A DNA stretch of 55,045 nt, the filler included, from Stramenopiles sp. TOSAG23-2 (lineage: Eukaryota), in the NCBI GenBank assembly GCA_900128395.1. It is 3 parts of 3 records of this genome, joined end to end, with 100 filler letters (N's around TTAATTAATTAA, not from the genome) between each part and the next. Parts side by side here need not be neighbours in the genome. Positions count along the whole stretch, not along the records: positions 18,394 to 36,683 come from LT649611.1; 2 more parts are not named here. One strand, given 5' to 3'. The number at the start of each line of letters is the position of its first letter. Positions within the stretch are counted from its first letter, which is position 1. This document shows, one piece after another, positions 1-55,045 of this stretch. A program made the translations under genes and the position numbers. The notes below the pieces were generated by a model, which did not search any database, had not been told where the DNA came from, and saw nothing but the letters and a program-made list of their open reading frames with translations.

Positions 1-6
1 CTTTTG

Positions 7-7
7 G

Positions 8-44
<37 letters not shown>

Positions 45-46
45 CG
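7..46. repeat. (GT)n microsatellite at contig start
   Basis: Near-perfect TG dinucleotide run visible directly. Confidence 0.9.
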
Positions 47-1072
47 TTTTCTTGTATAATACGAAATGTCTTTCTATTATTTTATCACACCAACAAGTAG
101 TACTTTTGAACTTCAATAAACTTTTACATTTTCCTGGCATTGCAACAGCAACAGCGCACCACGCACCAACAACACAGAGAGAGGATTTTGCTGGATTGCC
201 AGATTGCTGCTTTTTTTGCTTTTTCCATTCCTTCCACTAATTTAAGGAGTGCTGGAATGCCAGTGCTGTGCTTATGCTGCTTATATAAATACGGTCACCA
301 CAGCTAAAACCGTGCCGATACCCTATTTATTACACTACAATATTTTATTGTAGGGAATAGCATTTGTTCTCAGAAATTGACAGAAAATCGGCCATTACAA
401 AAAACTTTTGGGAATATAATTATCTTGAACATATAACCTCACACTTCATAGTATTGTAAATTCGCACCATTTTGAGTTACGATTACATTTCGTGGTCGCA
501 ACTCGAATAATCTAACGCCATTCGTGAATTGAGTAGTATTCATTTTTGTATTTATGTATTATTTATGTTCAATTGATCCTGCAATTGTGTCCATTATTGA
601 TGTACTACCTAAGAATGCAAACCATTGTGGTTTTTTTAATACAAGATGATGTGTCTGCATCATTCGTTCCTTTGATTTTCTTGTTGTTTCACTTTCTCCC
701 CTAACCAAAAGTTGTTCGCTCCATAATGGATAGTATGGCTTGAACTATTTGCAGCCCTACTCCTTCTTTCCAATTTGCTTTACTACCTTGTGAAGACAAT
801 TGTCTTGATATTATTATTATCTCTTTGGCTGGCCTTGTTCTACAGAAATTTTGCCAACCAAATTGGATATTTTTTTGCTAATTTGTCAAATTTCTACAAT
901 TATCAGTATAACAGTGGTATTAACAATACAAATAACCCTTCTTTATGCAAATAAATCAATTGATACTATGCCCTGAGAATGTATATGTATATAGTTGTTG
1001 TAACTGTGTTGAAAAATAAATTGAAGGGACAAAATTAGAACAAAATTTGCCTAATGATAGAGACTGAACAAT

Positions 1073-1491
1073 GTGAAGCATTTTTTCATACAACAAATCA
1101 ACTGTCTGATGCAGGAAATTGCAAGAAGGGAGCTAGTTGCTGTTGGATTAAACCAACATATAATACAAGTAGATTATAGACTGGCTTCAACGCCGTTTAG
1201 CCAAGGTTTTACAGGTATTGAATGTGTAGGTAATATTGGATACTACAATATGCATTTAAAAAATTGCATAAATGAAGTTATGGGGGGATAGAGATCCCAA
1301 TTGTGCAGGATAATAATCACTCCATGGGTTGTGATTTTCCTGTTTCTATGATAGCGATTCTGTTCAAAAAAAATTATTATTTCCTTACAAGGGATATAAT
1401 ATTTTTAAAAACATCAGATGTCAGAAAATCTTTAAGATCAAATCGGGATCTGTTAAAGAACATTGATAAAAACACTGTTGTCAAAAGGTAA
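1073..1491 (+). pseudogene. Possible degraded ORF remnant of unknown family
   Basis: Two consecutive short ORFs (72 and 62 aa) join through a one-base shift at a G6 run (NEVMGG|IEIPIVQDNNH); no family recognised. Confidence 0.2.
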
Positions 1492-1893
1492 CTTTTTGAA
1501 CTTCTCAATTTTGCACCTCCGACGTTTGTTGTGTACCTGCTATTTCTCCCATGCTATGTACCTGGAAAATAATGGAAAATAATAATGTTTGTTCTCCTAC
1601 TTAAAATATGTAGTAATACATTGCATGATTTCGCTATCAAAATCGTACATCCTTAAATTTTGCTGCCTTGGCTATTGAGCGGTGTGTATGCCAGATGTCG
1701 ATGATGGCAAAAAAGTCGGTATCTTTTTGATATTTTTACTATTGAAATACAAAAATATTAAATTTGAATATAGAAAACAGAGAGAATATAAACATGTTAC
1801 TCACAAATTGTTTGTATAATTAATTCTCGAAATCAACAAATCAAAAAGAATTACGCTAGATTATTGACAAAAAGCGAAATAAAGATAATAATA

Positions 1894-2949
1894 ATGCATA
1901 TACTTGGCGCGGGTGCACTTGGTACTGTTTTTGCCAATCGATTAATAAAAGCTGGAATTAATACAACATTAATATTACGTCCAACAACGGTGTTTAATCA
2001 AAATGTACAAATATGTAAAGAAAGTAAAACAATTGAAATTCAAGTGGAAAATTTGTTATATAAAGACTTTCCAAATGTCGAAAAAATAGAAAAGTCTCGT
2101 GCAAATTTTGTAAACATGGACGAATTAGAGAACGAATCAAGCAATCATCAAATATCGAAATTAATGGTATTGACAAAAGCTCATCAAGCAAAAATAGCTT
2201 TGGAAAATATTTCCTCTCGTTTATCAAATAATGCAATGGTTTTATTGCTTTGTAATGGTGGTTTAGCACTTTATGAAGAGTTGAAGAAATCGGAAAAATT
2301 ATCGCATGTCTGTCTTGTGCCTGGTCTTACAACGCATGCAGCATTTCGCCGTCCCAGTGCTTTAAATCCTCTTTGCGCAGTGAATGCTGGTAAAGGAGAT
2401 AACTGGTTTGGATTAATTGAAGATGACAAAATAATAAATAATACTATGAAAGAAGAATATGAAAATATCTTAAATGATTTAAATAAAGCTGATTTAGGTG
2501 GGATTGATGAAACTAAAAACTCTGCTATAATTCGTATGTTATGGATAAAACTTGGTGTAAATTGCGTGATGAATCCACATACTGCACTATTGAAATGTAC
2601 AAATGGCCAATATATCAATCAAAAGGCAAGTTTAATAACCATGGAAAACGTATGTAAAGAAGTTGCACGAATATCTAAGTATGATAAATTTTGTCAACCT
2701 CCTCTTGATGCAGATGAATTAGTCTCTTTTGTAATCGACAAAGTTAATCGTAGCAATAAATCTTCCATGCTACAAGATGTATGTAATAATAATTTAACAG
2801 AGATTGATTATTTAAATTCATGGGTATCAAAACGCAGTGTTGAGGAAGGATTTGATGCTATTACAAATGATACGTTAGGAAATTTAATTAAGATCTGTGA
2901 GGAACAATATGAAATTGGTATAGAAGAGAGATTGTTTCACATAAAATAA
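1894..2949 (+). CDS. panE: 2-dehydropantoate 2-reductase (ketopantoate reductase, ApbA/PanE family)
   Basis: N-terminal GAGALG Rossmann motif, LTKAHQ, LLCNG, WIKLGVNCVMNP, SSMLQD, TEIDYLN; first ATG at 1894. Confidence 0.9.
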   Translation: MHILGAGALGTVFANRLIKAGINTTLILRPTTVFNQNVQICKESKTIEIQVENLLYKDFPNVEKIEKSRANFVNMDELENESSNHQISKLMVLTKAHQAKIALENISSRLSNNAMVLLLCNGGLALYEELKKSEKLSHVCLVPGLTTHAAFRRPSALNPLCAVNAGKGDNWFGLIEDDKIINNTMKEEYENILNDLNKADLGGIDETKNSAIIRMLWIKLGVNCVMNPHTALLKCTNGQYINQKASLITMENVCKEVARISKYDKFCQPPLDADELVSFVIDKVNRSNKSSMLQDVCNNNLTEIDYLNSWVSKRSVEEGFDAITNDTLGNLIKICEEQYEIGIEERLFHIK

Positions 2950-3302
2950 ATTTTAGACAAAAATTCTGTATAAAACTATAATTACATACGTGCATACACC
3001 ACACTATTACTATTATTTACCATTACATCGCGCATATTTTCCATCAAATTTCATCGTTTTCAACATTTTTAATGGAAGAATGGCGATCTAGCTAGCATTC
3101 TTTATACTTGTTACAATAGGATAGAACAAACGAGAGTAGCATTATAAAAAAAACTCTCTTTTTAACTTTTTTTGCCTTTCGCACTAGCACTTTTGGTTAA
3201 TCATTTATTTATTATATATTAAAATTGAAAAAGAAACTACTGATGCCGCTCTAACTATCTCCCCCTCTCTATGTGTCAGATATATACACGAACAACAACG
3301 AA

Positions 3303-4493
3303 ATGGCGAAAGTTAATGGAAGGAAAGGGTTCAAATTCAACATTTCACTGTCCGCAAGAAATTTTATTTTATTGGTACTTTGTTGCCAAAATGCTGGGTT
3401 TACATTATTACGTTCGTATTCACAATCTGTGTTAAAGGAGGAATACAATTATAGCTCAATATTATTGGTTGGTGAGTTCATTAAACTAATTGTATCTTCA
3501 TATATGACTGGGTGGGGTATGGGTAAAAACGATGATACAGATATAAAGCATATGTCTGGTGTATCAAAGCTAATATGGCTGGCAAAAAATTCACAGAAGA
3601 TGTTAATGTTAGCAGGAATTTATGGTGTGATGAATCTTATTAGCTTTGTTAGTTTAGCACGTATAGACGCTGTGGAGTTTACAGTAGCTTCTCAATTGAA
3701 AATTTTAGCAACAGCATGTTTTTTTGTTGTATTGTTTAAACGTTCATTATCTGATACAAAATGGCGTGCGTTGATATTATTAGTTTGTGGTACGATACTA
3801 GTATCTAATCCAGATGGTAACATGAACAATAAAACGGCAGGCGACGGTGCGAATGGTAGTGATGGCTTTGGCTCTAAGTTAATTGGTTACATTGCAGTTT
3901 TAACCCAAGTAGCATTATCAGGATTTGCAGCAGTATATTTTGAGAAAGTTATTAAATCTAGTACAGAAAAGTTATCTATTTGGGATCGTAATGTACAATT
4001 AGCTGGCGCATCAATAGCATTTTATTTTGCTACATTTTTATGGGAAGCTATACGATCTGATCCAAACAAAGATGGTATTGAAAACAAGGATTCTGGTGGC
4101 GGCGGCGGCGGCTTTTTTAAAGGATGGAGTTTTATAACTTTTCTTCTAGCATGTTTAAGTGCTGGTGGTGGTATATTAGTTGCATTGACGTTTAAATATG
4201 CAGATGCCATTTTAAAAACATTAGCAGTTTCCCTTGCCATTGTTATTACTACATTTATTAGTTGGGCATTATTAGGTAGTAAATTAAATATTACCATTAT
4301 TATTGGAGCTATTTCAGCTATTTTAGGTGTATTAAATTATAATTATGATGCAACACCGAAGAACAATAAAGTTGTTGTTACGACGAAAGAAGAAAGTAGT
4401 AGCCCAATTAGGAATAATCAAGCAACTGTTATTGCTAATGATAATAATAATATTAATTCTTCAAATCAGAGAAAAAAATTACAAAGTGTATAA
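3303..4493 (+). CDS. Nucleotide-sugar transporter (SLC35A / UDP-galactose or CMP-sialic acid type)
   Basis: Multiple TM segments; GEFIKL, QLKILATA, SGFAAVYFEKVIK, SIWDRNVQL, GGILVA..KYADAILK motifs; first ATG at 3303. Confidence 0.9.
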   Translation: MAKVNGRKGFKFNISLSARNFILLVLCCQNAGFTLLRSYSQSVLKEEYNYSSILLVGEFIKLIVSSYMTGWGMGKNDDTDIKHMSGVSKLIWLAKNSQKMLMLAGIYGVMNLISFVSLARIDAVEFTVASQLKILATACFFVVLFKRSLSDTKWRALILLVCGTILVSNPDGNMNNKTAGDGANGSDGFGSKLIGYIAVLTQVALSGFAAVYFEKVIKSSTEKLSIWDRNVQLAGASIAFYFATFLWEAIRSDPNKDGIENKDSGGGGGGFFKGWSFITFLLACLSAGGGILVALTFKYADAILKTLAVSLAIVITTFISWALLGSKLNITIIIGAISAILGVLNYNYDATPKNNKVVVTTKEESSSPIRNNQATVIANDNNNINSSNQRKKLQSV

Positions 4494-4783
4494 GCCACAT
4501 GCAAATATAGAGAAACTAGAGTGTTGTGTGAAAAATATTTTGTTTCTTTCACACTTCTTACTAATTATAGAAAATTTTTTTGTTATAAACTTATCTTGAA
4601 AAAATAATGAATATATATTATATTATAAATTACTACCGTATATTATGGGCGTTACACACACACATTTGTTGTGATAACAAAATACTAATATCTCAATGTA
4701 CATACAACACCTATGATATAATATGATATCTATCATATGATATGATAACATACGATAGTAACCTTGGATATTTTATATATATA

Positions 4784-5221
4784 TTAATAATTTGGATGTA
4801 TTTTATTCTTTGCACGTGCATCTTTTTGCATCAAGCTTCTGTCAAATATATCTGCCATTCCACAAACTACAGCACCTGCAGCTGCAGTGCCAAAACCAAA
4901 ACGTAAACTTTGTGCTGGAATACCTAATATAGAACCAGCAATTGCACCACCAATAGCACCAGAAACAACACCTTTACCACCTGTCATTTCTTCAGCAAAA
5001 CAACTTCCCATACCATGTGCTGCACCGACAGCACCAAACAAACCACCATATCGTCCTAATAAACCACCTGTACGAGCTAACGTTTGTGCTCGTGACATCT
5101 GTACAGCTGGAGCTTGCTGCCATGCAGAAATACAACTACCATATATACCACCTAAAACTGCACCAGAGAAACCACCTAATGCCATACGTGTAAAACAACC
5201 TTGTTCAGTAACATCTGGCAT
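4784..5221 (-). CDS. Tim17/Tim22/Tim23 (PRAT) family membrane protein
   Basis: 145 aa with Gly/Ala-rich GxxxG TM helices; C...G.FSGAVLGG and SGAIGGAIAG patterns. Confidence 0.75.
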   Translation of the reverse strand: MPDVTEQGCFTRMALGGFSGAVLGGIYGSCISAWQQAPAVQMSRAQTLARTGGLLGRYGGLFGAVGAAHGMGSCFAEEMTGGKGVVSGAIGGAIAGSILGIPAQSLRFGFGTAAAGAVVCGMADIFDRSLMQKDARAKNKIHPNY

Positions 5222-5862
5222 TGTTGTTATTTATTCTGTTTTTATATGTATACGTATATTTATATATTTATTTCAATGTAATTTTATGTATATTTCTCTC
5301 TCTATATATATACTTATATATCCTATACTCTTCTTTCGACGTACCAATATTTATAGATAAGATAGATGCAAGTATATGTACAAACACAAGTTCTATCCTT
5401 ATAAAAACATTTATTTATCGCCTTCATTCATTATTATTTTTTGATGAAGAAGAAGAACGACGACGACGACGAGAAAAAATGAAAAGTGATGATTTGATAT
5501 GTACTGATTTGTATACTAATAGAATGTTACCTTCCTTATTTTGTGTAGTGTTATTTGATTGAATTTTGATAGGAGTGAATTAGAAATATTTAATTGGTGA
5601 ACATCAATATTTTTTACTTTTTTGTCTAAAATATTTTATGGCTACACATAAATACAGATCGACTGTTTATAGATATAGATATAGATATAATACTGTAAAT
5701 AAATTTTTATACGGAAAGATCAATTTAAAAAGCTAGAGATAATAGATAGTCAGTGGTATTAAAAAATATTATTGCTTGCAATTGTTAGTAGTAATATTTT
5801 ATATTCCCTCATTTTAAAAAAATTTTTTTTAGTTAAAATATTAATCTTATTTTTGTGTTATT

Positions 5863-6228
5863 ATGACACCGGAAGAATGTGCACAAGATGCATTTTGTAA
5901 TATGGAAGGTTATGCATATGCTGGATGGACTGTATTTGTTTTATGTTACATAGTAGGTTTATCTGGAATTATATATTTATGGTTGCATAGGCCGCAACGT
6001 AAAGCTGCGATTGGTAATCGACTTCCATCATTGTCAGAATCGTTAATTGAGAATGACCATAGTCCTGAACCTAGTTTAAAACAACGTAGTAGTAGTAGTG
6101 GTAGTAATAGTAGCAATAGTGGTAATTATGCAAAAGTAAATACAGATAATAATAATTCATCTTCTCTTGATGATGTTGATGATAAGCAAAATGTAAATAA
6201 GAATGATGAAGATACGATAGAGTTGTAA
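5863..6228 (+). CDS. Small single-pass membrane protein, unknown function
   Basis: ATG-initiated 121 aa ORF with one hydrophobic segment and a Ser/Asn-rich tail. Confidence 0.6.
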   Translation: MTPEECAQDAFCNMEGYAYAGWTVFVLCYIVGLSGIIYLWLHRPQRKAAIGNRLPSLSESLIENDHSPEPSLKQRSSSSGSNSSNSGNYAKVNTDNNNSSSLDDVDDKQNVNKNDEDTIEL

Positions 6229-6511
6229 AATAATTTTTATGTCAAATATATATATTATATAATACTTTAAAATATTACACGGACTTTCGTTTTTACTCTT
6301 TTTTTTCAAAATGAAAAATATACGAACCCTCTGTTTATATCAAATTACAAATATTTTATACACAACGCAAATAAATGACGTGTAAAAAAAAGCAAAATAA
6401 AAATTTTTTATTGTTTCATATATTTAGTGATGTGCAATCAACTGTAGACAACATCCCCCTTTTCCACATCAATACACATAATCATAAATGATATACACAC
6501 ACACAAACGCG

Positions 6512-7603
6512 TTACAAGGTAATTTGAAAGTTTAATTCAGATAAAAAATTCAAATCAAGCATGAAATGTGTTTGTAAACGTTCTTGATCTTGGTTTGTTA
6601 CATTTAATTTATTTTTTAAAAATGCATCAAATGAACCATATTCTTTTTCGATACAATCAAGATATTGACGAATAGTTGGACGATATGTTTCAAGTAACAA
6701 GGTTCCATTACTATTATTATTATTATTATTATTATCATCATTTTCACTAGATGACGATGCTGGTTTATCAAAAAAATTGTTAATAATATCTTCTTTTGAT
6801 AATCCTAATAGTAAATAAAAAAAAATTTGAAACCAACCTACTAATTTATTTGAACCATGACCATAAAGTGGAGAATCATTACTACTTAATGATAAAGGAT
6901 AATTTAATTCATCGACCATATATGGAAGTACTTCAATATACCTTTTAGATATAAATTCTACTAAACCTGCGATTGTTGAAGTATTCATGATAGTCTCTTG
7001 ATCATTTAAATTAATAATAAATGTTTTTTGTTTTTTTAATGTTGATATTGTATCTTTACGATCTGTATCATCATGATAACTGAAATGTAGATTACAACGT
7101 ATATTCAATGAATTTAAAAATGATTTTTGTTGCTGATCTTGTATGACATTTTCATCCAATTGACTATGTGTATATATAATTCCTAATTTAATTCGCTTAC
7201 GTAATGGTACATCATTTTTTAAAACATATCCACCAGTATCAACTAAATTTATTAATTCATTGTATTCTGGCCATTTCGTATTGGAAAAAACATCACCAGC
7301 TGTTGAATAGTAATTTCTCGATCTAGGATCAAATAAAACTAAATATAAACGTTTAGTTGGAAATGGATCTGGTGATAAAACAACATTTGGCGCAGCATCT
7401 GAAAAGCCTAAAAATAACCTTTTATCGTTTTTAATTATATCCATACGATTATCTTCATAACCAAATAAACATGCCATGTTGGAATATTGATCGCTTTCCC
7501 ATATCACCAACAATTCTTTTGACGGTGTAATAAATTTTTTAACTTCACCACCATGTACTAAATCTACATTCGAAGTGATTGACGTTGGGAATACTTTGGA
7601 CAT
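6512..7603 (-). CDS. Tyrosine-phosphatase-family (Y_phosphatase3/IphP-like) protein with degenerate active site
   Basis: NLVDTGGY (cf. NFRDLGGY), LLLGLSKEDIINNF and IEKEYGSFDAFLKNKLNV..ERL motifs; no HCxxGxxR. Confidence 0.65.
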   Translation of the reverse strand: MSKVFPTSITSNVDLVHGGEVKKFITPSKELLVIWESDQYSNMACLFGYEDNRMDIIKNDKRLFLGFSDAAPNVVLSPDPFPTKRLYLVLFDPRSRNYYSTAGDVFSNTKWPEYNELINLVDTGGYVLKNDVPLRKRIKLGIIYTHSQLDENVIQDQQQKSFLNSLNIRCNLHFSYHDDTDRKDTISTLKKQKTFIINLNDQETIMNTSTIAGLVEFISKRYIEVLPYMVDELNYPLSLSSNDSPLYGHGSNKLVGWFQIFFYLLLGLSKEDIINNFFDKPASSSSENDDNNNNNNNSNGTLLLETYRPTIRQYLDCIEKEYGSFDAFLKNKLNVTNQDQERLQTHFMLDLNFLSELNFQITL

Positions 7604-8108
7604 TGTAATTTTTAGATGATTTATTTGTAATTTAGTCGGTCTTAGTCTTACCTTTTTTTATGAATTAATGTATTATTAAATTAAATGCTTATATAAAAAA
7701 AATATATCGTATTATATATTATGTATTTGTCTTTCAACTGTCGTGAATATTTATATATACCACTGAAATGTAATGGAAAAAATAGAAGAAGAAAATCAGT
7801 TACGTATATATATACGACGCAATTATATATTTTTACATATTGTTTGTACTTTTATATTTTATATCTTTTATGGAGAGGTCATTGTATTTATAATAATACA
7901 GTGTATATTGTAGGCTATAAAAAGGCTTGCTGGGCTTGCTAAGGAGTTAGAGGTAATATACAAGAAGAAGGAATTGAAAAAAAATCTCTAAAGAGAAGAT
8001 TGTTACTCATTTCCATTCCTAATACTTCGTATTAAAATACATAAAAAATCGTCAAAACATTACTTCTATACATTCTCCCTGCTGTTTATATATTATATTA
8101 TATATATT

Positions 8109-9077
8109 TTACAATTTACTACCTCTAACTATCTCGCCAAACAGTTCATTTGCATGGAATCCAACCCTTCGCTCCTCTGGTACTTTATCAATTGGGATCA
8201 TATTGATTGAATTTGGCATCAGTTTTCGTTCATTAAGTTTAAAACTATCTGCGATGAAATTATAACATTGTATGAGTCGATCAGTGGTGACTGGAATATG
8301 CTGTGCATGTAATCGCACAGCATATTCATGTTTGATCCCATTATCAAACAATACACGATGTATAAATTCAGTTCCAAACATATTACCAAGTTCATCTTCC
8401 ATACCAACTTCTAACATAATTTTTAATTTACTATTTAAAATTGCCTTACGATTATCTCTTGCAAGTGTTGCTGGATTGTATTCTTCAAAATATTTAGTAT
8501 CAATTGGTGTACCATAGAAAACATCCCAATTGGGCCTAGAATACCAGCGTGGAATTGTATGATACGTAAATGCTGGAGGGATACCAGGTTCTTGTGATAC
8601 GCAAGCAATAAATTCATTCGGTGCTCTTAATGCTAATCTTAACGAGCCAAAACCACCCATAGATGCTCCAGTAACGGCAACTCGTTTAAAATCTAAATTT
8701 AATATTCCTTTAAATTCATTTTTTATTTCGTCTCTAAAAGAACCTTTTTCACTAACTGTCAGAAATGTTGTCCATAATTCACTTTTATCATAATAATCCA
8801 TATAATACGTATCTGTTGCCGTAGGAGTTACAATTAAACATGGCTGCAAGGTTTTTTCTATCCAACATCTTTCAAAAAAAGTTTGTAAATCTTTTAATGC
8901 TGTATTATCTTTTCCACCACCATGTAAATAAAATATAATTGGCAATAACGTTTGTGTATTATTAACATTCTTTGGATACAATGCTGAATATGTTATATCT
9001 TTTCCTTGAATATATGGCGATGTAAATGTTTTCACACGGTATATTGATGAGGAGGATGCGTAAGATGATGATGTCAT
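8109..9077 (-). CDS. Alpha/beta-hydrolase esterase (S-formylglutathione hydrolase / putative esterase family) with PTS1
   Basis: LPIIFYLHGGG, GASMGG nucleophile elbow, Asp (GMEDE) and His (AQH) candidates, C-terminal SKL. Confidence 0.85.
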   Translation of the reverse strand: MTSSSYASSSSIYRVKTFTSPYIQGKDITYSALYPKNVNNTQTLLPIIFYLHGGGKDNTALKDLQTFFERCWIEKTLQPCLIVTPTATDTYYMDYYDKSELWTTFLTVSEKGSFRDEIKNEFKGILNLDFKRVAVTGASMGGFGSLRLALRAPNEFIACVSQEPGIPPAFTYHTIPRWYSRPNWDVFYGTPIDTKYFEEYNPATLARDNRKAILNSKLKIMLEVGMEDELGNMFGTEFIHRVLFDNGIKHEYAVRLHAQHIPVTTDRLIQCYNFIADSFKLNERKLMPNSINMIPIDKVPEERRVGFHANELFGEIVRGSKL

Positions 9078-9465
9078 GATTGTAAATATGCAGTAGATAT
9101 ATATCTGAAAATGGTATAAGCTAGCAAGTTACTTTGTATCCCACGTATCCTTGTATTAAGAAATACTACTCTTTATACCAAAAATCTGCATGATGTTGGC
9201 CACAGTTGGGCACTTGGCTGTGTGGGTTGGATTATATTGGGAAATGAGACATTGAAAATGTACAGAACAATTTGCTTCTACAATGGACACAGCAGGGATT
9301 AAAAAATGTGCAAGAAAAGTCTAAAAAATCACCACCACGTACCGCGCGCGTGGCAATTAAATTCATTAAAATACAACTATACCAGTATATTAAATATAAT
9401 GTATTTCTTAGAAATTATTACATGATTTTTATTTTATATATATTACATATTTCTTTCTTTCTTTT

Positions 9466-10044
9466 TTACATTTCTTTACCTCTTCTATAACTAATATAGC
9501 TTGTCCATAATAAAGAATAAACACCAACAAATGGTACACGATAATGAAAAGGCATAAAGGCAAAATTAATTAAATAAGCAGGTACTCCAGCTTTCCATAA
9601 GGCTGGCATGTCAGTTGTAAAATTTCGTTGATATGCATTAAATGCATCATTGGCTGTTCCACCTTGTATTTGTATTTTTGTTTGATAAAAGAATGGAAAA
9701 TAAAAAAATGGTTCCCATATTAACATATCAAGAGATACTTGTTTCAATACATCTCGTTGTCCATTGAAATCTTTTAATTTATCTCGAAATGGTTTAGCTG
9801 CAAATTTTTCAGCACGTGGAAACATGCTTCCAAATACTTTTACATAAACACCATATTGCGCTGCACCTAAAAACCATGCTCCAAAGACCCAAAAAGCTAA
9901 ATTCCGCTTCCAATCAAATTCATCTTCCTTTTCAATATACGTTTGCACTAAATAATCTGCTAATCCTGTTTTAAATGATGTAAATGAGACAGAAAAAAAT
10001 AATGGATGTTTCTTTGGAAATTCAATAATTTTTAATTTGTTCAT
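9466..10044 (-). CDS. Mpv17/PMP22 family membrane protein
   Basis: KHPL..S....K..LADYLVQ, FDWKRNLAF, LINFAFMPFHYRVPFV....LLWTSYIS. Confidence 0.9.
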   Translation of the reverse strand: MNKLKIIEFPKKHPLFFSVSFTSFKTGLADYLVQTYIEKEDEFDWKRNLAFWVFGAWFLGAAQYGVYVKVFGSMFPRAEKFAAKPFRDKLKDFNGQRDVLKQVSLDMLIWEPFFYFPFFYQTKIQIQGGTANDAFNAYQRNFTTDMPALWKAGVPAYLINFAFMPFHYRVPFVGVYSLLWTSYISYRRGKEM

Positions 10045-10615
10045 TTTTTTGTTTTCAATTTATATATATATATATATATATATATTTATCAAGCTAGCTA
10101 TATACACAATTTATGATTGATTATACGATTAATACATCATAGTGTTTTACCTGTTTTTCTCTTATTATTACTATTATTATTATTATTACAAAAATGATGA
10201 TGTTGCTGCAAGATATATATATATATGTTGATGAATATGTATAAGTTGTGTTCTATACACAATGTTCACACATCGTATATATATAATATAATAACTGTGG
10301 TGTATTAATATATTTTTAACACATTTTCCTTTTTTTTTTAAGGAAATGTTAATATTATTTTCAAATTTCACTGACTCTAATGCTATTCTTATACTATCAT
10401 TTATTTTACATTCCTCAAAATCAAAGAGCTAGAAAAAACAAAACCGTTATTACTTCACGTTTTACAAAAAGTAAAACATGTTCCATCCACACATCTATAC
10501 TACATCCACACATACAAGAATAAACTGCCAATCAATACAAACACGTTGAAACCATATTCATAAAAACAAGAAACAACCAAAATAACAAAAAAATTAATTA
10601 TATTACTAATATAAA

Positions 10616-11956
10616 ATGTATCGTGGTCAAGTTCTTGTACCTGGAACAACAATAAGGCATGGAAATGGTGAATATACATATTCAAATAAATGTTTTAAAT
10701 ATGAAGGGCAATATGAAAATGGTATGAAACATGGTAAAGGAATCATGCATTTACCAAATGGATCCTCGTATGAAGGAGATTTTAAGAATGGGGAAATGAC
10801 TGGAACAGGTTTAAGACGTTGGGCAGATGGTACCACATATTCTGGATCTTTTAAAATGGGTGAAATGAATGGACAAGGGATTTGGATTAGTCCATCTGGT
10901 GATCAATACGATGGTGAATTTGTTGATAATAAAAGACATGGTGAAGGTGAATTAACGTTATCAGCAAAAGGTACAGTTTATCAAGGTACATTTGTGAATC
11001 ATAAATACCATGGCAATGGTATCATCGTATTTGACGATAATACATACAGTAGTAAAAAAGATAATTTCAATTCAAATCCAGAACAAGGCATTAAGCAATT
11101 CGAAGGTAATTTTAACAAGAATGAAATTGATGGAAATGGAAAAATGATTTACAAAGATAATTCCCAATACGTAGGAAAATGGGTGAACGGACGTAGGGAA
11201 GGTCCAAGTGAATTTGTTGGCAAGGAAGGTAGTCGATTTCAATACAAAGGTAATTATGAAAATGGTATTCCAACAGAAACAGCATCAAAAATGAAATTAA
11301 TTGATATCTCAGATGAATGGTCCCCACCAGATGAAGAAGAATTGAAAGAATTACCATCGAATGAGAAATGGAGATCTGAATGTGCAATAGAAATGCCACG
11401 ACAAGACGAAGAGGAATCAGACGACGACGAAGATGATAATGAAAAGAAACCGAAAGCGGAATATATGCCTGCATTTATCATACCAGATAAAATAAAAGTA
11501 CAAATTGTAGACGAAGAGAGCGGAGAATGCGCTAAATCAGAAAGTGGCCGTAAAGTTTCCCTATCCATACATCCAATTGTTGATAATGATGATGATGAAA
11601 AAGGCGAAAAAACGTATGATGATAAAATAGCAATAAACGAACCTATTTCTTTTTATTTAAAAGAACAAGTAAAGAAAAATAAATTCAAATATACAGAAAA
11701 GAAATCTATTATTGGTTTCGTAAATGAAAAAAATACAATTACATTTAACGGTTTATCAATGCCACAAGAATGTGATGATGGTGAATATGTTATTGTTGTA
11801 ACAGATATTGATAATCAAATCAATTTTAATGATGATCTTGATATTTATCAATCCTTGCCAGTTTTTCATGCAGTTCATTTATATGCCGGTGTTAGTAATC
11901 CAAAGGCAAAGAAAGGTGGTGGTGGGAAAGGAAAAAAAAAGAAGAAGAAGAAGTGA
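10616..11956 (+). CDS. MORN repeat-containing protein (MORN1-like)
   Basis: About 8 YxGxFxxGxxxGxG repeats in the N-terminal half; Lys-rich C-terminus. Confidence 0.85.
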   Translation: MYRGQVLVPGTTIRHGNGEYTYSNKCFKYEGQYENGMKHGKGIMHLPNGSSYEGDFKNGEMTGTGLRRWADGTTYSGSFKMGEMNGQGIWISPSGDQYDGEFVDNKRHGEGELTLSAKGTVYQGTFVNHKYHGNGIIVFDDNTYSSKKDNFNSNPEQGIKQFEGNFNKNEIDGNGKMIYKDNSQYVGKWVNGRREGPSEFVGKEGSRFQYKGNYENGIPTETASKMKLIDISDEWSPPDEEELKELPSNEKWRSECAIEMPRQDEEESDDDEDDNEKKPKAEYMPAFIIPDKIKVQIVDEESGECAKSESGRKVSLSIHPIVDNDDDEKGEKTYDDKIAINEPISFYLKEQVKKNKFKYTEKKSIIGFVNEKNTITFNGLSMPQECDDGEYVIVVTDIDNQINFNDDLDIYQSLPVFHAVHLYAGVSNPKAKKGGGGKGKKKKKKK

Positions 11957-12357
11957 AACACGCACACTACTTTAGAAAAAGTAGAAAGGAGAAAAAGGAG
12001 AGAGAGAGAGAGAATATTACACCCACTAAAACGCACAGCATGTGACTCTCCTCTTTTTTGTGTTTGTGGGGGAATGTTTTTTTTATCTTCTTTCTGTTTT
12101 CATAAAAATGAGATACACATTTTTATCAGTGTTAAAGGATTATTTTATTTTTTTTATAGATATAACATGATGGTTAAAATCTAAGTTATAATAATTTTAC
12201 TTCTCGTGCGGTAAATAATATGCTCAATACTCAATCTCAAGACTCAAGAATAATATTCGATCCTAATATAGTGAAGCTCTAATGCAAAATTTATTAAATA
12301 TATTTAAATATCATATAATTTACTCGTGATATTATGATCTGGTACCACCGTCCAAGA

Positions 12358-13134
12358 TCACTTCTGTTTCTTCCCTTTCTCTTCTTGTAAAAACGAAAAA
12401 AAACTATGCAGCGCAGCTTTTTGTCGCAATAAAACAATTGCACTGCTTTGAAATAAAAACCAATATCGAAAATGTGGTGATTCAAACCTACCAGGTTGTA
12501 TAAAACAAATTTCATAAACAAACCAAATTCCAATAATATGACCAACTGTAAATACAATTAAATTTATAGTTTCAAACATAAATTCTAAGGAGAATCGATC
12601 ATTTTTATTACTATTATTACTTTTATTGTTCTTATTATTCTTGAACAACATTTGAATCACTTGCGTTAGATTCATTGTAAAGCTACCTACTTCTAAACAC
12701 ATAATACCAAGTAAATAAATATCTAATGAATCGCTTTCATATAAAAAGAATAATGTTGTATTAAAACCACCAATATGATGTAATAATAAATCCCAGTTGG
12801 GCCAACAATTTTCCAATGTAGTTATCATATATGCGATAATTTGATATGATAATATATATGAATATGGTGAATAACCATTTTCCACACTTGAATTGAATAT
12901 TTTCTTGCTTTGAAAATTATAATGTGAACCAATTAATAATCCAGACGGAATAAAAATACAGGATTGTATAACCATAGATTGAAGAAAGCACCAATATTTT
13001 GAATTATGAGACCCAAATGATTTTCCATAAATTGTATGATTTTTTAAATATGTTGCTAATAATCGATTTATAATAAAATGAATGATTATTGTATACAATA
13101 ACTCGCTATTCAATACATTATATTCTGCTTTCAT
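12358..13134 (-). CDS. Multi-pass membrane protein, TLC (TRAM/LAG1/CLN8)-like
   Basis: 5-6 hydrophobic segments with LLLHH and MCLEVGS motifs typical of TLC domains. Confidence 0.6.
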   Translation of the reverse strand: MKAEYNVLNSELLYTIIIHFIINRLLATYLKNHTIYGKSFGSHNSKYWCFLQSMVIQSCIFIPSGLLIGSHYNFQSKKIFNSSVENGYSPYSYILSYQIIAYMITTLENCWPNWDLLLHHIGGFNTTLFFLYESDSLDIYLLGIMCLEVGSFTMNLTQVIQMLFKNNKNNKSNNSNKNDRFSLEFMFETINLIVFTVGHIIGIWFVYEICFIQPGRFESPHFRYWFLFQSSAIVLLRQKAALHSFFSFLQEEKGKKQK

Positions 13135-13491
13135 TTTGAATGTCGAACTATTCTTTTGTTATAGATATATATTTTACATTCAATTCTCTACTGCTTCTTG
13201 TAAAAAAGATTACCAGCACCTATCCAATAATATATAATAGAATCGCGGGATTTCTGGTGGTTTCCTTGATGATTGAGTCGCTAATGCCAGTTATAGCTGT
13301 CGAGATTTTTAAGGGAGGAGAATTTTCAAGACCAAATATGTTAATGTAGCCAGGGTTTGTGTGCCAGTGTGCTTTTTTAAGGCGTCTATTCTAGATCTAT
13401 ACTGGTTGCACTAATAGGTTTTTTACTGATTAAAATATAGAGCGACTCACGACACACACACACACACATTTTTCTTTTTAAATCTATATTT

Positions 13492-13886
13492 TTACAACCT
13501 CGAAATATAATCGATCCCATCATATTCAATATCGTAATTAGGTTCTTGTTTTAATGTGCCAATATTATCAATCGGTGCTTGATTGCTTACTGGACTAAAT
13601 TGACAATCGTATAAATATAATTCACCTTCATTTAATATGACTGTCCCATTTGTATTTGTATCAACACTATTTACAAACGTACAATGGTTTAAATACCCTT
13701 TTGAGACGCCACCATCAAAATGTAATGCACCTTTTCCATCCATAAAATTAATACTATTTGCATACAATGTACCAGATACTCTTAAAATAGGACTTATTTT
13801 GTTATTACTAGAAATCGTTGCTTCACCACGATAGCTATGTAAATGAACCGTTAATCCTTCTCGTGTGTTCTCTTTACTTGTTCTTC
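13492..13886 (-). CDS. Terminal exon or remnant of a beta-helix (pectin lyase-like) protein
   Basis: Frame stays open well upstream of the called TTG with no ATG; a CAG acceptor follows an AT tract at 13887-13889; GALHFDGG, HCTFVN, DCQF beta-helix-like repeats. Confidence 0.4.
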
Positions 13887-14144
13887 CTGTATATATATTA
13901 TATATGAGGAGATGAACGAATATAAATGTGTGTAATTTTAGTCCATTCGAGTTTAGTACAGCAGGTAAATAGCATTAGATATTTCGATTTTGTCACACTA
14001 GAAAGAAGGAAATATCGAAATCCAGGAAATCTAAATTTATCTTTACAGGTTTCGTCTTAACTCATCATCATAGAGGCCGTTTTAATATTATTATTCAACT
14101 TTTTCGTTGCTTGCCTTATTAGGGCTTGAGTTTAAGAGTTTAGG

Positions 14145-14250
14145 CAAGCCCAGCAAGTTAGCATAGGCATACCAGGCTATATATAGCTACCTCCTATCAA
14201 GCCCAGCAAGTTAGCATAGGCATACCAGGCTATATATAGCTACCTCCTAT
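14145..14250. repeat. Exact 53-bp tandem duplication (probable assembly artefact)
   Basis: 14145-14197 is identical to 14198-14250. Confidence 0.9.
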
Positions 14251-14985
14251 CCGGTAAAATGATGCGAAGTTATATTTCCGCCCAGCCCTCTTCTCTCAAC
14301 TTGCACTTTATATATTTATAATATTATATCCTACACACACTAGCTCTAGTATTAATGCCAATGTGTATGAACATGTGATGTTACATTATATATAATCATT
14401 TCTATTTTTTTGGATAATCATTTACAACAATAGTTATATTCTTCATAAATATAATACCGAAATTCCATAGATATTTATATTATACCGACCTTGCGTATTT
14501 TCATTTTTTTTATGAAGCGTACTTCTATACTCTCGAAAGAATTAAATTAAACCAAAAGCCACCAAATATTAATATATGTATGATATATATTCTATCTCAC
14601 AGTATGTGTCAATAACTCCCATAAATATCACAGGAGTTACTCTGAAGTGAGGTACAGTATATATATAAATAAACCTTTGTTGAATGAAAAATGGGCATAT
14701 CATGTACGATGGTGTTAAAAAAAAATACGACCAACGTAATTTTTTTAATATTTTTTTTTAATTTTTTTATTTTTTTATTATATCGAATTATATTAATTAA
14801 ATAAATTATTTAAAATTTATTTTTATTGGAGAAGATTCCCTTGAAAATTAAGTGTGCCGCCGTATAATCAAACACACTTCTTTCAAATCAAAAATTGAGT
14901 TTCTTTTTGTACTCCAGGTACTCTTCCAGTAACACCCAACCTCTCTCTCCACACATACACATTGTACGGACACGTTTTCTATTTT

Positions 14986-16703
14986 TTATAATCTTGCATT
15001 ACCACCACCATTCAACTCTGCATATATTTGATCGATCTTTCTATTTCCTCTTCTCCCAAATGGAATTTCACCACCTGGACTAATGGCAACAGTATCACCA
15101 ATTCGATCTCCAGCAAGCAACCAATTATTTAATGCCATATCACCAGGTTTACTATTTGCTATAAATCGCTTACCTTTATCTGGACCATCTACCATTTGCC
15201 CAACGATAACAGCTGTTTCTGCGCCTTGACGGCCGTAACGTACCGTCCATGTTAAAATTTCACCAGTACCAGTTGGTTTATATGCTATTTGATCAAATGG
15301 CATTTGATAATCGCCTTGGTAATCATCATAATGACGTCTGGAATATGTTTTTGCTGGTGGATTGGTTGAATAAATACCAACACTATGTTCCGTTAACCAA
15401 CCACCGTTGGCACCAACACAACCAAATTTGCCACGGAATGAATTTGTACGTAATTTTTCAACAATAGCACACAATCCATGTCCAGAATAATTACTTCCAG
15501 GACCACCATGATATGGCAATCCACCAGTAGCAGTCATCCTTGAAACATCATCTTTATTTGGATGCAAACCAACACATTTACATGCTTGCTCTACAGCAAT
15601 TGGAAAACATGAATAAAAATCAAAAACAGCAATCTTTGATTGATCTGGTACATCACCTAAACCAGCACTTCGAAATGCTTCATTATATGCAACTTGCATG
15701 GAATCACTTTTATGCAAATGATGACGCAATGCCAATGAGTTGGCATCAAATCCATCACCACTACCATGTATAAAGACCAATTTATCTTCACTAATACCAC
15801 GACGCTCTGCTTCTGCCCATGACATTAAAATGGCACAACTTGACATATCAATTTCATCACGTGCACATAACCATTTACGATATGGATATCCAATAATACG
15901 ATTATCCTTTGACGGTGTCATCAAAAATTCCTTTGTTTTCTCCGTTGGATACCATGAATGTTGTGGTTGAGAAGCAGCAACTACACTAAACCGTGAAAAT
16001 AAATCACATATATATGGCAAATGTTCATCCGCAGTTCTGCCTAAGCTATGAGCATATGCATTTTCAAATAATGGATAAATGTACAACGCCATCCCACACT
16101 ACTATTGCCTGCAATATGATGAAATTGCGATAATGTCACATCATTTTCTCTTGGATCCTTTTCTTCCGGTTTTGGATGTTGATTGATAATTTTTGGTCCT
16201 GTTTTTGGATTATTATTTGGATTATTGCCCCAACCTAGATCGAGCAATACATCTTTCTTTCCACTCCGTGTAGCACGATCAAAACTTCCATTAACCTCCG
16301 TTCCACCTACTAATACAGGTCCTTGTGGCATAGTTCCATTAGCAATCATTTCACTAAATGTACTCATCATATATTGAGGTCCATTACCACCATGCTCTGA
16401 TCGCACACAAAATTTATCTTCAGGATTTGCACCAATTTCATTTGCAACTGAACGTGTGTAATTAACAAATGGTTTTCCCCCATAAACTCCACGCCATCTC
16501 ATCTCTAAAAACATACCAGGTGCTCCTAAACATACGACATCTTTCAATAATTGGTCTGGATTTGCAACACCAGTATCATGCGCAGCTATTTTAGCAGCTT
16601 CCGCATACATTCCTTGTGGCGTTTTACATTGTTCTATAACCAAATTTTTATCTTGTGTATATCTTCCTACCCCAACAATCACAGCTTGCCTTTCTTTGTC
16701 CAT
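14986..16703 (-). CDS. Thiolase-like / acetyl-CoA acetyltransferase-like protein with PTS1, split by one frameshift near 16093
   Basis: VIVGVG, HGGNGPQ, YPLFENA, FDFYSCFPIAVE, TATGGLPYHGGPGSNYSGH, ANGGWLTEHS motifs across two overlapping ORFs; ends in ARL. Confidence 0.85.
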
Positions 16704-17369
16704 TCTTTCAAATTGTAGTAATTTTATTGATTCATTTCTTTAAATGTGTATATATCTTCTTATACTCTTTCCGGTTTCTTCCATTTGTAGTCTTTCTATT
16801 ATTAATTTGAAGATGGCGCGTTGGACTAAGTCGATTTTATTATTTTCTATCTCTCATCTTATATTATTCCAGGTTTTTTAAGGTGTGTGCGTGTTCTCAC
16901 AATTGGGAGCTAGCTACCAGGCGTATACCATGCGGTGGTACTGTGCAGGTACATAGCACTAGATACACTAGATTATATTAGCTGTTGAATGTTGTTGTGA
17001 GAGTATTTTTAGCTGATAAGATCCAATCTGTGAAAAACGTTATAAAAATAGAACATAAAATTATTTATCAAGTGATGATTGATTAAAATATCATACTATC
17101 TAAAAAGTTTCAAACCTTTGTGTATATTATACACAACAGCGAATGTTTGAAAGGTACATATATATTTAAAAACAAAACATTTATTAAAAAAAAATTAAAA
17201 AATGAATAATAACAAACAGGAACAATTGTTTTTAGAAGAGTACAAATAGACAGACGACTACCACCACCACCACCACTAATAATAATAATAATAATAATAA
17301 TCAATTTTTGATTTAATTGAACATATTAATTCATATATATATATATATATATAATTTTAAAAGAATAAA

Positions 17370-17975
17370 ATGTCATCTGGGAATGGTATTGCGATGAGTG
17401 AAGTAAGACCACGAGTGTCCTCACAAGATTCGAGGGTGCGGAGAGGATCATTTTATTTAGAATTTGACGTAGATGTGGAAATTGATATTGATGAGAAATT
17501 GAGGAATTACGTCAATTCGTTGGATGATTTTTACAAATTGTATCAAGTTCTCGTCGCTATAATCCGTAACGATACTTTTGAAGAAAGTGTAAAAGCAATG
17601 AAGATTCATGAAACGTTGTCTAATGCCATACAGAATGAGAATAAAAAAATGCAACAACAGATTGTAGCTGGAGCAAAAAAAAGAAAGTATATAACTATGG
17701 CACCAACGACAGAAAGCACTCTCGGCGATCCTGTTGGAATAATTATGACTTTATTATTTATTTTATTTTTTTCCATTATACTGTTGAACATATTTCTTGC
17801 TATCGTGACACAGCTTTGGCAAGAATTTATGGAAGAGGATCTATGGGGTATGTGTGTTGATGATATTTTACGCGATCATGTAATAGAACGACATACGTTC
17901 CCACCATCGGGAAAAATATTAACGTGTAGTAGGAGAAAAAGAAAAAACGAGGGTGGTATCTGTTGTTATACTTAA
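17370..17975 (+). CDS. Short protein containing a TRP/polycystin-channel S6-like helix; probably a truncated channel gene
   Basis: GIIMTLLFILFFSIILLNIFLAIVTQLWQEF resembles the channel S6 signature LLN.F(I/L)AI; no other TM helices. Confidence 0.5.
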   Translation: MSSGNGIAMSEVRPRVSSQDSRVRRGSFYLEFDVDVEIDIDEKLRNYVNSLDDFYKLYQVLVAIIRNDTFEESVKAMKIHETLSNAIQNENKKMQQQIVAGAKKRKYITMAPTTESTLGDPVGIIMTLLFILFFSIILLNIFLAIVTQLWQEFMEEDLWGMCVDDILRDHVIERHTFPPSGKILTCSRRKRKNEGGICCYT

Positions 17976-18293
17976 AAAGTAATATTCCATAGATCTCTCT
18001 AATATTGGTATAATTATATTATATGATATACGTATAATTTTTTACGTACGAAGTATTAAAATATAAATACGAATAGTCATTTACAGGTATCATCACCTTA
18101 CTGGCTTACATGATATTTATATATATTTTTATATTAAAAAACATTTTTTTTATTGTGTCATTTTAAAAAAATATATATTACGTAATAATATTTACGAGTA
18201 CATACGGTCTTCGAACTTTAATTTTTTTATACCCATTCTTTTACGGATGGAACTAAATCAACCATTCTGTTTGTACTAGTACTAGGTTCAGGC

Positions 18294-18393
18294 NNNNNNN
18301 NNNNNNNNNNNNNNNNNNNNNNNNNNNNNNNNNNNNNTTAATTAATTAANNNNNNNNNNNNNNNNNNNNNNNNNNNNNNNNNNNNNNNNNNNN
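18294..18393. other. Artificial contig linker (N44-TTAATTAATTAA-N44)
   Basis: N runs around a six-frame stop linker. Confidence 0.97.
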
Positions 18394-19188
18394 TTCATCT
18401 TTAAAGCCATTAAAGATAGAGATAGGAGTAACATGTAAGAGCATTTAAAAATTTTCGCCATCTTTAATGTAGATAACTCTAAATGTTTATATTTTTTTAT
18501 TATTTTATTAAATTTTATTATATTATTATTGGGAATAATATCTTTTTAAAAAAACACGATTTTTTACACGATGGATATTGTCTAGATAAATTAGTATAAC
18601 CGTCGATTAATTCTAGATAGGGACATCAGACTACGAAATATCTTTTTCAAGTAAGATATCGGTTCAACTGGGACACAAACAAAGTAGTTTGGAAATAAAA
18701 AATAATAATGAAGAATGAAAACCAACAACAAAAAAATTAAAATAAAAAATAATAAAACATAGACATATTCTTCCTACAATTTCTTTCTATAGGAATCATC
18801 TTTTAAAACAAGAAAAAACTGGTAGTGACATATACAAACGAATCGAAAAGATTTAATATAGAATTGGTTTTATCTTGTTTTGTGTATATCTTGTGAAGAA
18901 ACTGATCAAGAATATAAATATAAATATACATATAAGTATAAATAATTATATTATTTCGTTCTGGAAGGAGTTTTATATACGTCAACGAGTTTATCAAGCG
19001 TATAGTTGTAATGCGTGCACAGAATTGCTTTCTAAACGTTTCTACGGCAAGTACGTGGTCTTTTGCCGGTTTGTATTCCTGTAGTATTTTGATTTAGGGT
19101 ATATATCATAAGTGATCAGAAGTATATTACGTTGATACATAGACTTTTGTAGTATTTTATATTTATCAATAAAATACAGCTAAGTAAT

Positions 19189-22100
19189 ATGTTCTTACTG
19201 AAAATAATCCTATTGTTAGTTGCAATTCCAGCAGTAGCAGGTACAGCAACTGCAGCTACAAAAACAATTACGGAGTCTGGTGACTCCACACGCACTATGA
19301 GTGTTACTTTAAATGTCGATACAGCTATGGAAGCCGACGATATTATTACTATTAGTGGTCTGACTGGATCAGATACCTCCGATAGTGATTATTTAACTTT
19401 AGGTGGTGCTGCATCTGATAAATTTTCTACTCCAGATTATGGCTCGGGTTATGCGGTATGGACCCAAGATTCTGGTACACTAGTCTTAACAGCAAATACA
19501 AATGTTAACGCAAACACGAATATAACATTTACATTTGATCTTGACGTATATACTCCTCAAGTGGCAACATCACCTACAATTGCAACCACTTTTGCAGGAG
19601 GAAATCTTGCAGAAACGCCTCTTGTAGGTAGTAACATTCTCGCTAAAGGTCCAACAATTGAAGAGGGGACAATTCAAGAGACTGGTTCAACGACCCGAAA
19701 AATATCTATAAGTTTACAAATAGACTATGCTATGGAAGCCAACGATATTATTACTATTAGTGGTCTGACTGGATCAGATACCCCCGATGGCGATTTGACT
19801 TTAGGTGGTTCTGAATCGGGCAATGATGACTCTGCCAAATTTACGGCAAACGGAATTGATGGTAAAGGTACATGGACAAAAGCTACCGGTACGCTTGTAT
19901 TGACTCTAAACACAGGTGTTACTGCAAGCACCATGATTTCGTTTTCAGTCGATGTCGCTCAACCAAATGTTATTCAAGCAGCGGTATCATCACCTACCAT
20001 TTCTGGAACGTTTGGATCACCGGCAGTTGTTCTTTCACCAACTGCTCTTACTTTGTCTTCCACTACATATGGTATTTTGTATCAACCAGCTTGGGATTGT
20101 GAAGGGGGTGTGACGTTTACATCCGACAATCACCCCCTTGGCGACAGTTTTGCAGGAATAGGTCCGCAAACTGTGGGAGTATATCAAATAAGCGTAGGGT
20201 CATGCCAGCTGCAAAACCAAGTAGTAGTTATGGACGATTTATCAATAACAGGAACAAATACCAGTTTAACTGTTATAACCGCAGCCGAAGGCAAGAGGCA
20301 TTTTTATAATTCAGTAGACGCGACGTTAACATTAACAAAATTAAAACTCGTAGGTGGAAGCGTTTTCGATACAATGGATAACACGGACGACAATTTAGTT
20401 GATATTGGAATTGGAGGCTCAATATTGATGTTTGGTGGTGCAAGTGCAGTTCTAACTATCGATAATTGTATCTTTGAAAATAATCAGGCGCTTGCTGGAG
20501 GTGCTATATTTTATTATGCTACAAATACTGATGGAACGTGTAGCGATAGTAGTTCTACATCGAAAGAACTTTGTTTAGGACAAGGCTCTTGTTCAGATGA
20601 TAATATTGCGGAGTATGGAATATGTTTGCAGGCACAGGGTGAAACTTGGACTTCTACTTACACATGGAGTCTCACAAATGGTCAAAGCCATTGTGGGTCC
20701 GTAACGATTACAAACTCAAAATTTAAATCGAATAAAAACACGTTTATTCCACAACCGGAGATGTCCAATTACGCATTAATTCCATCAATTAGCCCCAGTC
20801 TGGTAGTTGATTTTGGTACTGGTGGTGCGATGTATATTGGAAGTGCTCATGATTTAGCTAGCAGCGGAGGTGGAGCAAATGCCAATACAATTAGCGTTAC
20901 CAATTCATTATTTGAATCAAATGCTGCAACGATTTCAGGGGGCGCAGCCTATATAGTACAAGCACAATTATTATCAGGGAAGAGCGTAACTTTTACAGAT
21001 ACTGTCTTCAGCAATAATATGCAGAGTCCTCAGGGGGCGCAGCCTATATAGTACAAGCACAATTATTATCAGGGAAGAGCGTAACTTTTACAGATACTGT
21101 CTTCAGCAATAATATGCAGAGTCCACCGGAAGAAGTGGATCCGGCTTTGTCTTCGACAGCTTTTAACGTGGCTGGTGGTGCGATTGCATTTGTCGCGATG
21201 CGGTATGGGGGTATTAATGATCATTGTGAATTTAATTTAATAACGTGTAAATTTATTGGCAATATAGCCCAGAGTAATAAAGGTCATAATTTTGTATTTA
21301 CTGAAATAAAACCTACAGGAGCTTCCGATCCATGGATGCCCATGATAAATATGACAAGTACAAATACATTATATGCAGACACAGTAGTTATGTCAAATAC
21401 CTTTTATACAATAGGTGCAAGTGTAAGTATGGTTGATGTTTCAAATTCGGCCCTTGGGGTTTATTTAAGTGAAGTTCAATCCACAATGCCGGAAATGGAT
21501 AGTTTTCAATTTACTAGTGATGGCACTACAACGTGCAACCAATTCCCAACAATCGGGACTGGTGTAATAACAATCAGTAGTATCAACTCTGGTGGTGTTC
21601 TTTCTACTTCACCAGGCACCGGTTTTATTTACTCGTACGCAAAAAATGATATAATAAGCATTACTGGTTGTTCACAAAGTACAAATAATAACGGGAACTT
21701 TAGAATATCAAGCATATCGGGAGATGATATTACCTTGGTACATAAAAATACAAATGCAGCTATTGAAACTGGAACAGATGAAACCGATTGCACAATTGCA
21801 AGAGCAATCGCAATAGATATATCTACATGCATGCAAACAATTAGTGACAAAATTTGTTGTGAAAAAACTCCAGAAATATCACTTATATCACCTGGTACAG
21901 GGACAACATTAGGCAGCACATCAGTATTATTTACAGGTGTGAATTTTGATGAATTTGACCCCCCAGTTGCCGTTGGCGTCATAACAATTAGTAGTATAAC
22001 TACAGGGGGTATTTATACAACCGAATCAGGTTCAGGAACTATTGCATCTTTTGCTGTAGATGATGTAGTTATTATTGCAAGTTGTTCCCATATAGACAGT

Positions 22101-25100
22101 TTGATCAATAATGGTGCATTTAAAATTGCTGAAATTAGTGGGGATGCTATTACATTAGTAAATAAAGATACCTTCGCAGCGATAGTAACTGGGACAGATG
22201 CAACCGGTTGTACTATTTCAAACCCAAACATTGTTATTTCAACAAACGATAATATATGGTCTTCTCCTACTCGGGTAAATACAGGAGAGCTAGCTGCTGT
22301 TTCGCCGATCGGCGTTGGTGGCAATATCCCTATTAAAGTAGCAATCAATGGCGTAACTTCTAAATATGAATTGGCATTTTTTTCATATACATTGCCAAAC
22401 ATCACATTGATTCATACCATACCGAAATTAAATGGTGGAAGTTCAAGTCGTTTACATGTGATAGCTGATGAAATTGGTGATAATACGACATTGGATGAAA
22501 TAAGTATTATAATTGCAGCAGAAGGTGCAAGTGCATGTGGTGGGACAGCATGTACAAATTTGAATCTTGTTGCAGTTACAGCTATTGCTAAGTTCAAGTC
22601 GTTTACATGTGATAGCTGATGAAATTGGTGATAATACGACATTGGATGAAATAAGTATTATAATTGCAGCAGAAGGTGCAAGTGCATGTGGTGGGACAGC
22701 ATGTACAAATTTGAATCTTGTTGCAGTTACAGCTATTGCTGATGATGTTATTATTATTGTGGGTGTAACAACAACTGGTGTGTATACATTAGCTGGTGAT
22801 ACTTCATCATTAGCAGTTGGCAATATAGTGACTATTTCTGGTTGTGGCGATAGTGGTAGTTTAATAAACAATGGAAAATTTAAAATTTCTGCCACTAATA
22901 TTGATGTTTCTAATGGTTATTCAATAACATTAGTAAACAAAGATACAGATGCAAGTATTGCGACTGGCGATGTACCTGACGGGTGTAAAATATCAAGAGA
23001 GCCATACAATAAAATTGATTGTTTATATACCACCGCTGGAGCAAAGTCTGCATGTATGGATGTTGTTCTTTCTGCTGGTAATCAAAAAAGCCCACCAAGA
23101 ACATTCTGTTACGGTAATTCAGATGAAGGTGCAATAATTATTACCGAAAATGTTCCAGATGTTGTTGAAGGCACATCAAATACCATTTATAAATTAAATT
23201 TAAAATATGAAGTTGCCAGAACAGAAAGCGTTGTTATAGCAATAACTGTTACAAATACAGTTGGTAGTTTACCATGTACCGTTTCACCAACATCAGTTAC
23301 ATTTGATACAACTGATACAAACGATGTACCGATAACAATAACTACAACTGGCAACGATATTGATGAAGGTACTAATGAAATTATAAATACATGCACGATA
23401 ACACACACAATTTCAACCACAGATCCCGTTTACAGTTTAGTTTCTACTAAATCGATTGATATAAATGTCAGAAATGATGATAATGCTGACGTATATTTGT
23501 GGTACGATCAAACGTACCCTGTCAAATTTTTAGCATTTTACGCAGAAGAAAGTAAAACCGTAATCTATGATATTAAATTAGAAACTGAACCTACTGCAGA
23601 TGTTACAGTTACAATAGACATCGTTTTAGATCCTTTAAATGAAATTAAAATTGCAAATGATGTAATCACAATTACTGGCGTAACAACTAATGGGGTATAT
23701 ACTACTGCCGATGGAACCCCACTTGGGACTGGTATTGGTAGTTATGGAGTTAACGATATTGTAACGATAGCAAGCTGCAGTGTTAATACTGAAAACAATG
23801 GATTTTTTAAAATTTCAGATATTTCAGGAAACGATATTACATTGATTAATAGGTTTACAAATGCTGCGATAGTGACTGGGATTGATATTACAGATTGTAC
23901 AATATCAAAATCAAGAATGCATCCTTCTCCAACTCCAAATATCGCGATAACACCAATTTCAAGTGATTTAACATTTACCTCGAGCAATTGGGGTGTTTAT
24001 CAAACTGTAAATTTAACATCTATCAACGATAATATTGACCATGACTTAGCGCGCTTCACCATTTTGCACACTATAAGTTCTTCCGATACAGTATTCGTGA
24101 ATAAAATTAATGCAAAGAAATCGATTTTAGCCGTAATAGACGTTGATAATGATGATACTACAGGCATAGTGTGGTCGTATCTAAACGATGATTTAACATT
24201 AATTGAAAATGGAAATTCAAAACGAATACAAGTTTCGGGTTTAAATTCTCAACCAGTTTCTGATGTTACTATTACAGTGGAAATACCTTCGGATTGGATA
24301 AGTATTATAAAAGTAACACCACATCAAATAACAATAAGCAAACACGAATGGAACGATGTAGAAAACATATTTACATTTCATGCATTATTAGGTGCCCCTA
24401 TGAGCACTTCGGTGGGCATCAAATTGAAAAGTTCTAGTACAGATATGAAATATGCTTGGGGAACCAACATCGCAACAATTGCCGCATACGTTTCAACTGC
24501 TGCTGATGAGCCGACAACCAACGTAACAAACCATCCACCAAAACATTCTGCGTGGACAACTGCAACGTTTGAATTTTACGCACCAGAGTCAAATGTCGTC
24601 AAATTTGTCTATAGATTGGATGGTGGGGAGGTACAAGAAATTCCCTGCCCGGTTAGCACATATTGTAACAAAGTAAGTTTCGAAACTTTGGCATTAGATT
24701 TTGGAATGCATCGTTTAGAAGTCCAAGCCGCATCAAACGAACGTCTAGATACTACCGCGGTGTCTATAGATTGGACAATTTTACATTGTAACGGCGAGCC
24801 GCAACGGTATGCTAAAATTGAACCAAATGGTGCAATCCAATGCTTCGATTGTCCTCAATCCGTCGGCGTCAATTGTGCAGAAATGGACGCGGAATGGGAG
24901 CATATTTATGCATATCCAAATTGGTGGACGTCTGGCAGCTCTGACGATAATTACTTTAAATGTCCGTTGGAAGGTTCCTGTTTAGGAGGTTTATATGAAA
25001 AGGATGTGAATGGGACTATTACGGTACAAAAATCTAGGTGTGCCGAAGGTTACGATAATTCCGCACCAGTATGTGCTGTTTGTGCCGATGAATATGTCTT

Positions 25101-27996
25101 TCAACAAAATAGATGTGTTTCCTGCCCAGGCTATGTGCCTGGAAAAGCTACTGCGCCGACGCGCTCCATGATGGTTGCAGGTTTTGTAACCATGTGTTTT
25201 TCTCTTGTTTTTATGTACTTCTTTTTCACTATACAAACGTTGTCACTCGCTGAAGAGGAAGATTTAAGGGTTAAGTTAAGTGAATTAGACTTAGACGAGG
25301 TGTTTAAAGAGAAAAAAGAACTAACACATGATGTTTTCAGCGAGTTTTTAGATGGAGAGGGTTTGACTGAAACGGAGATATTATATATATTTCATGCCGT
25401 TGATAAAGACGAAAGTGGGTTGCTCAATCGTGCAGAATTAGAAGCATATGTAACCAACAATGGTAAAATCGATATGGAAGAATTACAAGCAAAAAACGAA
25501 GAACACCACAACAAAATAGAAGATACTCAAAAAGTAATGAGGCAAATTGGTGGAACGTTGATGAAATTCAAAATTTTGCTGGGCTATTCTCAGTGTATGA
25601 CTTACCTTCCTGTCGTTTTTGATTTACCTTTTCCTCCAACAATGACTTATTTGATGATCCTTCTTGAAATGACGTCATTGGATATTTATGTATTGTTTGG
25701 CGAAGCTAGCTGTTACATGCAAACCAATTTTAAACAAAAATTTGTTTTTCACATGCTCTTGTTTCCAGTAATTGCGCTTATGGTTTGCTTTGTATTAGGA
25801 ATTATTTATTGGCGGACAAAGGGTTGCTGCAAACGCCCACGTTTTACGTTGGAAAGCGTCAAGACACGCCTGTATACATTTGCAACATTGACATGTTTTG
25901 GTCTATATACCGGCATATCCACGAGAATCTTCCGATTGTTTAAATGCCGGAACATTGATGATGAGTACTATTTAACGTCTGATTACAGCATGAAATGCTA
26001 CACAGATGAATGGTGGAGTTACGCGGGCGTTGCTATTTTTTGCATGTTTGTGTATGTAGTTGGGATCCCACTAGCCCAATTTATCGTACTTCTGCAAAAT
26101 CGTCATCATTTGCATGAAGAATCAGCGCTCGATCATCAGTCGCATCGTTTAGCCAAGAAAAAATTTGGTTCCATATATGAAAATTATATTGAAGATTGCT
26201 ATTATTTTGATCTATTGGATTTGCTTCGACGTTTGATTTTGACTGGTGGGCTTATTTTAGTGGGAGAACATAGTATTGTTCAAGTTTTATTGGGAATTTT
26301 AACTAGCCTTTTTTGGTTATTAATTGTAGCAATAAAATTTCCTTACAGAGCATATTGGGATAACATACTATCACTTGCTTTGTCGTTTGCTTTGGTATTA
26401 TCTTTGATATGCGGTTTTGCACTAGAACTATTTGATGCCACACGCCTTGCAAATAATGAAAGTGTAGATGGAACGAAATACGAAGAGATTATTTTTGATT
26501 GGATATTAACTTCAATGACCCTTGTTTGTATTTTTGCTGGAATAATTGCATGTATACTTACCATACCTTGTATTCAAGATTGTCTTCGAAAATATATATC
26601 GAAGGAATTAGATAGTCGCAGAGAAATGAAAGAATGGGTGGAGAGACAGAAGGTTTTAGTGAAATGGTTGCACATAGACGATGTAAAAAACACCCTGAAG
26701 GTAGCAACGGCAACGCTAGAAGAAAAGGCAGAAATTGAAAGACTAAAGCATGGTCAGAAGCTTAAGAAGAGAAGGAAATCTCTCTCGGCATTATCGGCTA
26801 ACAATGTAAGTGTATTGCCCATAGTAGATACAGAGAAAAGAATGTTTAGCACTGGTAGTCTAGTTCATATTAAAAAAATGAAAACTATTGCTGGTCACCA
26901 TGCGGAAGTTGGTAATATAAAGAGAAAACGTGTAGAAGGAACGAAACATTTAAAACGTAAACATGAGGAAGTACGGCAACGAAGTGAAGCACAGCGAAGA
27001 AATCTAGAAAAACGAATTCAGCGAAGAAAATCTCAGAATAAAGCAAACAGTAATAAGAAATCTCAACCAGAATCAACAAAGAAGAAAGAAAAAGTAGCGG
27101 AAGTACGGGAATCATTAAAAGAATTTAAACATGTAAGAGCGAAGGCTATTCACGCAAAAAAAGTCGGTGATATGGTATTAGCAATGACGCTTTTAAAAAA
27201 ATGTAAAGAAATAAAAACAATTATTATTAAAAAAAATGATGAAGCAGAGAAATGCGATAACAAAGAAACTGGTATGGAGAAAAATAAATTGATAAAGAAC
27301 AAGCCAAACTCGAGTAAAATTAATAAAACAACAATAATACAAAAGGAAGAGACATCAGGAGTAGTAGCACTGAAAAAAAAGCCTAAAAGGAAAAAGAAGA
27401 AAATATATATATCAAAAAATAAAATGACATTGGCAAAAACAAAGGATCATATTGCTGGAATGTATGAAAAGAAAGTCAAAAGTGATGTAGCGAATGATAA
27501 AAAAGGTAATGAACGCGATACATTAACCCATTTTTGTGATGATTTTTTTTCTCACATGTTTGGTATGCCAGCATTGGCTGGCAAAAAAGTATACGAATTC
27601 AAGCAAGGTATTAAACGATATGCAAAGGACGATACTGGTGTAAGATGGTTTGGTACATTAATTGGATGGTTGCCTGAAAATGTACATAAAGGTATAATTA
27701 CACCATTTAAAACAATTGCAATTGATGTATATTTGTTTCTATTGCAAAATGTTTTCCCAGTAGATTCCATCGAAGAATTATTAGATGATGATCCATGTTT
27801 AATAAATTTTGTAAAACTTCAAAATGCACTTGATATGTTATTTAAAAACCAATTAAATGATGAACGTATAATTACATTGAAAAAAGAAATATCGACTATT
27901 AATCATGAAAATGTCGAATTTAATTTTGCATTTGATAAAATCATGCGAGTGTGGTATAGTTTTGGTACTCCACCAACATGTCCAAGATCCAAATAA
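19189..27996 (+). CDS. Giant (~2853 aa after collapsing two duplications) surface/receptor-like protein: signal peptide, Ig-like repeats, Pmp-type beta-helix, IPT/TIG-like, Cys-rich region, multi-TM domain, EF-hand, basic tail
   Basis: Three ORFs (19189, 21114, 22567) become one frame when the 95-bp and 151-bp exact duplications are removed; GGAI/FxxN motifs; EF-hand DKDESGLLNRAELE; multi-TM block with YFDLLDLLRRLILTG. Confidence 0.85.
20935..21124. repeat. Exact 95-bp tandem duplication causing a frameshift (probable artefact)
   Basis: 20935-21029 is identical to 21030-21124. Confidence 0.92.
22439..22740. repeat. Exact 151-bp tandem duplication causing a frameshift (probable artefact)
   Basis: 22439-22589 is identical to 22590-22740. 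Confidence 0.92.
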
Positions 27997-27998
27997 TT

Positions 27999-28463
27999 TT
28001 ACAAAAAGATAATATCCCTCTCTAAGGACATCTTCCAGCAGAAGAAGGCAGTGTCGAAATTGCAATTGTTTTTATTGTTTCTTATGAATTGAATCCTCGA
28101 TTTCGGAATGATCAATTGGATATCCGGAAACAATTGCTGAAAGTATTTTCTGGTTAGTTTCGAAATCGGTAGAATCAAAACAAATGGTTTGTTTAATACT
28201 TTCAATCGTTTTAGAATGGCTTTCGCTTTACTAAAGGGGGGATTGGACACAATGATATCCCCCTCATCGGAATCAAAGAAATCGATATTTTTGTGGATGA
28301 CTTCAAAGCCTAGAGCTCGTAAAAAAGCGCCTGAGGAACCGTCTCCCCAAAACGCCTCCCAAATGACTTTATCTTTCGGGAGATATCCCTCGATGGATTT
28401 CCATGTCGATTTTTTAGTCATATAGTCATCTTCGGTGTGGTATCCCTTTGGGGTAAAATTCAT
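27999..28463 (-). CDS. Small virus/phage-type DNA N6-adenine (amino) methyltransferase
   Basis: DDYMT, WEAFWGDGSSG SAM-binding motif I, IDFF, IIVSNPPFS catalytic motif IV, RIQF. Confidence 0.85.
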   Translation of the reverse strand: MNFTPKGYHTEDDYMTKKSTWKSIEGYLPKDKVIWEAFWGDGSSGAFLRALGFEVIHKNIDFFDSDEGDIIVSNPPFSKAKAILKRLKVLNKPFVLILPISKLTRKYFQQLFPDIQLIIPKSRIQFIRNNKNNCNFDTAFFCWKMSLERDIIFL

Positions 28464-28894
28464 TTAAAAAAGATATGGTTATCTTATATAGTTTTTTTTA
28501 TTCTCTCTTTCTCTTTAACAGGTTCGTCATCCTCTGCGACACTCTTTGGCATAAAGACCGTTCGTATATCCGTTCATGTGATGCACGCGAATAATTTTCA
28601 CCCAGTCTTAATCATCTTTGGCAGAATAAAGGGCATTTGCATTACATAATTATGAATAACTGATGTATAACGTTTTTTTAAAGTAATATATATATATATA
28701 TTTATTAGAATTTAGAATTATAATAGAGCTATGCACCTATTAATTCTATTATATAATAGGAAATAATAAATAATACATCCCGTTTTTTGGTACACCACCG
28801 GTACTACGGAATTGTTATAGGAAAAATTAAAAAAAAAAAAAACCAATTTTTGAACGAGATAGGGGCCGAAAAAGTCCTTACTGGACTTATTTAC

Positions 28895-28933
28895 GCAAGC
28901 CTGGCAAGCTGGGCAAGCCCGGCAAGCCAGCAA
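28895..28933. repeat. Short array of GCAAGC units at ~9-bp period
   Basis: gcaagcctg-gcaagctgg-gcaagcccg-gcaagcca-gcaa. Confidence 0.7.
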
Positions 28934-29289
28934 TTCCTACTCATGACAATTCCTTTACTCTCAGAAGAATACAGTAAACTGAGCCAAAAATAATACGAAA
29001 CATATATATAAAAAATTCTCTTATTTATAATACAAACATAATATATTATACTTCGCGTATTTTTTTTAAATATCTTAGATCTCCTCTCGTCTACACAAAA
29101 TGATTATATAATAAATTCTCTTGCTGCTGTTGGTTTCTCTAAGGTAAAAACTCTCATGAAAAAGCACCGGCATTATACATTTTAAATACACTGTATTTAC
29201 TACAAAGCGTTCGTAAATCTCTATATGTGTGTTCTTTAGAAATTTAATGTACGTGTTAATGTGTTGGTCCCTATATTAAAATAAAACAC

Positions 29290-31392
29290 TCAATCACATG
29301 GACGAAATTCATCTCGTATAATTTTCAAAATCCCACCTATCAAGACTGATGGATCTCGTATCGCTTCATTAATTAAAAATCGACCTTCCTCACGTCCTTT
29401 TTTAGAACACATTGCACGTAACCATAACTTTAACACTCGCCCACCGCTACCAGCATTTATTTTTGATAATTCTTCAATCATTTTGATACCACGATTGGTT
29501 AATTTTGGCATATCTTTAATTTTACCAGGCACGTCGCCTTTGATCAACATTCGTAATGGCAATAATGTTTGTTGTGCTGCCGTCCCATTAAAATCGGTCA
29601 CAAAATGTGCTGCTGCAATAAATTCTACTAACGATGCCCATCCCAAACCAAAAGCAGCTTCTTCTGTTGCAAAATTATTCAATGAAGATTTCACATATGG
29701 TATATTCATACCTTCATCCAATGAACTTGTATGCGCATTCCACATAAATCCCAATAAATGATCAAATGCATCATCACGTCCAAATTTACTACAATTATTT
29801 TCTGCTTCTTGAATCTTCATGAAAAATGTTTTCCAATTTTCTTGTGCCATTTTCATTTTAATGCATGCATTTGTTTTAGAAGGTATGGTATTGTTTCTAC
29901 AAAAGATAGACCCATTTGTTAATCTTGGATGTTCCACATAAATATTTGCAGGAATATTAGGATACGCAGCAGCACTGGCACCAAGTAAAGGCACAATCAT
30001 TAATTGATAATTCATATCAGCCCACCATGATTTTGATGTCATGGTATAATTTGAAGTAAATAACCGTCCAGAGCTAAATTGCCAACCAAATTGAAGTGCT
30101 AATCCCCATAAAATATTTTTATTGATATTGCTTTCAAATAAACATGGTGATGAATGCGTGGTTTTTAAAATTAACGTTTTCATTGCACCTAAACGTTCAG
30201 TATATACCCATGGATTGATGATGGTTGCATTTGTTTTTTCATCTTTTGGTAAATTTTCTAACAATATCGCTTCATCCCAATATGGTGGTAACAATGAATT
30301 GTTTATTTTATTAATATTATTATTATCTGTTTTTTCTTTGTGATTATTTTCTTTCTTCTTCTTCTTCATCATCATACTCATCCTCACAGCATTTGTTTCC
30401 TTCCTTTTATTTACACACACATCCGATTTTGTATCTGCGTCAATTGGACAATACGATATCATATTATTTGAACATGTTTTATTATTTATTGGATCATTAC
30501 AAAGTAAAAACGTTTTTGCAACATCTTGACCATGTTTTGCTAATGTAACAAATTGTGTTAAATTGTATTTACTAACCATATCAATCGAAGCGCCAGATTT
30601 CATCAAATTGATAACAATTTGTCCACGAACTTTATCTTGAAACAATGGTGTCATATTATGACCAGACATAGCTCCGCCATCACTGCATGCCATACCTTGA
30701 TACCATTGAAAGACTGTACCAGTTCCCATAAAAGCATTAAAGGTTTGTTTTTCATTGAAATATTTCGAAACTAAAATTTGTTTCGGTAATGGATCTAAAC
30801 AAGATAATGCAACTGTGACAGTATTATTTAATTTCATTTGATACGTATCATTATATTTCGCAATCATCCATTTTCCCATTTGTCTCCAGCTATGATCTTG
30901 TTTTGCAGCAGCATTAAGCATATTTGAAAATTCATTTGGATATTGTGTTTCAAGCAAACCATATGCTAAATGATGTTGTAATGTTTGTATTTCCCCTTTT
31001 AATGCTATTTCAAATGGTGCCATACCACCAGCTGATGCACCTGCATATCTTATAATATTCAGTTTATCTTTTGATATACGATTAAATATTTGTTGCATCC
31101 CAAAATAAAACGCATCTAAATTACCCCCACCTGAAATAACTAAATCAACCTCGCCGATTGTTGACATACTATTACTTATAGATGAAGAAGAAACCATATT
31201 TGAAGCACGAGTAGATAACTCTTTTTCTGCTATTATTGCTTCATCTGGTGGGGTATTTAAATATTTATTCCATGTTTCATCTACTATATCATTATTTGTG
31301 ATTGTAATTGCGTACGAGAAATGTAATACTATTGTTACTAATATTAAAATAACATATGGTATATTCATAATAATACTATTTGCTTTTGTCAT
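29290..31392 (-). CDS. Secreted patatin-like phospholipase fused to a C-terminal LEG1 (C6orf58-like) domain
   Basis: Signal peptide; SGGG, GASAG, DGG patatin motifs; then PPYW, INPWVYTERLG..K.LI, NILWGLALQFGWQFSSGRL, SWWADMNY LEG1 motifs. Confidence 0.8.
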   Translation of the reverse strand: MTKANSIIMNIPYVILILVTIVLHFSYAITITNNDIVDETWNKYLNTPPDEAIIAEKELSTRASNMVSSSSISNSMSTIGEVDLVISGGGNLDAFYFGMQQIFNRISKDKLNIIRYAGASAGGMAPFEIALKGEIQTLQHHLAYGLLETQYPNEFSNMLNAAAKQDHSWRQMGKWMIAKYNDTYQMKLNNTVTVALSCLDPLPKQILVSKYFNEKQTFNAFMGTGTVFQWYQGMACSDGGAMSGHNMTPLFQDKVRGQIVINLMKSGASIDMVSKYNLTQFVTLAKHGQDVAKTFLLCNDPINNKTCSNNMISYCPIDADTKSDVCVNKRKETNAVRMSMMMKKKKKENNHKEKTDNNNINKINNSLLPPYWDEAILLENLPKDEKTNATIINPWVYTERLGAMKTLILKTTHSSPCLFESNINKNILWGLALQFGWQFSSGRLFTSNYTMTSKSWWADMNYQLMIVPLLGASAAAYPNIPANIYVEHPRLTNGSIFCRNNTIPSKTNACIKMKMAQENWKTFFMKIQEAENNCSKFGRDDAFDHLLGFMWNAHTSSLDEGMNIPYVKSSLNNFATEEAAFGLGWASLVEFIAAAHFVTDFNGTAAQQTLLPLRMLIKGDVPGKIKDMPKLTNRGIKMIEELSKINAGSGGRVLKLWLRAMCSKKGREEGRFLINEAIRDPSVLIGGILKIIRDEFRPCD

Positions 31393-31580
31393 TTTGTTTT
31401 TATCGATAATAATATATAGATATATTATTTTCTTCCTCGTTATGTTGTATGTATGATGTTACTAATATTAAAATAACATATGGTATATTCATAATAATAC
31501 TATTTGCTTTTGTCATTTTGTTTTTATCGATAATAATATATAGATATATTATTTTCTTCCTCGTTATGTTGTATGTATGA
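31333..31580. repeat. Exact 124-bp tandem duplication over the start of the patatin-LEG1 gene (probable artefact)
   Basis: 31333-31456 is identical to 31457-31580. Confidence 0.9.
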
Positions 31581-32036
31581 TTGATTGAAATTATTATTAA
31601 TTATTATATCCAAAAAAAAAATTGATGATGATTGATATGGCAAAAAAATATTTAAAAAAATATTTAAAAAAAATATTGGCTGATCTATATATCTTATATC
31701 GTGATGCACCGCCGAATTATATACATATGTATCAAAAATAATGTGTGAAGTATTTATGGCGACTACATGTGGCAGGTTTAAAAGGTTTAAAATATATTTA
31801 TCTATATATATATTATTATACATTGGCAACATCATTGCTGTTTTTTCTCTGGATTTTTATTCTTCTTCATCAAATCCAGAAAATCCTACTTAACAACATT
31901 TTTGATAGGAAAAAAGACTATAGTGAGTAAAGTTAATTAATCTTTACCTACCTGAAATTTAGGATGGACACAGCATTAAATAGCATAGATAGAGCATTAA
32001 ATTCCAGAAACAGCGCTCGTAAGAAATGATCTTATA

Positions 32037-32191
32037 CCTGCATCATATTCACCTGCTATTATACATATATTTGATAGGTATGTTATAATATTTAGTATAC
32101 TATATGTACGAAGTGGATCACGGGCATAGTAATAGAAATTTGCAATTCTATATATGTATACCTCTATAGCAGGTGAATACGATGCACCAGG
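32037..32191. mobile_element. Putative ~155-bp MITE
   Basis: 21-bp inverted repeats with 1 mismatch (32039-32059 / 32166-32186); outer CCTG...CAGG flanked by TA on both sides. Confidence 0.45.
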
Positions 32192-32438
32192 TAATTGAAG
32201 AAGTCTGATTTGACATTTTAATTTGACATATAGTGCTATAGCCCGCTATAGTGCTGGTGCGTCTGAATAGCCGATAATACGGAGTTAGGGTTCAGATTTT
32301 CGCGTTTGAATTGAAATATAAAACGTTGTCGTAAGGTAGTATATATATAAATATATATACAGTTATCAAAATTTTTTATTCACCGCCCGCTTATTTTTTT
32401 CTCCAGCAAATAAAAATATATTTACACATCTCGTTTAA

Positions 32439-33343
32439 TCATTTTTTTTTTCTTTTAAAAGAGATATTAACATCATTCATAGCAGTTGTTGCCCTTTTTC
32501 TTTTCGTTTTAATATTATTATAACTATGATTATTATTCAAACCGACAAAGAAATCCAATTCATCTTTTTCAGAATTTATAGTATTTTTAACTACAGGTGC
32601 AATGATTGGTTTTATTGCATTCAATTTAGCGTTACGACAACGTTTTGTACTCCATATATTAAATGTATTTGAATTGATTCTTCCAACACATATAAATAAA
32701 TTACCTGGTGAGTTACTATGGTTTGCCGCATGGAATAAATATCCATTAACGGTATGATTTACATTTGCACTATGTCGTCCAGAACTCCATCCGAACCAAT
32801 ACTACTATTGTCATCGATTTCCAACACACCGTTACTAATTGTTTTTTCCATTAAACCATTACTGCTATTGCCATAGCCTATTTCTAACATATCTTTATCC
32901 CGGTTTGCATGATATGTATCTAAATATGTTTTGTGAATTTCAGCACTCGTAAATTTTGACGTACACATATATGATTCTTGAATTGTTTCTTTTATTTTAT
33001 TCTTTACATATAAGAAGAAAGCTTTGTCTTCCTCTTCGTTAATCGTATCGAGGTTACCAGCTTTTTCCATCGTCTCGATTTTCTCATTCTTTACGCTCGT
33101 TGCCTTGAAGAGTTTGTCATCTTCCATTATTTTTAAAAATGTAACTGATGATATGACAGATTTGTTGAATACGTCAGAATCTATACCATCAGTTGATTGT
33201 GAATCTTGACTCCAAGCAAATTCAGAAGTCTGTTTCATATTTGAAATACTACGCCTTGCTTCAATTATTTCTGGTACATCGTGAATATTTACAATGACTG
33301 GTGTATCATTTATAATAGTAGTAGATGTGCTTACGTCGCCCAT
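32439..33343 (-). pseudogene. Unknown ~300-aa gene with one frameshift near 32800
   Basis: The 194-aa ORF overlaps a second open frame (YWFGWSSGRHSANVNHTVNGYLFHAAN...KRKKK) running from about 32801 to 32439. Confidence 0.45.
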
Positions 33344-33766
33344 TGTAATATTTAAAACAAGTGACTTTAAATGTATACTTATATAATTCGTGCTTTTGTT
33401 TTAACATATATTATGTATGTATGTATGTGATAATTGTTGTAACCTCTGTATATACTCTATGAATATACTTTGGTATTTTAATTATTTTAGCACTACTTTT
33501 AGCACTATACTTTTAGCACTATAATACTATTATTCTCAGTGTACCGCGTGCCACCAGTCCCGAAGCACGTGCCGAAGGTTTTTTAGTAATTACTAGCGGA
33601 GGACAAAATCTAGTGGAGTACAAAATTAGAAAGGTAGTGACCAGGCTATCGAACAACAGAATTACTACCAAGAACAAAGGAATTTCTCTTTTAGACTTCC
33701 AGGACTTCTAGTTAACGAGACTTCTAGCTAAACTCTGAGAGTACGTTCATCGGGCGTGACCGCGTG

Positions 33767-34147
33767 CCATGTAATTGAGCTAACTCTAATGCTGTGTCCA
33801 TGTAATCGGGTCAACTCTAGTGCTGTGTCCATGTAATCGGGTCAACTCTAGTGCTGTGTCCATGTAATCGGGTCAACTCTAATGCTGTGTCCATGTAATC
33901 GGGTCAACTCTAGTGCTGTGTCCATGTAATTGAGCTAACTCTAATGCTGTGTCCATGTAATCGGGTCAACTCTAGTGCTGTGTCCATGTAATCGGGTCAA
34001 CTCTAGTGCTGTGTCGATGTAATCGGGTCAACTCTAATGCTGTGTCCATGTACTTGAGCTAACTCTAATGCTGTGTCCATGTAATCGGGTCAACTCTAAT
34101 GCTATGTCCATGTAATTGAGCTAACTCTAACGCTGTGTCCATGTAAT
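33767..34147. repeat. 31-bp minisatellite, 12.3 copies, two unit variants
   Basis: CCATGTAAT-(TGAGCT|CGGGTC)-AACTCTA(A/G)TGCTGTGT repeated head to tail. Confidence 0.95.
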
Positions 34148-34186
34148 AAAAACGACAGTTATTCTCAGTAATAATTTTGAAACACA

Positions 34187-34374
34187 CCTGTCGACAAGAT
34201 AAATAGGCATTCATACTTAGTAGTTTACAATCACGTCAGGAAGAAAATGAAATTCAAAAAAACATAATGGTGTGGGTTAGGGTTAGGGTTATCCTGTCGA
34301 CACGATAAATAGGCATTCATACTTAGTAGTATACAATCACGACAGGAGAAGAAAATGAAATTCAAAAAAACATA
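34187..34374. repeat. Two diverged ~80-bp direct repeats separated by (GGGTTA)3
   Basis: 34187-34266 is similar to 34293-34374; telomere-type hexamers at 34274-34291. Confidence 0.85.
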
Positions 34375-34644
34375 GAATTTTTTATAACAAGTTGATCGAA
34401 AGTAAAAGTGTGTATAGGTGTAGACGAATAACAAACTTGGGGTTTTTTTTTTTCTTCAAAGAACCATCATATCAATCATAGCATATATAGATAGATATAT
34501 TGTGTACCATCGTTTTATATATATATATAGATAGATAGATATTTATTTACGTATTTCTTCTTGTTTTTTTTTTTTTTTTCAAAATTAATAGATTACTTTA
34601 CATTTTTTTTAAAAAAAAAGTACAAAAAAGAGAAGAAAAAAAAA

Positions 34645-35550
34645 ATGCATGGAAAATTATACTCCTCGTTTGATCGTGTAACCAAACGACAAAATGGTTT
34701 AACTTTGTTGGAAAGGAAACCACCACGTAATCCAAAATTTGCAAATGTGAAAGGTACATTGGATACAGGGAATTCATTTTCAAAAGTGAAATTAATATCG
34801 AACCGTGAATACATACGACGTCGTAGTGAAATATTCAAACGTGTACGTGCATTAACTGTATATGAACTTATACAAGAAAATGAAGAGCAACAGGAAAGTA
34901 TCAACAACTTAGTGGATGAAGGAAAAGAACAACAAGCACCATTGTCGCCTGGTTCGATGGTCGTAGTTGATGCAAAAGCAAATGGCGATAAATTTAAAAA
35001 GCCATATTTAATATTGGATTGCCGATCCTCCCCGGATGATTATGAAATATGTCGTATCAGTACTTCAAAACATTATCCAGCAGATTGGTTACGTCATGAC
35101 CGCATTACACCTACTTTATATCATTATAAAAATAGGGAAAACAAAGTTATTGTTGTATACACTTTGGATGATCGTGAAGGTAGAGTAGTTGCAAGGCAAT
35201 TTGTAGAGAAGGGTTTTGACAATGTCTTTCTTTTGACTGGTGGTTTAGAAGCATTTATCAAAGATTTCCCACAATCCGTGGAAGGTTCATTACCAGAGGA
35301 AGCTGGTATGGATGAACAGTTACGAAGAACAGCAAATAAACGACCACCATTAGGAAATAGTACAAACAAAAATAAATTAACACGTGGCAATATTGCAAAA
35401 GCTGGTTTAGATACGCCAGGAAAGCGTAGTGGTAATAGAACTGGTAGGAGCACTGGTAGGAAAAGTCAACGTAATGCACCATCCGTCGCGCCGACTAATT
35501 TTAGTACTATGTCGAGGACGGAAACATTGTTAAATTGGAAAAAAAAATAG
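34645..35550 (+). CDS. CEP41: Centrosomal protein of 41 kDa (rhodanese-like domain)
   Basis: P.NPKFANVKGTLDTG, PYLILDCR, YKNRENKVIVVY, FVEKGFDNVFLLTGGL; ATG at 34645. Confidence 0.85.
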   Translation: MHGKLYSSFDRVTKRQNGLTLLERKPPRNPKFANVKGTLDTGNSFSKVKLISNREYIRRRSEIFKRVRALTVYELIQENEEQQESINNLVDEGKEQQAPLSPGSMVVVDAKANGDKFKKPYLILDCRSSPDDYEICRISTSKHYPADWLRHDRITPTLYHYKNRENKVIVVYTLDDREGRVVARQFVEKGFDNVFLLTGGLEAFIKDFPQSVEGSLPEEAGMDEQLRRTANKRPPLGNSTNKNKLTRGNIAKAGLDTPGKRSGNRTGRSTGRKSQRNAPSVAPTNFSTMSRTETLLNWKKK

Positions 35551-35679
35551 TATCATAAAATTGTGTATGTAAAGTCAACGTAATGCACCATCCGTCGCGC
35601 CGACTAATTTTAGTACTATGTCGAGGACGGAAACATTGTTAAATTGGAAAAAAAAATAGTATCATAAAATTGTGTATGT
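35462..35679. repeat. Exact 109-bp tandem duplication at the CEP41 3' end (probable artefact)
   Basis: 35462-35570 is identical to 35571-35679. Confidence 0.9.
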
Positions 35680-36161
35680 CATTATTATTCGTTTGTAGAA
35701 AAGAAATAATTATAAAGAGATTAACATGTGAGTTTTTCAAAAAAGTTTGATGTGTGTGGAGTGTGGAGACATGCGTCGCGTTGGTGTAATATGGAGTGTG
35801 GTGTTTAGATCAATCCAATTTGTTTGTATTTAAAATTTTAAAAAAATATATATACGAAGTTCGTATATTTTTTCATCTTTCATCTGTCCTCTTCCGGTTT
35901 AATTTGTATTAAAACGCGTGCATCTCGTCCATATATATATAGATCATGTTACATGCATAATAGAAAACACATTGTTCCAAATATATATATATATACGTAT
36001 TATTATAATTTAAATTCACAATTAAAATTAATATTATACAATTATATAGTACAAGAGACGTGTATTGTATTGTATAAAAAACAGAAAAGTAGTACTTCTC
36101 GTAAAATCTCCGACAAGCAATATATATATATATATATTTAGGTTTTCACTAAGCAAATTAT

Positions 36162-36683
36162 ATGAACATGGCTTCAATTATAAATAATAATAACACGGAT
36201 GATGAGAGCAAAGGTGAAGATATTACAAATAACCATGCAGGCGTTCTTGTTTTGGATCCTATAATTGTGCAAGAGATGAGTGAAATGACTATTGTTAATG
36301 ATGATCCGTCATTCATTGATATATTGCCAAGTGGTGGTGCTGGGCGGAATATTGTTTATACCATCCTTAGTATGTTAGATATGAAATCAGTAAGGTCATT
36401 GATCTATTCATCCTTTATTCAATTATTTTGTAAAAATCGAAACGATGATACATTATATCAACTGTGTAAAGACATACAATATCAATTTAAAATACAATTG
36501 GCGAAAGAATTAAAGATTAAATACGAAGAAGAATTTCCAAAAGGTACGCCAATAGTATGTGCATGTGAAAAAGGATGTTTTGAGGATGTGAAATTATTGA
36601 TTACAGGTCGTAATGATGTGAATGGTAGTAATGGTAATAATAATAATATGACATTGAAAGAATACGTGAATCAAGTCGGTAAA
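36162..36683 (+). CDS. Ankyrin-repeat protein, 3'-truncated by contig end; possible F-box-like segment
   Basis: GTPIVCACEKGCFEDVKLLI ankyrin repeat; DILP....IVYTILSMLD is F-box-like; ORF runs into Ns. Confidence 0.65.
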
Positions 36684-36783
36684 NNNNNNNNNNNNNNNNN
36701 NNNNNNNNNNNNNNNNNNNNNNNNNNNTTAATTAATTAANNNNNNNNNNNNNNNNNNNNNNNNNNNNNNNNNNNNNNNNNNNN
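36684..36783. other. Artificial contig linker (N44-TTAATTAATTAA-N44)
   Basis: N runs around a six-frame stop linker. Confidence 0.97.
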
Positions 36784-38258
36784 AGAATATAGATCTAGAT
36801 ACTGAGCATAGTAGATATATATCCGTGTAATATCTTCTATCTTCTATCCACTGTATAAGTTGAAACCCACCCCCACTAGCAGCACACCAGAACACAACAT
36901 GGGAATATCATTAGACACTATATTTATAGCGTAACCTACTTACTGGCGGCCTCTATTCTCAGTTCATCTTTTGTTACGTATCTGGTGCTCTGGTATTATT
37001 TTGTCGAAAAAATAAATCAGTTGCAAAATAAAAAGGCCTACAAGCACCTATTTATATTAGTACTACTCATAATACCATCTCACACAGGTAAAGGATACCA
37101 GGTAGCTCTAGCTAGCGGGCTAGCTATCTAGTGGAAATACCGTGGCAATTTAATATAATACGGTTATTTCGTTAAAAAAGATGCATATATATGATGTACA
37201 TATATATGGGACGGACATAAAACATATACAATACAGAGAAACAGACAACATTTTATTAGTTACAAAAGATATCCTTTTATAAAATAGAAATTACATATTA
37301 TCTAAACATATTAAAAATACAATTGTAAACGGGTGTCAAATATGAAAAAAGCAATGAAACGTTGTTGTAGAAACCAAGCTACACAATTAATTTTCTTAGT
37401 TATTTTCATCCCTGCCATGTTATTGCCGATTGAACAGAAATTTAAAAAATATTTTTTAATACAAAAATATTTATAATCAAAACAATTGTAGAGGAAGGGA
37501 GGAAATATTTTTAATATCTCTTAACAATTTTTAAAAAAATTTAAATATCATTTTTTATGTGTTTAATTTTTTACGTACGAAGTATTAAAAAATATTTTTT
37601 ATTTATAAAAGCTACGTAAAAAGAAAAATTTACCCCTGAACTTCGTTAAAAAAATACGCGGAATCGATTAAAAAAGGGTGTGTTTTTATATTTTTACATT
37701 TTATATAAAATATATTAAAATATAAAAATATACGTATGGCTCAAATCGGCAAAGATTTCCCCAGGGCCTGTGTAGGCGTAGCTAAAATATGCTAATTTTA
37801 TGTAATGATATATACCTTCTAAATTTTAGCGCATGGACTCTTCCTCTTCCATTCTTGGTCAATTTCAGGTCCTCCAATGCTTTGTTATAATCTCCGAACC
37901 TAGAAGGATCTAGGAGCTGACCTTCGACCCCGGAAATCGACTTATCTCACTTTATGAGATTTGACCATTTCCAGATCGAAAAATTGAAAAATGAATTGAA
38001 AGGACCGTCTCTGGCCATCAAAAAAAAATAAAAAATTAATAATTGATAAACTTTTCGTTAATAATGTGTATCGTTTCGATTTCTCGACCAATATAATATC
38101 TAAATATATGTGTTAGAAGCTAGTAAAGTGTCATTGCTCATACAAAAATATGTTATTATAATAGAACTGTCATCGTTTTTATATAGATGTTTATAGTTTA
38201 ATATATTATAACAAACAAATATTTTTTGATTATTGTAGATTTTGGTTGAAAATAGACT

Positions 38259-41200
38259 ATGGCAGACAGCTGGACTTGCAAAGAATGTGGTAGAGGTGAT
38301 AATAAGCACCATATTCGCCTCAACTTTTATTCTTGTAATTATTGTCACCCAAGGAAGCCAAAAGGAAAGAGAAGAAGAGTTAAAAAATATGTTAGAGCTA
38401 ATAAACAACAAAAACAACATCCATCAGATATGCGTTCTCCAATACCATCATCATCATCAAGTAATAATAATAAGAATAATAATAATAGTAATAATATAAA
38501 GATTAAGTCCAAATCCAGACGAAATACACGTACCAAAATTAGTGATGCAAACAAAGCATATTGCAAGATGCAGATTGAACATTATACTTTATTGTGTGGG
38601 ATGTTAAATCAATTGGACTTTACATTAGAGATAGACCATATCAGACAGATCAAAAAGATATATGTATATAAATATTTTGAGCAGATGATTATGTATTATC
38701 GCTCTGAATCAAAGAATAGGGCAACAACAAAGGTCCATGAGATTGCAAGTAAAGTTGCAAAGGATCCATCTATAGGTGGTTTGCCTTACAAACGCGGTAA
38801 AAAGCGTCATGGGAAAGTGTCTGGAAGACAAGTAAGAAATTGGGCAAAACAATTTATCCAATCTGGAGATTTCAAAAAGAATGAAGTTGGTCTATGGGAA
38901 AGGTATAATGTGATAACACATGAGGAAGATGTTAAACAAAAAGTATTGGAATACCTGAACGAACATATTGGTGTTGAAAAGACGTTCAAAATATTTAAAA
39001 ATGGTAAAAAATCCAAAGGATTTCGACGGATGAAAAAATTTAATATGTCACAATTTAAAAGGAAAGTAAATGCAATTCTTAAAGAATCAAAGATTTTGAA
39101 AAATAAAGGAAAGTCAAAAAAACAAATAAAACAACCAACATCAACCGCACCAATAGCACCAATAGCACCAATAGCACCAATAGCACCAATAGCTCAACTA
39201 GCAACAACTACTACTACCACCACCACCACCACCACCACCACCACAACAACAACAACTACTACTACCACAGCAACAACACAAAATGCAATACCAAGTAATG
39301 TAGTAGAAAATGATGCTAATAATAATAATAATAATAACAATAACACCAATGAAAATGATAATGCAACTGAGACTGTAGAGCCTGAATATATGACTGTTTC
39401 TGATAAAGTATTATATCAATGGCTTAATCTCCTTGGTTTCACATATGGTTCTGTAAAAAGTCGTGGGTATGTTGATCGTCATAATGACGACGATGTTGTT
39501 AAATATCGTCAAAATAAATTTTTGCCGAAATATTATGAACAAGAACACCGCATGTATCACTGGATATCAATAAAAAATGACAATGGTGAACCAACTACAT
39601 TTCATATAGATACTTATACCCGTTGGTTTGAGGCACAATTTGGCCAAGAATTTGATTTAACTAAACTTGGTCCATATCGTGGGCAATTACATCTAGATTT
39701 TGTTCAAGATGGTGGAGCAGTAGACCATTTAGATCATCATATGCAGCCATTAATACCTGTCTTTCAAGATGAATCTACATATGGTTCAAATGAAACACCA
39801 AAATATGCTTGGTCTAAAATTGGTGGTGATGTTACAATGTCAAAAGATGATGTTGGCCAATCTGTCATGATAAGTGGTTATTGTACTGAATTTGATGGTA
39901 TTATTACTATGACAAGTGAACAACTTGCAGAAGTAAATTACAACCGTCAAAATGCAGGTAAACAAGATCTGAAGTATAAAGAATTAGCAACTGCATTTAA
40001 GTATGGTAAAACACATGAAGGGTATTGGAATGCAGAATTAATGCTTGAAGATATAGATGATGCCATAGATGTATGTGAAGTTGTATATAGTGGTAATCAG
40101 ATGTTTTATTTTTTTGATCATAGTACTTGCCATGGTGCATATGCAGATGATGCATTACGAGCAGAGCTTATGTCAGCTGGTCCAGGTGGAAAACAACCAT
40201 TAATGCATCCTACAACATGGAAAGATGAAGAAGGAAACATAAATGAACAATCAATGGTATTTGAACCAGGAGATATTCCAGTTGTCCCATTTACTGATGG
40301 AATAGATGCTCATATTGGTGAAGCTAAAGGCTTACGGCAAGTGTTATTTGAACATGGTTTGATCACAGAGGAAGTAGCACAAATTAAGCGATTTGTAAAG
40401 AAGAAAGATGGAAATGGTGGTGTGAATGCTGATGGTAAGAAAAAGAAAAAAAAGAAAAAAAAGGTAAAATATATTCCACCAGAAGTAATAACATGGTTAG
40501 ATGAAGATGGGAAATTACAACCTGGAACAAAAAGGAACGGTAATTGTGGATGTTCTGCCAGTCTTCCATTGCCAAATATAGATTTACATGATGTTGGAGA
40601 AGAAGAAAAAGCGAAGTTTTATAGAATCTATGGATGTGGAGAAGATTTGATGCCAAATAAAAGGATTGAAGAAGAATGTGTAGATCCTGATAATCCAACG
40701 AGGATACATCCTAATTGCACTGCTTCCTTACATAAATGCTGTAGTTATTATGCATGTGCATATTGCCATAATCAATATCATAAAAAGTGCTTGGGTCTAG
40801 ATCCATATAAAGGCTTCAGTAAAGATGCTGAATTTTTCAACGAGAAAGATTTTATATGTCCAGAATGTATTATTTGTGCAAAGGAAGATTTAGCATATAT
40901 ATCACCATCTGATACTGATGATGAAAATGAAAATGAGGAAGAGGAGAAGGTGAGTGATGATAATGATGGCAACAATGATGCTAATGCTAATATTAATGGA
41001 AGTAGTAGCAATAGTAGTAATAATAACAGCAATAGCAATAATAGTATTAATAGTGATAATAATAATATTATTGCTATGGATGTAGATGAAGAAGAAGAAG
41101 AAGATTATTCACTTAAAGGGTTACGTAAATTAATGGCAGAACAAGAGGATTTTATGAACCAAAAATCGCAGGTAGAAGAACTAATTGTAAGACGGAATCA

Positions 41201-41549
41201 TCTTTGTTTGTTTCTTCCAAAATTCCATTGTGAATTAAACATGATTGAGTTGATATGGGGAAGGAGTAAAAGATTTGTACGTGACAGAACAAACGGCCAG
41301 TTTGATCGTCTACTCTATGGCGATAAGAACTATGAGAAAGGTCTAATTTTTTTATCATATGAAGTTGGTGAAGGTAAAAATATGACCAAATCATTAGTTT
41401 TTAAATATGCTCGTAAATGCCGCGAGTTAATGAATATTTATCATAAAAATATTGAGTCGGCGAATCTGCATGCGGTACGTGCTTCATATAAGAGCCATAG
41501 ACGCGCATCAGAACGTCTTCAAGCAGTTTTTGATGCACAACGTGCATAA
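38259..41549 (+). CDS. DDE transposase (1096 aa) with N-terminal Zn ribbon and inserted PHD-like finger
   Basis: FQDES (D504), FFDHSTCH (D620), FLPKFHCELNMIELIWGRSKR (E997); WTCKEC..CNYC at the N-terminus; CAYCHNQYHKKC...FICPEC insert. Confidence 0.88.
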   Translation: MADSWTCKECGRGDNKHHIRLNFYSCNYCHPRKPKGKRRRVKKYVRANKQQKQHPSDMRSPIPSSSSSNNNKNNNNSNNIKIKSKSRRNTRTKISDANKAYCKMQIEHYTLLCGMLNQLDFTLEIDHIRQIKKIYVYKYFEQMIMYYRSESKNRATTKVHEIASKVAKDPSIGGLPYKRGKKRHGKVSGRQVRNWAKQFIQSGDFKKNEVGLWERYNVITHEEDVKQKVLEYLNEHIGVEKTFKIFKNGKKSKGFRRMKKFNMSQFKRKVNAILKESKILKNKGKSKKQIKQPTSTAPIAPIAPIAPIAPIAQLATTTTTTTTTTTTTTTTTTTTTTATTQNAIPSNVVENDANNNNNNNNNTNENDNATETVEPEYMTVSDKVLYQWLNLLGFTYGSVKSRGYVDRHNDDDVVKYRQNKFLPKYYEQEHRMYHWISIKNDNGEPTTFHIDTYTRWFEAQFGQEFDLTKLGPYRGQLHLDFVQDGGAVDHLDHHMQPLIPVFQDESTYGSNETPKYAWSKIGGDVTMSKDDVGQSVMISGYCTEFDGIITMTSEQLAEVNYNRQNAGKQDLKYKELATAFKYGKTHEGYWNAELMLEDIDDAIDVCEVVYSGNQMFYFFDHSTCHGAYADDALRAELMSAGPGGKQPLMHPTTWKDEEGNINEQSMVFEPGDIPVVPFTDGIDAHIGEAKGLRQVLFEHGLITEEVAQIKRFVKKKDGNGGVNADGKKKKKKKKKVKYIPPEVITWLDEDGKLQPGTKRNGNCGCSASLPLPNIDLHDVGEEEKAKFYRIYGCGEDLMPNKRIEEECVDPDNPTRIHPNCTASLHKCCSYYACAYCHNQYHKKCLGLDPYKGFSKDAEFFNEKDFICPECIICAKEDLAYISPSDTDDENENEEEEKVSDDNDGNNDANANINGSSSNSSNNNSNSNNSINSDNNNIIAMDVDEEEEEDYSLKGLRKLMAEQEDFMNQKSQVEELIVRRNHLCLFLPKFHCELNMIELIWGRSKRFVRDRTNGQFDRLLYGDKNYEKGLIFLSYEVGEGKNMTKSLVFKYARKCRELMNIYHKNIESANLHAVRASYKSHRRASERLQAVFDAQRA
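39146..39345 (+). repeat. Coding low-complexity repeats: (GCACCAATA)5, poly-Thr and poly-Asn trinucleotide tracts
   Basis: APIAPIAPIAPIAPI, a long T run and an N run in the transposase. Confidence 0.85.
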
Positions 41550-41971
41550 TTACGCTTTGTGCATTTTGTACACATGAAATAATTGATGATATGTCCAGAA
41601 AATGTGAAAATGTAAGAAAAAAATCAAAAAATTAATGATATTTACATGTAAAATTATAAAAGTTAAAATATTTTAATAAAAAGTTTGTATGCACGTCACA
41701 CTAATTATTCTACACATGCCTTTAAATTTTTATACGCTAATATTAAGAATTGGCTGAGTTATCGTCGTTTGCATGGGGGAAATCTTTGCCGATTTGAGCC
41801 ATAACAAAAATAAAAAATATAATAAAAAAATTATTTACGCAATGATATGTAACACACACAATATTCTCTCTCTCATATTTTTCTATGATAGATGATATTT
41901 ATATTTTACGAACGTATATATTACCAGTATATCATTATCAAAAATTAATATATATATTTTTACAAAAAAAG

Positions 41972-44900
41972 TTAATCATTCATGTTCAAAATACACGCAA
42001 CACCTTCAAATACCCAATGATTAGGTTTTTCATTTGTAGCTAACTCAATAGCAACAACATAATTTGTGCTTATTCCTGTTGTACTCAATGCTCCTGCTCT
42101 TACAGTAGTTTTATAAACTGGGCATAAATAATTTTCCTTGGCTGGTATATGATCTTTCGTTGGTAAAAAGTGTATCATAGGCATTTCACTAAACATTTCT
42201 CCTGGATGAGATTCATTTAAAACCATTTGTTCTTGATCAAATCGAGCACCTTCCATCCATAAACCATATATGAACACGCCATTTCGCGGTGCTCTTAACT
42301 GTGTGATATCCACAGCCTTTGGTCCAACATTCACCACTGAAAATGAAAAATCTAACGAGCTTATTGCTACACTATGTCGTCTTGCATGAACCTGCAATAC
42401 CCCAGTTAAAAACCCTTGTGGGAAAAAGAATAAATATAATGGAAATGCATTCGGGCGCCCTTTCTTCAACCAAGTTCTCATAAACTCAATTCGTATTTTC
42501 AAATCAATGGTATATGAAGCTAAAGGTTTCAATGAGTCATAATTCAATTGTTTCCATAAACGTGGTATGTTATTGTACAACAAATCATCATACATGCCTT
42601 CCAAATCTGCTGACATTACTACTAAACCTTTAATGGCTTTTTGTAATTCTTTCACTGTTTTCTTAGCTAAACGCAACAAACGATTGAATTTTTTCATTTC
42701 TTGACTTAATACTGTCGCCAATGAGTCCATTAAACCCTCTGAATCAATTTTAAAAGTTGTTTTCCCTGCGTTTCTCATATCTAATTCATCCGGTATATCG
42801 TCCTCCAACGATGCTGCAATTTCTTGTACTTTTTCATCCGGTGTTTTCCCGCCTGCACCACCACCAGAACTTGCTCGCGGCTGCATCATCAAAATAACAT
42901 TCACCATTTCCGTCGTTTGCTGCATTTGCGAAGCTACATTTGCATTTTCATGCATACCAAATATTTCTGGATCATCTTTCAAAGGCAGACTTGATACGTA
43001 TTCTAAGCATTCTTCGTATGATGCATCGCCACTTGGAGCTTTATAAATACCACTTTCGCTTAAAGTGTATGATTCCTCTAAAATACTTGGAGTGTAATAT
43101 TTACTTAAAATTTCCATCAAACATCGTCTATCCCAATCATCCGTAACTCTACCGCCATAATTAATGTCTCCCGTAACATACGTTAACGAATCCCATGGAA
43201 CAAGATTTTCCGTGGTTTCAGCAGCATCCAACAGAAAGTTTCGTAAAACTTCGATTGACGTTTGTAAATCACTATCATTGAATTCATAACGTATATTCCA
43301 TCCCAATGGCCCGAATTTTCTTCGCTCCTGAGTCATAGCATGGAAAAATGTTACGCCAAAAAGTATTTTCTTCCATCGCCTCTTTTCGTCAACCTTTTCA
43401 AACTCTTCCCACGTCTCTTCAGGGATCATTAATCCAAAGGAGCGCTTGATATTTGCACGTAATCCTTGAGGTGGTTCATTCGTCATTTTAATACTATTTT
43501 GCAACACAGATACTGGAAAATAAGATGCAGGGAACGAAGTCAAAAATAATCTAAAGTCATCGTTGATGTCTTGAGCTTCGTCAATTAAATCAAATACTTG
43601 TCTTTCTAAACGAGTCATCCAACTTTTTGCTAAATGACAATTTTGTAGCAAAACCCAATCGCCGGTCTCCCGCGCATCTTTTATCATTGCCTCTGCCCTT
43701 GGACCTTGTCCTTGGCCCAATGAGATCACTTGTAATCTTTCTCCATAATCTTTGCTTTTAGCTAATTGTAACAACAATTCAGTTGGATCAGCACCTGAAA
43801 CTAAAACAAAGATACACGGAGTGATTTTATTTGTGTCATTGTATACGTCCAACATGGACACAGTTGGTGCTACGGCAAAGGATTCACCTAGTTTAGATGA
43901 AACGAAATCTGTTGCAGCAAAAACAAGTTTTTCTTCTTTCAAACAACGAATCACCAATAATTTTTGGAATGCCGTTAAGCCGTACGTACCTGTATCTTCT
44001 TCGTCTTCTTCAAGTTCTGCCTCGTCACTTTCGTCATCAGCTGCAACAGCCTTTATGACTTTAGGTGGCAATGACCATTTACCTGGCAAATCTGCACGAT
44101 GAGGCTCTTTTCCTTGAATCCATTCTTTCCATTTATCAATATCTTGTGTAAAAGCATCGGAGAAACCTTCAAATGCGTATGGCAAATCAATTTCTAAACC
44201 TAATACATTATCCCATTGAGTTTCAGATAAAAGCACAGGGTCTGGATTTTCTTTTTTCTTATTCCCTCCACTTTTATTTTTATCTTTACCCCCTGCCTTT
44301 TTATCTTTTTCATCTTCTTCAGCATCAGTAATGATAATAGGCGATGGACCGCGCAACAATATGTTCCATTCTTGATCAGTTAAATCGCCTTTTTCTCTTA
44401 AAATTTGCACACACGTGACAAAGGCAAATGTATTTTTATGTTTTTCGAATAAACCACGACAAATATTTTTATACACATAATCCGTTAGATATTCAATCAA
44501 ATTGAAAAGCCTGATCTGTAAGTCATCATTCTCCTCTGCTTCATCTAAACAATTGTCAAATAATCTACAGTAATAGTCTAAACTGTATTGATACATCGGA
44601 TCAACAACTGAGAAATCTGCAATAACAAAATATATAATTGATCCTCGAACAGACATCGGCTTATATTTGTTTCTAAGCTCAGTAATTTCAATTTCTGTTT
44701 TCTCAGATTCTGCCACTCGCTCTTTTATAATATTAGATGTTGTTTTGGAACTTGCTAGTACATTGATTAGCTCAATATTGTCTAATATATTTCCATCTGA
44801 CTCCGCTAGTAATTTCAAGATTTTACTTTCAATATCTTTCAATTGTTGTTTATCATCAGCCATGCTAATGACTAAATTATCTTTCTTTTGCTCTACATCT

Positions 44901-47900
44901 GGTCTTTCAGCTTTCACCACACGAGCTAGTAATTGATCTTCTAATCCATTTTTCGTTACGGTAAAATTAATAATAGTTACTTTAATACATATTTCTGGAA
45001 CATAATGTGGATTCGCCATTTTCGTTGTCATGTAAAATCTGAACGAATCTGTATATTCAACATCGGAATCACCTAAGCGTATCAATCTCCTTGTACCTTG
45101 CATATATGTATTTTTAGATAAGACGTTTTCGATAGACGGGTCAATAAACTCGCTGATGTCTTCAATTAAAACAGGAGTGCCATTGCGTATATTATTTTCA
45201 AACACTCTTAATAAATTTGCATTATTCATTTTTGTTACCTCTAAACGATTTGCTTTTTCAGTCTTTTTGATCCAACGATTTGCCTGCCCTTGTGGATCAA
45301 TCATTAAAGGCCAGGTCAAACCTCTTGTGCACATAATAGCATTATCTGTGGATACCCAATCAGCTGGCAAGGAATCTATTTGCCATTGTCTGATTTGAAC
45401 CGGTTTACCAATGGTGTTTCTTAACGTACAATCGTCGCTTCCTGGTATGGATGTCGCTAAAAGTGAGCTTCGCCAGTTGTCCATTAATTTATTCCTGAAA
45501 ACACCGGTGAATGGCCCATAGTAACTCACACAAGCAGCCGATAAAAAAACGTTACCAATTAATTTTTTCTCTTCAATTTTCATGATTTCTACCCCTTCTT
45601 TCCATCGAATATACTCGTCAGCAAGTCCAACTGTTAACTTTTCAGCACGACCAAGTCTTGCTTTCGTTTTTTCTGATTCGTCTTCTAATCTTTGTTTCTC
45701 TTGTACTGTCTCGTCGCACAGTTGCTTCAAGTTTGCTACTTTGTCCAAAACCGCCTGCAATTCATCTTGTTTTATTTTCAATGCATCATTAGCTTCTTTT
45801 AAAATGGCGTTCATTTCTTTTACCTTCTCCCGTTTCGGGCCCACCTCTTTTGCTACTTCATCATACACCACCATCGCACAAGCCCACATACATAAAGAAG
45901 TAGCTGCTTTAGAGACTTTCTTTACAACTTCCACGTCCATTTCAGGCAAATCTAAATATTGTGCTTTCAATCGCCGTATAATTCTAGGTTCTATGTTATC
46001 TTTATCATACTTTTGCAATTGCGTCATGAAGGTACTATCCGTCATTACCTTTTTAGCAGTATCCCAATCTGGTTTCCTACCCAGCAAGATGCAAACGGCT
46101 TCCAATACAGTTTTTACTGCTTTTGGTGGATTTGCAAATGACTTCATTTCCGTAATATCTTTTTTATCTAGTGCTTTTAATGAATTGACAGCAGCTTTCA
46201 ATGCTGGCAATGCCCTATCCAAATCTTTTTGCGCATCCGCTTGTATTGCAGCAGTTTCGTCTGCTTGTTTTTTCACAACTGCTTCATCTGCCCTGACACG
46301 TACAGCAATTTTTTCTGCGTCAATTTGCTCTATTGCTGTTTGTTTTATCAATGCTTCAGCATCAATGGCTTTTTGTACCAAAACTGGTTGTAATTCTGTC
46401 AAGGTGATTTGCATTTCATTAACCATTTCATTTGTTTCTTCTAATTTCTTGACTCCAATTTCCAACCTTCGCCTATTTGTACTTTCTTCCTCTTGTCTCT
46501 CATTAAGCAATAATAAATACAAATCAATGCAATTTAAGTAGCTTTTCGGTGTACTGTAAACGACGCGTCGAAAACGACGGAAAAATTCTTGAGCCATTTC
46601 GTGTATACTGGAATGAACTAAAACATACATTTTTACAAGATCCGCTTTCGCTTCCTCTGTTTCTAGTTCTAAATCTTTTAAAAAATGTTCTGCTACAGCT
46701 TTGAGAGCGCTCTTAGGCCAAGCGTTAAACCAATCAATTGTAGTACAATTGATTAATGATGGAAAGTTTCGTAGACGGCTGCGAAAAGCATCTCCAACTG
46801 GCGAAAATGATAAAACTATATGTAAATTATCACGTACACGAAGATTGAACTCTTGCAAGCAATTAGCTCTAGTACCAATTTTACCAAGACGTTTCATGAC
46901 TGGGCGCATTTCATCTACAATTTTGTCCTTCTCATCGCTCTCCCATAAATTTGGTATGTCTCCAGAATTTAAAATATTATTAATGTCTTCGACAAAGCTT
47001 TCTTCCACAATTTGAGAATCTGGGAAAATCCAAGTTACCGGCTTTCCCTCTACACCAGCAATGACCATTTGCTCTTTAATATTTTCATGGAAATCTGGTG
47101 TGCCATAACCATTCTTCAATTCGATTTGGAAAAATTCATAATCACTAATGAAAGCACATAATTTAGTAAGACTTTGTTTACCACTTCCAGCAATCCCAAT
47201 TAATAAAGCATTGCCACGAGGTTGTCTTAGAATTCTACTAATACGCGTGACATGATCAACTGCATCGGCAAAGAAAACCAAATTCATTTTTTTTGAATTT
47301 GATACGTTATAATCTTCCAAGTAACTTGTTAAAATATTGCCTGCCAGCTTCATGTTACCTTCAAACTCTGCATACAGTTCCTCTCCAGGCTTGAAAAAGT
47401 CCCCAAATATAATCGGACGACCCGTAACGAATAGCTCTTCGTAAGTCATGTCACTTTTAAACACACGTTTGATTTTGTCTGTCACTGCAGTGTTAAATGT
47501 CACTTTATCTTCCTCAGATATTAATCTATCGTGGAATACACGTTGAATTTCATGTATCCATAACCTAGTCATTGTTGTCTGCGATTTGCAGTTTTCTGGT
47601 GCAATTTGCAAAATACCTTGAAAGACCTTTGATACGTCTCTTAAATTGAACGTATAATGGGCTTTTTGTGGCGTTGGAAGCATCACTTCTTGTATTTCAT
47701 AAAAGATATCAATCGTTGCTTGAACGATTGGCTTTTTCAATTTTTTACAATCGCGATTGAATGGACTTAAAAATCCTTCTAGGATACTGCCAAAAATGAC
47801 TTGCATTGCATCTTCATTCGCTGGTGGCAAACACAAAATATTGAAATGGCGTACGAAACGTGGTGTTAAATCATTTCTTCCTCCACCAGGTGGACCACCA

Positions 47901-50900
47901 GCGACGAAAAGCACAGTATCGATGACATCTCTCCAATATTGCTTCTCCCTATCGAAAAAACCGCTAGAATCAGCAAATTGTCGCAGTAGCTCAACGGGTG
48001 GTTGGGCTCCATACTCCTCAACCGTTGGCATATTTACATCATCTACAAATACTACTACTAATTTGTTGACTGGCGCCCCAAGCGTAGTTCTGCTTTTTTT
48101 CTCTAACACTACCTCAATCATGCTTTGTGTAACTGCAGCATTTGTTTGAGCGGAAAATCCAATTATATTTGGTAAAACACCTAGACCTCCATCGTCTTTT
48201 GATGGCTTTAACGATGTTAATACTTGCTGTACAGTAACACTTTTTCCAGTTCCAGTTACACCTGTAAAAAATGTAGGTTTACGTACTTTCAACAGTTTCT
48301 CCATTAAAAATGAACTTTGGACAGTTGTTACAGTTGGTACTAACATTTGAAAGTACGGCAATTTGGTATCGTATTCAAATTTTGGAACAATTGTGTGCCA
48401 TTGTTGAAACTCGTGAGATTTATTTTTGTTTACAAATGAATCATACAACGTGCCTCTACGTGGCAAATCAGCTTTAATTATGTTTGAGTCGTCAAACAAT
48501 TCTTGCATGAAATCATCAAAATCGTCTCGAAATTGATCAGCAATTGCTCCACCAATGGACCATGTATAACTGAAAATAAAAACACGTTCCATAATACTTT
48601 GTAACTGATCTGAATCATCCTTAGCGTCAAAATTAATGCCTTCTCCAGATGAAAAACATGCTTGAAAAATATAACATAAGCTGACAACTAAATTTAAATC
48701 GGTTGATTCAATTGGCTCTTTGCAATTTGTGCGAACGTATTTCAAACCCTTGTCGATTGTATCTGTAAAGCACTCTTTCAAATGTGTTTTCAAGTCATCC
48801 GTCAGTTGATTTTCAGCTTCACCATCATCGGCTTTAGACATTTTTCCCCCATACAATCGTTCAATCCAAGAATCTACATATGGTTCCCAACCCATATGTG
48901 CGGGCGTGACATACATTACACCTAAACGACTCACTGTGGCAGGAGATGCAACTTCTAGATCTTGTACTTCAAATATACACTTCATGGTACGCCTTAACTT
49001 GATACGTTCACCATTTGCGAGACATAATGTCATATTGTCATCCAGCACAGTATTCATATTTTCAATCCACAAAGCATCGATTGGTCCATCAAATATTGTC
49101 CATTTACGTTCTGAAGATGTATCAGCTGCATAATTTCTTAAAATGGTAGATGCTAAACCATCACACCATTCCTGAGACATTGCATTAAATTCTCCATATA
49201 GCTCTCCCATCGTTACAGATTTTGGATTTAATACTGACAATGTAACCTCGTCATAAGCATCGCCACGATGTCCATTTAATGCTAATGCAGTCATAGCTTT
49301 TGACAATATTTGATAGCAAGTGGTTTTTCCACCTCCAGTTGGACCAACCATACTTACACCAAATCTTACATTTTGAGTTTCAAATAATTGTATGACTTTC
49401 TTTAAAAAACCTTCACTTTCTTGGTAGCCATTTTCTCTTATGACTTGTCGGATGGCCTCTTCTAATTCGCCATAACTATCGTAAGGTACTTTCACGCCAG
49501 GGAATAGATCTTTTAAAATAGCATGGAACAATGGTAAATCTTCGTCCAAGAATTTTGGAACGTTACTGTCACGCATGGCTTTAATTAAAACAACATCTTC
49601 AGATAAATCTGGATTTCCTCGTTTTAATGAACCAGCCATGACCAAAACCGATCGCACCGCACGTAGACCGTAATCATAATGGCGTTGCTGCGATAATTGT
49701 TCGCTACTTAATTTATACATTTTCGTCATTTTGCGCGATAAGATAGTTGCAGAATCAAATCCTTCAGCGAACAGCATGATTTCTGCAATCAATGCATAAT
49801 CTGGAACCATCATTGCTACTGGGCGAAACATGACTTTTAAATTATCTGGAAGTTCTGTACGACCTGCATATCCAGGGTTCATTGTAATGATAACATGGTG
49901 AGAGCGAATTGGTATATCGTATCCGTCGAACATGGCACGTTCGTTGCCGGACAAACGTGCTTGACGTAGCACAAGCATTTGCTGTGCAATAACTGATAAA
50001 ACTTCGATATCGATACGGTTAAACTCGTCTAAACACGTCCATGCGCCAGCAGATGACAATCCTTTAAATAATTGGCTCATCATCTTAATATCAATTTGGT
50101 CACTACAGTTAAAAACAATACATTGTATTGCCATTGCTTTTGCTAAATCTTTACTACTTTCTGTTTTGCCAGTTCCGGCTGGTCCAGCAGGGCTGGCGCC
50201 TAATTTTAAGTGTAGGGCACCGGAAATCGTCATCCAACATCGATCAGTTAATGGCGTAATTACTAAGCAGCCAGTTGCACCTTCGTATTCATACCCATAA
50301 TCAAAGACTGCATTACTTTGTCGAACAGTTAGCAATTCATCTTCAGCGTCCCAATTGTATCGCAATTGTTTCTGCCACAAGAAACTTGCTGGAGAATCAC
50401 ATTCACTTGTTATCAATTCACGCACAATATCTCTTGCGTGTACATTAATTGTTGCCAACACAACAATAACTTTACGCTGTAATTTTGTTAATTTTTTTCT
50501 GATCAAAAATGTCAAATCAAGTAGCCATTGCAAGTTGCTTTCTAGCCAATCATCCATAATTATTTTATCTCCACCGTTTTCGAGGTCTCTTAAAACCTTT
50601 TCTGTTTGATTGCACCACATAACTTTATCCATGGTGTTGACAACTTGGGCGGGGTGTGAAAAAACCCACTCCATACGTTCGCGTTCAAAATAATCGATTG
50701 CGCCATCTTTCATACAGCCTCGTAAAGCTACGCGCATTCGATCCTCTACACTTGTTAACCATTCTTCCACGGTACCTCTTGCTTTCAAATTTTTTCCCAA
50801 CGGAACTTCTTCCCCTTCGCCTGAAAACATTTTGCGTATGTCTAAAATACCTGAGCCTTTAAATTCTAATCTTACTAGATTATCAAAGCATTTTCGTAAA

Positions 50901-53900
50901 TAAGGCTGAACTGCTCTTGGATCTTTCGTTTGGGCTAAAATTTCTAATAATTCATCATTGGATAAGAAATAAAATCGAGGGAATGATGCACGTTTTGTCT
51001 CTAAATACTCTTCTAATTTCTTTTGTATTTCATCCAAAGTAGCATTATGCTTTGCAAATAATTCTTTTCTACCTTTATGCGTTCCGGTTGTTATGCAATT
51101 TGGATTTGTGTTTACAACTCGCATGATACCTTTCCAACTTTTATCTACTTTTTCGAATTTGCCTGTCTCCGCTGGCAATTGCCTTTGGATATCAGGTGCT
51201 GCGAAAATATTTTCCAAGTACATCCAATTGCGCTGGCAAACAAGCCATTCTTCTAACGTTTCCTGTAATAAAACCAATTTTTTTTGATAATCTTCAACTC
51301 GCTCTCGGATGGCTGCAACGTATCTGGAACCCATAATAGTACCCAATGTTACTAACGAGTCATCCATTTTTTGCATTACTTCTGCAACAGCACCTAGAAC
51401 GAAAATGCCTTTTTGATCTTTATAGACTAATACTTCGAACTCTTCACGACGCCACATTTGGGTTACATTTACCAGCATTTCTTCTAAAATAGCTTCATTG
51501 ATGGCTTCAAGAGCAATTTCATTGATTTTGTCGGCATGATCCATGATACGTTTCTCAATTAATAGACCACATGTAAATCCTTCGACTCCATCAATTTCGT
51601 AACCAATTAATTCATGTATTTTTGCCCAATGCCTTGGCCTTAAATCTTTGGTCCGTAAGTCATTTACAACTGGCATTGTTAATTTAAAATCCTCAACACG
51701 AGCTCGTAATAATTGTGGGACATTACTATCTGGTAATTTCTTTGCTGATGAAACGGCAACTTTGAAATACGTTTGTACCTCTTTTTCGATGACAAATGGG
51801 TCTACCTTTTCAAATGGTTCATTGAGCCAACCAACTGTTTTCCCCGTCCAAGTGAACAATGCATCCCACAATTTTTTTTTTAATTTCAAATCTGTAATTA
51901 ATCGTGGCAAATTATCATATTCTGTTGGCATATATGCTAATGCATCTTGTTGCTTCGTATACGTTTCCGTATCACGAATAATCTGTTGCACCAATTCATG
52001 TTTCTGATTAAGCATTTTTACAGTTTCATTTAAATTTGACTTGGAATCACTGAACCGTTTGTCTTGTAGCTCTTCATAAACAGACTGTATCAACTCTTTT
52101 GCTTTTGCAATACTATCTTTCAGTTCTTGTCCAAAATATTGCATGTGATTAGACATCTTATCCTCTAACTTTGTTATGGAAACGCTCAGCGAACTTTTCA
52201 ATTGGTACATCATGAAATTTTTCGATGATAGCTCCTCGCTAATCTCTATTTCCTGATCTTCCATCATTTTGAAAAATTTCATAACATGCATGCATTCATC
52301 CTCTAAATCATACATTCTATCATTTGTTTCCTCTAGATATTCGCGTAATTCGACAAAGTGTTGAACATTTAATGGGGAAGCACTGATGGTATTATTACGC
52401 TCTTCTAATTCATCTAGACATTTTTGGTTCTTTGTGTCTGCAAGGTTCAAAAATAATTCATACATTAATTTATTCAAACAATCAGTTGGCGATGGCCTTA
52501 ATTTCTCAAACAGCATATTTCCATTTATTTTTATCAAATCTATCATAACTATTCTTTCGATACCTTCTTCAAAAAATTGTTCTTGCCTTCGATATTTTTC
52601 TAAAATATCCAATAGCTGCTCTATGGTGTGATTTTTATGGGTACTAACAATCATGTTTTCCATGGCACTTAAATTTAATAGGTAATCTTTTACAAATGGG
52701 TCATACACTTTTGCCGCCGCTTTTGCCTTTAAAAACATTTGCGTCGTCCGTTTGTTGATATCAGTAATAGCTACTCTAAATGTTGGGTCATTCATCATTA
52801 TTGTTTCTACATCTGCTGTAGATCCTATTTGTCCATGCTCATCAATAAATGGCTGAGCATACACTATAAATTCTTCTTCCGTTAATAAACGCGTGGGCAT
52901 CGTAGCAACTCGTAATGAATCGAACAAATATACATCTAACGTGCCTCTAAAATCATCTGATAAAGGTGAAAACGCCAATTGGGAGTTTTTCAATAATATA
53001 TTTACCTCAAACATGACAGTCTTTTCATCTCTTAAACGATTTAAATACGACTGTGTAGATTCCACCCCTAATCGTACATGTATACCCATTACTATGTAAT
53101 CAACCATTTGTATAAAGCGCATTAACCTTCGGCATTGTGTGCGCATTGCTGCTCTCTCAGTAAATGTTATTGCATCTTCAAACTCAGAATCATTATCTTC
53201 ATCATCTGAATAATCCCTATTATTATTATTATTATTATCTTCATTATTTCCTTGGGGAAAGCCATTGTATTCTAAAAAATCATTTAATGATTTTTTACAA
53301 ACTTTTGCCATTAAATCATATACATTTTGTCCAAAATTTTTTAATCCCCCTTCCACGATTTTACGTTGTTTATCTTGTGCATCTTGAAAACTATTTAATG
53401 TGTATGTGTCATCAACTAGATCTATGTTTATCAAATTTGTACGTAATAATTGGGATCCATATTTTGTTGTTTCTAATAATGGATTTGCAAATTCATCTGA
53501 TAATATAAACAATGTTTTCTTTAAACGCCTTTTAGCACTCTGTATTTTCGAATTTCGAACATTTTTCTTCCAAAATGTGAAATTTTTCCATTTTCGATAT
53601 CGACGAAAGAAACGAATTTTCAATATTTTATGAAACCCTGCATGTTCCCGTTCAAATTGTTCTATGGTGGTAAAATCAGTTTGTTTACCATAATTGTATG
53701 TTATTCCAGACTTACTTATTGTAAAAAATTCAATCGAAGAAGATTTTCCACCACTCAATAAGTTTGAATTAATAACTCTTAAATCATAACGATTGTCTGT
53801 TCCTTCCTTTTTTTGTAAATATTGGACACCACCGGACAACAATTGTTCTACATTAAATTTTGTATCTATATATAATTTTGCTAAAAGGCTTGACTTTTCA

Positions 53901-54505
53901 GGGTACAACAATCTTTGCCTTAATACTTTTTCGTCTTTTGAAGCTTTTTTGAAACGCTCTAATTCAATTATAGTTTTTGTTTTCTTTGTTACATGTTGGC
54001 AAATATCAAATGTTACGATGTTGTTGTTGCTACCACTATCATTTTTTCCCTCTTCAACGACCGTTAGTAACTCTTTGGTATTACCAATTTTTTCGCGTTT
54101 ACTTTGTAACCGCGATGGTTTTTTTGCATTTGGTGGTTGTGGCTTCAGCGTATTCATTTGATCCACATCCATCATATTGTGAAAACGTGGCCGTGTTGAC
54201 ATGATTTTAGGTACGAGTTGTCGTTGTGGTGCACTTTGCCGTTGATGGATTCTTTTTCGAGAAGCACTTCCAGGTCTGCGTTGTTTATTACTAAAAGGTC
54301 TTTTTCTACTTGTTGGTAAATTGTACCTTTGTGCAGGTTTATTTTTTGTAGAGTATAATACTCGTGATAAAAGTTTATCTGTATTATCATTTGCGGGAAA
54401 TTTGTTCAAAGATTTTTGTCCCGTCTCATTTTTAGATTCTTTTTCAGTAGCTGGCAATCTTATTTCATTTATTTTTTTCGCCTTGTTATTATTATTATTA
54501 TCCAT
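41972..54505 (-). CDS. DNAH6: Axonemal inner-arm dynein heavy chain, DNAH6-like
   Basis: 4177-aa intronless ORF; P-loops GPAGTGKT, GPTGGGKT, GVTGTGKS, GIAGSGKQ; LDEFNRIDIEVLSV; stalk coiled coil; C-terminal CPVYKT..RAGALSTTG.STNYV. Confidence 0.93.
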   Translation of the reverse strand: MDNNNNNKAKKINEIRLPATEKESKNETGQKSLNKFPANDNTDKLLSRVLYSTKNKPAQRYNLPTSRKRPFSNKQRRPGSASRKRIHQRQSAPQRQLVPKIMSTRPRFHNMMDVDQMNTLKPQPPNAKKPSRLQSKREKIGNTKELLTVVEEGKNDSGSNNNIVTFDICQHVTKKTKTIIELERFKKASKDEKVLRQRLLYPEKSSLLAKLYIDTKFNVEQLLSGGVQYLQKKEGTDNRYDLRVINSNLLSGGKSSSIEFFTISKSGITYNYGKQTDFTTIEQFEREHAGFHKILKIRFFRRYRKWKNFTFWKKNVRNSKIQSAKRRLKKTLFILSDEFANPLLETTKYGSQLLRTNLINIDLVDDTYTLNSFQDAQDKQRKIVEGGLKNFGQNVYDLMAKVCKKSLNDFLEYNGFPQGNNEDNNNNNNRDYSDDEDNDSEFEDAITFTERAAMRTQCRRLMRFIQMVDYIVMGIHVRLGVESTQSYLNRLRDEKTVMFEVNILLKNSQLAFSPLSDDFRGTLDVYLFDSLRVATMPTRLLTEEEFIVYAQPFIDEHGQIGSTADVETIMMNDPTFRVAITDINKRTTQMFLKAKAAAKVYDPFVKDYLLNLSAMENMIVSTHKNHTIEQLLDILEKYRRQEQFFEEGIERIVMIDLIKINGNMLFEKLRPSPTDCLNKLMYELFLNLADTKNQKCLDELEERNNTISASPLNVQHFVELREYLEETNDRMYDLEDECMHVMKFFKMMEDQEIEISEELSSKNFMMYQLKSSLSVSITKLEDKMSNHMQYFGQELKDSIAKAKELIQSVYEELQDKRFSDSKSNLNETVKMLNQKHELVQQIIRDTETYTKQQDALAYMPTEYDNLPRLITDLKLKKKLWDALFTWTGKTVGWLNEPFEKVDPFVIEKEVQTYFKVAVSSAKKLPDSNVPQLLRARVEDFKLTMPVVNDLRTKDLRPRHWAKIHELIGYEIDGVEGFTCGLLIEKRIMDHADKINEIALEAINEAILEEMLVNVTQMWRREEFEVLVYKDQKGIFVLGAVAEVMQKMDDSLVTLGTIMGSRYVAAIRERVEDYQKKLVLLQETLEEWLVCQRNWMYLENIFAAPDIQRQLPAETGKFEKVDKSWKGIMRVVNTNPNCITTGTHKGRKELFAKHNATLDEIQKKLEEYLETKRASFPRFYFLSNDELLEILAQTKDPRAVQPYLRKCFDNLVRLEFKGSGILDIRKMFSGEGEEVPLGKNLKARGTVEEWLTSVEDRMRVALRGCMKDGAIDYFERERMEWVFSHPAQVVNTMDKVMWCNQTEKVLRDLENGGDKIIMDDWLESNLQWLLDLTFLIRKKLTKLQRKVIVVLATINVHARDIVRELITSECDSPASFLWQKQLRYNWDAEDELLTVRQSNAVFDYGYEYEGATGCLVITPLTDRCWMTISGALHLKLGASPAGPAGTGKTESSKDLAKAMAIQCIVFNCSDQIDIKMMSQLFKGLSSAGAWTCLDEFNRIDIEVLSVIAQQMLVLRQARLSGNERAMFDGYDIPIRSHHVIITMNPGYAGRTELPDNLKVMFRPVAMMVPDYALIAEIMLFAEGFDSATILSRKMTKMYKLSSEQLSQQRHYDYGLRAVRSVLVMAGSLKRGNPDLSEDVVLIKAMRDSNVPKFLDEDLPLFHAILKDLFPGVKVPYDSYGELEEAIRQVIRENGYQESEGFLKKVIQLFETQNVRFGVSMVGPTGGGKTTCYQILSKAMTALALNGHRGDAYDEVTLSVLNPKSVTMGELYGEFNAMSQEWCDGLASTILRNYAADTSSERKWTIFDGPIDALWIENMNTVLDDNMTLCLANGERIKLRRTMKCIFEVQDLEVASPATVSRLGVMYVTPAHMGWEPYVDSWIERLYGGKMSKADDGEAENQLTDDLKTHLKECFTDTIDKGLKYVRTNCKEPIESTDLNLVVSLCYIFQACFSSGEGINFDAKDDSDQLQSIMERVFIFSYTWSIGGAIADQFRDDFDDFMQELFDDSNIIKADLPRRGTLYDSFVNKNKSHEFQQWHTIVPKFEYDTKLPYFQMLVPTVTTVQSSFLMEKLLKVRKPTFFTGVTGTGKSVTVQQVLTSLKPSKDDGGLGVLPNIIGFSAQTNAAVTQSMIEVVLEKKSRTTLGAPVNKLVVVFVDDVNMPTVEEYGAQPPVELLRQFADSSGFFDREKQYWRDVIDTVLFVAGGPPGGGRNDLTPRFVRHFNILCLPPANEDAMQVIFGSILEGFLSPFNRDCKKLKKPIVQATIDIFYEIQEVMLPTPQKAHYTFNLRDVSKVFQGILQIAPENCKSQTTMTRLWIHEIQRVFHDRLISEEDKVTFNTAVTDKIKRVFKSDMTYEELFVTGRPIIFGDFFKPGEELYAEFEGNMKLAGNILTSYLEDYNVSNSKKMNLVFFADAVDHVTRISRILRQPRGNALLIGIAGSGKQSLTKLCAFISDYEFFQIELKNGYGTPDFHENIKEQMVIAGVEGKPVTWIFPDSQIVEESFVEDINNILNSGDIPNLWESDEKDKIVDEMRPVMKRLGKIGTRANCLQEFNLRVRDNLHIVLSFSPVGDAFRSRLRNFPSLINCTTIDWFNAWPKSALKAVAEHFLKDLELETEEAKADLVKMYVLVHSSIHEMAQEFFRRFRRVVYSTPKSYLNCIDLYLLLLNERQEEESTNRRRLEIGVKKLEETNEMVNEMQITLTELQPVLVQKAIDAEALIKQTAIEQIDAEKIAVRVRADEAVVKKQADETAAIQADAQKDLDRALPALKAAVNSLKALDKKDITEMKSFANPPKAVKTVLEAVCILLGRKPDWDTAKKVMTDSTFMTQLQKYDKDNIEPRIIRRLKAQYLDLPEMDVEVVKKVSKAATSLCMWACAMVVYDEVAKEVGPKREKVKEMNAILKEANDALKIKQDELQAVLDKVANLKQLCDETVQEKQRLEDESEKTKARLGRAEKLTVGLADEYIRWKEGVEIMKIEEKKLIGNVFLSAACVSYYGPFTGVFRNKLMDNWRSSLLATSIPGSDDCTLRNTIGKPVQIRQWQIDSLPADWVSTDNAIMCTRGLTWPLMIDPQGQANRWIKKTEKANRLEVTKMNNANLLRVFENNIRNGTPVLIEDISEFIDPSIENVLSKNTYMQGTRRLIRLGDSDVEYTDSFRFYMTTKMANPHYVPEICIKVTIINFTVTKNGLEDQLLARVVKAERPDVEQKKDNLVISMADDKQQLKDIESKILKLLAESDGNILDNIELINVLASSKTTSNIIKERVAESEKTEIEITELRNKYKPMSVRGSIIYFVIADFSVVDPMYQYSLDYYCRLFDNCLDEAEENDDLQIRLFNLIEYLTDYVYKNICRGLFEKHKNTFAFVTCVQILREKGDLTDQEWNILLRGPSPIIITDAEEDEKDKKAGGKDKNKSGGNKKKENPDPVLLSETQWDNVLGLEIDLPYAFEGFSDAFTQDIDKWKEWIQGKEPHRADLPGKWSLPPKVIKAVAADDESDEAELEEDEEDTGTYGLTAFQKLLVIRCLKEEKLVFAATDFVSSKLGESFAVAPTVSMLDVYNDTNKITPCIFVLVSGADPTELLLQLAKSKDYGERLQVISLGQGQGPRAEAMIKDARETGDWVLLQNCHLAKSWMTRLERQVFDLIDEAQDINDDFRLFLTSFPASYFPVSVLQNSIKMTNEPPQGLRANIKRSFGLMIPEETWEEFEKVDEKRRWKKILFGVTFFHAMTQERRKFGPLGWNIRYEFNDSDLQTSIEVLRNFLLDAAETTENLVPWDSLTYVTGDINYGGRVTDDWDRRCLMEILSKYYTPSILEESYTLSESGIYKAPSGDASYEECLEYVSSLPLKDDPEIFGMHENANVASQMQQTTEMVNVILMMQPRASSGGGAGGKTPDEKVQEIAASLEDDIPDELDMRNAGKTTFKIDSEGLMDSLATVLSQEMKKFNRLLRLAKKTVKELQKAIKGLVVMSADLEGMYDDLLYNNIPRLWKQLNYDSLKPLASYTIDLKIRIEFMRTWLKKGRPNAFPLYLFFFPQGFLTGVLQVHARRHSVAISSLDFSFSVVNVGPKAVDITQLRAPRNGVFIYGLWMEGARFDQEQMVLNESHPGEMFSEMPMIHFLPTKDHIPAKENYLCPVYKTTVRAGALSTTGISTNYVVAIELATNEKPNHWVFEGVACILNMND

Positions 54506-55045
54506 TTTGTTATATTGTATTTATTTATCTTCGTTAAACTGGTATTGCTATCTCGTTGAATGATATACGACAGTATGTATTACGTCACAAGTTGTATGCA
54601 ATAGATATTGTAATGTATTTGCTTACTGTTATAATAAAAATTCTTATGTTAAGTCGTTACTATTTGTTAATTTCTTCAATAGGTTTGTAATATATATATG
54701 TGGTTTATATACAATATAAATATATATTTAATAAATGTATATTTTATTGTTATGTTTTAATATAATTTATATTTATTTTTTCTTATAATAATATATTATT
54801 ATTATTAATAGTAACCTTTGTTGTTTTTGGTGTGAAAATAACTGCTTTAACGCTGCCTTTTTTTCTTGAAAAACAATGTCCTTGAAAAATGGCAGTTAGC
54901 AGTTAGTCTCTACGCTTAAAGGTGTGTACTGTATAATGCTGTGGATGGAGTATCTTTTAATAGACTACATTACAGCCTTACGTACTATAATATACTCTAC
55001 GTCGTTAAAAGGTGTAGATTTTGAAGAAAGAAGGTGTAGAACCAG

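What the first reader, a model, noticed from the sequence alone, without database searches (positions are those of the whole stretch)
29290..31392. Secreted patatin phospholipase-LEG1 domain fusion
Seen: one 700-aa ORF with a signal peptide, a patatin domain retaining the Gly-rich loop, the GASAG serine and the DGG aspartate, a Lys/Asn linker, and a complete LEG1-like domain. Knowledge: LEG1/C6orf58 is a secreted protein of unknown biochemistry (zebrafish liver development; monotreme lactation protein is a family member), normally stand-alone. Inference: a Rosetta-stone fusion linking LEG1 to lipid hydrolysis or membrane attack, for example prey digestion. I know of no description of this architecture.
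Basis: partly seen in the sequence, partly recalled or inferred. Interest (0 to 1): 0.7.

Follow-up and report, generated by a model that had tools for sequence, protein, structure and literature searches.

The report
Secreted patatin-like lipase fused to Leg1
An uncultured marine flagellate has one expressed gene that joins a lipid-cutting enzyme of the patatin type to a Leg1 domain, a secreted animal protein family of unknown biochemistry, which gives a testable hint that Leg1 proteins work on or beside membrane lipids.

Summary
Window 29290..31392 (-) is one uninterrupted 700-aa ORF.

- **N-terminus:** the protein's only hydrophobic segment lies here.
- **Linker:** 39 aa, rich in Lys and Asn.
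- **Leg1 domain:** complete (Pfam E 9e-50; platypus MLP E 4e-14).

The fusion is not an assembly error. A second-strain DNA contig carries the same 700-aa ORF, and all 7 cluster members I read cross the linker, three of them with in-frame length changes. Poly(A) metatranscriptome contigs cover both halves without introns.

The fusion is derived and narrow. The nearest Leg1 relatives (62-67% identity) and the nearest lipase relatives (47%) stand alone, and the fused Leg1 half has lost its own signal peptide.

The function is inferred: an exported lipid hydrolase with Leg1 as a tethered, non-catalytic partner. I found no paper describing this architecture, and 'leg1' occurs in no earlier finding of this scan. 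It is a new domain architecture built from two known families, of moderate interest.

The parts
29290..31392 (-). Whole gene: single ORF of 700 codons plus stop, with no intron seen
   Evidence: ORF list and translation. RNA-library contigs of 4 of 4 runs lie on 29127..31310 with no joints. The same 700-aa ORF lies in the second-strain DNA contig L001, with 4 synonymous and 2 non-synonymous codon differences.
31309..31392 (-). Residues 1-28: predicted signal peptide (MTKANSIIMNIPYVILILVTIVLHFSYA), likely cut after SYA
   Evidence: It is the only hydrophobic stretch of the protein, with window centres at residues 12-24. Stand-alone relatives also begin with a hydrophobic segment. The cleavage site is inferred by eye; no predictor was run.
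30409..31308 (-). Residues 29-328: divergent patatin-like lipid acyl hydrolase domain. It has two family-specific N-terminal helices, the patatin core (about residues 80-301) and a four-Cys tail (C298, C307, C315, C326)
31120..31134 (-). Residues 87-91, SGGGN: glycine-rich (oxyanion) loop
   Evidence: Position. It aligns to the SGGGAKG loop of VipD. The basic residue of the canonical loop is absent here.
31027..31041 (-). Residues 118-122, GASAG: nucleophile elbow with Ser120
   Evidence: Position. G118 is invariant, and S120 and G122 are conserved in 90% or more of the 48 aligned family members (alignment positions 91, 93 and 95, plus 27). It aligns to GASAG of VipD.
30673..30684 (-). Residues 237-240, SDGG: catalytic Asp238
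   Evidence: Position. D238 and G239 are conserved in 90% or more of the 48 sequences. It aligns to the DGG of VipD in the weak second stretch.
30292..30408 (-). Residues 329-367: basic low-complexity Lys/Asn linker (pI 10.4) with dibasic sites KRK 329-331 and KKKKK 343-347
   Evidence: Three of the 7 cluster members read show in-frame changes in the Lys and Asn runs, giving 702 aa in P0007. One RNA-library contig (X14 record 10) lies on both sides of it, with only 26 letters beyond the masked repeat.
29293..30291 (-). Residues 368-700: complete Leg1 (DUF781) domain, basic (pI 8.8), without a signal peptide of its own
   Evidence: Pfam PF05612 E 8.9e-50. MLP 4v00_A E 4e-14. It aligns from LPPYW onward with the mature start of the stand-alone relatives P0003 and P0004.

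Best explanation
SHOWN. This is a real, intron-less nuclear gene of an uncultured marine flagellate. It is present in poly(A) RNA libraries. It encodes one chain made of an N-terminal hydrophobic signal, a divergent patatin-fold domain with the Ser120/Asp238 dyad and glycine loop intact, a 39-residue basic Lys/Asn linker, and a complete Leg1 domain. The fusion is a derived, lineage-restricted event. The lipase half nests among stand-alone proteins of about 320 aa, and the Leg1 half has close stand-alone relatives that carry their own signal peptide, which the fused copy has lost.

INFERRED. The protein enters the secretory pathway. The evidence is the signal, 12 N-x-S/T sequons and 12 cysteines, including a conserved four-Cys tail. 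It would then act outside the cell or in a food vacuole. There the patatin half would hydrolyse acyl-ester bonds of membrane lipids (phospholipid, lysophospholipid or glycolipid; the substrate is unknown). The basic, helical Leg1 half would be a tethered non-catalytic partner that binds the target surface, a microbial envelope or membrane, and so raises the local enzyme concentration. The C-terminal helical domains of VipD and ExoU play that kind of role for their patatin domains. This would fit the bacteriostatic activity reported for the Leg1-family protein MLP.
For: - Architecture.
- Patatin fold and dyad. Three distant sequence relatives of the N-half (E 6e-7 to 8e-6) pass Pfam Patatin's cut-off, at 59.9, 55.8 and 37.0 bits against 27.7. 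Eight of the 48 aligned members hit Patatin at E<=0.01. The language-model look-up found 27 of 30 nearest clusters in one Patatin set.
- The fusion is real. All 7 cluster members I fetched, of the 15 listed and 30 in the cluster, run across the linker. Four are 700-702 aa, from JGI and ENA. L001, a DNA contig at 98.9% identity, has the intact 700-aa ORF with 4 synonymous and 2 non-synonymous differences.
- RNA: 20 of 22 listed runs hold part of the stretch, 14 are on record as RNA, from 8 studies. Contigs of 4 of 4 laid runs cover both halves with no joints.
- The fusion is derived. In the tree the window's domain is sister to stand-alone P0032 (322 aa), support 99/93. The Leg1 relatives P0003 and P0004 (62% identity) and L006 (67%) start with their own Met and hydrophobic segment, and L006 has no lipase domain in the 1149 nt upstream.
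- Secretory features. Basic Leg1 half.
- A second, independent fusion of the same lipase domain, to a GH76 glycoside hydrolase (P0041), suggests it is a module of exported hydrolases.
- MLP is bacteriostatic against two Gram-positive species (PMC4224336, abstract and passages).
Against: - Pfam Patatin does not hit this protein or its 12 closest relatives scanned.
- The basic residue of the canonical GGGx[K/R]G loop (motif recalled from memory) is missing; the loop reads GGGNLD. Phospholipid specificity, or activity itself, is therefore not assured.
- No enzyme assay exists for any member of this family.
- The signal peptide is read from hydropathy only.
- The fusion occurs in one cluster at 90% identity or more. 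Searches among longer proteins with either half found only the protein itself. The tool warns that this is weak evidence. It still means there is no recurrent co-occurrence to support a functional link.
- Notes of earlier agents on this genome (unchecked) report many other multi-domain fusions, which lowers the weight of any single one.
- The RNA evidence is contigs only. The one contig crossing the linker has 26 letters beyond the masked repeat, under the tool's 31-letter rule, so a single transcript is not proven.
- The linker has KRK and KKKKK sites, so the halves may be separated after synthesis.
- In this assembly a perfect 124-nt duplication puts a 38-codon upstream ORF ahead of the start codon.
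Confidence: 0.55

Rival explanations
1. Co-secretion polyprotein. The two halves are made as one chain only to share one signal peptide and one promoter. A Kex2/furin-type protease then cuts them apart at the dibasic sites of the linker, and they act independently. In that case the fusion says little about what Leg1 does.
For: The linker is disordered-type low complexity with KRK 329-331 and KKKKK 343-347. Both halves exist as self-sufficient secreted proteins in relatives. The fusion is confined to one narrow cluster. Unchecked notes say this genome holds many fusions.
Against: There is no evidence of cleavage. The linker keeps its reading frame through length changes in other assemblies, which is needed under both readings. 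The Leg1 half depends on the upstream signal peptide, which is also compatible with both.
Confidence: 0.27
2. The patatin-fold half is not a degradative lipase acting on foreign membranes. It could be an acyltransferase, or a lipase acting on the cell's own secretory or lysosomal lipids, or it could be catalytically weak. Leg1 would then be the functional head, for example a signalling or adhesion ligand, as proposed for zebrafish Leg1 binding FGFR.
For: The oxyanion loop departs from the canonical form. Pfam Patatin gives no hit. Patatin-fold enzymes include transacylases (own knowledge). The title of PMC4764323 (search listing only) reports Leg1 binding FGFR.
Confidence: 0.12
3. Artefact: two neighbouring genes joined by mis-assembly or by a sequencing error in the low-complexity linker.
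For: The linker is an A-rich simple repeat, where assemblers and polymerases slip. Short-read RNA contigs break there. The window also carries a perfect 124-nt duplication at the gene's 5' end that the other strain lacks.
Against: The same open frame is found in L001 and in all 7 fetched cluster members from JGI, ENA and NCBI. Every linker length change is a multiple of three. There is no start codon followed by a signal peptide before the Leg1 half. One RNA-library contig is colinear across the linker.
Confidence: 0.03

Closest known systems
LEG1 / C6orf58 family (Pfam PF05612, DUF781), including platypus monotreme lactation protein MLP (PDB 4v00)
   Same: The C-terminal half is a full-length member by sequence (Pfam E 8.9e-50; MLP E 4e-14 over 310 residues). 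Like the family it is a secretory-pathway protein with N-glycosylation sequons and cysteines.
Patatin-like phospholipases with an added non-catalytic module: Pseudomonas PlpD (5fya), Legionella VipD (4akf, 4kyi), Pseudomonas ExoU (4akx)
   Different: Sequence identity is only 14-18%, and Pfam Patatin gives no hit. This is a eukaryotic secretory protein rather than a bacterial autotransporter or injected effector. The partner domain is Leg1, which none of them has. The loop lacks the basic residue.
Unnamed family of stand-alone proteins of about 310-340 aa (P0032-P0043) and its GH76 fusion P0041
   Same: These are the true sequence family of the N-half: 47% identity and E 8e-87 to P0032 over residues 18-326. 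They share the same N-terminal helices, dyad and Cys-rich tail.
   Different: The relatives end after the Cys-rich tail. P0041 carries a GH76 domain in front of the lipase domain instead of Leg1 behind it, and it sits on a different branch (sister to P0039, support 100/98). The two fusions therefore arose separately.
Patatin-like proteins of giant viruses (Nucleocytoviricota)
   Same: They are the best structural matches among viral models: Harvfovirus patatin at E 2.1e-8, with 21 matches at E<=0.001. They are also the nearest clusters by language-model features.
   Different: No close sequence relative was found in IMG/VR contigs with the 13-sequence alignment, and none is fused to Leg1.

Membership tests
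Patatin-like phospholipase (Pfam PF01734; patatin/cPLA2 fold) | Match to the Pfam Patatin model above its gathering score (27.7 bits) | tested here: not met
   There is no hit for the whole protein at E<=1 or for residues 1-342 at E<=10. None of the 12 closest relatives scanned (P0032-P0043) hits it. More distant relatives do: P0164 at 59.9, P0175 at 55.8 and P0179 at 37.0 bits. Eight of the 48 aligned members hit at E<=0.01.
Patatin-like phospholipase (Pfam PF01734; patatin/cPLA2 fold) | Patatin alpha/beta fold | tested here: met
Patatin-like phospholipase (Pfam PF01734; patatin/cPLA2 fold) | GxSxG nucleophile serine | tested here: met
   GASAG 118-122. Ser is conserved in 90% or more of the 48 family sequences. 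It aligns to GASAG of VipD.
Patatin-like phospholipase (Pfam PF01734; patatin/cPLA2 fold) | DG[GA] catalytic aspartate | tested here: met
   SDGG 237-240. Asp and Gly are conserved in 90% or more. It aligns to DGG of VipD in a weak second stretch.
Patatin-like phospholipase (Pfam PF01734; patatin/cPLA2 fold) | Glycine-rich oxyanion loop GGGx[K/R]G (motif recalled from memory) | tested here: inconclusive
   The three glycines are kept (SGGGNLD, 87-93) and align to SGGGAKG of VipD. The basic residue and the last glycine are absent in this protein and in the family consensus SGGGFL.
Patatin-like phospholipase (Pfam PF01734; patatin/cPLA2 fold) | Lipid acyl-hydrolase activity | not testable with these tools
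   This needs an enzyme assay.
Leg1 / DUF781 (Pfam PF05612) | Match to the Pfam Leg1 model above its gathering score (25 bits), over the whole domain | tested here: met
   170.2 bits, E 8.9e-50, residues 379-694 on profile positions 14-328 of 331.
Leg1 / DUF781 (Pfam PF05612) | Sequence similarity to the solved member MLP | tested here: met
   4v00_A at E 4e-14, residues 369-678 against chain positions 31-339.
Leg1 / DUF781 (Pfam PF05612) | Usual architecture: signal peptide directly followed by the domain, with no other domain | tested here: not met
   The domain starts at residue 368, behind the lipase domain and linker. There is no hydrophobic segment before it. The usual architecture is described in PMC7060313 (passages).
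Leg1 / DUF781 (Pfam PF05612) | MLP-type all-helical fold | not tested

The most novel reading that the evidence does not exclude
The fusion is a true Rosetta stone. On this reading, Leg1 domains are in general membrane- or lipid-surface-binding partners of lipid hydrolysis. That would explain the selective antibacterial action of platypus MLP and the lipid-homeostasis signal seen on pig Leg1a overexpression, and it would give the orphan human C6orf58 protein a first biochemical role. In the flagellate, the fused protein would be a targeted membrane-attack enzyme used to kill or digest bacterial prey.
Probability: 0.2. Interest if true: 0.7.

Novelty: new variant of a known kind. Interest (0 to 1): 0.45.

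Why it matters
Leg1 (human C6orf58, zebrafish Leg1, platypus MLP) is a conserved secreted family with a solved novel fold but no known biochemistry. A natural fusion to a recognisable enzyme offers a concrete hypothesis: Leg1 works at lipid or membrane surfaces. Simple assays on the fused protein and on its separated halves can test this.

The work also uncovers a sizeable family of patatin-fold proteins that begin with a hydrophobic N-terminal segment. It has 174 representative proteins at E<=0.001. Pfam's Patatin model misses its closest members. The domain has been joined to other exported modules at least twice (Leg1 here, GH76 in P0041).

The weight of the hint is limited, because the fusion is known from only one narrow lineage.

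Tried and rejected
- **Single-sequence AlphaFold of the whole protein:** pLDDT 32.7, unusable. It cost one of the two structure jobs, so the Leg1 half was never modelled.
- **Complex prediction of the two halves (A1 + A3):** the verdict was 'no answer', score 0.00. The alignments were not used and the partner's own fold was uncertain, so it says nothing either way.
- **Fused forms among longer proteins:** searches with the Leg1 half and the lipase half found only the protein itself. The tool warns that this is weak evidence.
- **Leg1 relatives elsewhere:** scans of prokaryote genome contigs and viral contigs found none. Bacterial gene neighbourhoods of Leg1 could therefore not be examined.
- **Close lipase relatives in viral contigs:** none. 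The 48-sequence alignment was too diverse for that tool.
- **Other library look-ups:** NCBIfam gave nothing meaningful for the protein. The Atlas look-up of the Leg1 half with PF05612 clusters left out gave no usable hit.
- **Bacterial promoter and terminator scan:** 32 sites found against 32.1 expected, which is chance and is not applicable to a eukaryote.
- **Whole genome:** none is held, so paralogues of either half in this organism could not be counted.
- **N-terminal 300 residues of P0089 (610 aa):** tested as a possible hidden Leg1; no similarity.
- **RNA-contig gaps:** there is no cover over 31311-31392, and the tool masked 30299-30388. These gaps prove nothing.
- **Metagenome contig L002:** it equals the window over 30310..29318 and then runs on for 2 kb unlike the window. 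I treated it as a likely chimera and did not use it.
- **Literature searches:** 'Leg1' + 'patatin' gave 2 papers, both irrelevant (galectin-1/PNPLA7 lists and Legionella LegK1/VpdC; passages read). 'DUF781' + 'phospholipase' gave 0. 'patatin-like' + 'secreted' + 'phagotrophic' + 'protist' gave 0. 'Leg1' + 'Naegleria' gave 2 irrelevant listings. The supplementary spreadsheets of PMC7060313, which list all 413 DUF781 proteins, were not opened. They might hold long members whose extra domain went unrecognised.
Full report
**What is there.** Window 29290..31392 on the minus strand is one open frame of 700 codons. The window is AT-rich (GC 0.27-0.39) and eukaryotic. Its long ORFs encode a 4177-aa axonemal-type dynein heavy chain in a single frame, a nucleotide-sugar transporter, MORN-repeat and Mpv17/PMP22 proteins and others. 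The organism therefore builds flagella and has few introns. No whole genome is held for it. The stretch occurs in seawater and marine RNA libraries. Unchecked notes by earlier agents on other pieces of the same genome call it an uncultured marine protist with many multi-domain fusions.

**Leg1 half.**
- Pfam Leg1 (PF05612) matches residues 379-694 at 170.2 bits (cut-off 25), E 8.9e-50, over profile positions 14-328 of 331.
- phmmer against PDB sequences finds the platypus monotreme lactation protein 4v00_A at E 4e-14 over residues 369-678.
- The domain is complete.

**Lipase half.**
- *Pfam result.* Pfam's Patatin model does not match, either on the whole protein (E<=1) or on residues 1-342 alone (E<=10).
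- *Sequence family.* A full HMMER search of 1.84 billion representative proteins with residues 1-342 gave 174 proteins at E<=0.001, 110 at E<=1e-10 and 26 at E<=1e-30. The best is P0032 (322 aa, 47% identity, E 8.4e-87, covering residues 18-326). Most full-length relatives are 310-340 aa.
- *Bridge to Pfam Patatin.* I scanned 39 of the 150 listed hits against Pfam. The 12 closest (P0032-P0043) have no Patatin hit. Three distant ones pass Patatin's cut-off (P0164 59.9, P0175 55.8, P0179 37.0 bits) and three more fall below it. In an alignment of the window's domain with 47 of the 150 listed hits (A1), 8 of the 48 members hit Patatin at E<=0.01.
- *Conserved residues.* In A1, G98, R115 and G118 are invariant, and D83, S120, G122, T224, D238 and G239 are conserved in 90% or more (protein numbering). 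The proposed dyad and its glycines are thus among the most conserved positions of the family.
- *Profile against PDB.* A profile of A1 hits Legionella VipD at E 2.4e-6. It aligns the GGG loop and GxSxG and, in a weak second stretch, the DGG.
- *Viral models and language-model features.* Against viral models, the best of 21 matches at E<=0.001 is a Harvfovirus patatin at E 2.1e-8. A language-model look-up put 27 of 30 nearest clusters in one Patatin set.
- *Conclusion and caveat.* I conclude that the N-half is a divergent member of the patatin fold with its catalytic residues intact. One departure remains: the loop reads GGGNLD and lacks the basic residue of the canonical GGGx[K/R]G (a motif I recall from memory).

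**Export.**
- The only hydrophobic stretch lies at the N-terminus, with 19-residue window centres at residues 12-24. A small-residue site, SYA, follows it.
- There are 12 N-x-S/T sequons and 12 cysteines. Four of the cysteines form a tail behind the lipase core (C298, C307, C315, C326). Two positions of that tail are invariant in the 13 closest sequences.
- No signal-peptide predictor was available, so export is inferred.
- The mature lipase half is mildly acidic (pI 6.0). The linker is strongly basic (pI 10.4) and the Leg1 half is basic (pI 8.8).

**Is the fusion real?**
- The protein's cluster at 90% identity has 30 members, of which 15 were listed. I fetched 7, and all 7 run across the linker.
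- Four of them are 700-702 aa (P0007, P0010, P0012, P0017), one is an 804-aa call with an upstream extension, and two are fragments that start inside the lipase half.
- Three of the 7 (P0007, P0017, P0005) change the length of the Lys and Asn runs in the linker, always in whole codons.
- A DNA contig from the metagenome collection, L001, is 98.9% identical over window 31457..29029 and carries the intact 700-aa ORF, with 4 synonymous and 2 non-synonymous codon differences.
- Of 22 sequencing runs listed, 20 hold part of the stretch. Fourteen are on record as RNA, and they come from 8 studies.
- I laid the contigs of four runs from four studies. All four cover both halves, together spanning 29127..31310, and no joints were reported, so there is no sign of an intron.
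- The tool masks the low-complexity linker (30299-30388). One 234-nt contig (X14, record 10) lies on 30188-30298 and 30389-30414 in one piece. It has 96 letters where the window has 90, an in-frame difference. Only 26 letters lie beyond the mask, under the tool's 31-letter rule. Contigs in any case cannot prove a single transcript.
- An independent argument comes from the alignment with stand-alone relatives. The fused Leg1 half starts (LLPPYWDEA) at the point where the mature part of P0003 and P0004 starts, just after their hydrophobic leader, and it has no leader of its own. A separately translated Leg1 half could not enter the secretory pathway.
- GC3 is alike in the two halves, at 0.19 and 0.23.

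**How the fusion arose.**
- The nearest Leg1 relatives outside the cluster are P0003 (395 aa) and P0004 (413 aa). They are 62% identical over the Leg1 half only.
- Locus L006 (67% identity) shows such a gene with its own Met and leader. tblastn finds no lipase domain in the 1149 nt upstream.
- More distant Leg1 genes in L003-L005 (35-37% identity) also stand alone with a leader.
- In a maximum-likelihood tree of 50 rows (the 48 rows of A1 plus the domain parts of P0041 and P0089; midpoint root for drawing only), the window's lipase domain is sister to stand-alone P0032 (support 99/93). It sits inside a group of mostly 313-340-aa proteins. The tool flags the window's row for unusual composition.
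- P0041 (593 aa) carries a GH76 glycoside hydrolase domain in front of the same lipase domain and is sister to stand-alone P0039 (support 100/98). The lipase module has thus been fused at least twice, independently, to another exported module.
- Searches among longer proteins with either half found only the protein itself (weak evidence, by the tool's own warning).

**Mechanism.**
- *Shown:* the architecture, the conserved dyad in a patatin fold, presence in RNA libraries, and the derived, narrow distribution.
- *Inferred:* the protein is exported. The patatin half hydrolyses acyl esters of membrane lipids. The basic helical Leg1 half is a tethered, non-catalytic partner that brings the enzyme to a target surface, comparable to the C-terminal domains of VipD and ExoU (own knowledge).
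- *Main rival:* the chain is a polyprotein cut at the dibasic sites KRK 329-331 or KKKKK 343-347. In that case the fusion would say little about Leg1.

**Comparison and novelty.**
- Dang et al. 2020 (PMC7060313, passages) counted 413 DUF781 proteins from bacteria, slime mould, diatom, invertebrates and vertebrates. Of these, 409 had the domain as the sole identifiable one.
- A protein like this one would have been counted among the 409, because its lipase half escapes the domain libraries. I did not open that paper's supplementary lists.
- My searches found no paper joining Leg1 or DUF781 with patatin or phospholipase. 'leg1' occurs in no earlier finding of this scan.
- I rate it a new domain architecture of two known families, not a new kind of system.

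**Verdict.** Interest is moderate: the hint for the orphan Leg1 family is real and testable, but it rests on one narrow lineage in a genome said to be rich in fusions.

Noticed in passing
window 31333-31580: A perfect 124-nt tandem duplication (31333-31456 = 31457-31580). It contains the gene's start codon, its first 20 codons and 64 nt of leader. The other-strain contig L001 has a single copy. The upstream copy opens a 38-codon ORF from ATG 31516 that stops just before the real start. It is either an assembly artefact or a recent duplication that could damp translation.
   Followed up: partly
library protein P0041 (593 aa): A GH76 glycoside hydrolase domain (residues 23-295, E 2.3e-46) is fused in front of the same divergent patatin-like domain (302-592). 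It lies on a separate branch of the family tree. This is a second, independent fusion of the module.
   Followed up: partly
library proteins P0032-P0043 and relatives: A family of at least 174 representative proteins (E<=0.001) with a patatin fold, two extra N-terminal helices (W..YL..PP motif) and a Cys-rich tail. Pfam Patatin misses its closest members.
   Followed up: partly
window 27999-28463 (-): A 154-aa ORF directly downstream on the same strand has an NPPF motif and a sub-threshold match to EcoRI-type adenine methyltransferase (E 7.3e-5, 22.7 bits against cut-off 26.4). This is an odd neighbour in a eukaryotic contig.
   Followed up: no
L002 (metagenome contig, 3073 nt): It is identical to window 30310..29318, then continues for about 2 kb of sequence that is not in the window. 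It is either a chimeric assembly or a different arrangement at the 3' end of the gene.
   Followed up: no
window 41972-54505 (-) and 38259-41549 (+): A 4177-aa dynein heavy chain is encoded as one uninterrupted ORF. Next to it is a 1096-aa ORF with a weak DDE_3 transposase-type match (E 3.4e-6, below cut-off).
   Followed up: no
library protein P0013 (804 aa): In another assembly the AT-rich region upstream of the start codon has no stop, so the gene caller extended the protein by 104 low-complexity residues. This is probably not real coding sequence.
   Followed up: no

What the first reader, a model, noticed from the sequence alone, without database searches (positions are those of the whole stretch)
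37737..41801. Complete, apparently young ITm-like transposon with an unusually large transposase
Seen: perfect 26-bp TIRs, TA on both flanks, one uninterrupted 1096-aa ORF, inserted 170 bp past the dynein stop codon. The putative triad D504/D620/E997 gives a spacing of about DD376E. Knowledge: TA duplication and the P...ELN.IE..W..K motif typify IS630-Tc1-mariner, where the spacing is usually ~34-41 and the enzyme ~350 aa. Inference: an autonomous member of a divergent, possibly unnamed ITm lineage.
Basis: partly seen in the sequence, partly recalled or inferred. Interest (0 to 1): 0.8.

Follow-up and report, generated by a model that had tools for sequence, protein, structure and literature searches.

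The report
Sagan-type transposon with PHD-like insert
This is an intact, recently mobile jumping gene of a named but little-studied Tc1/mariner branch (Sagan), unusual because a zinc-finger module resembling histone readers sits inside its cutting enzyme's catalytic domain.

Summary
In detail: perfect 26-bp TIRs, TA on both flanks, one 1096-aa ORF, 170 bp from the dynein stop, triad D504/D620/E997 (DD376E). Mobility is supported: another sample has the same locus without the element, 15 family ends in this genome all follow TA, and a ~1.1-kb non-autonomous family shares the TIRs. The modelled core matches Mos1/Metnase/Sleeping Beauty (Z 16-18). The lineage is probably not unnamed. It belongs to a large long-spacer ITm family (DD98-253E in 89 homologues) that fits the one-paragraph definition of Sagan and occurs in the rust genome where Sagan was named; no labelled Sagan sequence was available, so the assignment is inferred. 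Sailor is excluded on motifs and target site. New here: about 200 extra residues in the D-E spacer, including a PHD-like finger (moderate evidence; the H3K4me3-cage Trp is missing), seen in 1 of 227 proteins held. Relatives carry Agenet/Tudor-like, Ulp1 or USP modules instead. A chromatin-tethering role is a hypothesis. My look-ups of earlier scan notes found no report of this family.

The parts
37735..37736 (.). Left TA target-site duplication
   Evidence: 15 of 15 true family ends in G000 follow TA while the base before varies; the empty allele retains a TA.
37737..37762 (+). Left 26-bp terminal inverted repeat
   Evidence: Exact reverse complement of the right TIR.
37763..38258 (+). Left non-coding subterminal region; its first ~480 bp are shared with the non-autonomous family
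   Evidence: 81-90% identical to left ends of non-autonomous copies. Promoter role inferred, not tested.
38259..41549 (+). Transposase ORF, 1096 aa (P0001)
   Evidence: Pfam DDE_3 E 3.4e-6, just under cut-off. Core model matches Mos1 Z 18.0, rmsd 2.5, 189 aligned.
38277..38345 (+). N-terminal CxxC-x15-CxxC, possible zinc finger (aa 7-29)
   Evidence: Seen in the sequence; no significant Pfam hit; absent from the nearest relative P0002. Unproven.
39132..39383 (+). Low-complexity Thr/Asn/Pro-Ile-Ala stretch (aa 292-375) inside the presumed DNA-binding region
   Evidence: HTH character of the flanks is inferred by eye; homologue P0055 has a weak HTH_33 hit there (E 0.0014).
39768..39770 (+). Catalytic D504 (FQDES)
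   Evidence: Column D in 91 of 91 homologues, selected on this motif; on a core strand of the model.
40116..40118 (+). Catalytic D620 (FFDHS)
   Evidence: D in 90 of 91 homologues, not a selection motif; follows a core strand.
40359..41147 (+). Expanded spacer segment, aa 701-963 (263 aa): poly-Lys tract, Cys-rich region, acidic/Asn low-complexity tail
   Evidence: Same segment is 19-107 aa in 90 homologues and 252 aa in P0002; pLDDT mostly under 50; no homologue found.
40707..40868 (+). PHD-like cross-brace zinc finger, aa ~817-870 (C833-x2-C836-x4-H841-x2-C844 ... C867-x2-C870)
   Evidence: Pfam PHD E 0.0024, below cut-off; all 8 PDB sequence hits are PHD-bearing proteins, best BPTF E 0.0023; spacing in 0 of 20000 spacer shuffles and 4 of 20000 Cys-rich-region shuffles. 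First ligand pair uncertain.
41247..41249 (+). Catalytic E997 (PKFHCELNMIE)
   Evidence: E in 91 of 91 homologues, selected on this motif; on a confident helix after the insert; region matches DDE_3 positions 93-141.
41550..41775 (+). Right non-coding subterminal region
   Evidence: About 73% identical over the last 150 bp of the element to right ends of non-autonomous copies.
41776..41801 (-). Right 26-bp terminal inverted repeat
41802..41803 (.). Right TA target-site duplication
   Evidence: the empty allele resumes at 41802.

Best explanation
An intact, recently mobile, autonomous cut-and-paste DNA transposon of the Sagan-type (long-spacer) branch of IS630-Tc1-mariner. By analogy with Mos1 and Tc1 (inferred, not shown), the transposase binds the 26-bp TIRs through its N-terminal region, brings D504, D620 and E997 together in one RNase H-like site, excises the element and inserts it at TA, which is duplicated. 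The 376 residues between D620 and E997 loop out: about 110 are the family's conserved insertion, and the rest is a lineage-specific expansion at one variable site, carrying a PHD-like zinc finger. The enzyme probably also moves the ~1.1-kb non-autonomous copies that share its TIRs. My best guess for the finger is a tether to nucleosomes or DNA that biases or helps integration, but not an H3K4me3 reader (about 0.3; untested). The confidence given is for the identity and mobility, not for the finger's role.
For: Ends, TA and ORF. Empty orthologous site in a 7041-bp contig of run X21. 15 of 15 true ends in G000 follow TA. Five two-ended non-coding copies of 1092-2400 bp share the TIRs. Fold: Mos1 Z 18.0, Metnase 17.9, Sleeping Beauty 16.1, next integrases 11.4. 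Family: Coprinopsis, Laccaria and other named fungal homologues; spacing 98-253 in 89 homologues. Sagan definition and the same motifs in a P. striiformis peptide. A family member with TA plus 28-bp TIR at L081. PHD-like evidence. 98-100% identical ORF pieces in three further runs, one an RNA library.
Against: No labelled Sagan sequence could be compared. The empty allele has one extra T beside the TA and a 4-nt indel 11 bp upstream, so it is not a base-exact pre-insertion site. Only one full ORF copy in G000. The PHD hits are below curated cut-offs, the first ligand pair is irregular, BPTF W32 aligns to Q839, and the insert folded poorly (pLDDT 36). The non-autonomous copies are only ~85% and ~73% identical at their ends, so they may stem from a sister element. 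E698 is also conserved (89 of 91) and I could not measure model distances. Transposition activity is not shown.
Confidence: 0.8

Rival explanations
1. Same element, but the PHD-like finger is an inert passenger (captured coding DNA tolerated in a flexible loop) or binds transposon DNA like the piggyBac cysteine-rich domain (recalled), with no chromatin-reading role.
For: The nearest relative P0002 has an unrelated insert of similar length without the Cys pattern; the H3K4me3-cage Trp is absent; the insert is flanked by low-complexity tracts; 1 of 227 held proteins has the pattern.
Against: The core ligand spacing is intact and the frame is open; other members carry Agenet/Tudor-like modules, which suggests repeated recruitment of reader-like domains.
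Confidence: 0.5
2. The long-spacer family is not Sagan but a separate, unnamed ITm lineage.
For: No labelled Sagan sequence seen. The Sagan text gives no motif or spacing. The peptide file searched was cut.
Against: All stated Sagan traits are met, and the only long-spacer ITm motif found in the held part of the P. striiformis proteome is this family's (PKFHCEL 3, Sailor-type 0).
Confidence: 0.13
3. The expanded spacer is an in-frame, optionally spliced intron (40435-41085, 651 nt), so the working enzyme is about DD159E.
For: A G|GTAAG donor-like site at 40435 and an in-frame AG at 41085; that hexamer is absent from the 12.5-kb dynein ORF; removal would give a family-typical spacing.
Against: The stretch is stop-free in frame (0 of 20000 shuffles; 10 and 47 stops in the other frames) and encodes the PHD-like spacing; P0002 has an equally long coding insert at the same site.
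Confidence: 0.08
4. An extreme member of Sailor (DD82E)/Submariner.
For: Shared long D-E spacer and HCELN.IE motif; Sailor occurs in stramenopiles and fungi.
Against: Sailor has YLDET / VIIMDNA, DD78-111E, mostly TATA sites and 323-676 aa enzymes; its supplement holds PKFH 0, PKYH 0, PPYH 165 times; only 3 of 15 ends here follow TATA.
Confidence: 0.03

Closest known systems
Sagan elements (TcMar-Sagan); Cantu et al. 2011, PMC3164196 (section 8 read in full; supplements searched)
   Same: [quoted passage not shown] Peptide PST130_6129_1 of that genome shows the same motif chain (about DD201E by my hand count).
   Different: DD376E against 98-253 in 89 homologues; PHD-like finger in the spacer; 1096 aa. 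The paper gives no motif, spacing or accessory domain for Sagan, and its peptides are not labelled Sagan.
Fungal long-spacer transposases such as Coprinopsis CC1G_11674 (P0003) and Laccaria LACBIDRAFT_300092 (P0004)
   Same: Same core motifs; 45% and 37% identity over 197 core columns; BLASTP E 3e-33 and 2e-19 on either side of the insert.
   Different: DD189E and DD132E; their variable site is 76 and 31 aa; 57 of 92 family proteins have a CC pair before the QxDF motif, which P0001 and P0002 lack.
P0002 (1014 aa, metagenomic, unnamed)
   Same: Sister in the core tree (local support 0.98), 54% core identity, also DD376E.
   Different: Its 252-aa insert is unrelated in sequence, has no Cys pattern and no significant Pfam or PDB hit; a SAP-like stretch is my reading by eye only.
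DD82E/Sailor (Shi et al. 2021, PMC8533490; parts 2-4 of 6 read, supplement searched) and Submariner (PMC4495683; passages)
   Same: ITm with lengthened D-E spacer; HCELN-type motif before the E.
   Different: Different motifs at both aspartates and before the E, DD78-111E, TATA preference, shorter enzymes.
Mos1, Metnase/SETMAR and Sleeping Beauty catalytic domains
   Same: Closest solved folds, Z 16-18, rmsd 2.5-4.2.
   Different: 10-15% identity; spacer about 34 (recalled); no large insertion domain.
Transposon-chromatin reader fusions (bioRxiv 10.1101/2021.11.30.470311, passages; PMC12477816, passages)
   Same: PHD, Chromo and Tudor domains fused to transposon proteins are known and proposed to guide insertion or evade silencing.
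   Different: The passages read name no PHD inside an ITm catalytic core and no Sagan element; their supplementary tables were not seen.

Membership tests
IS630-Tc1-mariner (ITm) | TA target-site duplication | tested here: met
   15 of 15 true ends in G000 follow TA with a pattern that did not include TA; the empty allele keeps a TA, plus one extra T.
IS630-Tc1-mariner (ITm) | Terminal inverted repeats around one transposase ORF | tested here: met
IS630-Tc1-mariner (ITm) | RNase H-like DDE/D core of Tc1/mariner type | tested here: met
   Z 16-18 to Mos1, Metnase, Sleeping Beauty, above integrases at 11.4 or less; DDE_3 match.
IS630-Tc1-mariner (ITm) | Cut-and-paste activity | not testable with these tools
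   Only indirect: insertion polymorphism.
Sagan | TA duplication and short TIRs | tested here: met
   definition.
Sagan | Long insertion between D and E of the triad | tested here: met
   DD376E; family range 98-253.
Sagan | Family present in the genome where Sagan was described | tested here: met
   PKFHCEL 3 times, with the full motif chain in PST130_6129_1; file cut; not labelled Sagan.
Sagan | Grouping with labelled Repbase Sagan transposases | not testable with these tools
   No labelled sequence in the supplements searched; Repbase and Dfam not available.
Sagan | Reported host range (fungi, stramenopiles, alveolates) | tested here: inconclusive
   Named homologues are basidiomycetes; the host here is a eukaryote whose near-identical sequences sit in marine runs; its taxon was not tested.
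DD82E/Sailor | Motifs YLDET, VIIMDNA, PPYH-type before the E | tested here: not met
   FQDES, FFFDHS, PKFHCELN here; PKFH 0 and PKYH 0 against PPYH 165 in the held Sailor supplement.
DD82E/Sailor | Spacing DD78-111E and mostly TATA target | tested here: not met
   DD376E; 3 of 15 ends follow TATA. The family's short end (98-111) overlaps Sailor's range in number only.
PHD finger | C4-H-C3 ligand spacing | tested here: inconclusive
   Six ligands in canonical spacing; first pair unclear (H817/C820 or C827/C828); Pfam 18.3 bits against cut-off 24.
PHD finger | Aromatic cage for H3K4me3 (BPTF Y10, Y17, Y23, W32; roles recalled) | tested here: not met
   Only Y23 is matched (Y830); W32 aligns to Q839.
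PHD finger | Cross-brace fold and zinc binding | tested here: inconclusive
   Single-sequence model unusable, mean pLDDT 35.7.

The most novel reading that the evidence does not exclude
[quoted passage not shown] This element would be a live, testable example and the longest ITm D-E spacing that I found.
Probability: 0.25. Interest if true: 0.7.

Novelty: new variant of a known kind. Interest (0 to 1): 0.45.

Why it matters
Sagan is named but barely described: in the library searched it has one paragraph and a few annotation-table mentions. Yet the family is large (711 clusters at E up to 1e-10). An intact, polymorphic element with matching non-autonomous copies gives a first assay system. [quoted passage not shown] If the finger reads chromatin, it is a natural case of a reader built inside a Tc1/mariner-type catalytic domain.

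Tried and rejected
Third catalytic residue near D620: acidic residues 636-688 are D/E in at most 17 of 91 homologues; D631 (72 of 91) and E698 (89 of 91) are conserved, but the Mos1 match and the DDE_3 motif point to E997. HvSm: DD34E, rejected. Homologues of the insert: none among 2768 candidates of 30-601 aa (longer proteins not searched for this region), none in the ESM Atlas, only itself in G000. Whole-protein Atlas hits scored 0.78-0.81, leads only. Single-sequence fold of the insert failed. Foldseek gave no hit at E up to 0.001, top rows Mos1. No relative in viral contigs or, by protein patterns, in metagenome contigs. 14 GTDB loci hold relatives, all in MAGs, 9 of them on contigs under 4 kb; one MAG has long CA microsatellites nearby, so I read these as probable eukaryotic contamination, not tested. 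No second or empty copy of the left flank in G000. In one search bin 40608-40831, most of the finger, had next to no cover in the 4 runs laid, which shows nothing either way; RNA-library contigs over 39376-40384 do not prove transcription. The TA before all 18 metagenome ends is by construction, since the pattern held TA. SAP-like readings for P0002, P0097 and P0196 were not confirmed. The identical spacing of 376 in P0001 and P0002 looks coincidental (263 vs 252 aa at the variable site). Literature search on DD12x-DD15x signatures returned only unrelated papers. A review that may describe Sagan was not held. Earlier scan notes: nothing by sequence or by these words.
Full report
Observation. 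The element runs from 37737 to 41801 (4065 bp). Its 26-bp ends are exact reverse complements and each is flanked by TA. It holds one stop-free ORF, 38259-41549, of 1096 aa, and ends 170 bp from the stop of a convergent 4177-aa dynein ORF. It lies whole on contig C1406 of G000 with no N inside.

Mobility. The first 18 TIR bases hit G000 17 times at up to 2 mismatches, against 1 hit for the reversed control. These reduce to 16 distinct contexts; 15 continue as left (6) or right (9) element ends and all 15 follow TA, while the base before TA varies and only 3 follow TATA. The 16th (L038) diverges right after the motif and I treat it as chance. Laying 4 of the 22 listed runs on the region gave an empty site: a 7041-bp contig of run X21 follows the left flank to 37725 and resumes at 41802, with 14 letters between that repeat the last flank bases. 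Read literally, that allele has a TA with one extra T before it and a 4-nt indel 11 bp upstream. The intergenic flank differs by several small indels between the two alleles, so this is an empty orthologous site but not a base-exact one; an excision footprint is possible. Contigs from two marine DNA runs and one RNA library cover parts of the ORF at 98-100% identity, including both edges of the insert (40386-40609, 40848-41240); these show presence, not expression. Only one full ORF copy was found in G000, which is fragmented (9146 contigs). One G000 copy (C634, 1408 bp) and four metagenome copies (1092, 1092, 1109, 2400 bp) have both TIRs, no stop-free frame over 87 codons, and 89-99% identity among shared parts. 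They match the autonomous element at about 85% over the left 500 bp and 73% over the right 150 bp, so they form a related non-autonomous family that this enzyme or a sister could move.

The enzyme. A search of 1.84 billion representatives gave 2954 hits at E up to 0.001 and 711 at 1e-10; I examined the best 150, plus 7. Of these 158 proteins including P0001, 92 had both outer motifs and were aligned; 91 have D, D and E in the columns of D504, D620 and E997. The outer two were selected for; D620 (90 of 91 homologues) was not. Spacing is 98-253 in 89 homologues (median 142.5 among 62 motif-called proteins) and 376 in P0001 and P0002. An AlphaFold2 model of aa 377-1096 has a confident core and a low-confidence insert; D504 and D620 sit on or just after core strands and E997 on a helix after the insert. 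It matches Mos1 (Z 18.0, rmsd 2.5, 189 aligned), Metnase (17.9) and Sleeping Beauty (16.1), above integrases (11.4 or less), with the aligned range running past the insert. No conserved acidic residue lies about 35 after D620; E698 is conserved (89 of 91) and remains a formal alternative because I had no model coordinates.

Which family. Sailor has other motifs at both aspartates, DD78-111E, mostly TATA sites and enzymes of 323-676 aa (PMC8533490, parts 2-4 of 6 read); its supplement, cut in storage, has PKFH 0, PKYH 0 and PPYH 165 times. Cantu et al. 2011 (PMC3164196, section 8 read) define Sagan by TA duplication, short TIRs and a long insertion between D and E, in fungi, stramenopiles and Perkinsus. 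The held part of that paper's peptide file has PKFHCEL 3 times and no Sailor-type motif; PST130_6129_1 shows this family's whole motif chain at about DD201E by my hand count. Named homologues of P0001 are basidiomycete proteins, and a DD111E member at L081 has TA plus a 28-bp TIR. I therefore file the element as Sagan-type. This is an inference: no labelled Sagan sequence was found in two papers' supplements and Repbase was not available. Whole-word searches found Sagan with Tc1 terms in 2 papers and TcMar-Sagan in 6 (listing; passages of PMC13465017 read).

What is special. The excess length sits at one variable site: 263 aa here, 252 aa in P0002, 19-107 aa in the other 90. P0001 and P0002 are sisters (local support 0.98; deeper nodes 0.27-0.89) but their inserts are unrelated. 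Within P0001's insert, aa 817-870 resemble a PHD finger: Pfam PHD E 0.0024, below cut-off; all 8 PDB sequence hits up to E 10 are PHD-bearing proteins, best BPTF E 0.0023; the six-ligand spacing arose in 0 of 20000 shuffles of the spacer and 4 of 20000 of the Cys-rich part, and occurs in 1 of 227 proteins held (the pattern was chosen after seeing the sequence). No PHD hit appeared among 80 relatives at E up to 0.003 or the 18 relatives. The first ligand pair is irregular and BPTF W32 aligns to Q839, so an H3K4me3 cage is unlikely (cage residues recalled). The insert alone did not fold and has no detected homologue. Other members carry other modules: Tudor above cut-off at the C-terminus of P0021 and P0207, Ulp1 in P0105 and a USP domain in P0057, and Agenet-like stretches inside the spacer of L080 and L082 (E 0.0034 and 8.4e-5, below cut-off). 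A donor-like site at 40435 allows an in-frame 651-nt intron, but the stretch is stop-free (0 of 20000 shuffles), so I take it as coding.

Mechanism. Shown: ends, TA, triad conservation, fold of the core, presence/absence polymorphism. Inferred from Tc1/mariner biology: TIR binding, paired-end cleavage, insertion at TA, trans-mobilisation of the short copies. Hypothesis: the finger tethers the transpososome to chromatin or DNA (about 0.3); an inert or DNA-binding role is at least as likely. Fusions of PHD, Chromo and Tudor domains with transposon proteins are known in general (bioRxiv 10.1101/2021.11.30.470311, passages; PMC12477816, passages). I found no report of a PHD inside an ITm catalytic core or of DD376E (listings) or the passages read; the preprint's supplementary table of 823 fusions and subscription journals were not seen and could hold one.

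Verdict. A real, intact, recently mobile element of a known but neglected ITm branch, with an extreme spacer and a probable PHD-like insert. New variant of a known kind; interest 0.45.

Noticed in passing
G000:C634:17441-18848 (L055); L061, L066, L070, L074: Non-autonomous family of about 1.09 kb sharing the TIRs; the C634 copy has three internal tandem duplications and L070 has a 1.3-kb insert. Two TIR variants coexist.
   Followed up: yes
L008 (G000:C3822:849-989), L060, L063, L065: A right end 97% identical to this element over 141 bp in L008; similar ends with the same flank in three metagenome contigs, so probably one shared older insertion.
   Followed up: partly
L081:2908-5541: 2.6-kb element of the same family (DD111E, TA plus 28-bp TIR starting CAGTG) on a long contig of a bacterial MAG; another contig of that MAG (L084) has CA microsatellites, so probably host DNA.
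   Followed up: partly
L080, L082, P0125: DD252-253E members with an Agenet/Tudor-like insert at a second site of the spacer.
   Followed up: partly
P0105, P0049, P0057, P0021, P0207: Family members with C-terminal Ulp1 (P0049 weak), USP or Tudor domains.
   Followed up: partly
L051-L054 (G000): Four other DDE_3 transposase loci in this genome; L051 is a short-spacer (about DD34E) ITm.
   Followed up: partly
window 41544-41803, run X3 record 20: A contig 99.6% identical to the right end seems to continue for 19 letters unlike the window flank, perhaps a second insertion site; too short to rely on.
   Followed up: no
window 18294-18393 and 36684-36783: Scaffold gaps: two N runs around a short palindromic linker; the window joins several contigs.
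   Followed up: no
window 19189-27996: Three adjacent same-strand ORFs (620, 501, 1646 aa), probably one large surface protein with repeated beta-rich domains, a Cys-rich part and several membrane helices; read by eye only.
   Followed up: no

Follow-up and report, generated by a model that had tools for sequence, protein, structure and literature searches.

The locus holds an intact cut-and-paste DNA transposon of a marine microbial eukaryote with a gene-dense genome, Stramenopiles sp. TOSAG23-2, and its features are listed in Table 1 with positions along the window, i.e. the whole stretch of DNA that was analysed (55,045 nucleotides). A 26-mer of the terminal inverted repeat shows two matches in the window against none expected from 100 shuffles, and the element is flanked by CGTA on the left and TAAC on the right, with TA at both outer edges. 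The outer TA of each repeat may be the target-site duplication, in which case the true repeat would measure 26 bp; since TA is palindromic and the element is a single copy without an empty site, the TA is inseparable from the repeat. No second copy was found when the element was compared with the window by blastn and tblastn, which returned only the self-match. Metagenome contigs skipping ~ 4.2 kb (from 37600-37610 to 41809-41812) were considered as empty sites and rejected, as the sides of the gap are formed by 21-22 AT-rich letters and miss the element ends. Contigs from two independent metagenome runs end at 41800 and 41803, which corresponds to the right terminal repeat. Beyond the 28-bp ends, the two extremities of the element share no subterminal motif except AT-rich 9-11-mers, and Rfam and tRNA scans of positions 36800-42000 returned no RNA genes. 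The right end is separated by 168 bases (41804-41971) from the stop codon of a neighbouring gene encoding 4177 amino acids. The uninterrupted reading frame together with the perfect ends indicates a young copy, and the insertion is probably recent.

Table 1. Features of the transposon and its transposase, with positions along the window
Feature	Position	Strand	Basis or remark
Whole transposon, single ORF	37735..41803	+	4,069 bp; bounded by inverted repeats
Left terminal inverted repeat, 28 bp	37735..37762	+	100% complementary to 41776-41803
Transposase ORF, 1096 aa plus stop, no interruption	38259..41549	+	Translation
N-terminal C7-x2-C10 ... C26-x2-C29 motif, then basic KPKGKRRRVKK	38277..38345	+	Translation
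Catalytic region, residues 390-1096: RNase H-like DDE core of Tc1/mariner type, split by long spacer	39426..41546	+	AF2 model and fold comparison
First catalytic Asp, D504 (FQDEST)	39768..39770	+	Column D in 76/76 non-gap rows of 92
Second catalytic Asp, D620 (FFDHST)	40116..40118	+	Column D in 87/88 non-gap rows of 92
Family-conserved structured subdomain just 3' of D620: GGKQP ... QSMVF ... G-x-KG ... VL-x-E-x-GL	40119..40409	+	Family consensus
Nine-Lys run, residues 727-735, NLS-like	40437..40463	+	Translation
Upstream Cys/His cluster C763, C765, H777, C793, C807	40545..40679	+	Residue listing
PHD-like finger, residues 817-873	40707..40877	+	Match to solved PHD chains; collinear finger in relative P0003
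Acidic, Asn/Ser-rich low-complexity linker, residues 885-949, leading the chain back to the core	40911..41105	+	Translation; pLDDT < 50
Catalytic Glu, E997 (PKFHCELNMIELIW)	41247..41249	+	Column E in 88/89 non-gap rows of 92
Right terminal inverted repeat, 28 bp	41776..41803	-	Perfect 28/28 pairing with left arm

Within residues 1-389 of the transposase no Pfam family was matched, and the N-terminal pair of CxxC motifs with the basic stretch behind it may, judging from their sequence, form a zinc ribbon plus a nuclear localisation signal. The catalytic region was modelled with AF2 on a 92-row alignment, giving 304 residues at a pLDDT of at least 90, among them the subdomain that follows D620, where pLDDT exceeds 90 as far as model residue ~ 320. 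On VIA-align the core model reaches a Z of 16.3 both to SETMAR (3f2k, rmsd 2.6, 195 residues aligned) and to Mos1 (4mdb), and of 14.7 to Sleeping Beauty (5cr4), while the next fold group, the retroviral integrases, reaches 11.9 at most. The ten best Foldseek matches are likewise all Mos1, Sleeping Beauty or Metnase chains, with weak E values (0.04-0.3). The Pfam model DDE_3 (PF13358) matches the C-terminal part of the protein over profile positions 93-141 only, at E 3.4e-6 and 27.4 bits, below its gathering cut-off of 28.6, a cut-off that many relatives pass (40.0 bits for P0016 and 46.9 bits for P0031, for example). The glutamate of the N-x-I-E motif is taken by us to be the catalytic E997 by homology with E279 of Sleeping Beauty. 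Since the core folds confidently and its best fold matches are Mos1, SETMAR and Sleeping Beauty, the protein is, as read from its sequence and its model, an IS630/Tc1/mariner-type DDE transposase. Hence the cut-and-paste DDE transposase announced by the original prediction is borne out by the fold, the columns of the triad and the family consensus.

The spacer between D620 and E997 measures 376 residues. Across 85 aligned family members its range is 98-376 (median 149), and only six of them exceed 200: the window protein, and its relatives P0002, P0003 (PHD-like), P0052 and P0081 (SAP) and P0147 (Cys-rich). The family itself is very large (3,035 cluster representatives at E ≤ 0.001) and poorly described; its fungal members are annotated 'Tc1-like transposase DDE domain', and a literature search for this long-spacer group found neither a name nor a description. 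Dici was considered as the family identity and rejected, its 34-aa spacer marking a different group. In this family the stretch from the second Asp to the Glu is made up of the conserved subdomain followed by a loop that varies among members, and in the small clade of the window protein this loop has probably taken up a PHD-type finger (817-873) between the poly-Lys stretch and the acidic linker.

The Pfam domain scan covered 168 relatives (62 + 106). Among these, P0013 carries a PHD above cut-off on the N-terminal side of the core, P0029 a Tudor above cut-off at the C-terminal side, and P0052 a SAP above cut-off within the D-E spacer, where P0081 shows another SAP just under cut-off; an Ulp1 domain is found in P0118. 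The N-terminal PHD of P0013 shows no specific similarity to the finger of the window protein, so a moved copy was rejected in favour of separate acquisitions. P0008, considered for some time as a carrier of the first half of the finger, was withdrawn since the family alignment shows the 'NGHCSCEPC' of this protein to be a degenerate PKFHCELN motif with frame-shifted sequence behind it.

The Cys/His module itself lies where it had been placed, i.e. between the second Asp and the Glu of the transposase, D620 and E997 being near-invariant columns. The string CAYCHNQYHKKCLGL...FICPEC reads exactly as first described, and positions 40677-40877 correspond to C807-C873. The surroundings agree as well with the poly-Lys stretch, further Cys cluster and acidic/Asn linker of that description: nine lysines at 727-735, the upstream cluster at 763-807 and the linker at 885-949. 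By its composition the nine-Lys run resembles a nuclear localisation signal. Residues 740-900 contain C763, C765, H777, C793, C807, H817, C820, H825, C827, C828, C833, C836, H837, H841, C844, C867, C870 and C873, and the finger follows the pattern H-x2-C-x12-C-x2-C-x4-H-x2-C-x22-C-x2-C. From this spacing, the proposed ligands are H817 (or C827/C828), C820, C833, C836, H841, C844, C867 and C870, which leaves C873 over. Over all six frames, the 55-kb window contains the pattern C..C-x4-H-x2-C-x12-46-C..C a single time (at 40755). Shuffling the whole protein 20,000 times never produced it, shuffling the Cys-rich 161-aa segment alone produced it in five of 20,000 cases, and it is beyond chance. 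By eye the finger segment is about charge-neutral, with no hint of DNA or tail binding.

A phmmer search of the finger against solved structures gave eight hits, all of which appear to be PHD-finger chains. The best one is BPTF (E 0.0024, chain residues 6-57 of 62), aligned over the entire finger, and the resemblance at the sequence level is marginal. Four of the eight are distinct BPTF sequences; the names of 2fui and 2f6j include 'PHD finger', those of 2ri7 and 6aze give 'Nucleosome-remodeling factor subunit BPTF' only. The DIDO1, DATF1 and Pps chains also among the hits are presumably PHD domains, though not named as such. In the alignment to the BPTF PHD (2fui/2f6j), seven of the eight ligands are in place (C820, C833, C836, H841, C844, C867 and C870, as C2, C3, C4, H, C5, C6 and C7), the motifs YH-x2-C-LGL and F-I-C-P-E-C fit, and N-x-Y-H and C-P-x-C are shared. 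In contrast, a proline (P818, with H817 adjoining) stands at the position of the first C4HC3 cysteine, and seven additional residues lengthen the loop that precedes C6. The H3K4me3 cage of BPTF, which we take to consist of Y10, Y17, Y23 and W32, falls on H817, L824, Y830 and Q839, and by these positions three of the four cage residues are replaced, including by Gln the Trp that stands two residues ahead of the ligand His, and one is kept.

Other methods did not recover a PHD from the window protein. PF00628 gave E 1.1 (9.8 bits, cut-off 24) and PHD_4 E 4.6, neither significant, and AlphaFold returned no usable model of the finger, with pLDDT below 50 across 718-941 within the domain and averaging 40.9 when the finger was modelled by itself. 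A two-sequence profile made of the window and P0003 fingers performed worse than the single sequence: its best match was Far1 (E 0.2), which is not a PHD, with DATF1 at 0.26, a negative result that we put down to the poor alignment of the first half. Residues 745-895 searched against an index of 5.8 billion proteins found nothing at E ≤ 10 among proteins of 30-601 and 602-1918 aa, and of 144 stretches that carried the finger pattern in JGI metagenome contigs, tblastn confirmed none. The nearest language-model cluster of the finger is a PHD cluster (score 0.75), which is a lead only.

The relative P0003, about 30% identical, carries at the same site a cleaner C4HC3 finger with all eight ligands, C-x2-C-x19-C-x2-C-x4-H-x3-C-x22-C-x2-C, and a single BLASTP segment between the two proteins spans from the finger to the Glu motif. 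Within the clade of the window protein (support 0.95), P0003 branches deepest. It gives full-length matches to three Pfam PHD models, all of them below cut-off, PHD_4 reaching E 6.4e-4 and 20.1 bits where 30.6 would be needed. A candidate Tudor-like stretch was also seen in P0003. The nearest relative, P0002, retains by BLASTP a collinear insert of the same length in which the zinc ligands of the finger are all lost, the upstream C793 being kept; the finger is hence dispensable for keeping an open frame. Taken with the phmmer hits led by BPTF, the complete C4HC3 of P0003 upholds the PHD-like character that was first claimed, while Pfam, the fold prediction and the missing first Cys speak against it, and we consider it quite likely that a PHD-type finger is inserted in the D-E spacer of this ITm-type transposase.

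Several known systems share part of this architecture. Mos1, SETMAR/Metnase and Sleeping Beauty share the RNase H-like DDE/D core (Z 14.7-16.3, rmsd 2.5-3.3 Å over 190-206 residues) and likewise terminal inverted repeats with TA at each end, but they are proteins of ~ 340 aa with no zinc finger in the core, compared to 1096 aa and a finger here. The spacer of Tc1/mariner proper, from the second Asp to the third acidic residue, is given in passages of PMC8533490 as 34-41 residues, a range that excludes the 376 of the window protein. The same passages describe Sailor (DD82E) as an ITm lineage of protists, fungi and animals with a spacer lengthened by insertions to 78-111 residues, carrying no recognisable domain in that description, with transposases of ~ 676 aa, a TATA duplication and I/VVYLDET at the first Asp (PMC8533490). 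By this description, Sailor resembles the present element by its ITm type, its lengthened D-E spacer and its long transposase, and is set apart from it by the 376-residue spacer (family median 149), the CGTA/TAAC flanks and PVFQDEST.

In RAG1/RAG2, the analogy drawn in the original prediction, the activity of a DDE recombinase is coupled to a PHD that reads H3K4me3, the PHD being located on a separate subunit, RAG2, and equipped with an aromatic cage. The finger described here differs by being part of the transposase chain itself, within its catalytic domain, and by lacking most of the cage. Captured PHDs, sometimes with an Ulp1 protease, are reported for the cut-and-paste transposases of Ginger1 and Mutator in passages of PMC2836005, and Ulp1 is also present in the relative P0118; their PHD, as described there, is nonetheless C-terminal and the enzymes are integrase-like or Mutator-type, whereas the present one sits inside the core. 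A cross-brace zinc finger built into a DDE transposase is known as well from piggyBac, PiggyMac and Tpb2: excerpts of PMC8086355 state that the cysteine-rich domain of piggyBac binds transposon-end DNA, that PiggyMac weakly binds the H3 tail and that Tpb2 prefers K9/K27 methylation. These domains, according to the same excerpts, are C-terminal, belong to another superfamily and follow CxxC-CxxC-CxxH-CxxC, in contrast to a finger inside the catalytic domain whose nearest relatives are PHDs of BPTF/DIDO type.

As to its role, the reading that we favour is a chromatin tether, in which the finger would hold the transpososome on nucleosomes via a histone tail or another chromatin component, and as it would project from the spacer after the second Asp, it could bias the choice of insertion site. 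We advance this mechanism, insertion bias included, tentatively and as a plausible one. That the finger specifically reads a histone tail is plausible but less likely, and the tail reading would not be that of H3K4me3 because most of the aromatic cage is missing. A broader version, in which interchangeable chromatin modules dock into the D-E loop (PHD here and in P0003, SAP in P0052 and P0081, with PHD or Tudor at the protein ends elsewhere) and target choice is guided by chromatin from within the catalytic subunit, is rather unlikely as it stands.

The finger could instead bind DNA and not histones, either the transposon-end repeat or the target DNA, and so help transpososome assembly, a role to which we assign a low probability. 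SAP is a DNA-binding module, and two relatives carry it in the same spacer; furthermore, a poly-Lys stretch lies 80 residues upstream of the finger. The PHD-like cross-brace cysteine-rich domain of piggyBac, which binds a repeated motif at the ends (PMC8086355; PMC5861402), sets a precedent. However, the finger, about neutral in charge, is followed by a strongly acidic linker, the subterminal regions offer no repeated motif beyond the ends except the short AT-rich words mentioned above, and the closest sequence relatives are histone-reading PHD fingers rather than the piggyBac domain.

Cross-brace fingers of the PHD and RING types are frequently engaged in protein contacts, which would suit a structural or protein-protein module (for dimerisation, a host factor or self-regulation) with no direct role on chromatin or DNA. 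The basal members of the family have a conserved CxxC ... CC at this site, which MAFFT places against the CPEC found in P0003 and in the window protein, so a zinc-stabilised loop may be ancestral and the finger its elaboration. Such a module is nevertheless improbable here, as the CC that completes the basal motif downstream is missing from the window protein, and the recurrence of PHD, Tudor and SAP in the family points to chromatin or DNA and not to a generic scaffold.

Lastly, the finger may be a decaying passenger, captured once in the ancestor of the clade and non-functional in the present copy. The replaced first Cys ligand, the loss of the ligands in the sister P0002 while the insert was kept, the failure of Pfam to recognise the finger and the preponderance of nonsynonymous metagenome variants detailed below would all agree with it. 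We hold this to be unlikely too, given the seven intact ligands with the diagnostic YH-x2-C-LGL and F-x-C-P-x-C, the uninterrupted frame and perfect ends of a young copy, and the persistence of the finger over the ~ 30%-identity divergence from P0003.

On the evidence of its sequence, a zinc finger of the chromatin-docking kind amid a Tc1/mariner-type catalytic domain is an unusual placement. Tc1/mariner elements are the textbook near-random inserters that need only a TA, and are widely used as gene-transfer tools. If the finger works as a chromatin binder, the D-E spacer would tolerate folded inserts, which is of use in the design of targeted Sleeping Beauty or mariner enzymes, and a second, independent coupling of a DDE enzyme to a PHD would exist besides RAG. 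Random insertion in gene-dense protist and fungal genomes is often lethal, and the fact that PHD, SAP and Tudor turn up repeatedly within a single transposase family suggests that chromatin tethering is selected for in such genomes. If the docking loop with chromatin-guided target choice proved true, the family would be the DNA-transposon counterpart of chromodomain integrases and RAG1-RAG2, with the module placed where the enzyme faces its target. If the finger is inert, what remains is a domain captured by a mobile element, which is an ordinary event.

The element is also represented in environmental sequence. One metatranscriptome covers positions 39077-40525 of the ORF only and not the finger, which at most hints weakly at transcription. 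Contigs nearly identical to the finger or its surroundings were found in three independent marine metagenome studies; among the 11 variants listed for these contigs ten are nonsynonymous, a proportion more in keeping with neutrally drifting copies than with selection, and none of the 11 falls in the finger.

In frame +3, an uninterrupted ORF at 38259-41549 encodes P0001, a 1096-aa protein in which Pfam recognised only the C-terminal third of the DDE_3 profile, slightly below threshold at 27.4 bits for a cut-off of 28.6. Residues 390-1096, taken as query in an exhaustive phmmer search, matched 3,035 cluster representatives with E ≤0.001, of which 712 at 1e-10 and 22 at 1e-30, and the relatives named by a word-index search include fungal proteins (Coprinopsis, Mycena, Rhizophagus, Ramaria) annotated as 'Tc1-like transposase DDE domain'. 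AF2 run with a 92-row alignment, whose catalytic columns are given in the table, produced a confident core of 304 residues at pLDDT ≥90. With this core model, all ten top Foldseek matches were Mos1, Sleeping Beauty or Metnase, at weak E values of 0.04-0.3, while VIA-align gave Z 16.3 against SETMAR and Mos1 (rmsd 2.6 Å over ~ 195 of ~ 200 residues) and 14.7 against Sleeping Beauty, retroviral integrases coming next at Z ≤11.9. Since the structural matches to Mos1, SETMAR and Sleeping Beauty stand above those to the integrases, P0001 is, as modelled, an IS630/Tc1/mariner (ITm)-type enzyme. The linker between its N-terminal region and its catalytic domain holds a low-complexity run (39141-39272, residues 295-338) made of APIAPIAPIAPIA, then ~ 20 Thr, then poly-Asn, stretches at which metagenome reads seem to break off.

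Features of P0001, of its relatives and of the surrounding element
Feature	Position	Strand	Result	Setting
P0001, D504	residue 504		D in 76/76 non-gap rows	92-row alignment
P0001, D620	residue 620		D in 87/88 non-gap rows	92-row alignment
P0001, E997	residue 997		E in 88/89 non-gap rows	92-row alignment
P0013, PHD			31.7 bits, above cut-off	N-terminal of core
P0029, Tudor	residues 509-556		30.9 bits, above cut-off	C-terminal of core
P0052, SAP	residues 204-237		31.0 bits, above cut-off	within D-E spacer
P0081, SAP	residues 378-408		21.8 bits, just below cut-off	within D-E spacer
P0118, Ulp1 protease	residues 994-1167		50.5 bits, above cut-off	C-terminal end
P0129, ubiquitin hydrolase (UCH)	residues 726-882		37.8 bits, above cut-off	C-terminal part
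Inverted repeat	37735-37762 and 41776-41803		28 bp, perfect	
4177-aa ORF	41972-54505	-	uninterrupted	translation

The original prediction had described a PHD-like finger at 40677-40877, lying inside the catalytic domain. These coordinates correspond to residues C807-C873 and the quoted string agrees letter for letter, as do the flanks, namely a nine-Lys run (727-735), an upstream Cys cluster (C763, C765, C793, C807) and an acidic/Asn linker (885-949). The position was upheld as well: the matched model range, 17-681, spans the insertion, hence the finger belongs within the catalytic domain rather than behind it. In 85 aligned members, the D-E spacer, from the second catalytic Asp to the Glu, measures 98-376 residues (median 149), and the longest ones are those of P0001 and its relative P0002, with 376 each. 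The first ~ 100 residues past D620 are conserved and confidently folded (GGKQP ... QSMVF ... G-x-KG ... VL-x-E-x-GL) and the variable part of the spacer comes after them. Residues 332-539 of the phmmer query, finger included, were overlapped by none of the best 150 of the 3,035 matches.

In the window, read in six frames, the pattern C..C-x4-H-x2-C-x12-46-C..C is present a single time, and it was obtained in 0 of 20,000 shuffles of the whole protein and in 5 of 20,000 of the Cys-rich segment alone; the Cys/His arrangement is confirmed and lies beyond chance. Searched against all solved chains by phmmer, residues 805-885 matched eight, i.e. four distinct BPTF sequences, two DIDO1, DATF1 and Pps, the best being BPTF at 21.3 bits (E 0.0024). 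Among the BPTF sequences, two (2fui and 2f6j) carry 'PHD finger' in their depositors' names, and the remaining matched chains (other BPTF, DIDO1, DATF1, Pps) we take to be PHD domains. The alignment with BPTF runs end to end and brings C820, C833, C836, H841, C844, C867 and C870 onto ligand positions 2 to 8, together with N-x-Y-H-x2-C-x-G and aromatic-x-C-P-x-C motifs, while the first ligand Cys of BPTF falls opposite P818, which H817 adjoins. In a language-model atlas the nearest cluster is also PHD, with a score of only 0.75, which is a lead and not evidence. PHD profiles (HMMER/Pfam) and structure prediction did not bear out the original prediction on P0001: the former were not significant (E 1.1 and 4.6) and neither AF2 run gave a usable model of the finger. 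A two-row profile performed more poorly against the solved structures than the single sequence. Taken together, the finger is quite probably of PHD type.

At the same site, the relative P0003 (triad D132, D250, E602) displays C-x2-C-x19-C-x2-C-x4-H-x3-C-x22-C-x2-C, and a single BLASTP segment joins it to P0001 from the finger through the Glu motif. Three Pfam PHD models cover this stretch end to end, under their cut-offs (PHD_4 E 6.4e-4), and FBXL19, KDM2A, PHF21A and CHD4 account for five of its six matches among solved chains, rubredoxin being the exception, all at E ≥0.066. P0003 also contains ~ 50 extra residues between D250 and its QSMVF-like motif, absent in other members, which by eye resemble a Tudor/Agenet-type barrel.

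A FastTree tree of 387 well-occupied columns and 72 of the 92 rows (the 20 rows below 80% coverage left out) groups P0001 with P0002 (support 0.99), then P0008 (0.75), then P0003 (0.95), so that the finger is found in P0001 and in the deepest member of the clade. The insert of P0002 is collinear and of identical length, retaining C793 and traces like H-G-Q-Y and Y-K-x2-K-x2-x-F, but none of the zinc ligands of the P0001 finger; in the family alignment, P0008 has a degenerate C-terminus and no finger. The simplest history would be one capture in the ancestor of the clade followed by decay in some lines. The original prediction had named a lack of Cys/His conservation among copies as grounds for refutation, and this applies in part. 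In the family alignment, fungal members show a CxxC and, ~ 40 residues on, a CC just before a Q-x-DF helix. MAFFT places this CxxC on the CPEC of P0001 and P0003, P0001 being without the CC, and an earlier, smaller zinc site may have given rise to the finger.

Pfam scans of 168 relatives (62 + 106) gave the modules entered in the table, spacer positions being taken from the D-E alignment. Because PHD, Tudor and SAP are among those found, chromatin- or DNA-associated modules have, judging from the sequences, been captured several times, at least two of them into the same loop. Indeed, the landing site of SAP in P0052 and P0081 is that of the P0001 finger. The PHD of P0013 shows no sequence kinship with this finger. 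The 212-residue D-E spacer of P0147 contains 20 Cys in repeated C-x2-C and C-x-C units, a distinct Cys-rich insert in the position of the P0001 finger. According to PMC2836005, Ulp1 fusions are known also in Ginger1 and Mutator transposases, whose PHD fingers are at their C-termini whereas the PHD-like finger of P0001 is inside the catalytic domain. Likewise, PHD-like fingers are known on the piggyBac transposase. Sailor transposases too have lengthened D-E spacers, with no domain recognised therein (PMC8533490), whereas the P0001 spacer carries a PHD-like finger. No published description of a PHD finger inside an ITm catalytic domain was found among the open-access full-text matches listed, which is not proof of absence. 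Chromatin-guided insertion, if demonstrated, would raise the importance of the finding.

P0001 combines a DDE core of ITm type with a structured subdomain particular to the family, which follows the second Asp, and with the PHD-like finger. Flexible linkers, poly-Lys and acidic, hold this finger in the loop leading back to the Glu-bearing strand and helix. The finger would likely tether the enzyme to chromatin. The second Asp of Sleeping Beauty is numbered D244. Residues just after the second Asp in that enzyme, P247 and K248, influence target choice (PMC8934666). Given this effect, a module hanging from the spacer would be well placed to sense the target. At the positions that we take to form the H3K4me3 cage of BPTF, the alignment reads H817, L824, Y830 and Q839 in P0001, which makes H3K4me3 reading by the finger unlikely. 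The partner of the finger could be an unmodified tail, a different mark, DNA or some host protein. Precedents exist both ways, as PMC8086355 has the piggyBac cysteine-rich domain binding transposon-end DNA and the PiggyMac and Tpb2 domains binding H3 tails.

The whole window is rich in AT, with a G+C content of about 27-39% in 2-kb bins, and densely filled by long uninterrupted ORFs with matches to eukaryotic protein families. The transposase ORF is the only one of a 4,069-bp element, present as a sole copy within the window and bounded by the inverted repeat. The 26-base core of this repeat matches the window at its two arms and nowhere else, and 100 shuffles gave no match. The outward end of each arm is TA, consistent with the Tc1/mariner TA duplication, a single copy being no proof. 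At 36684-36783 a 100-base gap, TTAATTAATTAA (a six-frame stop linker) between two N runs, joins separate contigs, and the upstream surroundings of the element past about 36800 are not continuous with the preceding sequence. On the right, 168 bases separate the element from the stop codon of the opposite-strand 4177-aa ORF, which from its length and P-loop motifs read by eye looks like an axonemal dynein heavy chain and whose 3' end is covered by metatranscriptome contigs.

Parts of the stretch are present in marine and seawater metagenome runs. It was compared with contigs from one metatranscriptome and from three DNA runs, which belong to three studies. Near-identical contigs of run X5 cover 40701-41106 with 2 differences, nearly the whole finger included, and those of X3 (40848-41240) and X2 (40895-41319) show none. 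In the RNA run, two contigs cover 39376-40384 with 2 and 3 differences, and no contig lies over the finger. Contigs of X2 and X3 end at 41800 and 41803, as they would where a repeat or a polymorphic insertion has its border, which is a weak hint. Of the ORF variants listed among contigs, 10 of 11 are nonsynonymous, which has the look of drift between copies or strains, in a small sample with 20 further variants beyond it. Within the element and ahead of its ORF, summed depth at 37722-38041 is 51-110 versus 0-20 in most ORF bins in all four runs, leaving aside the low-complexity bin 40940-41146. This stretch, which has no Rfam or tRNA match, might be a nested repeat, or an end that short non-autonomous derivatives have in common. 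An A-run near 38020-38040 closes it, and its copies, RNA run included, differ by 9-17 (9 in 132 letters, 17 in 170). Depth is also raised at the right end of the element, at 41768-41974.
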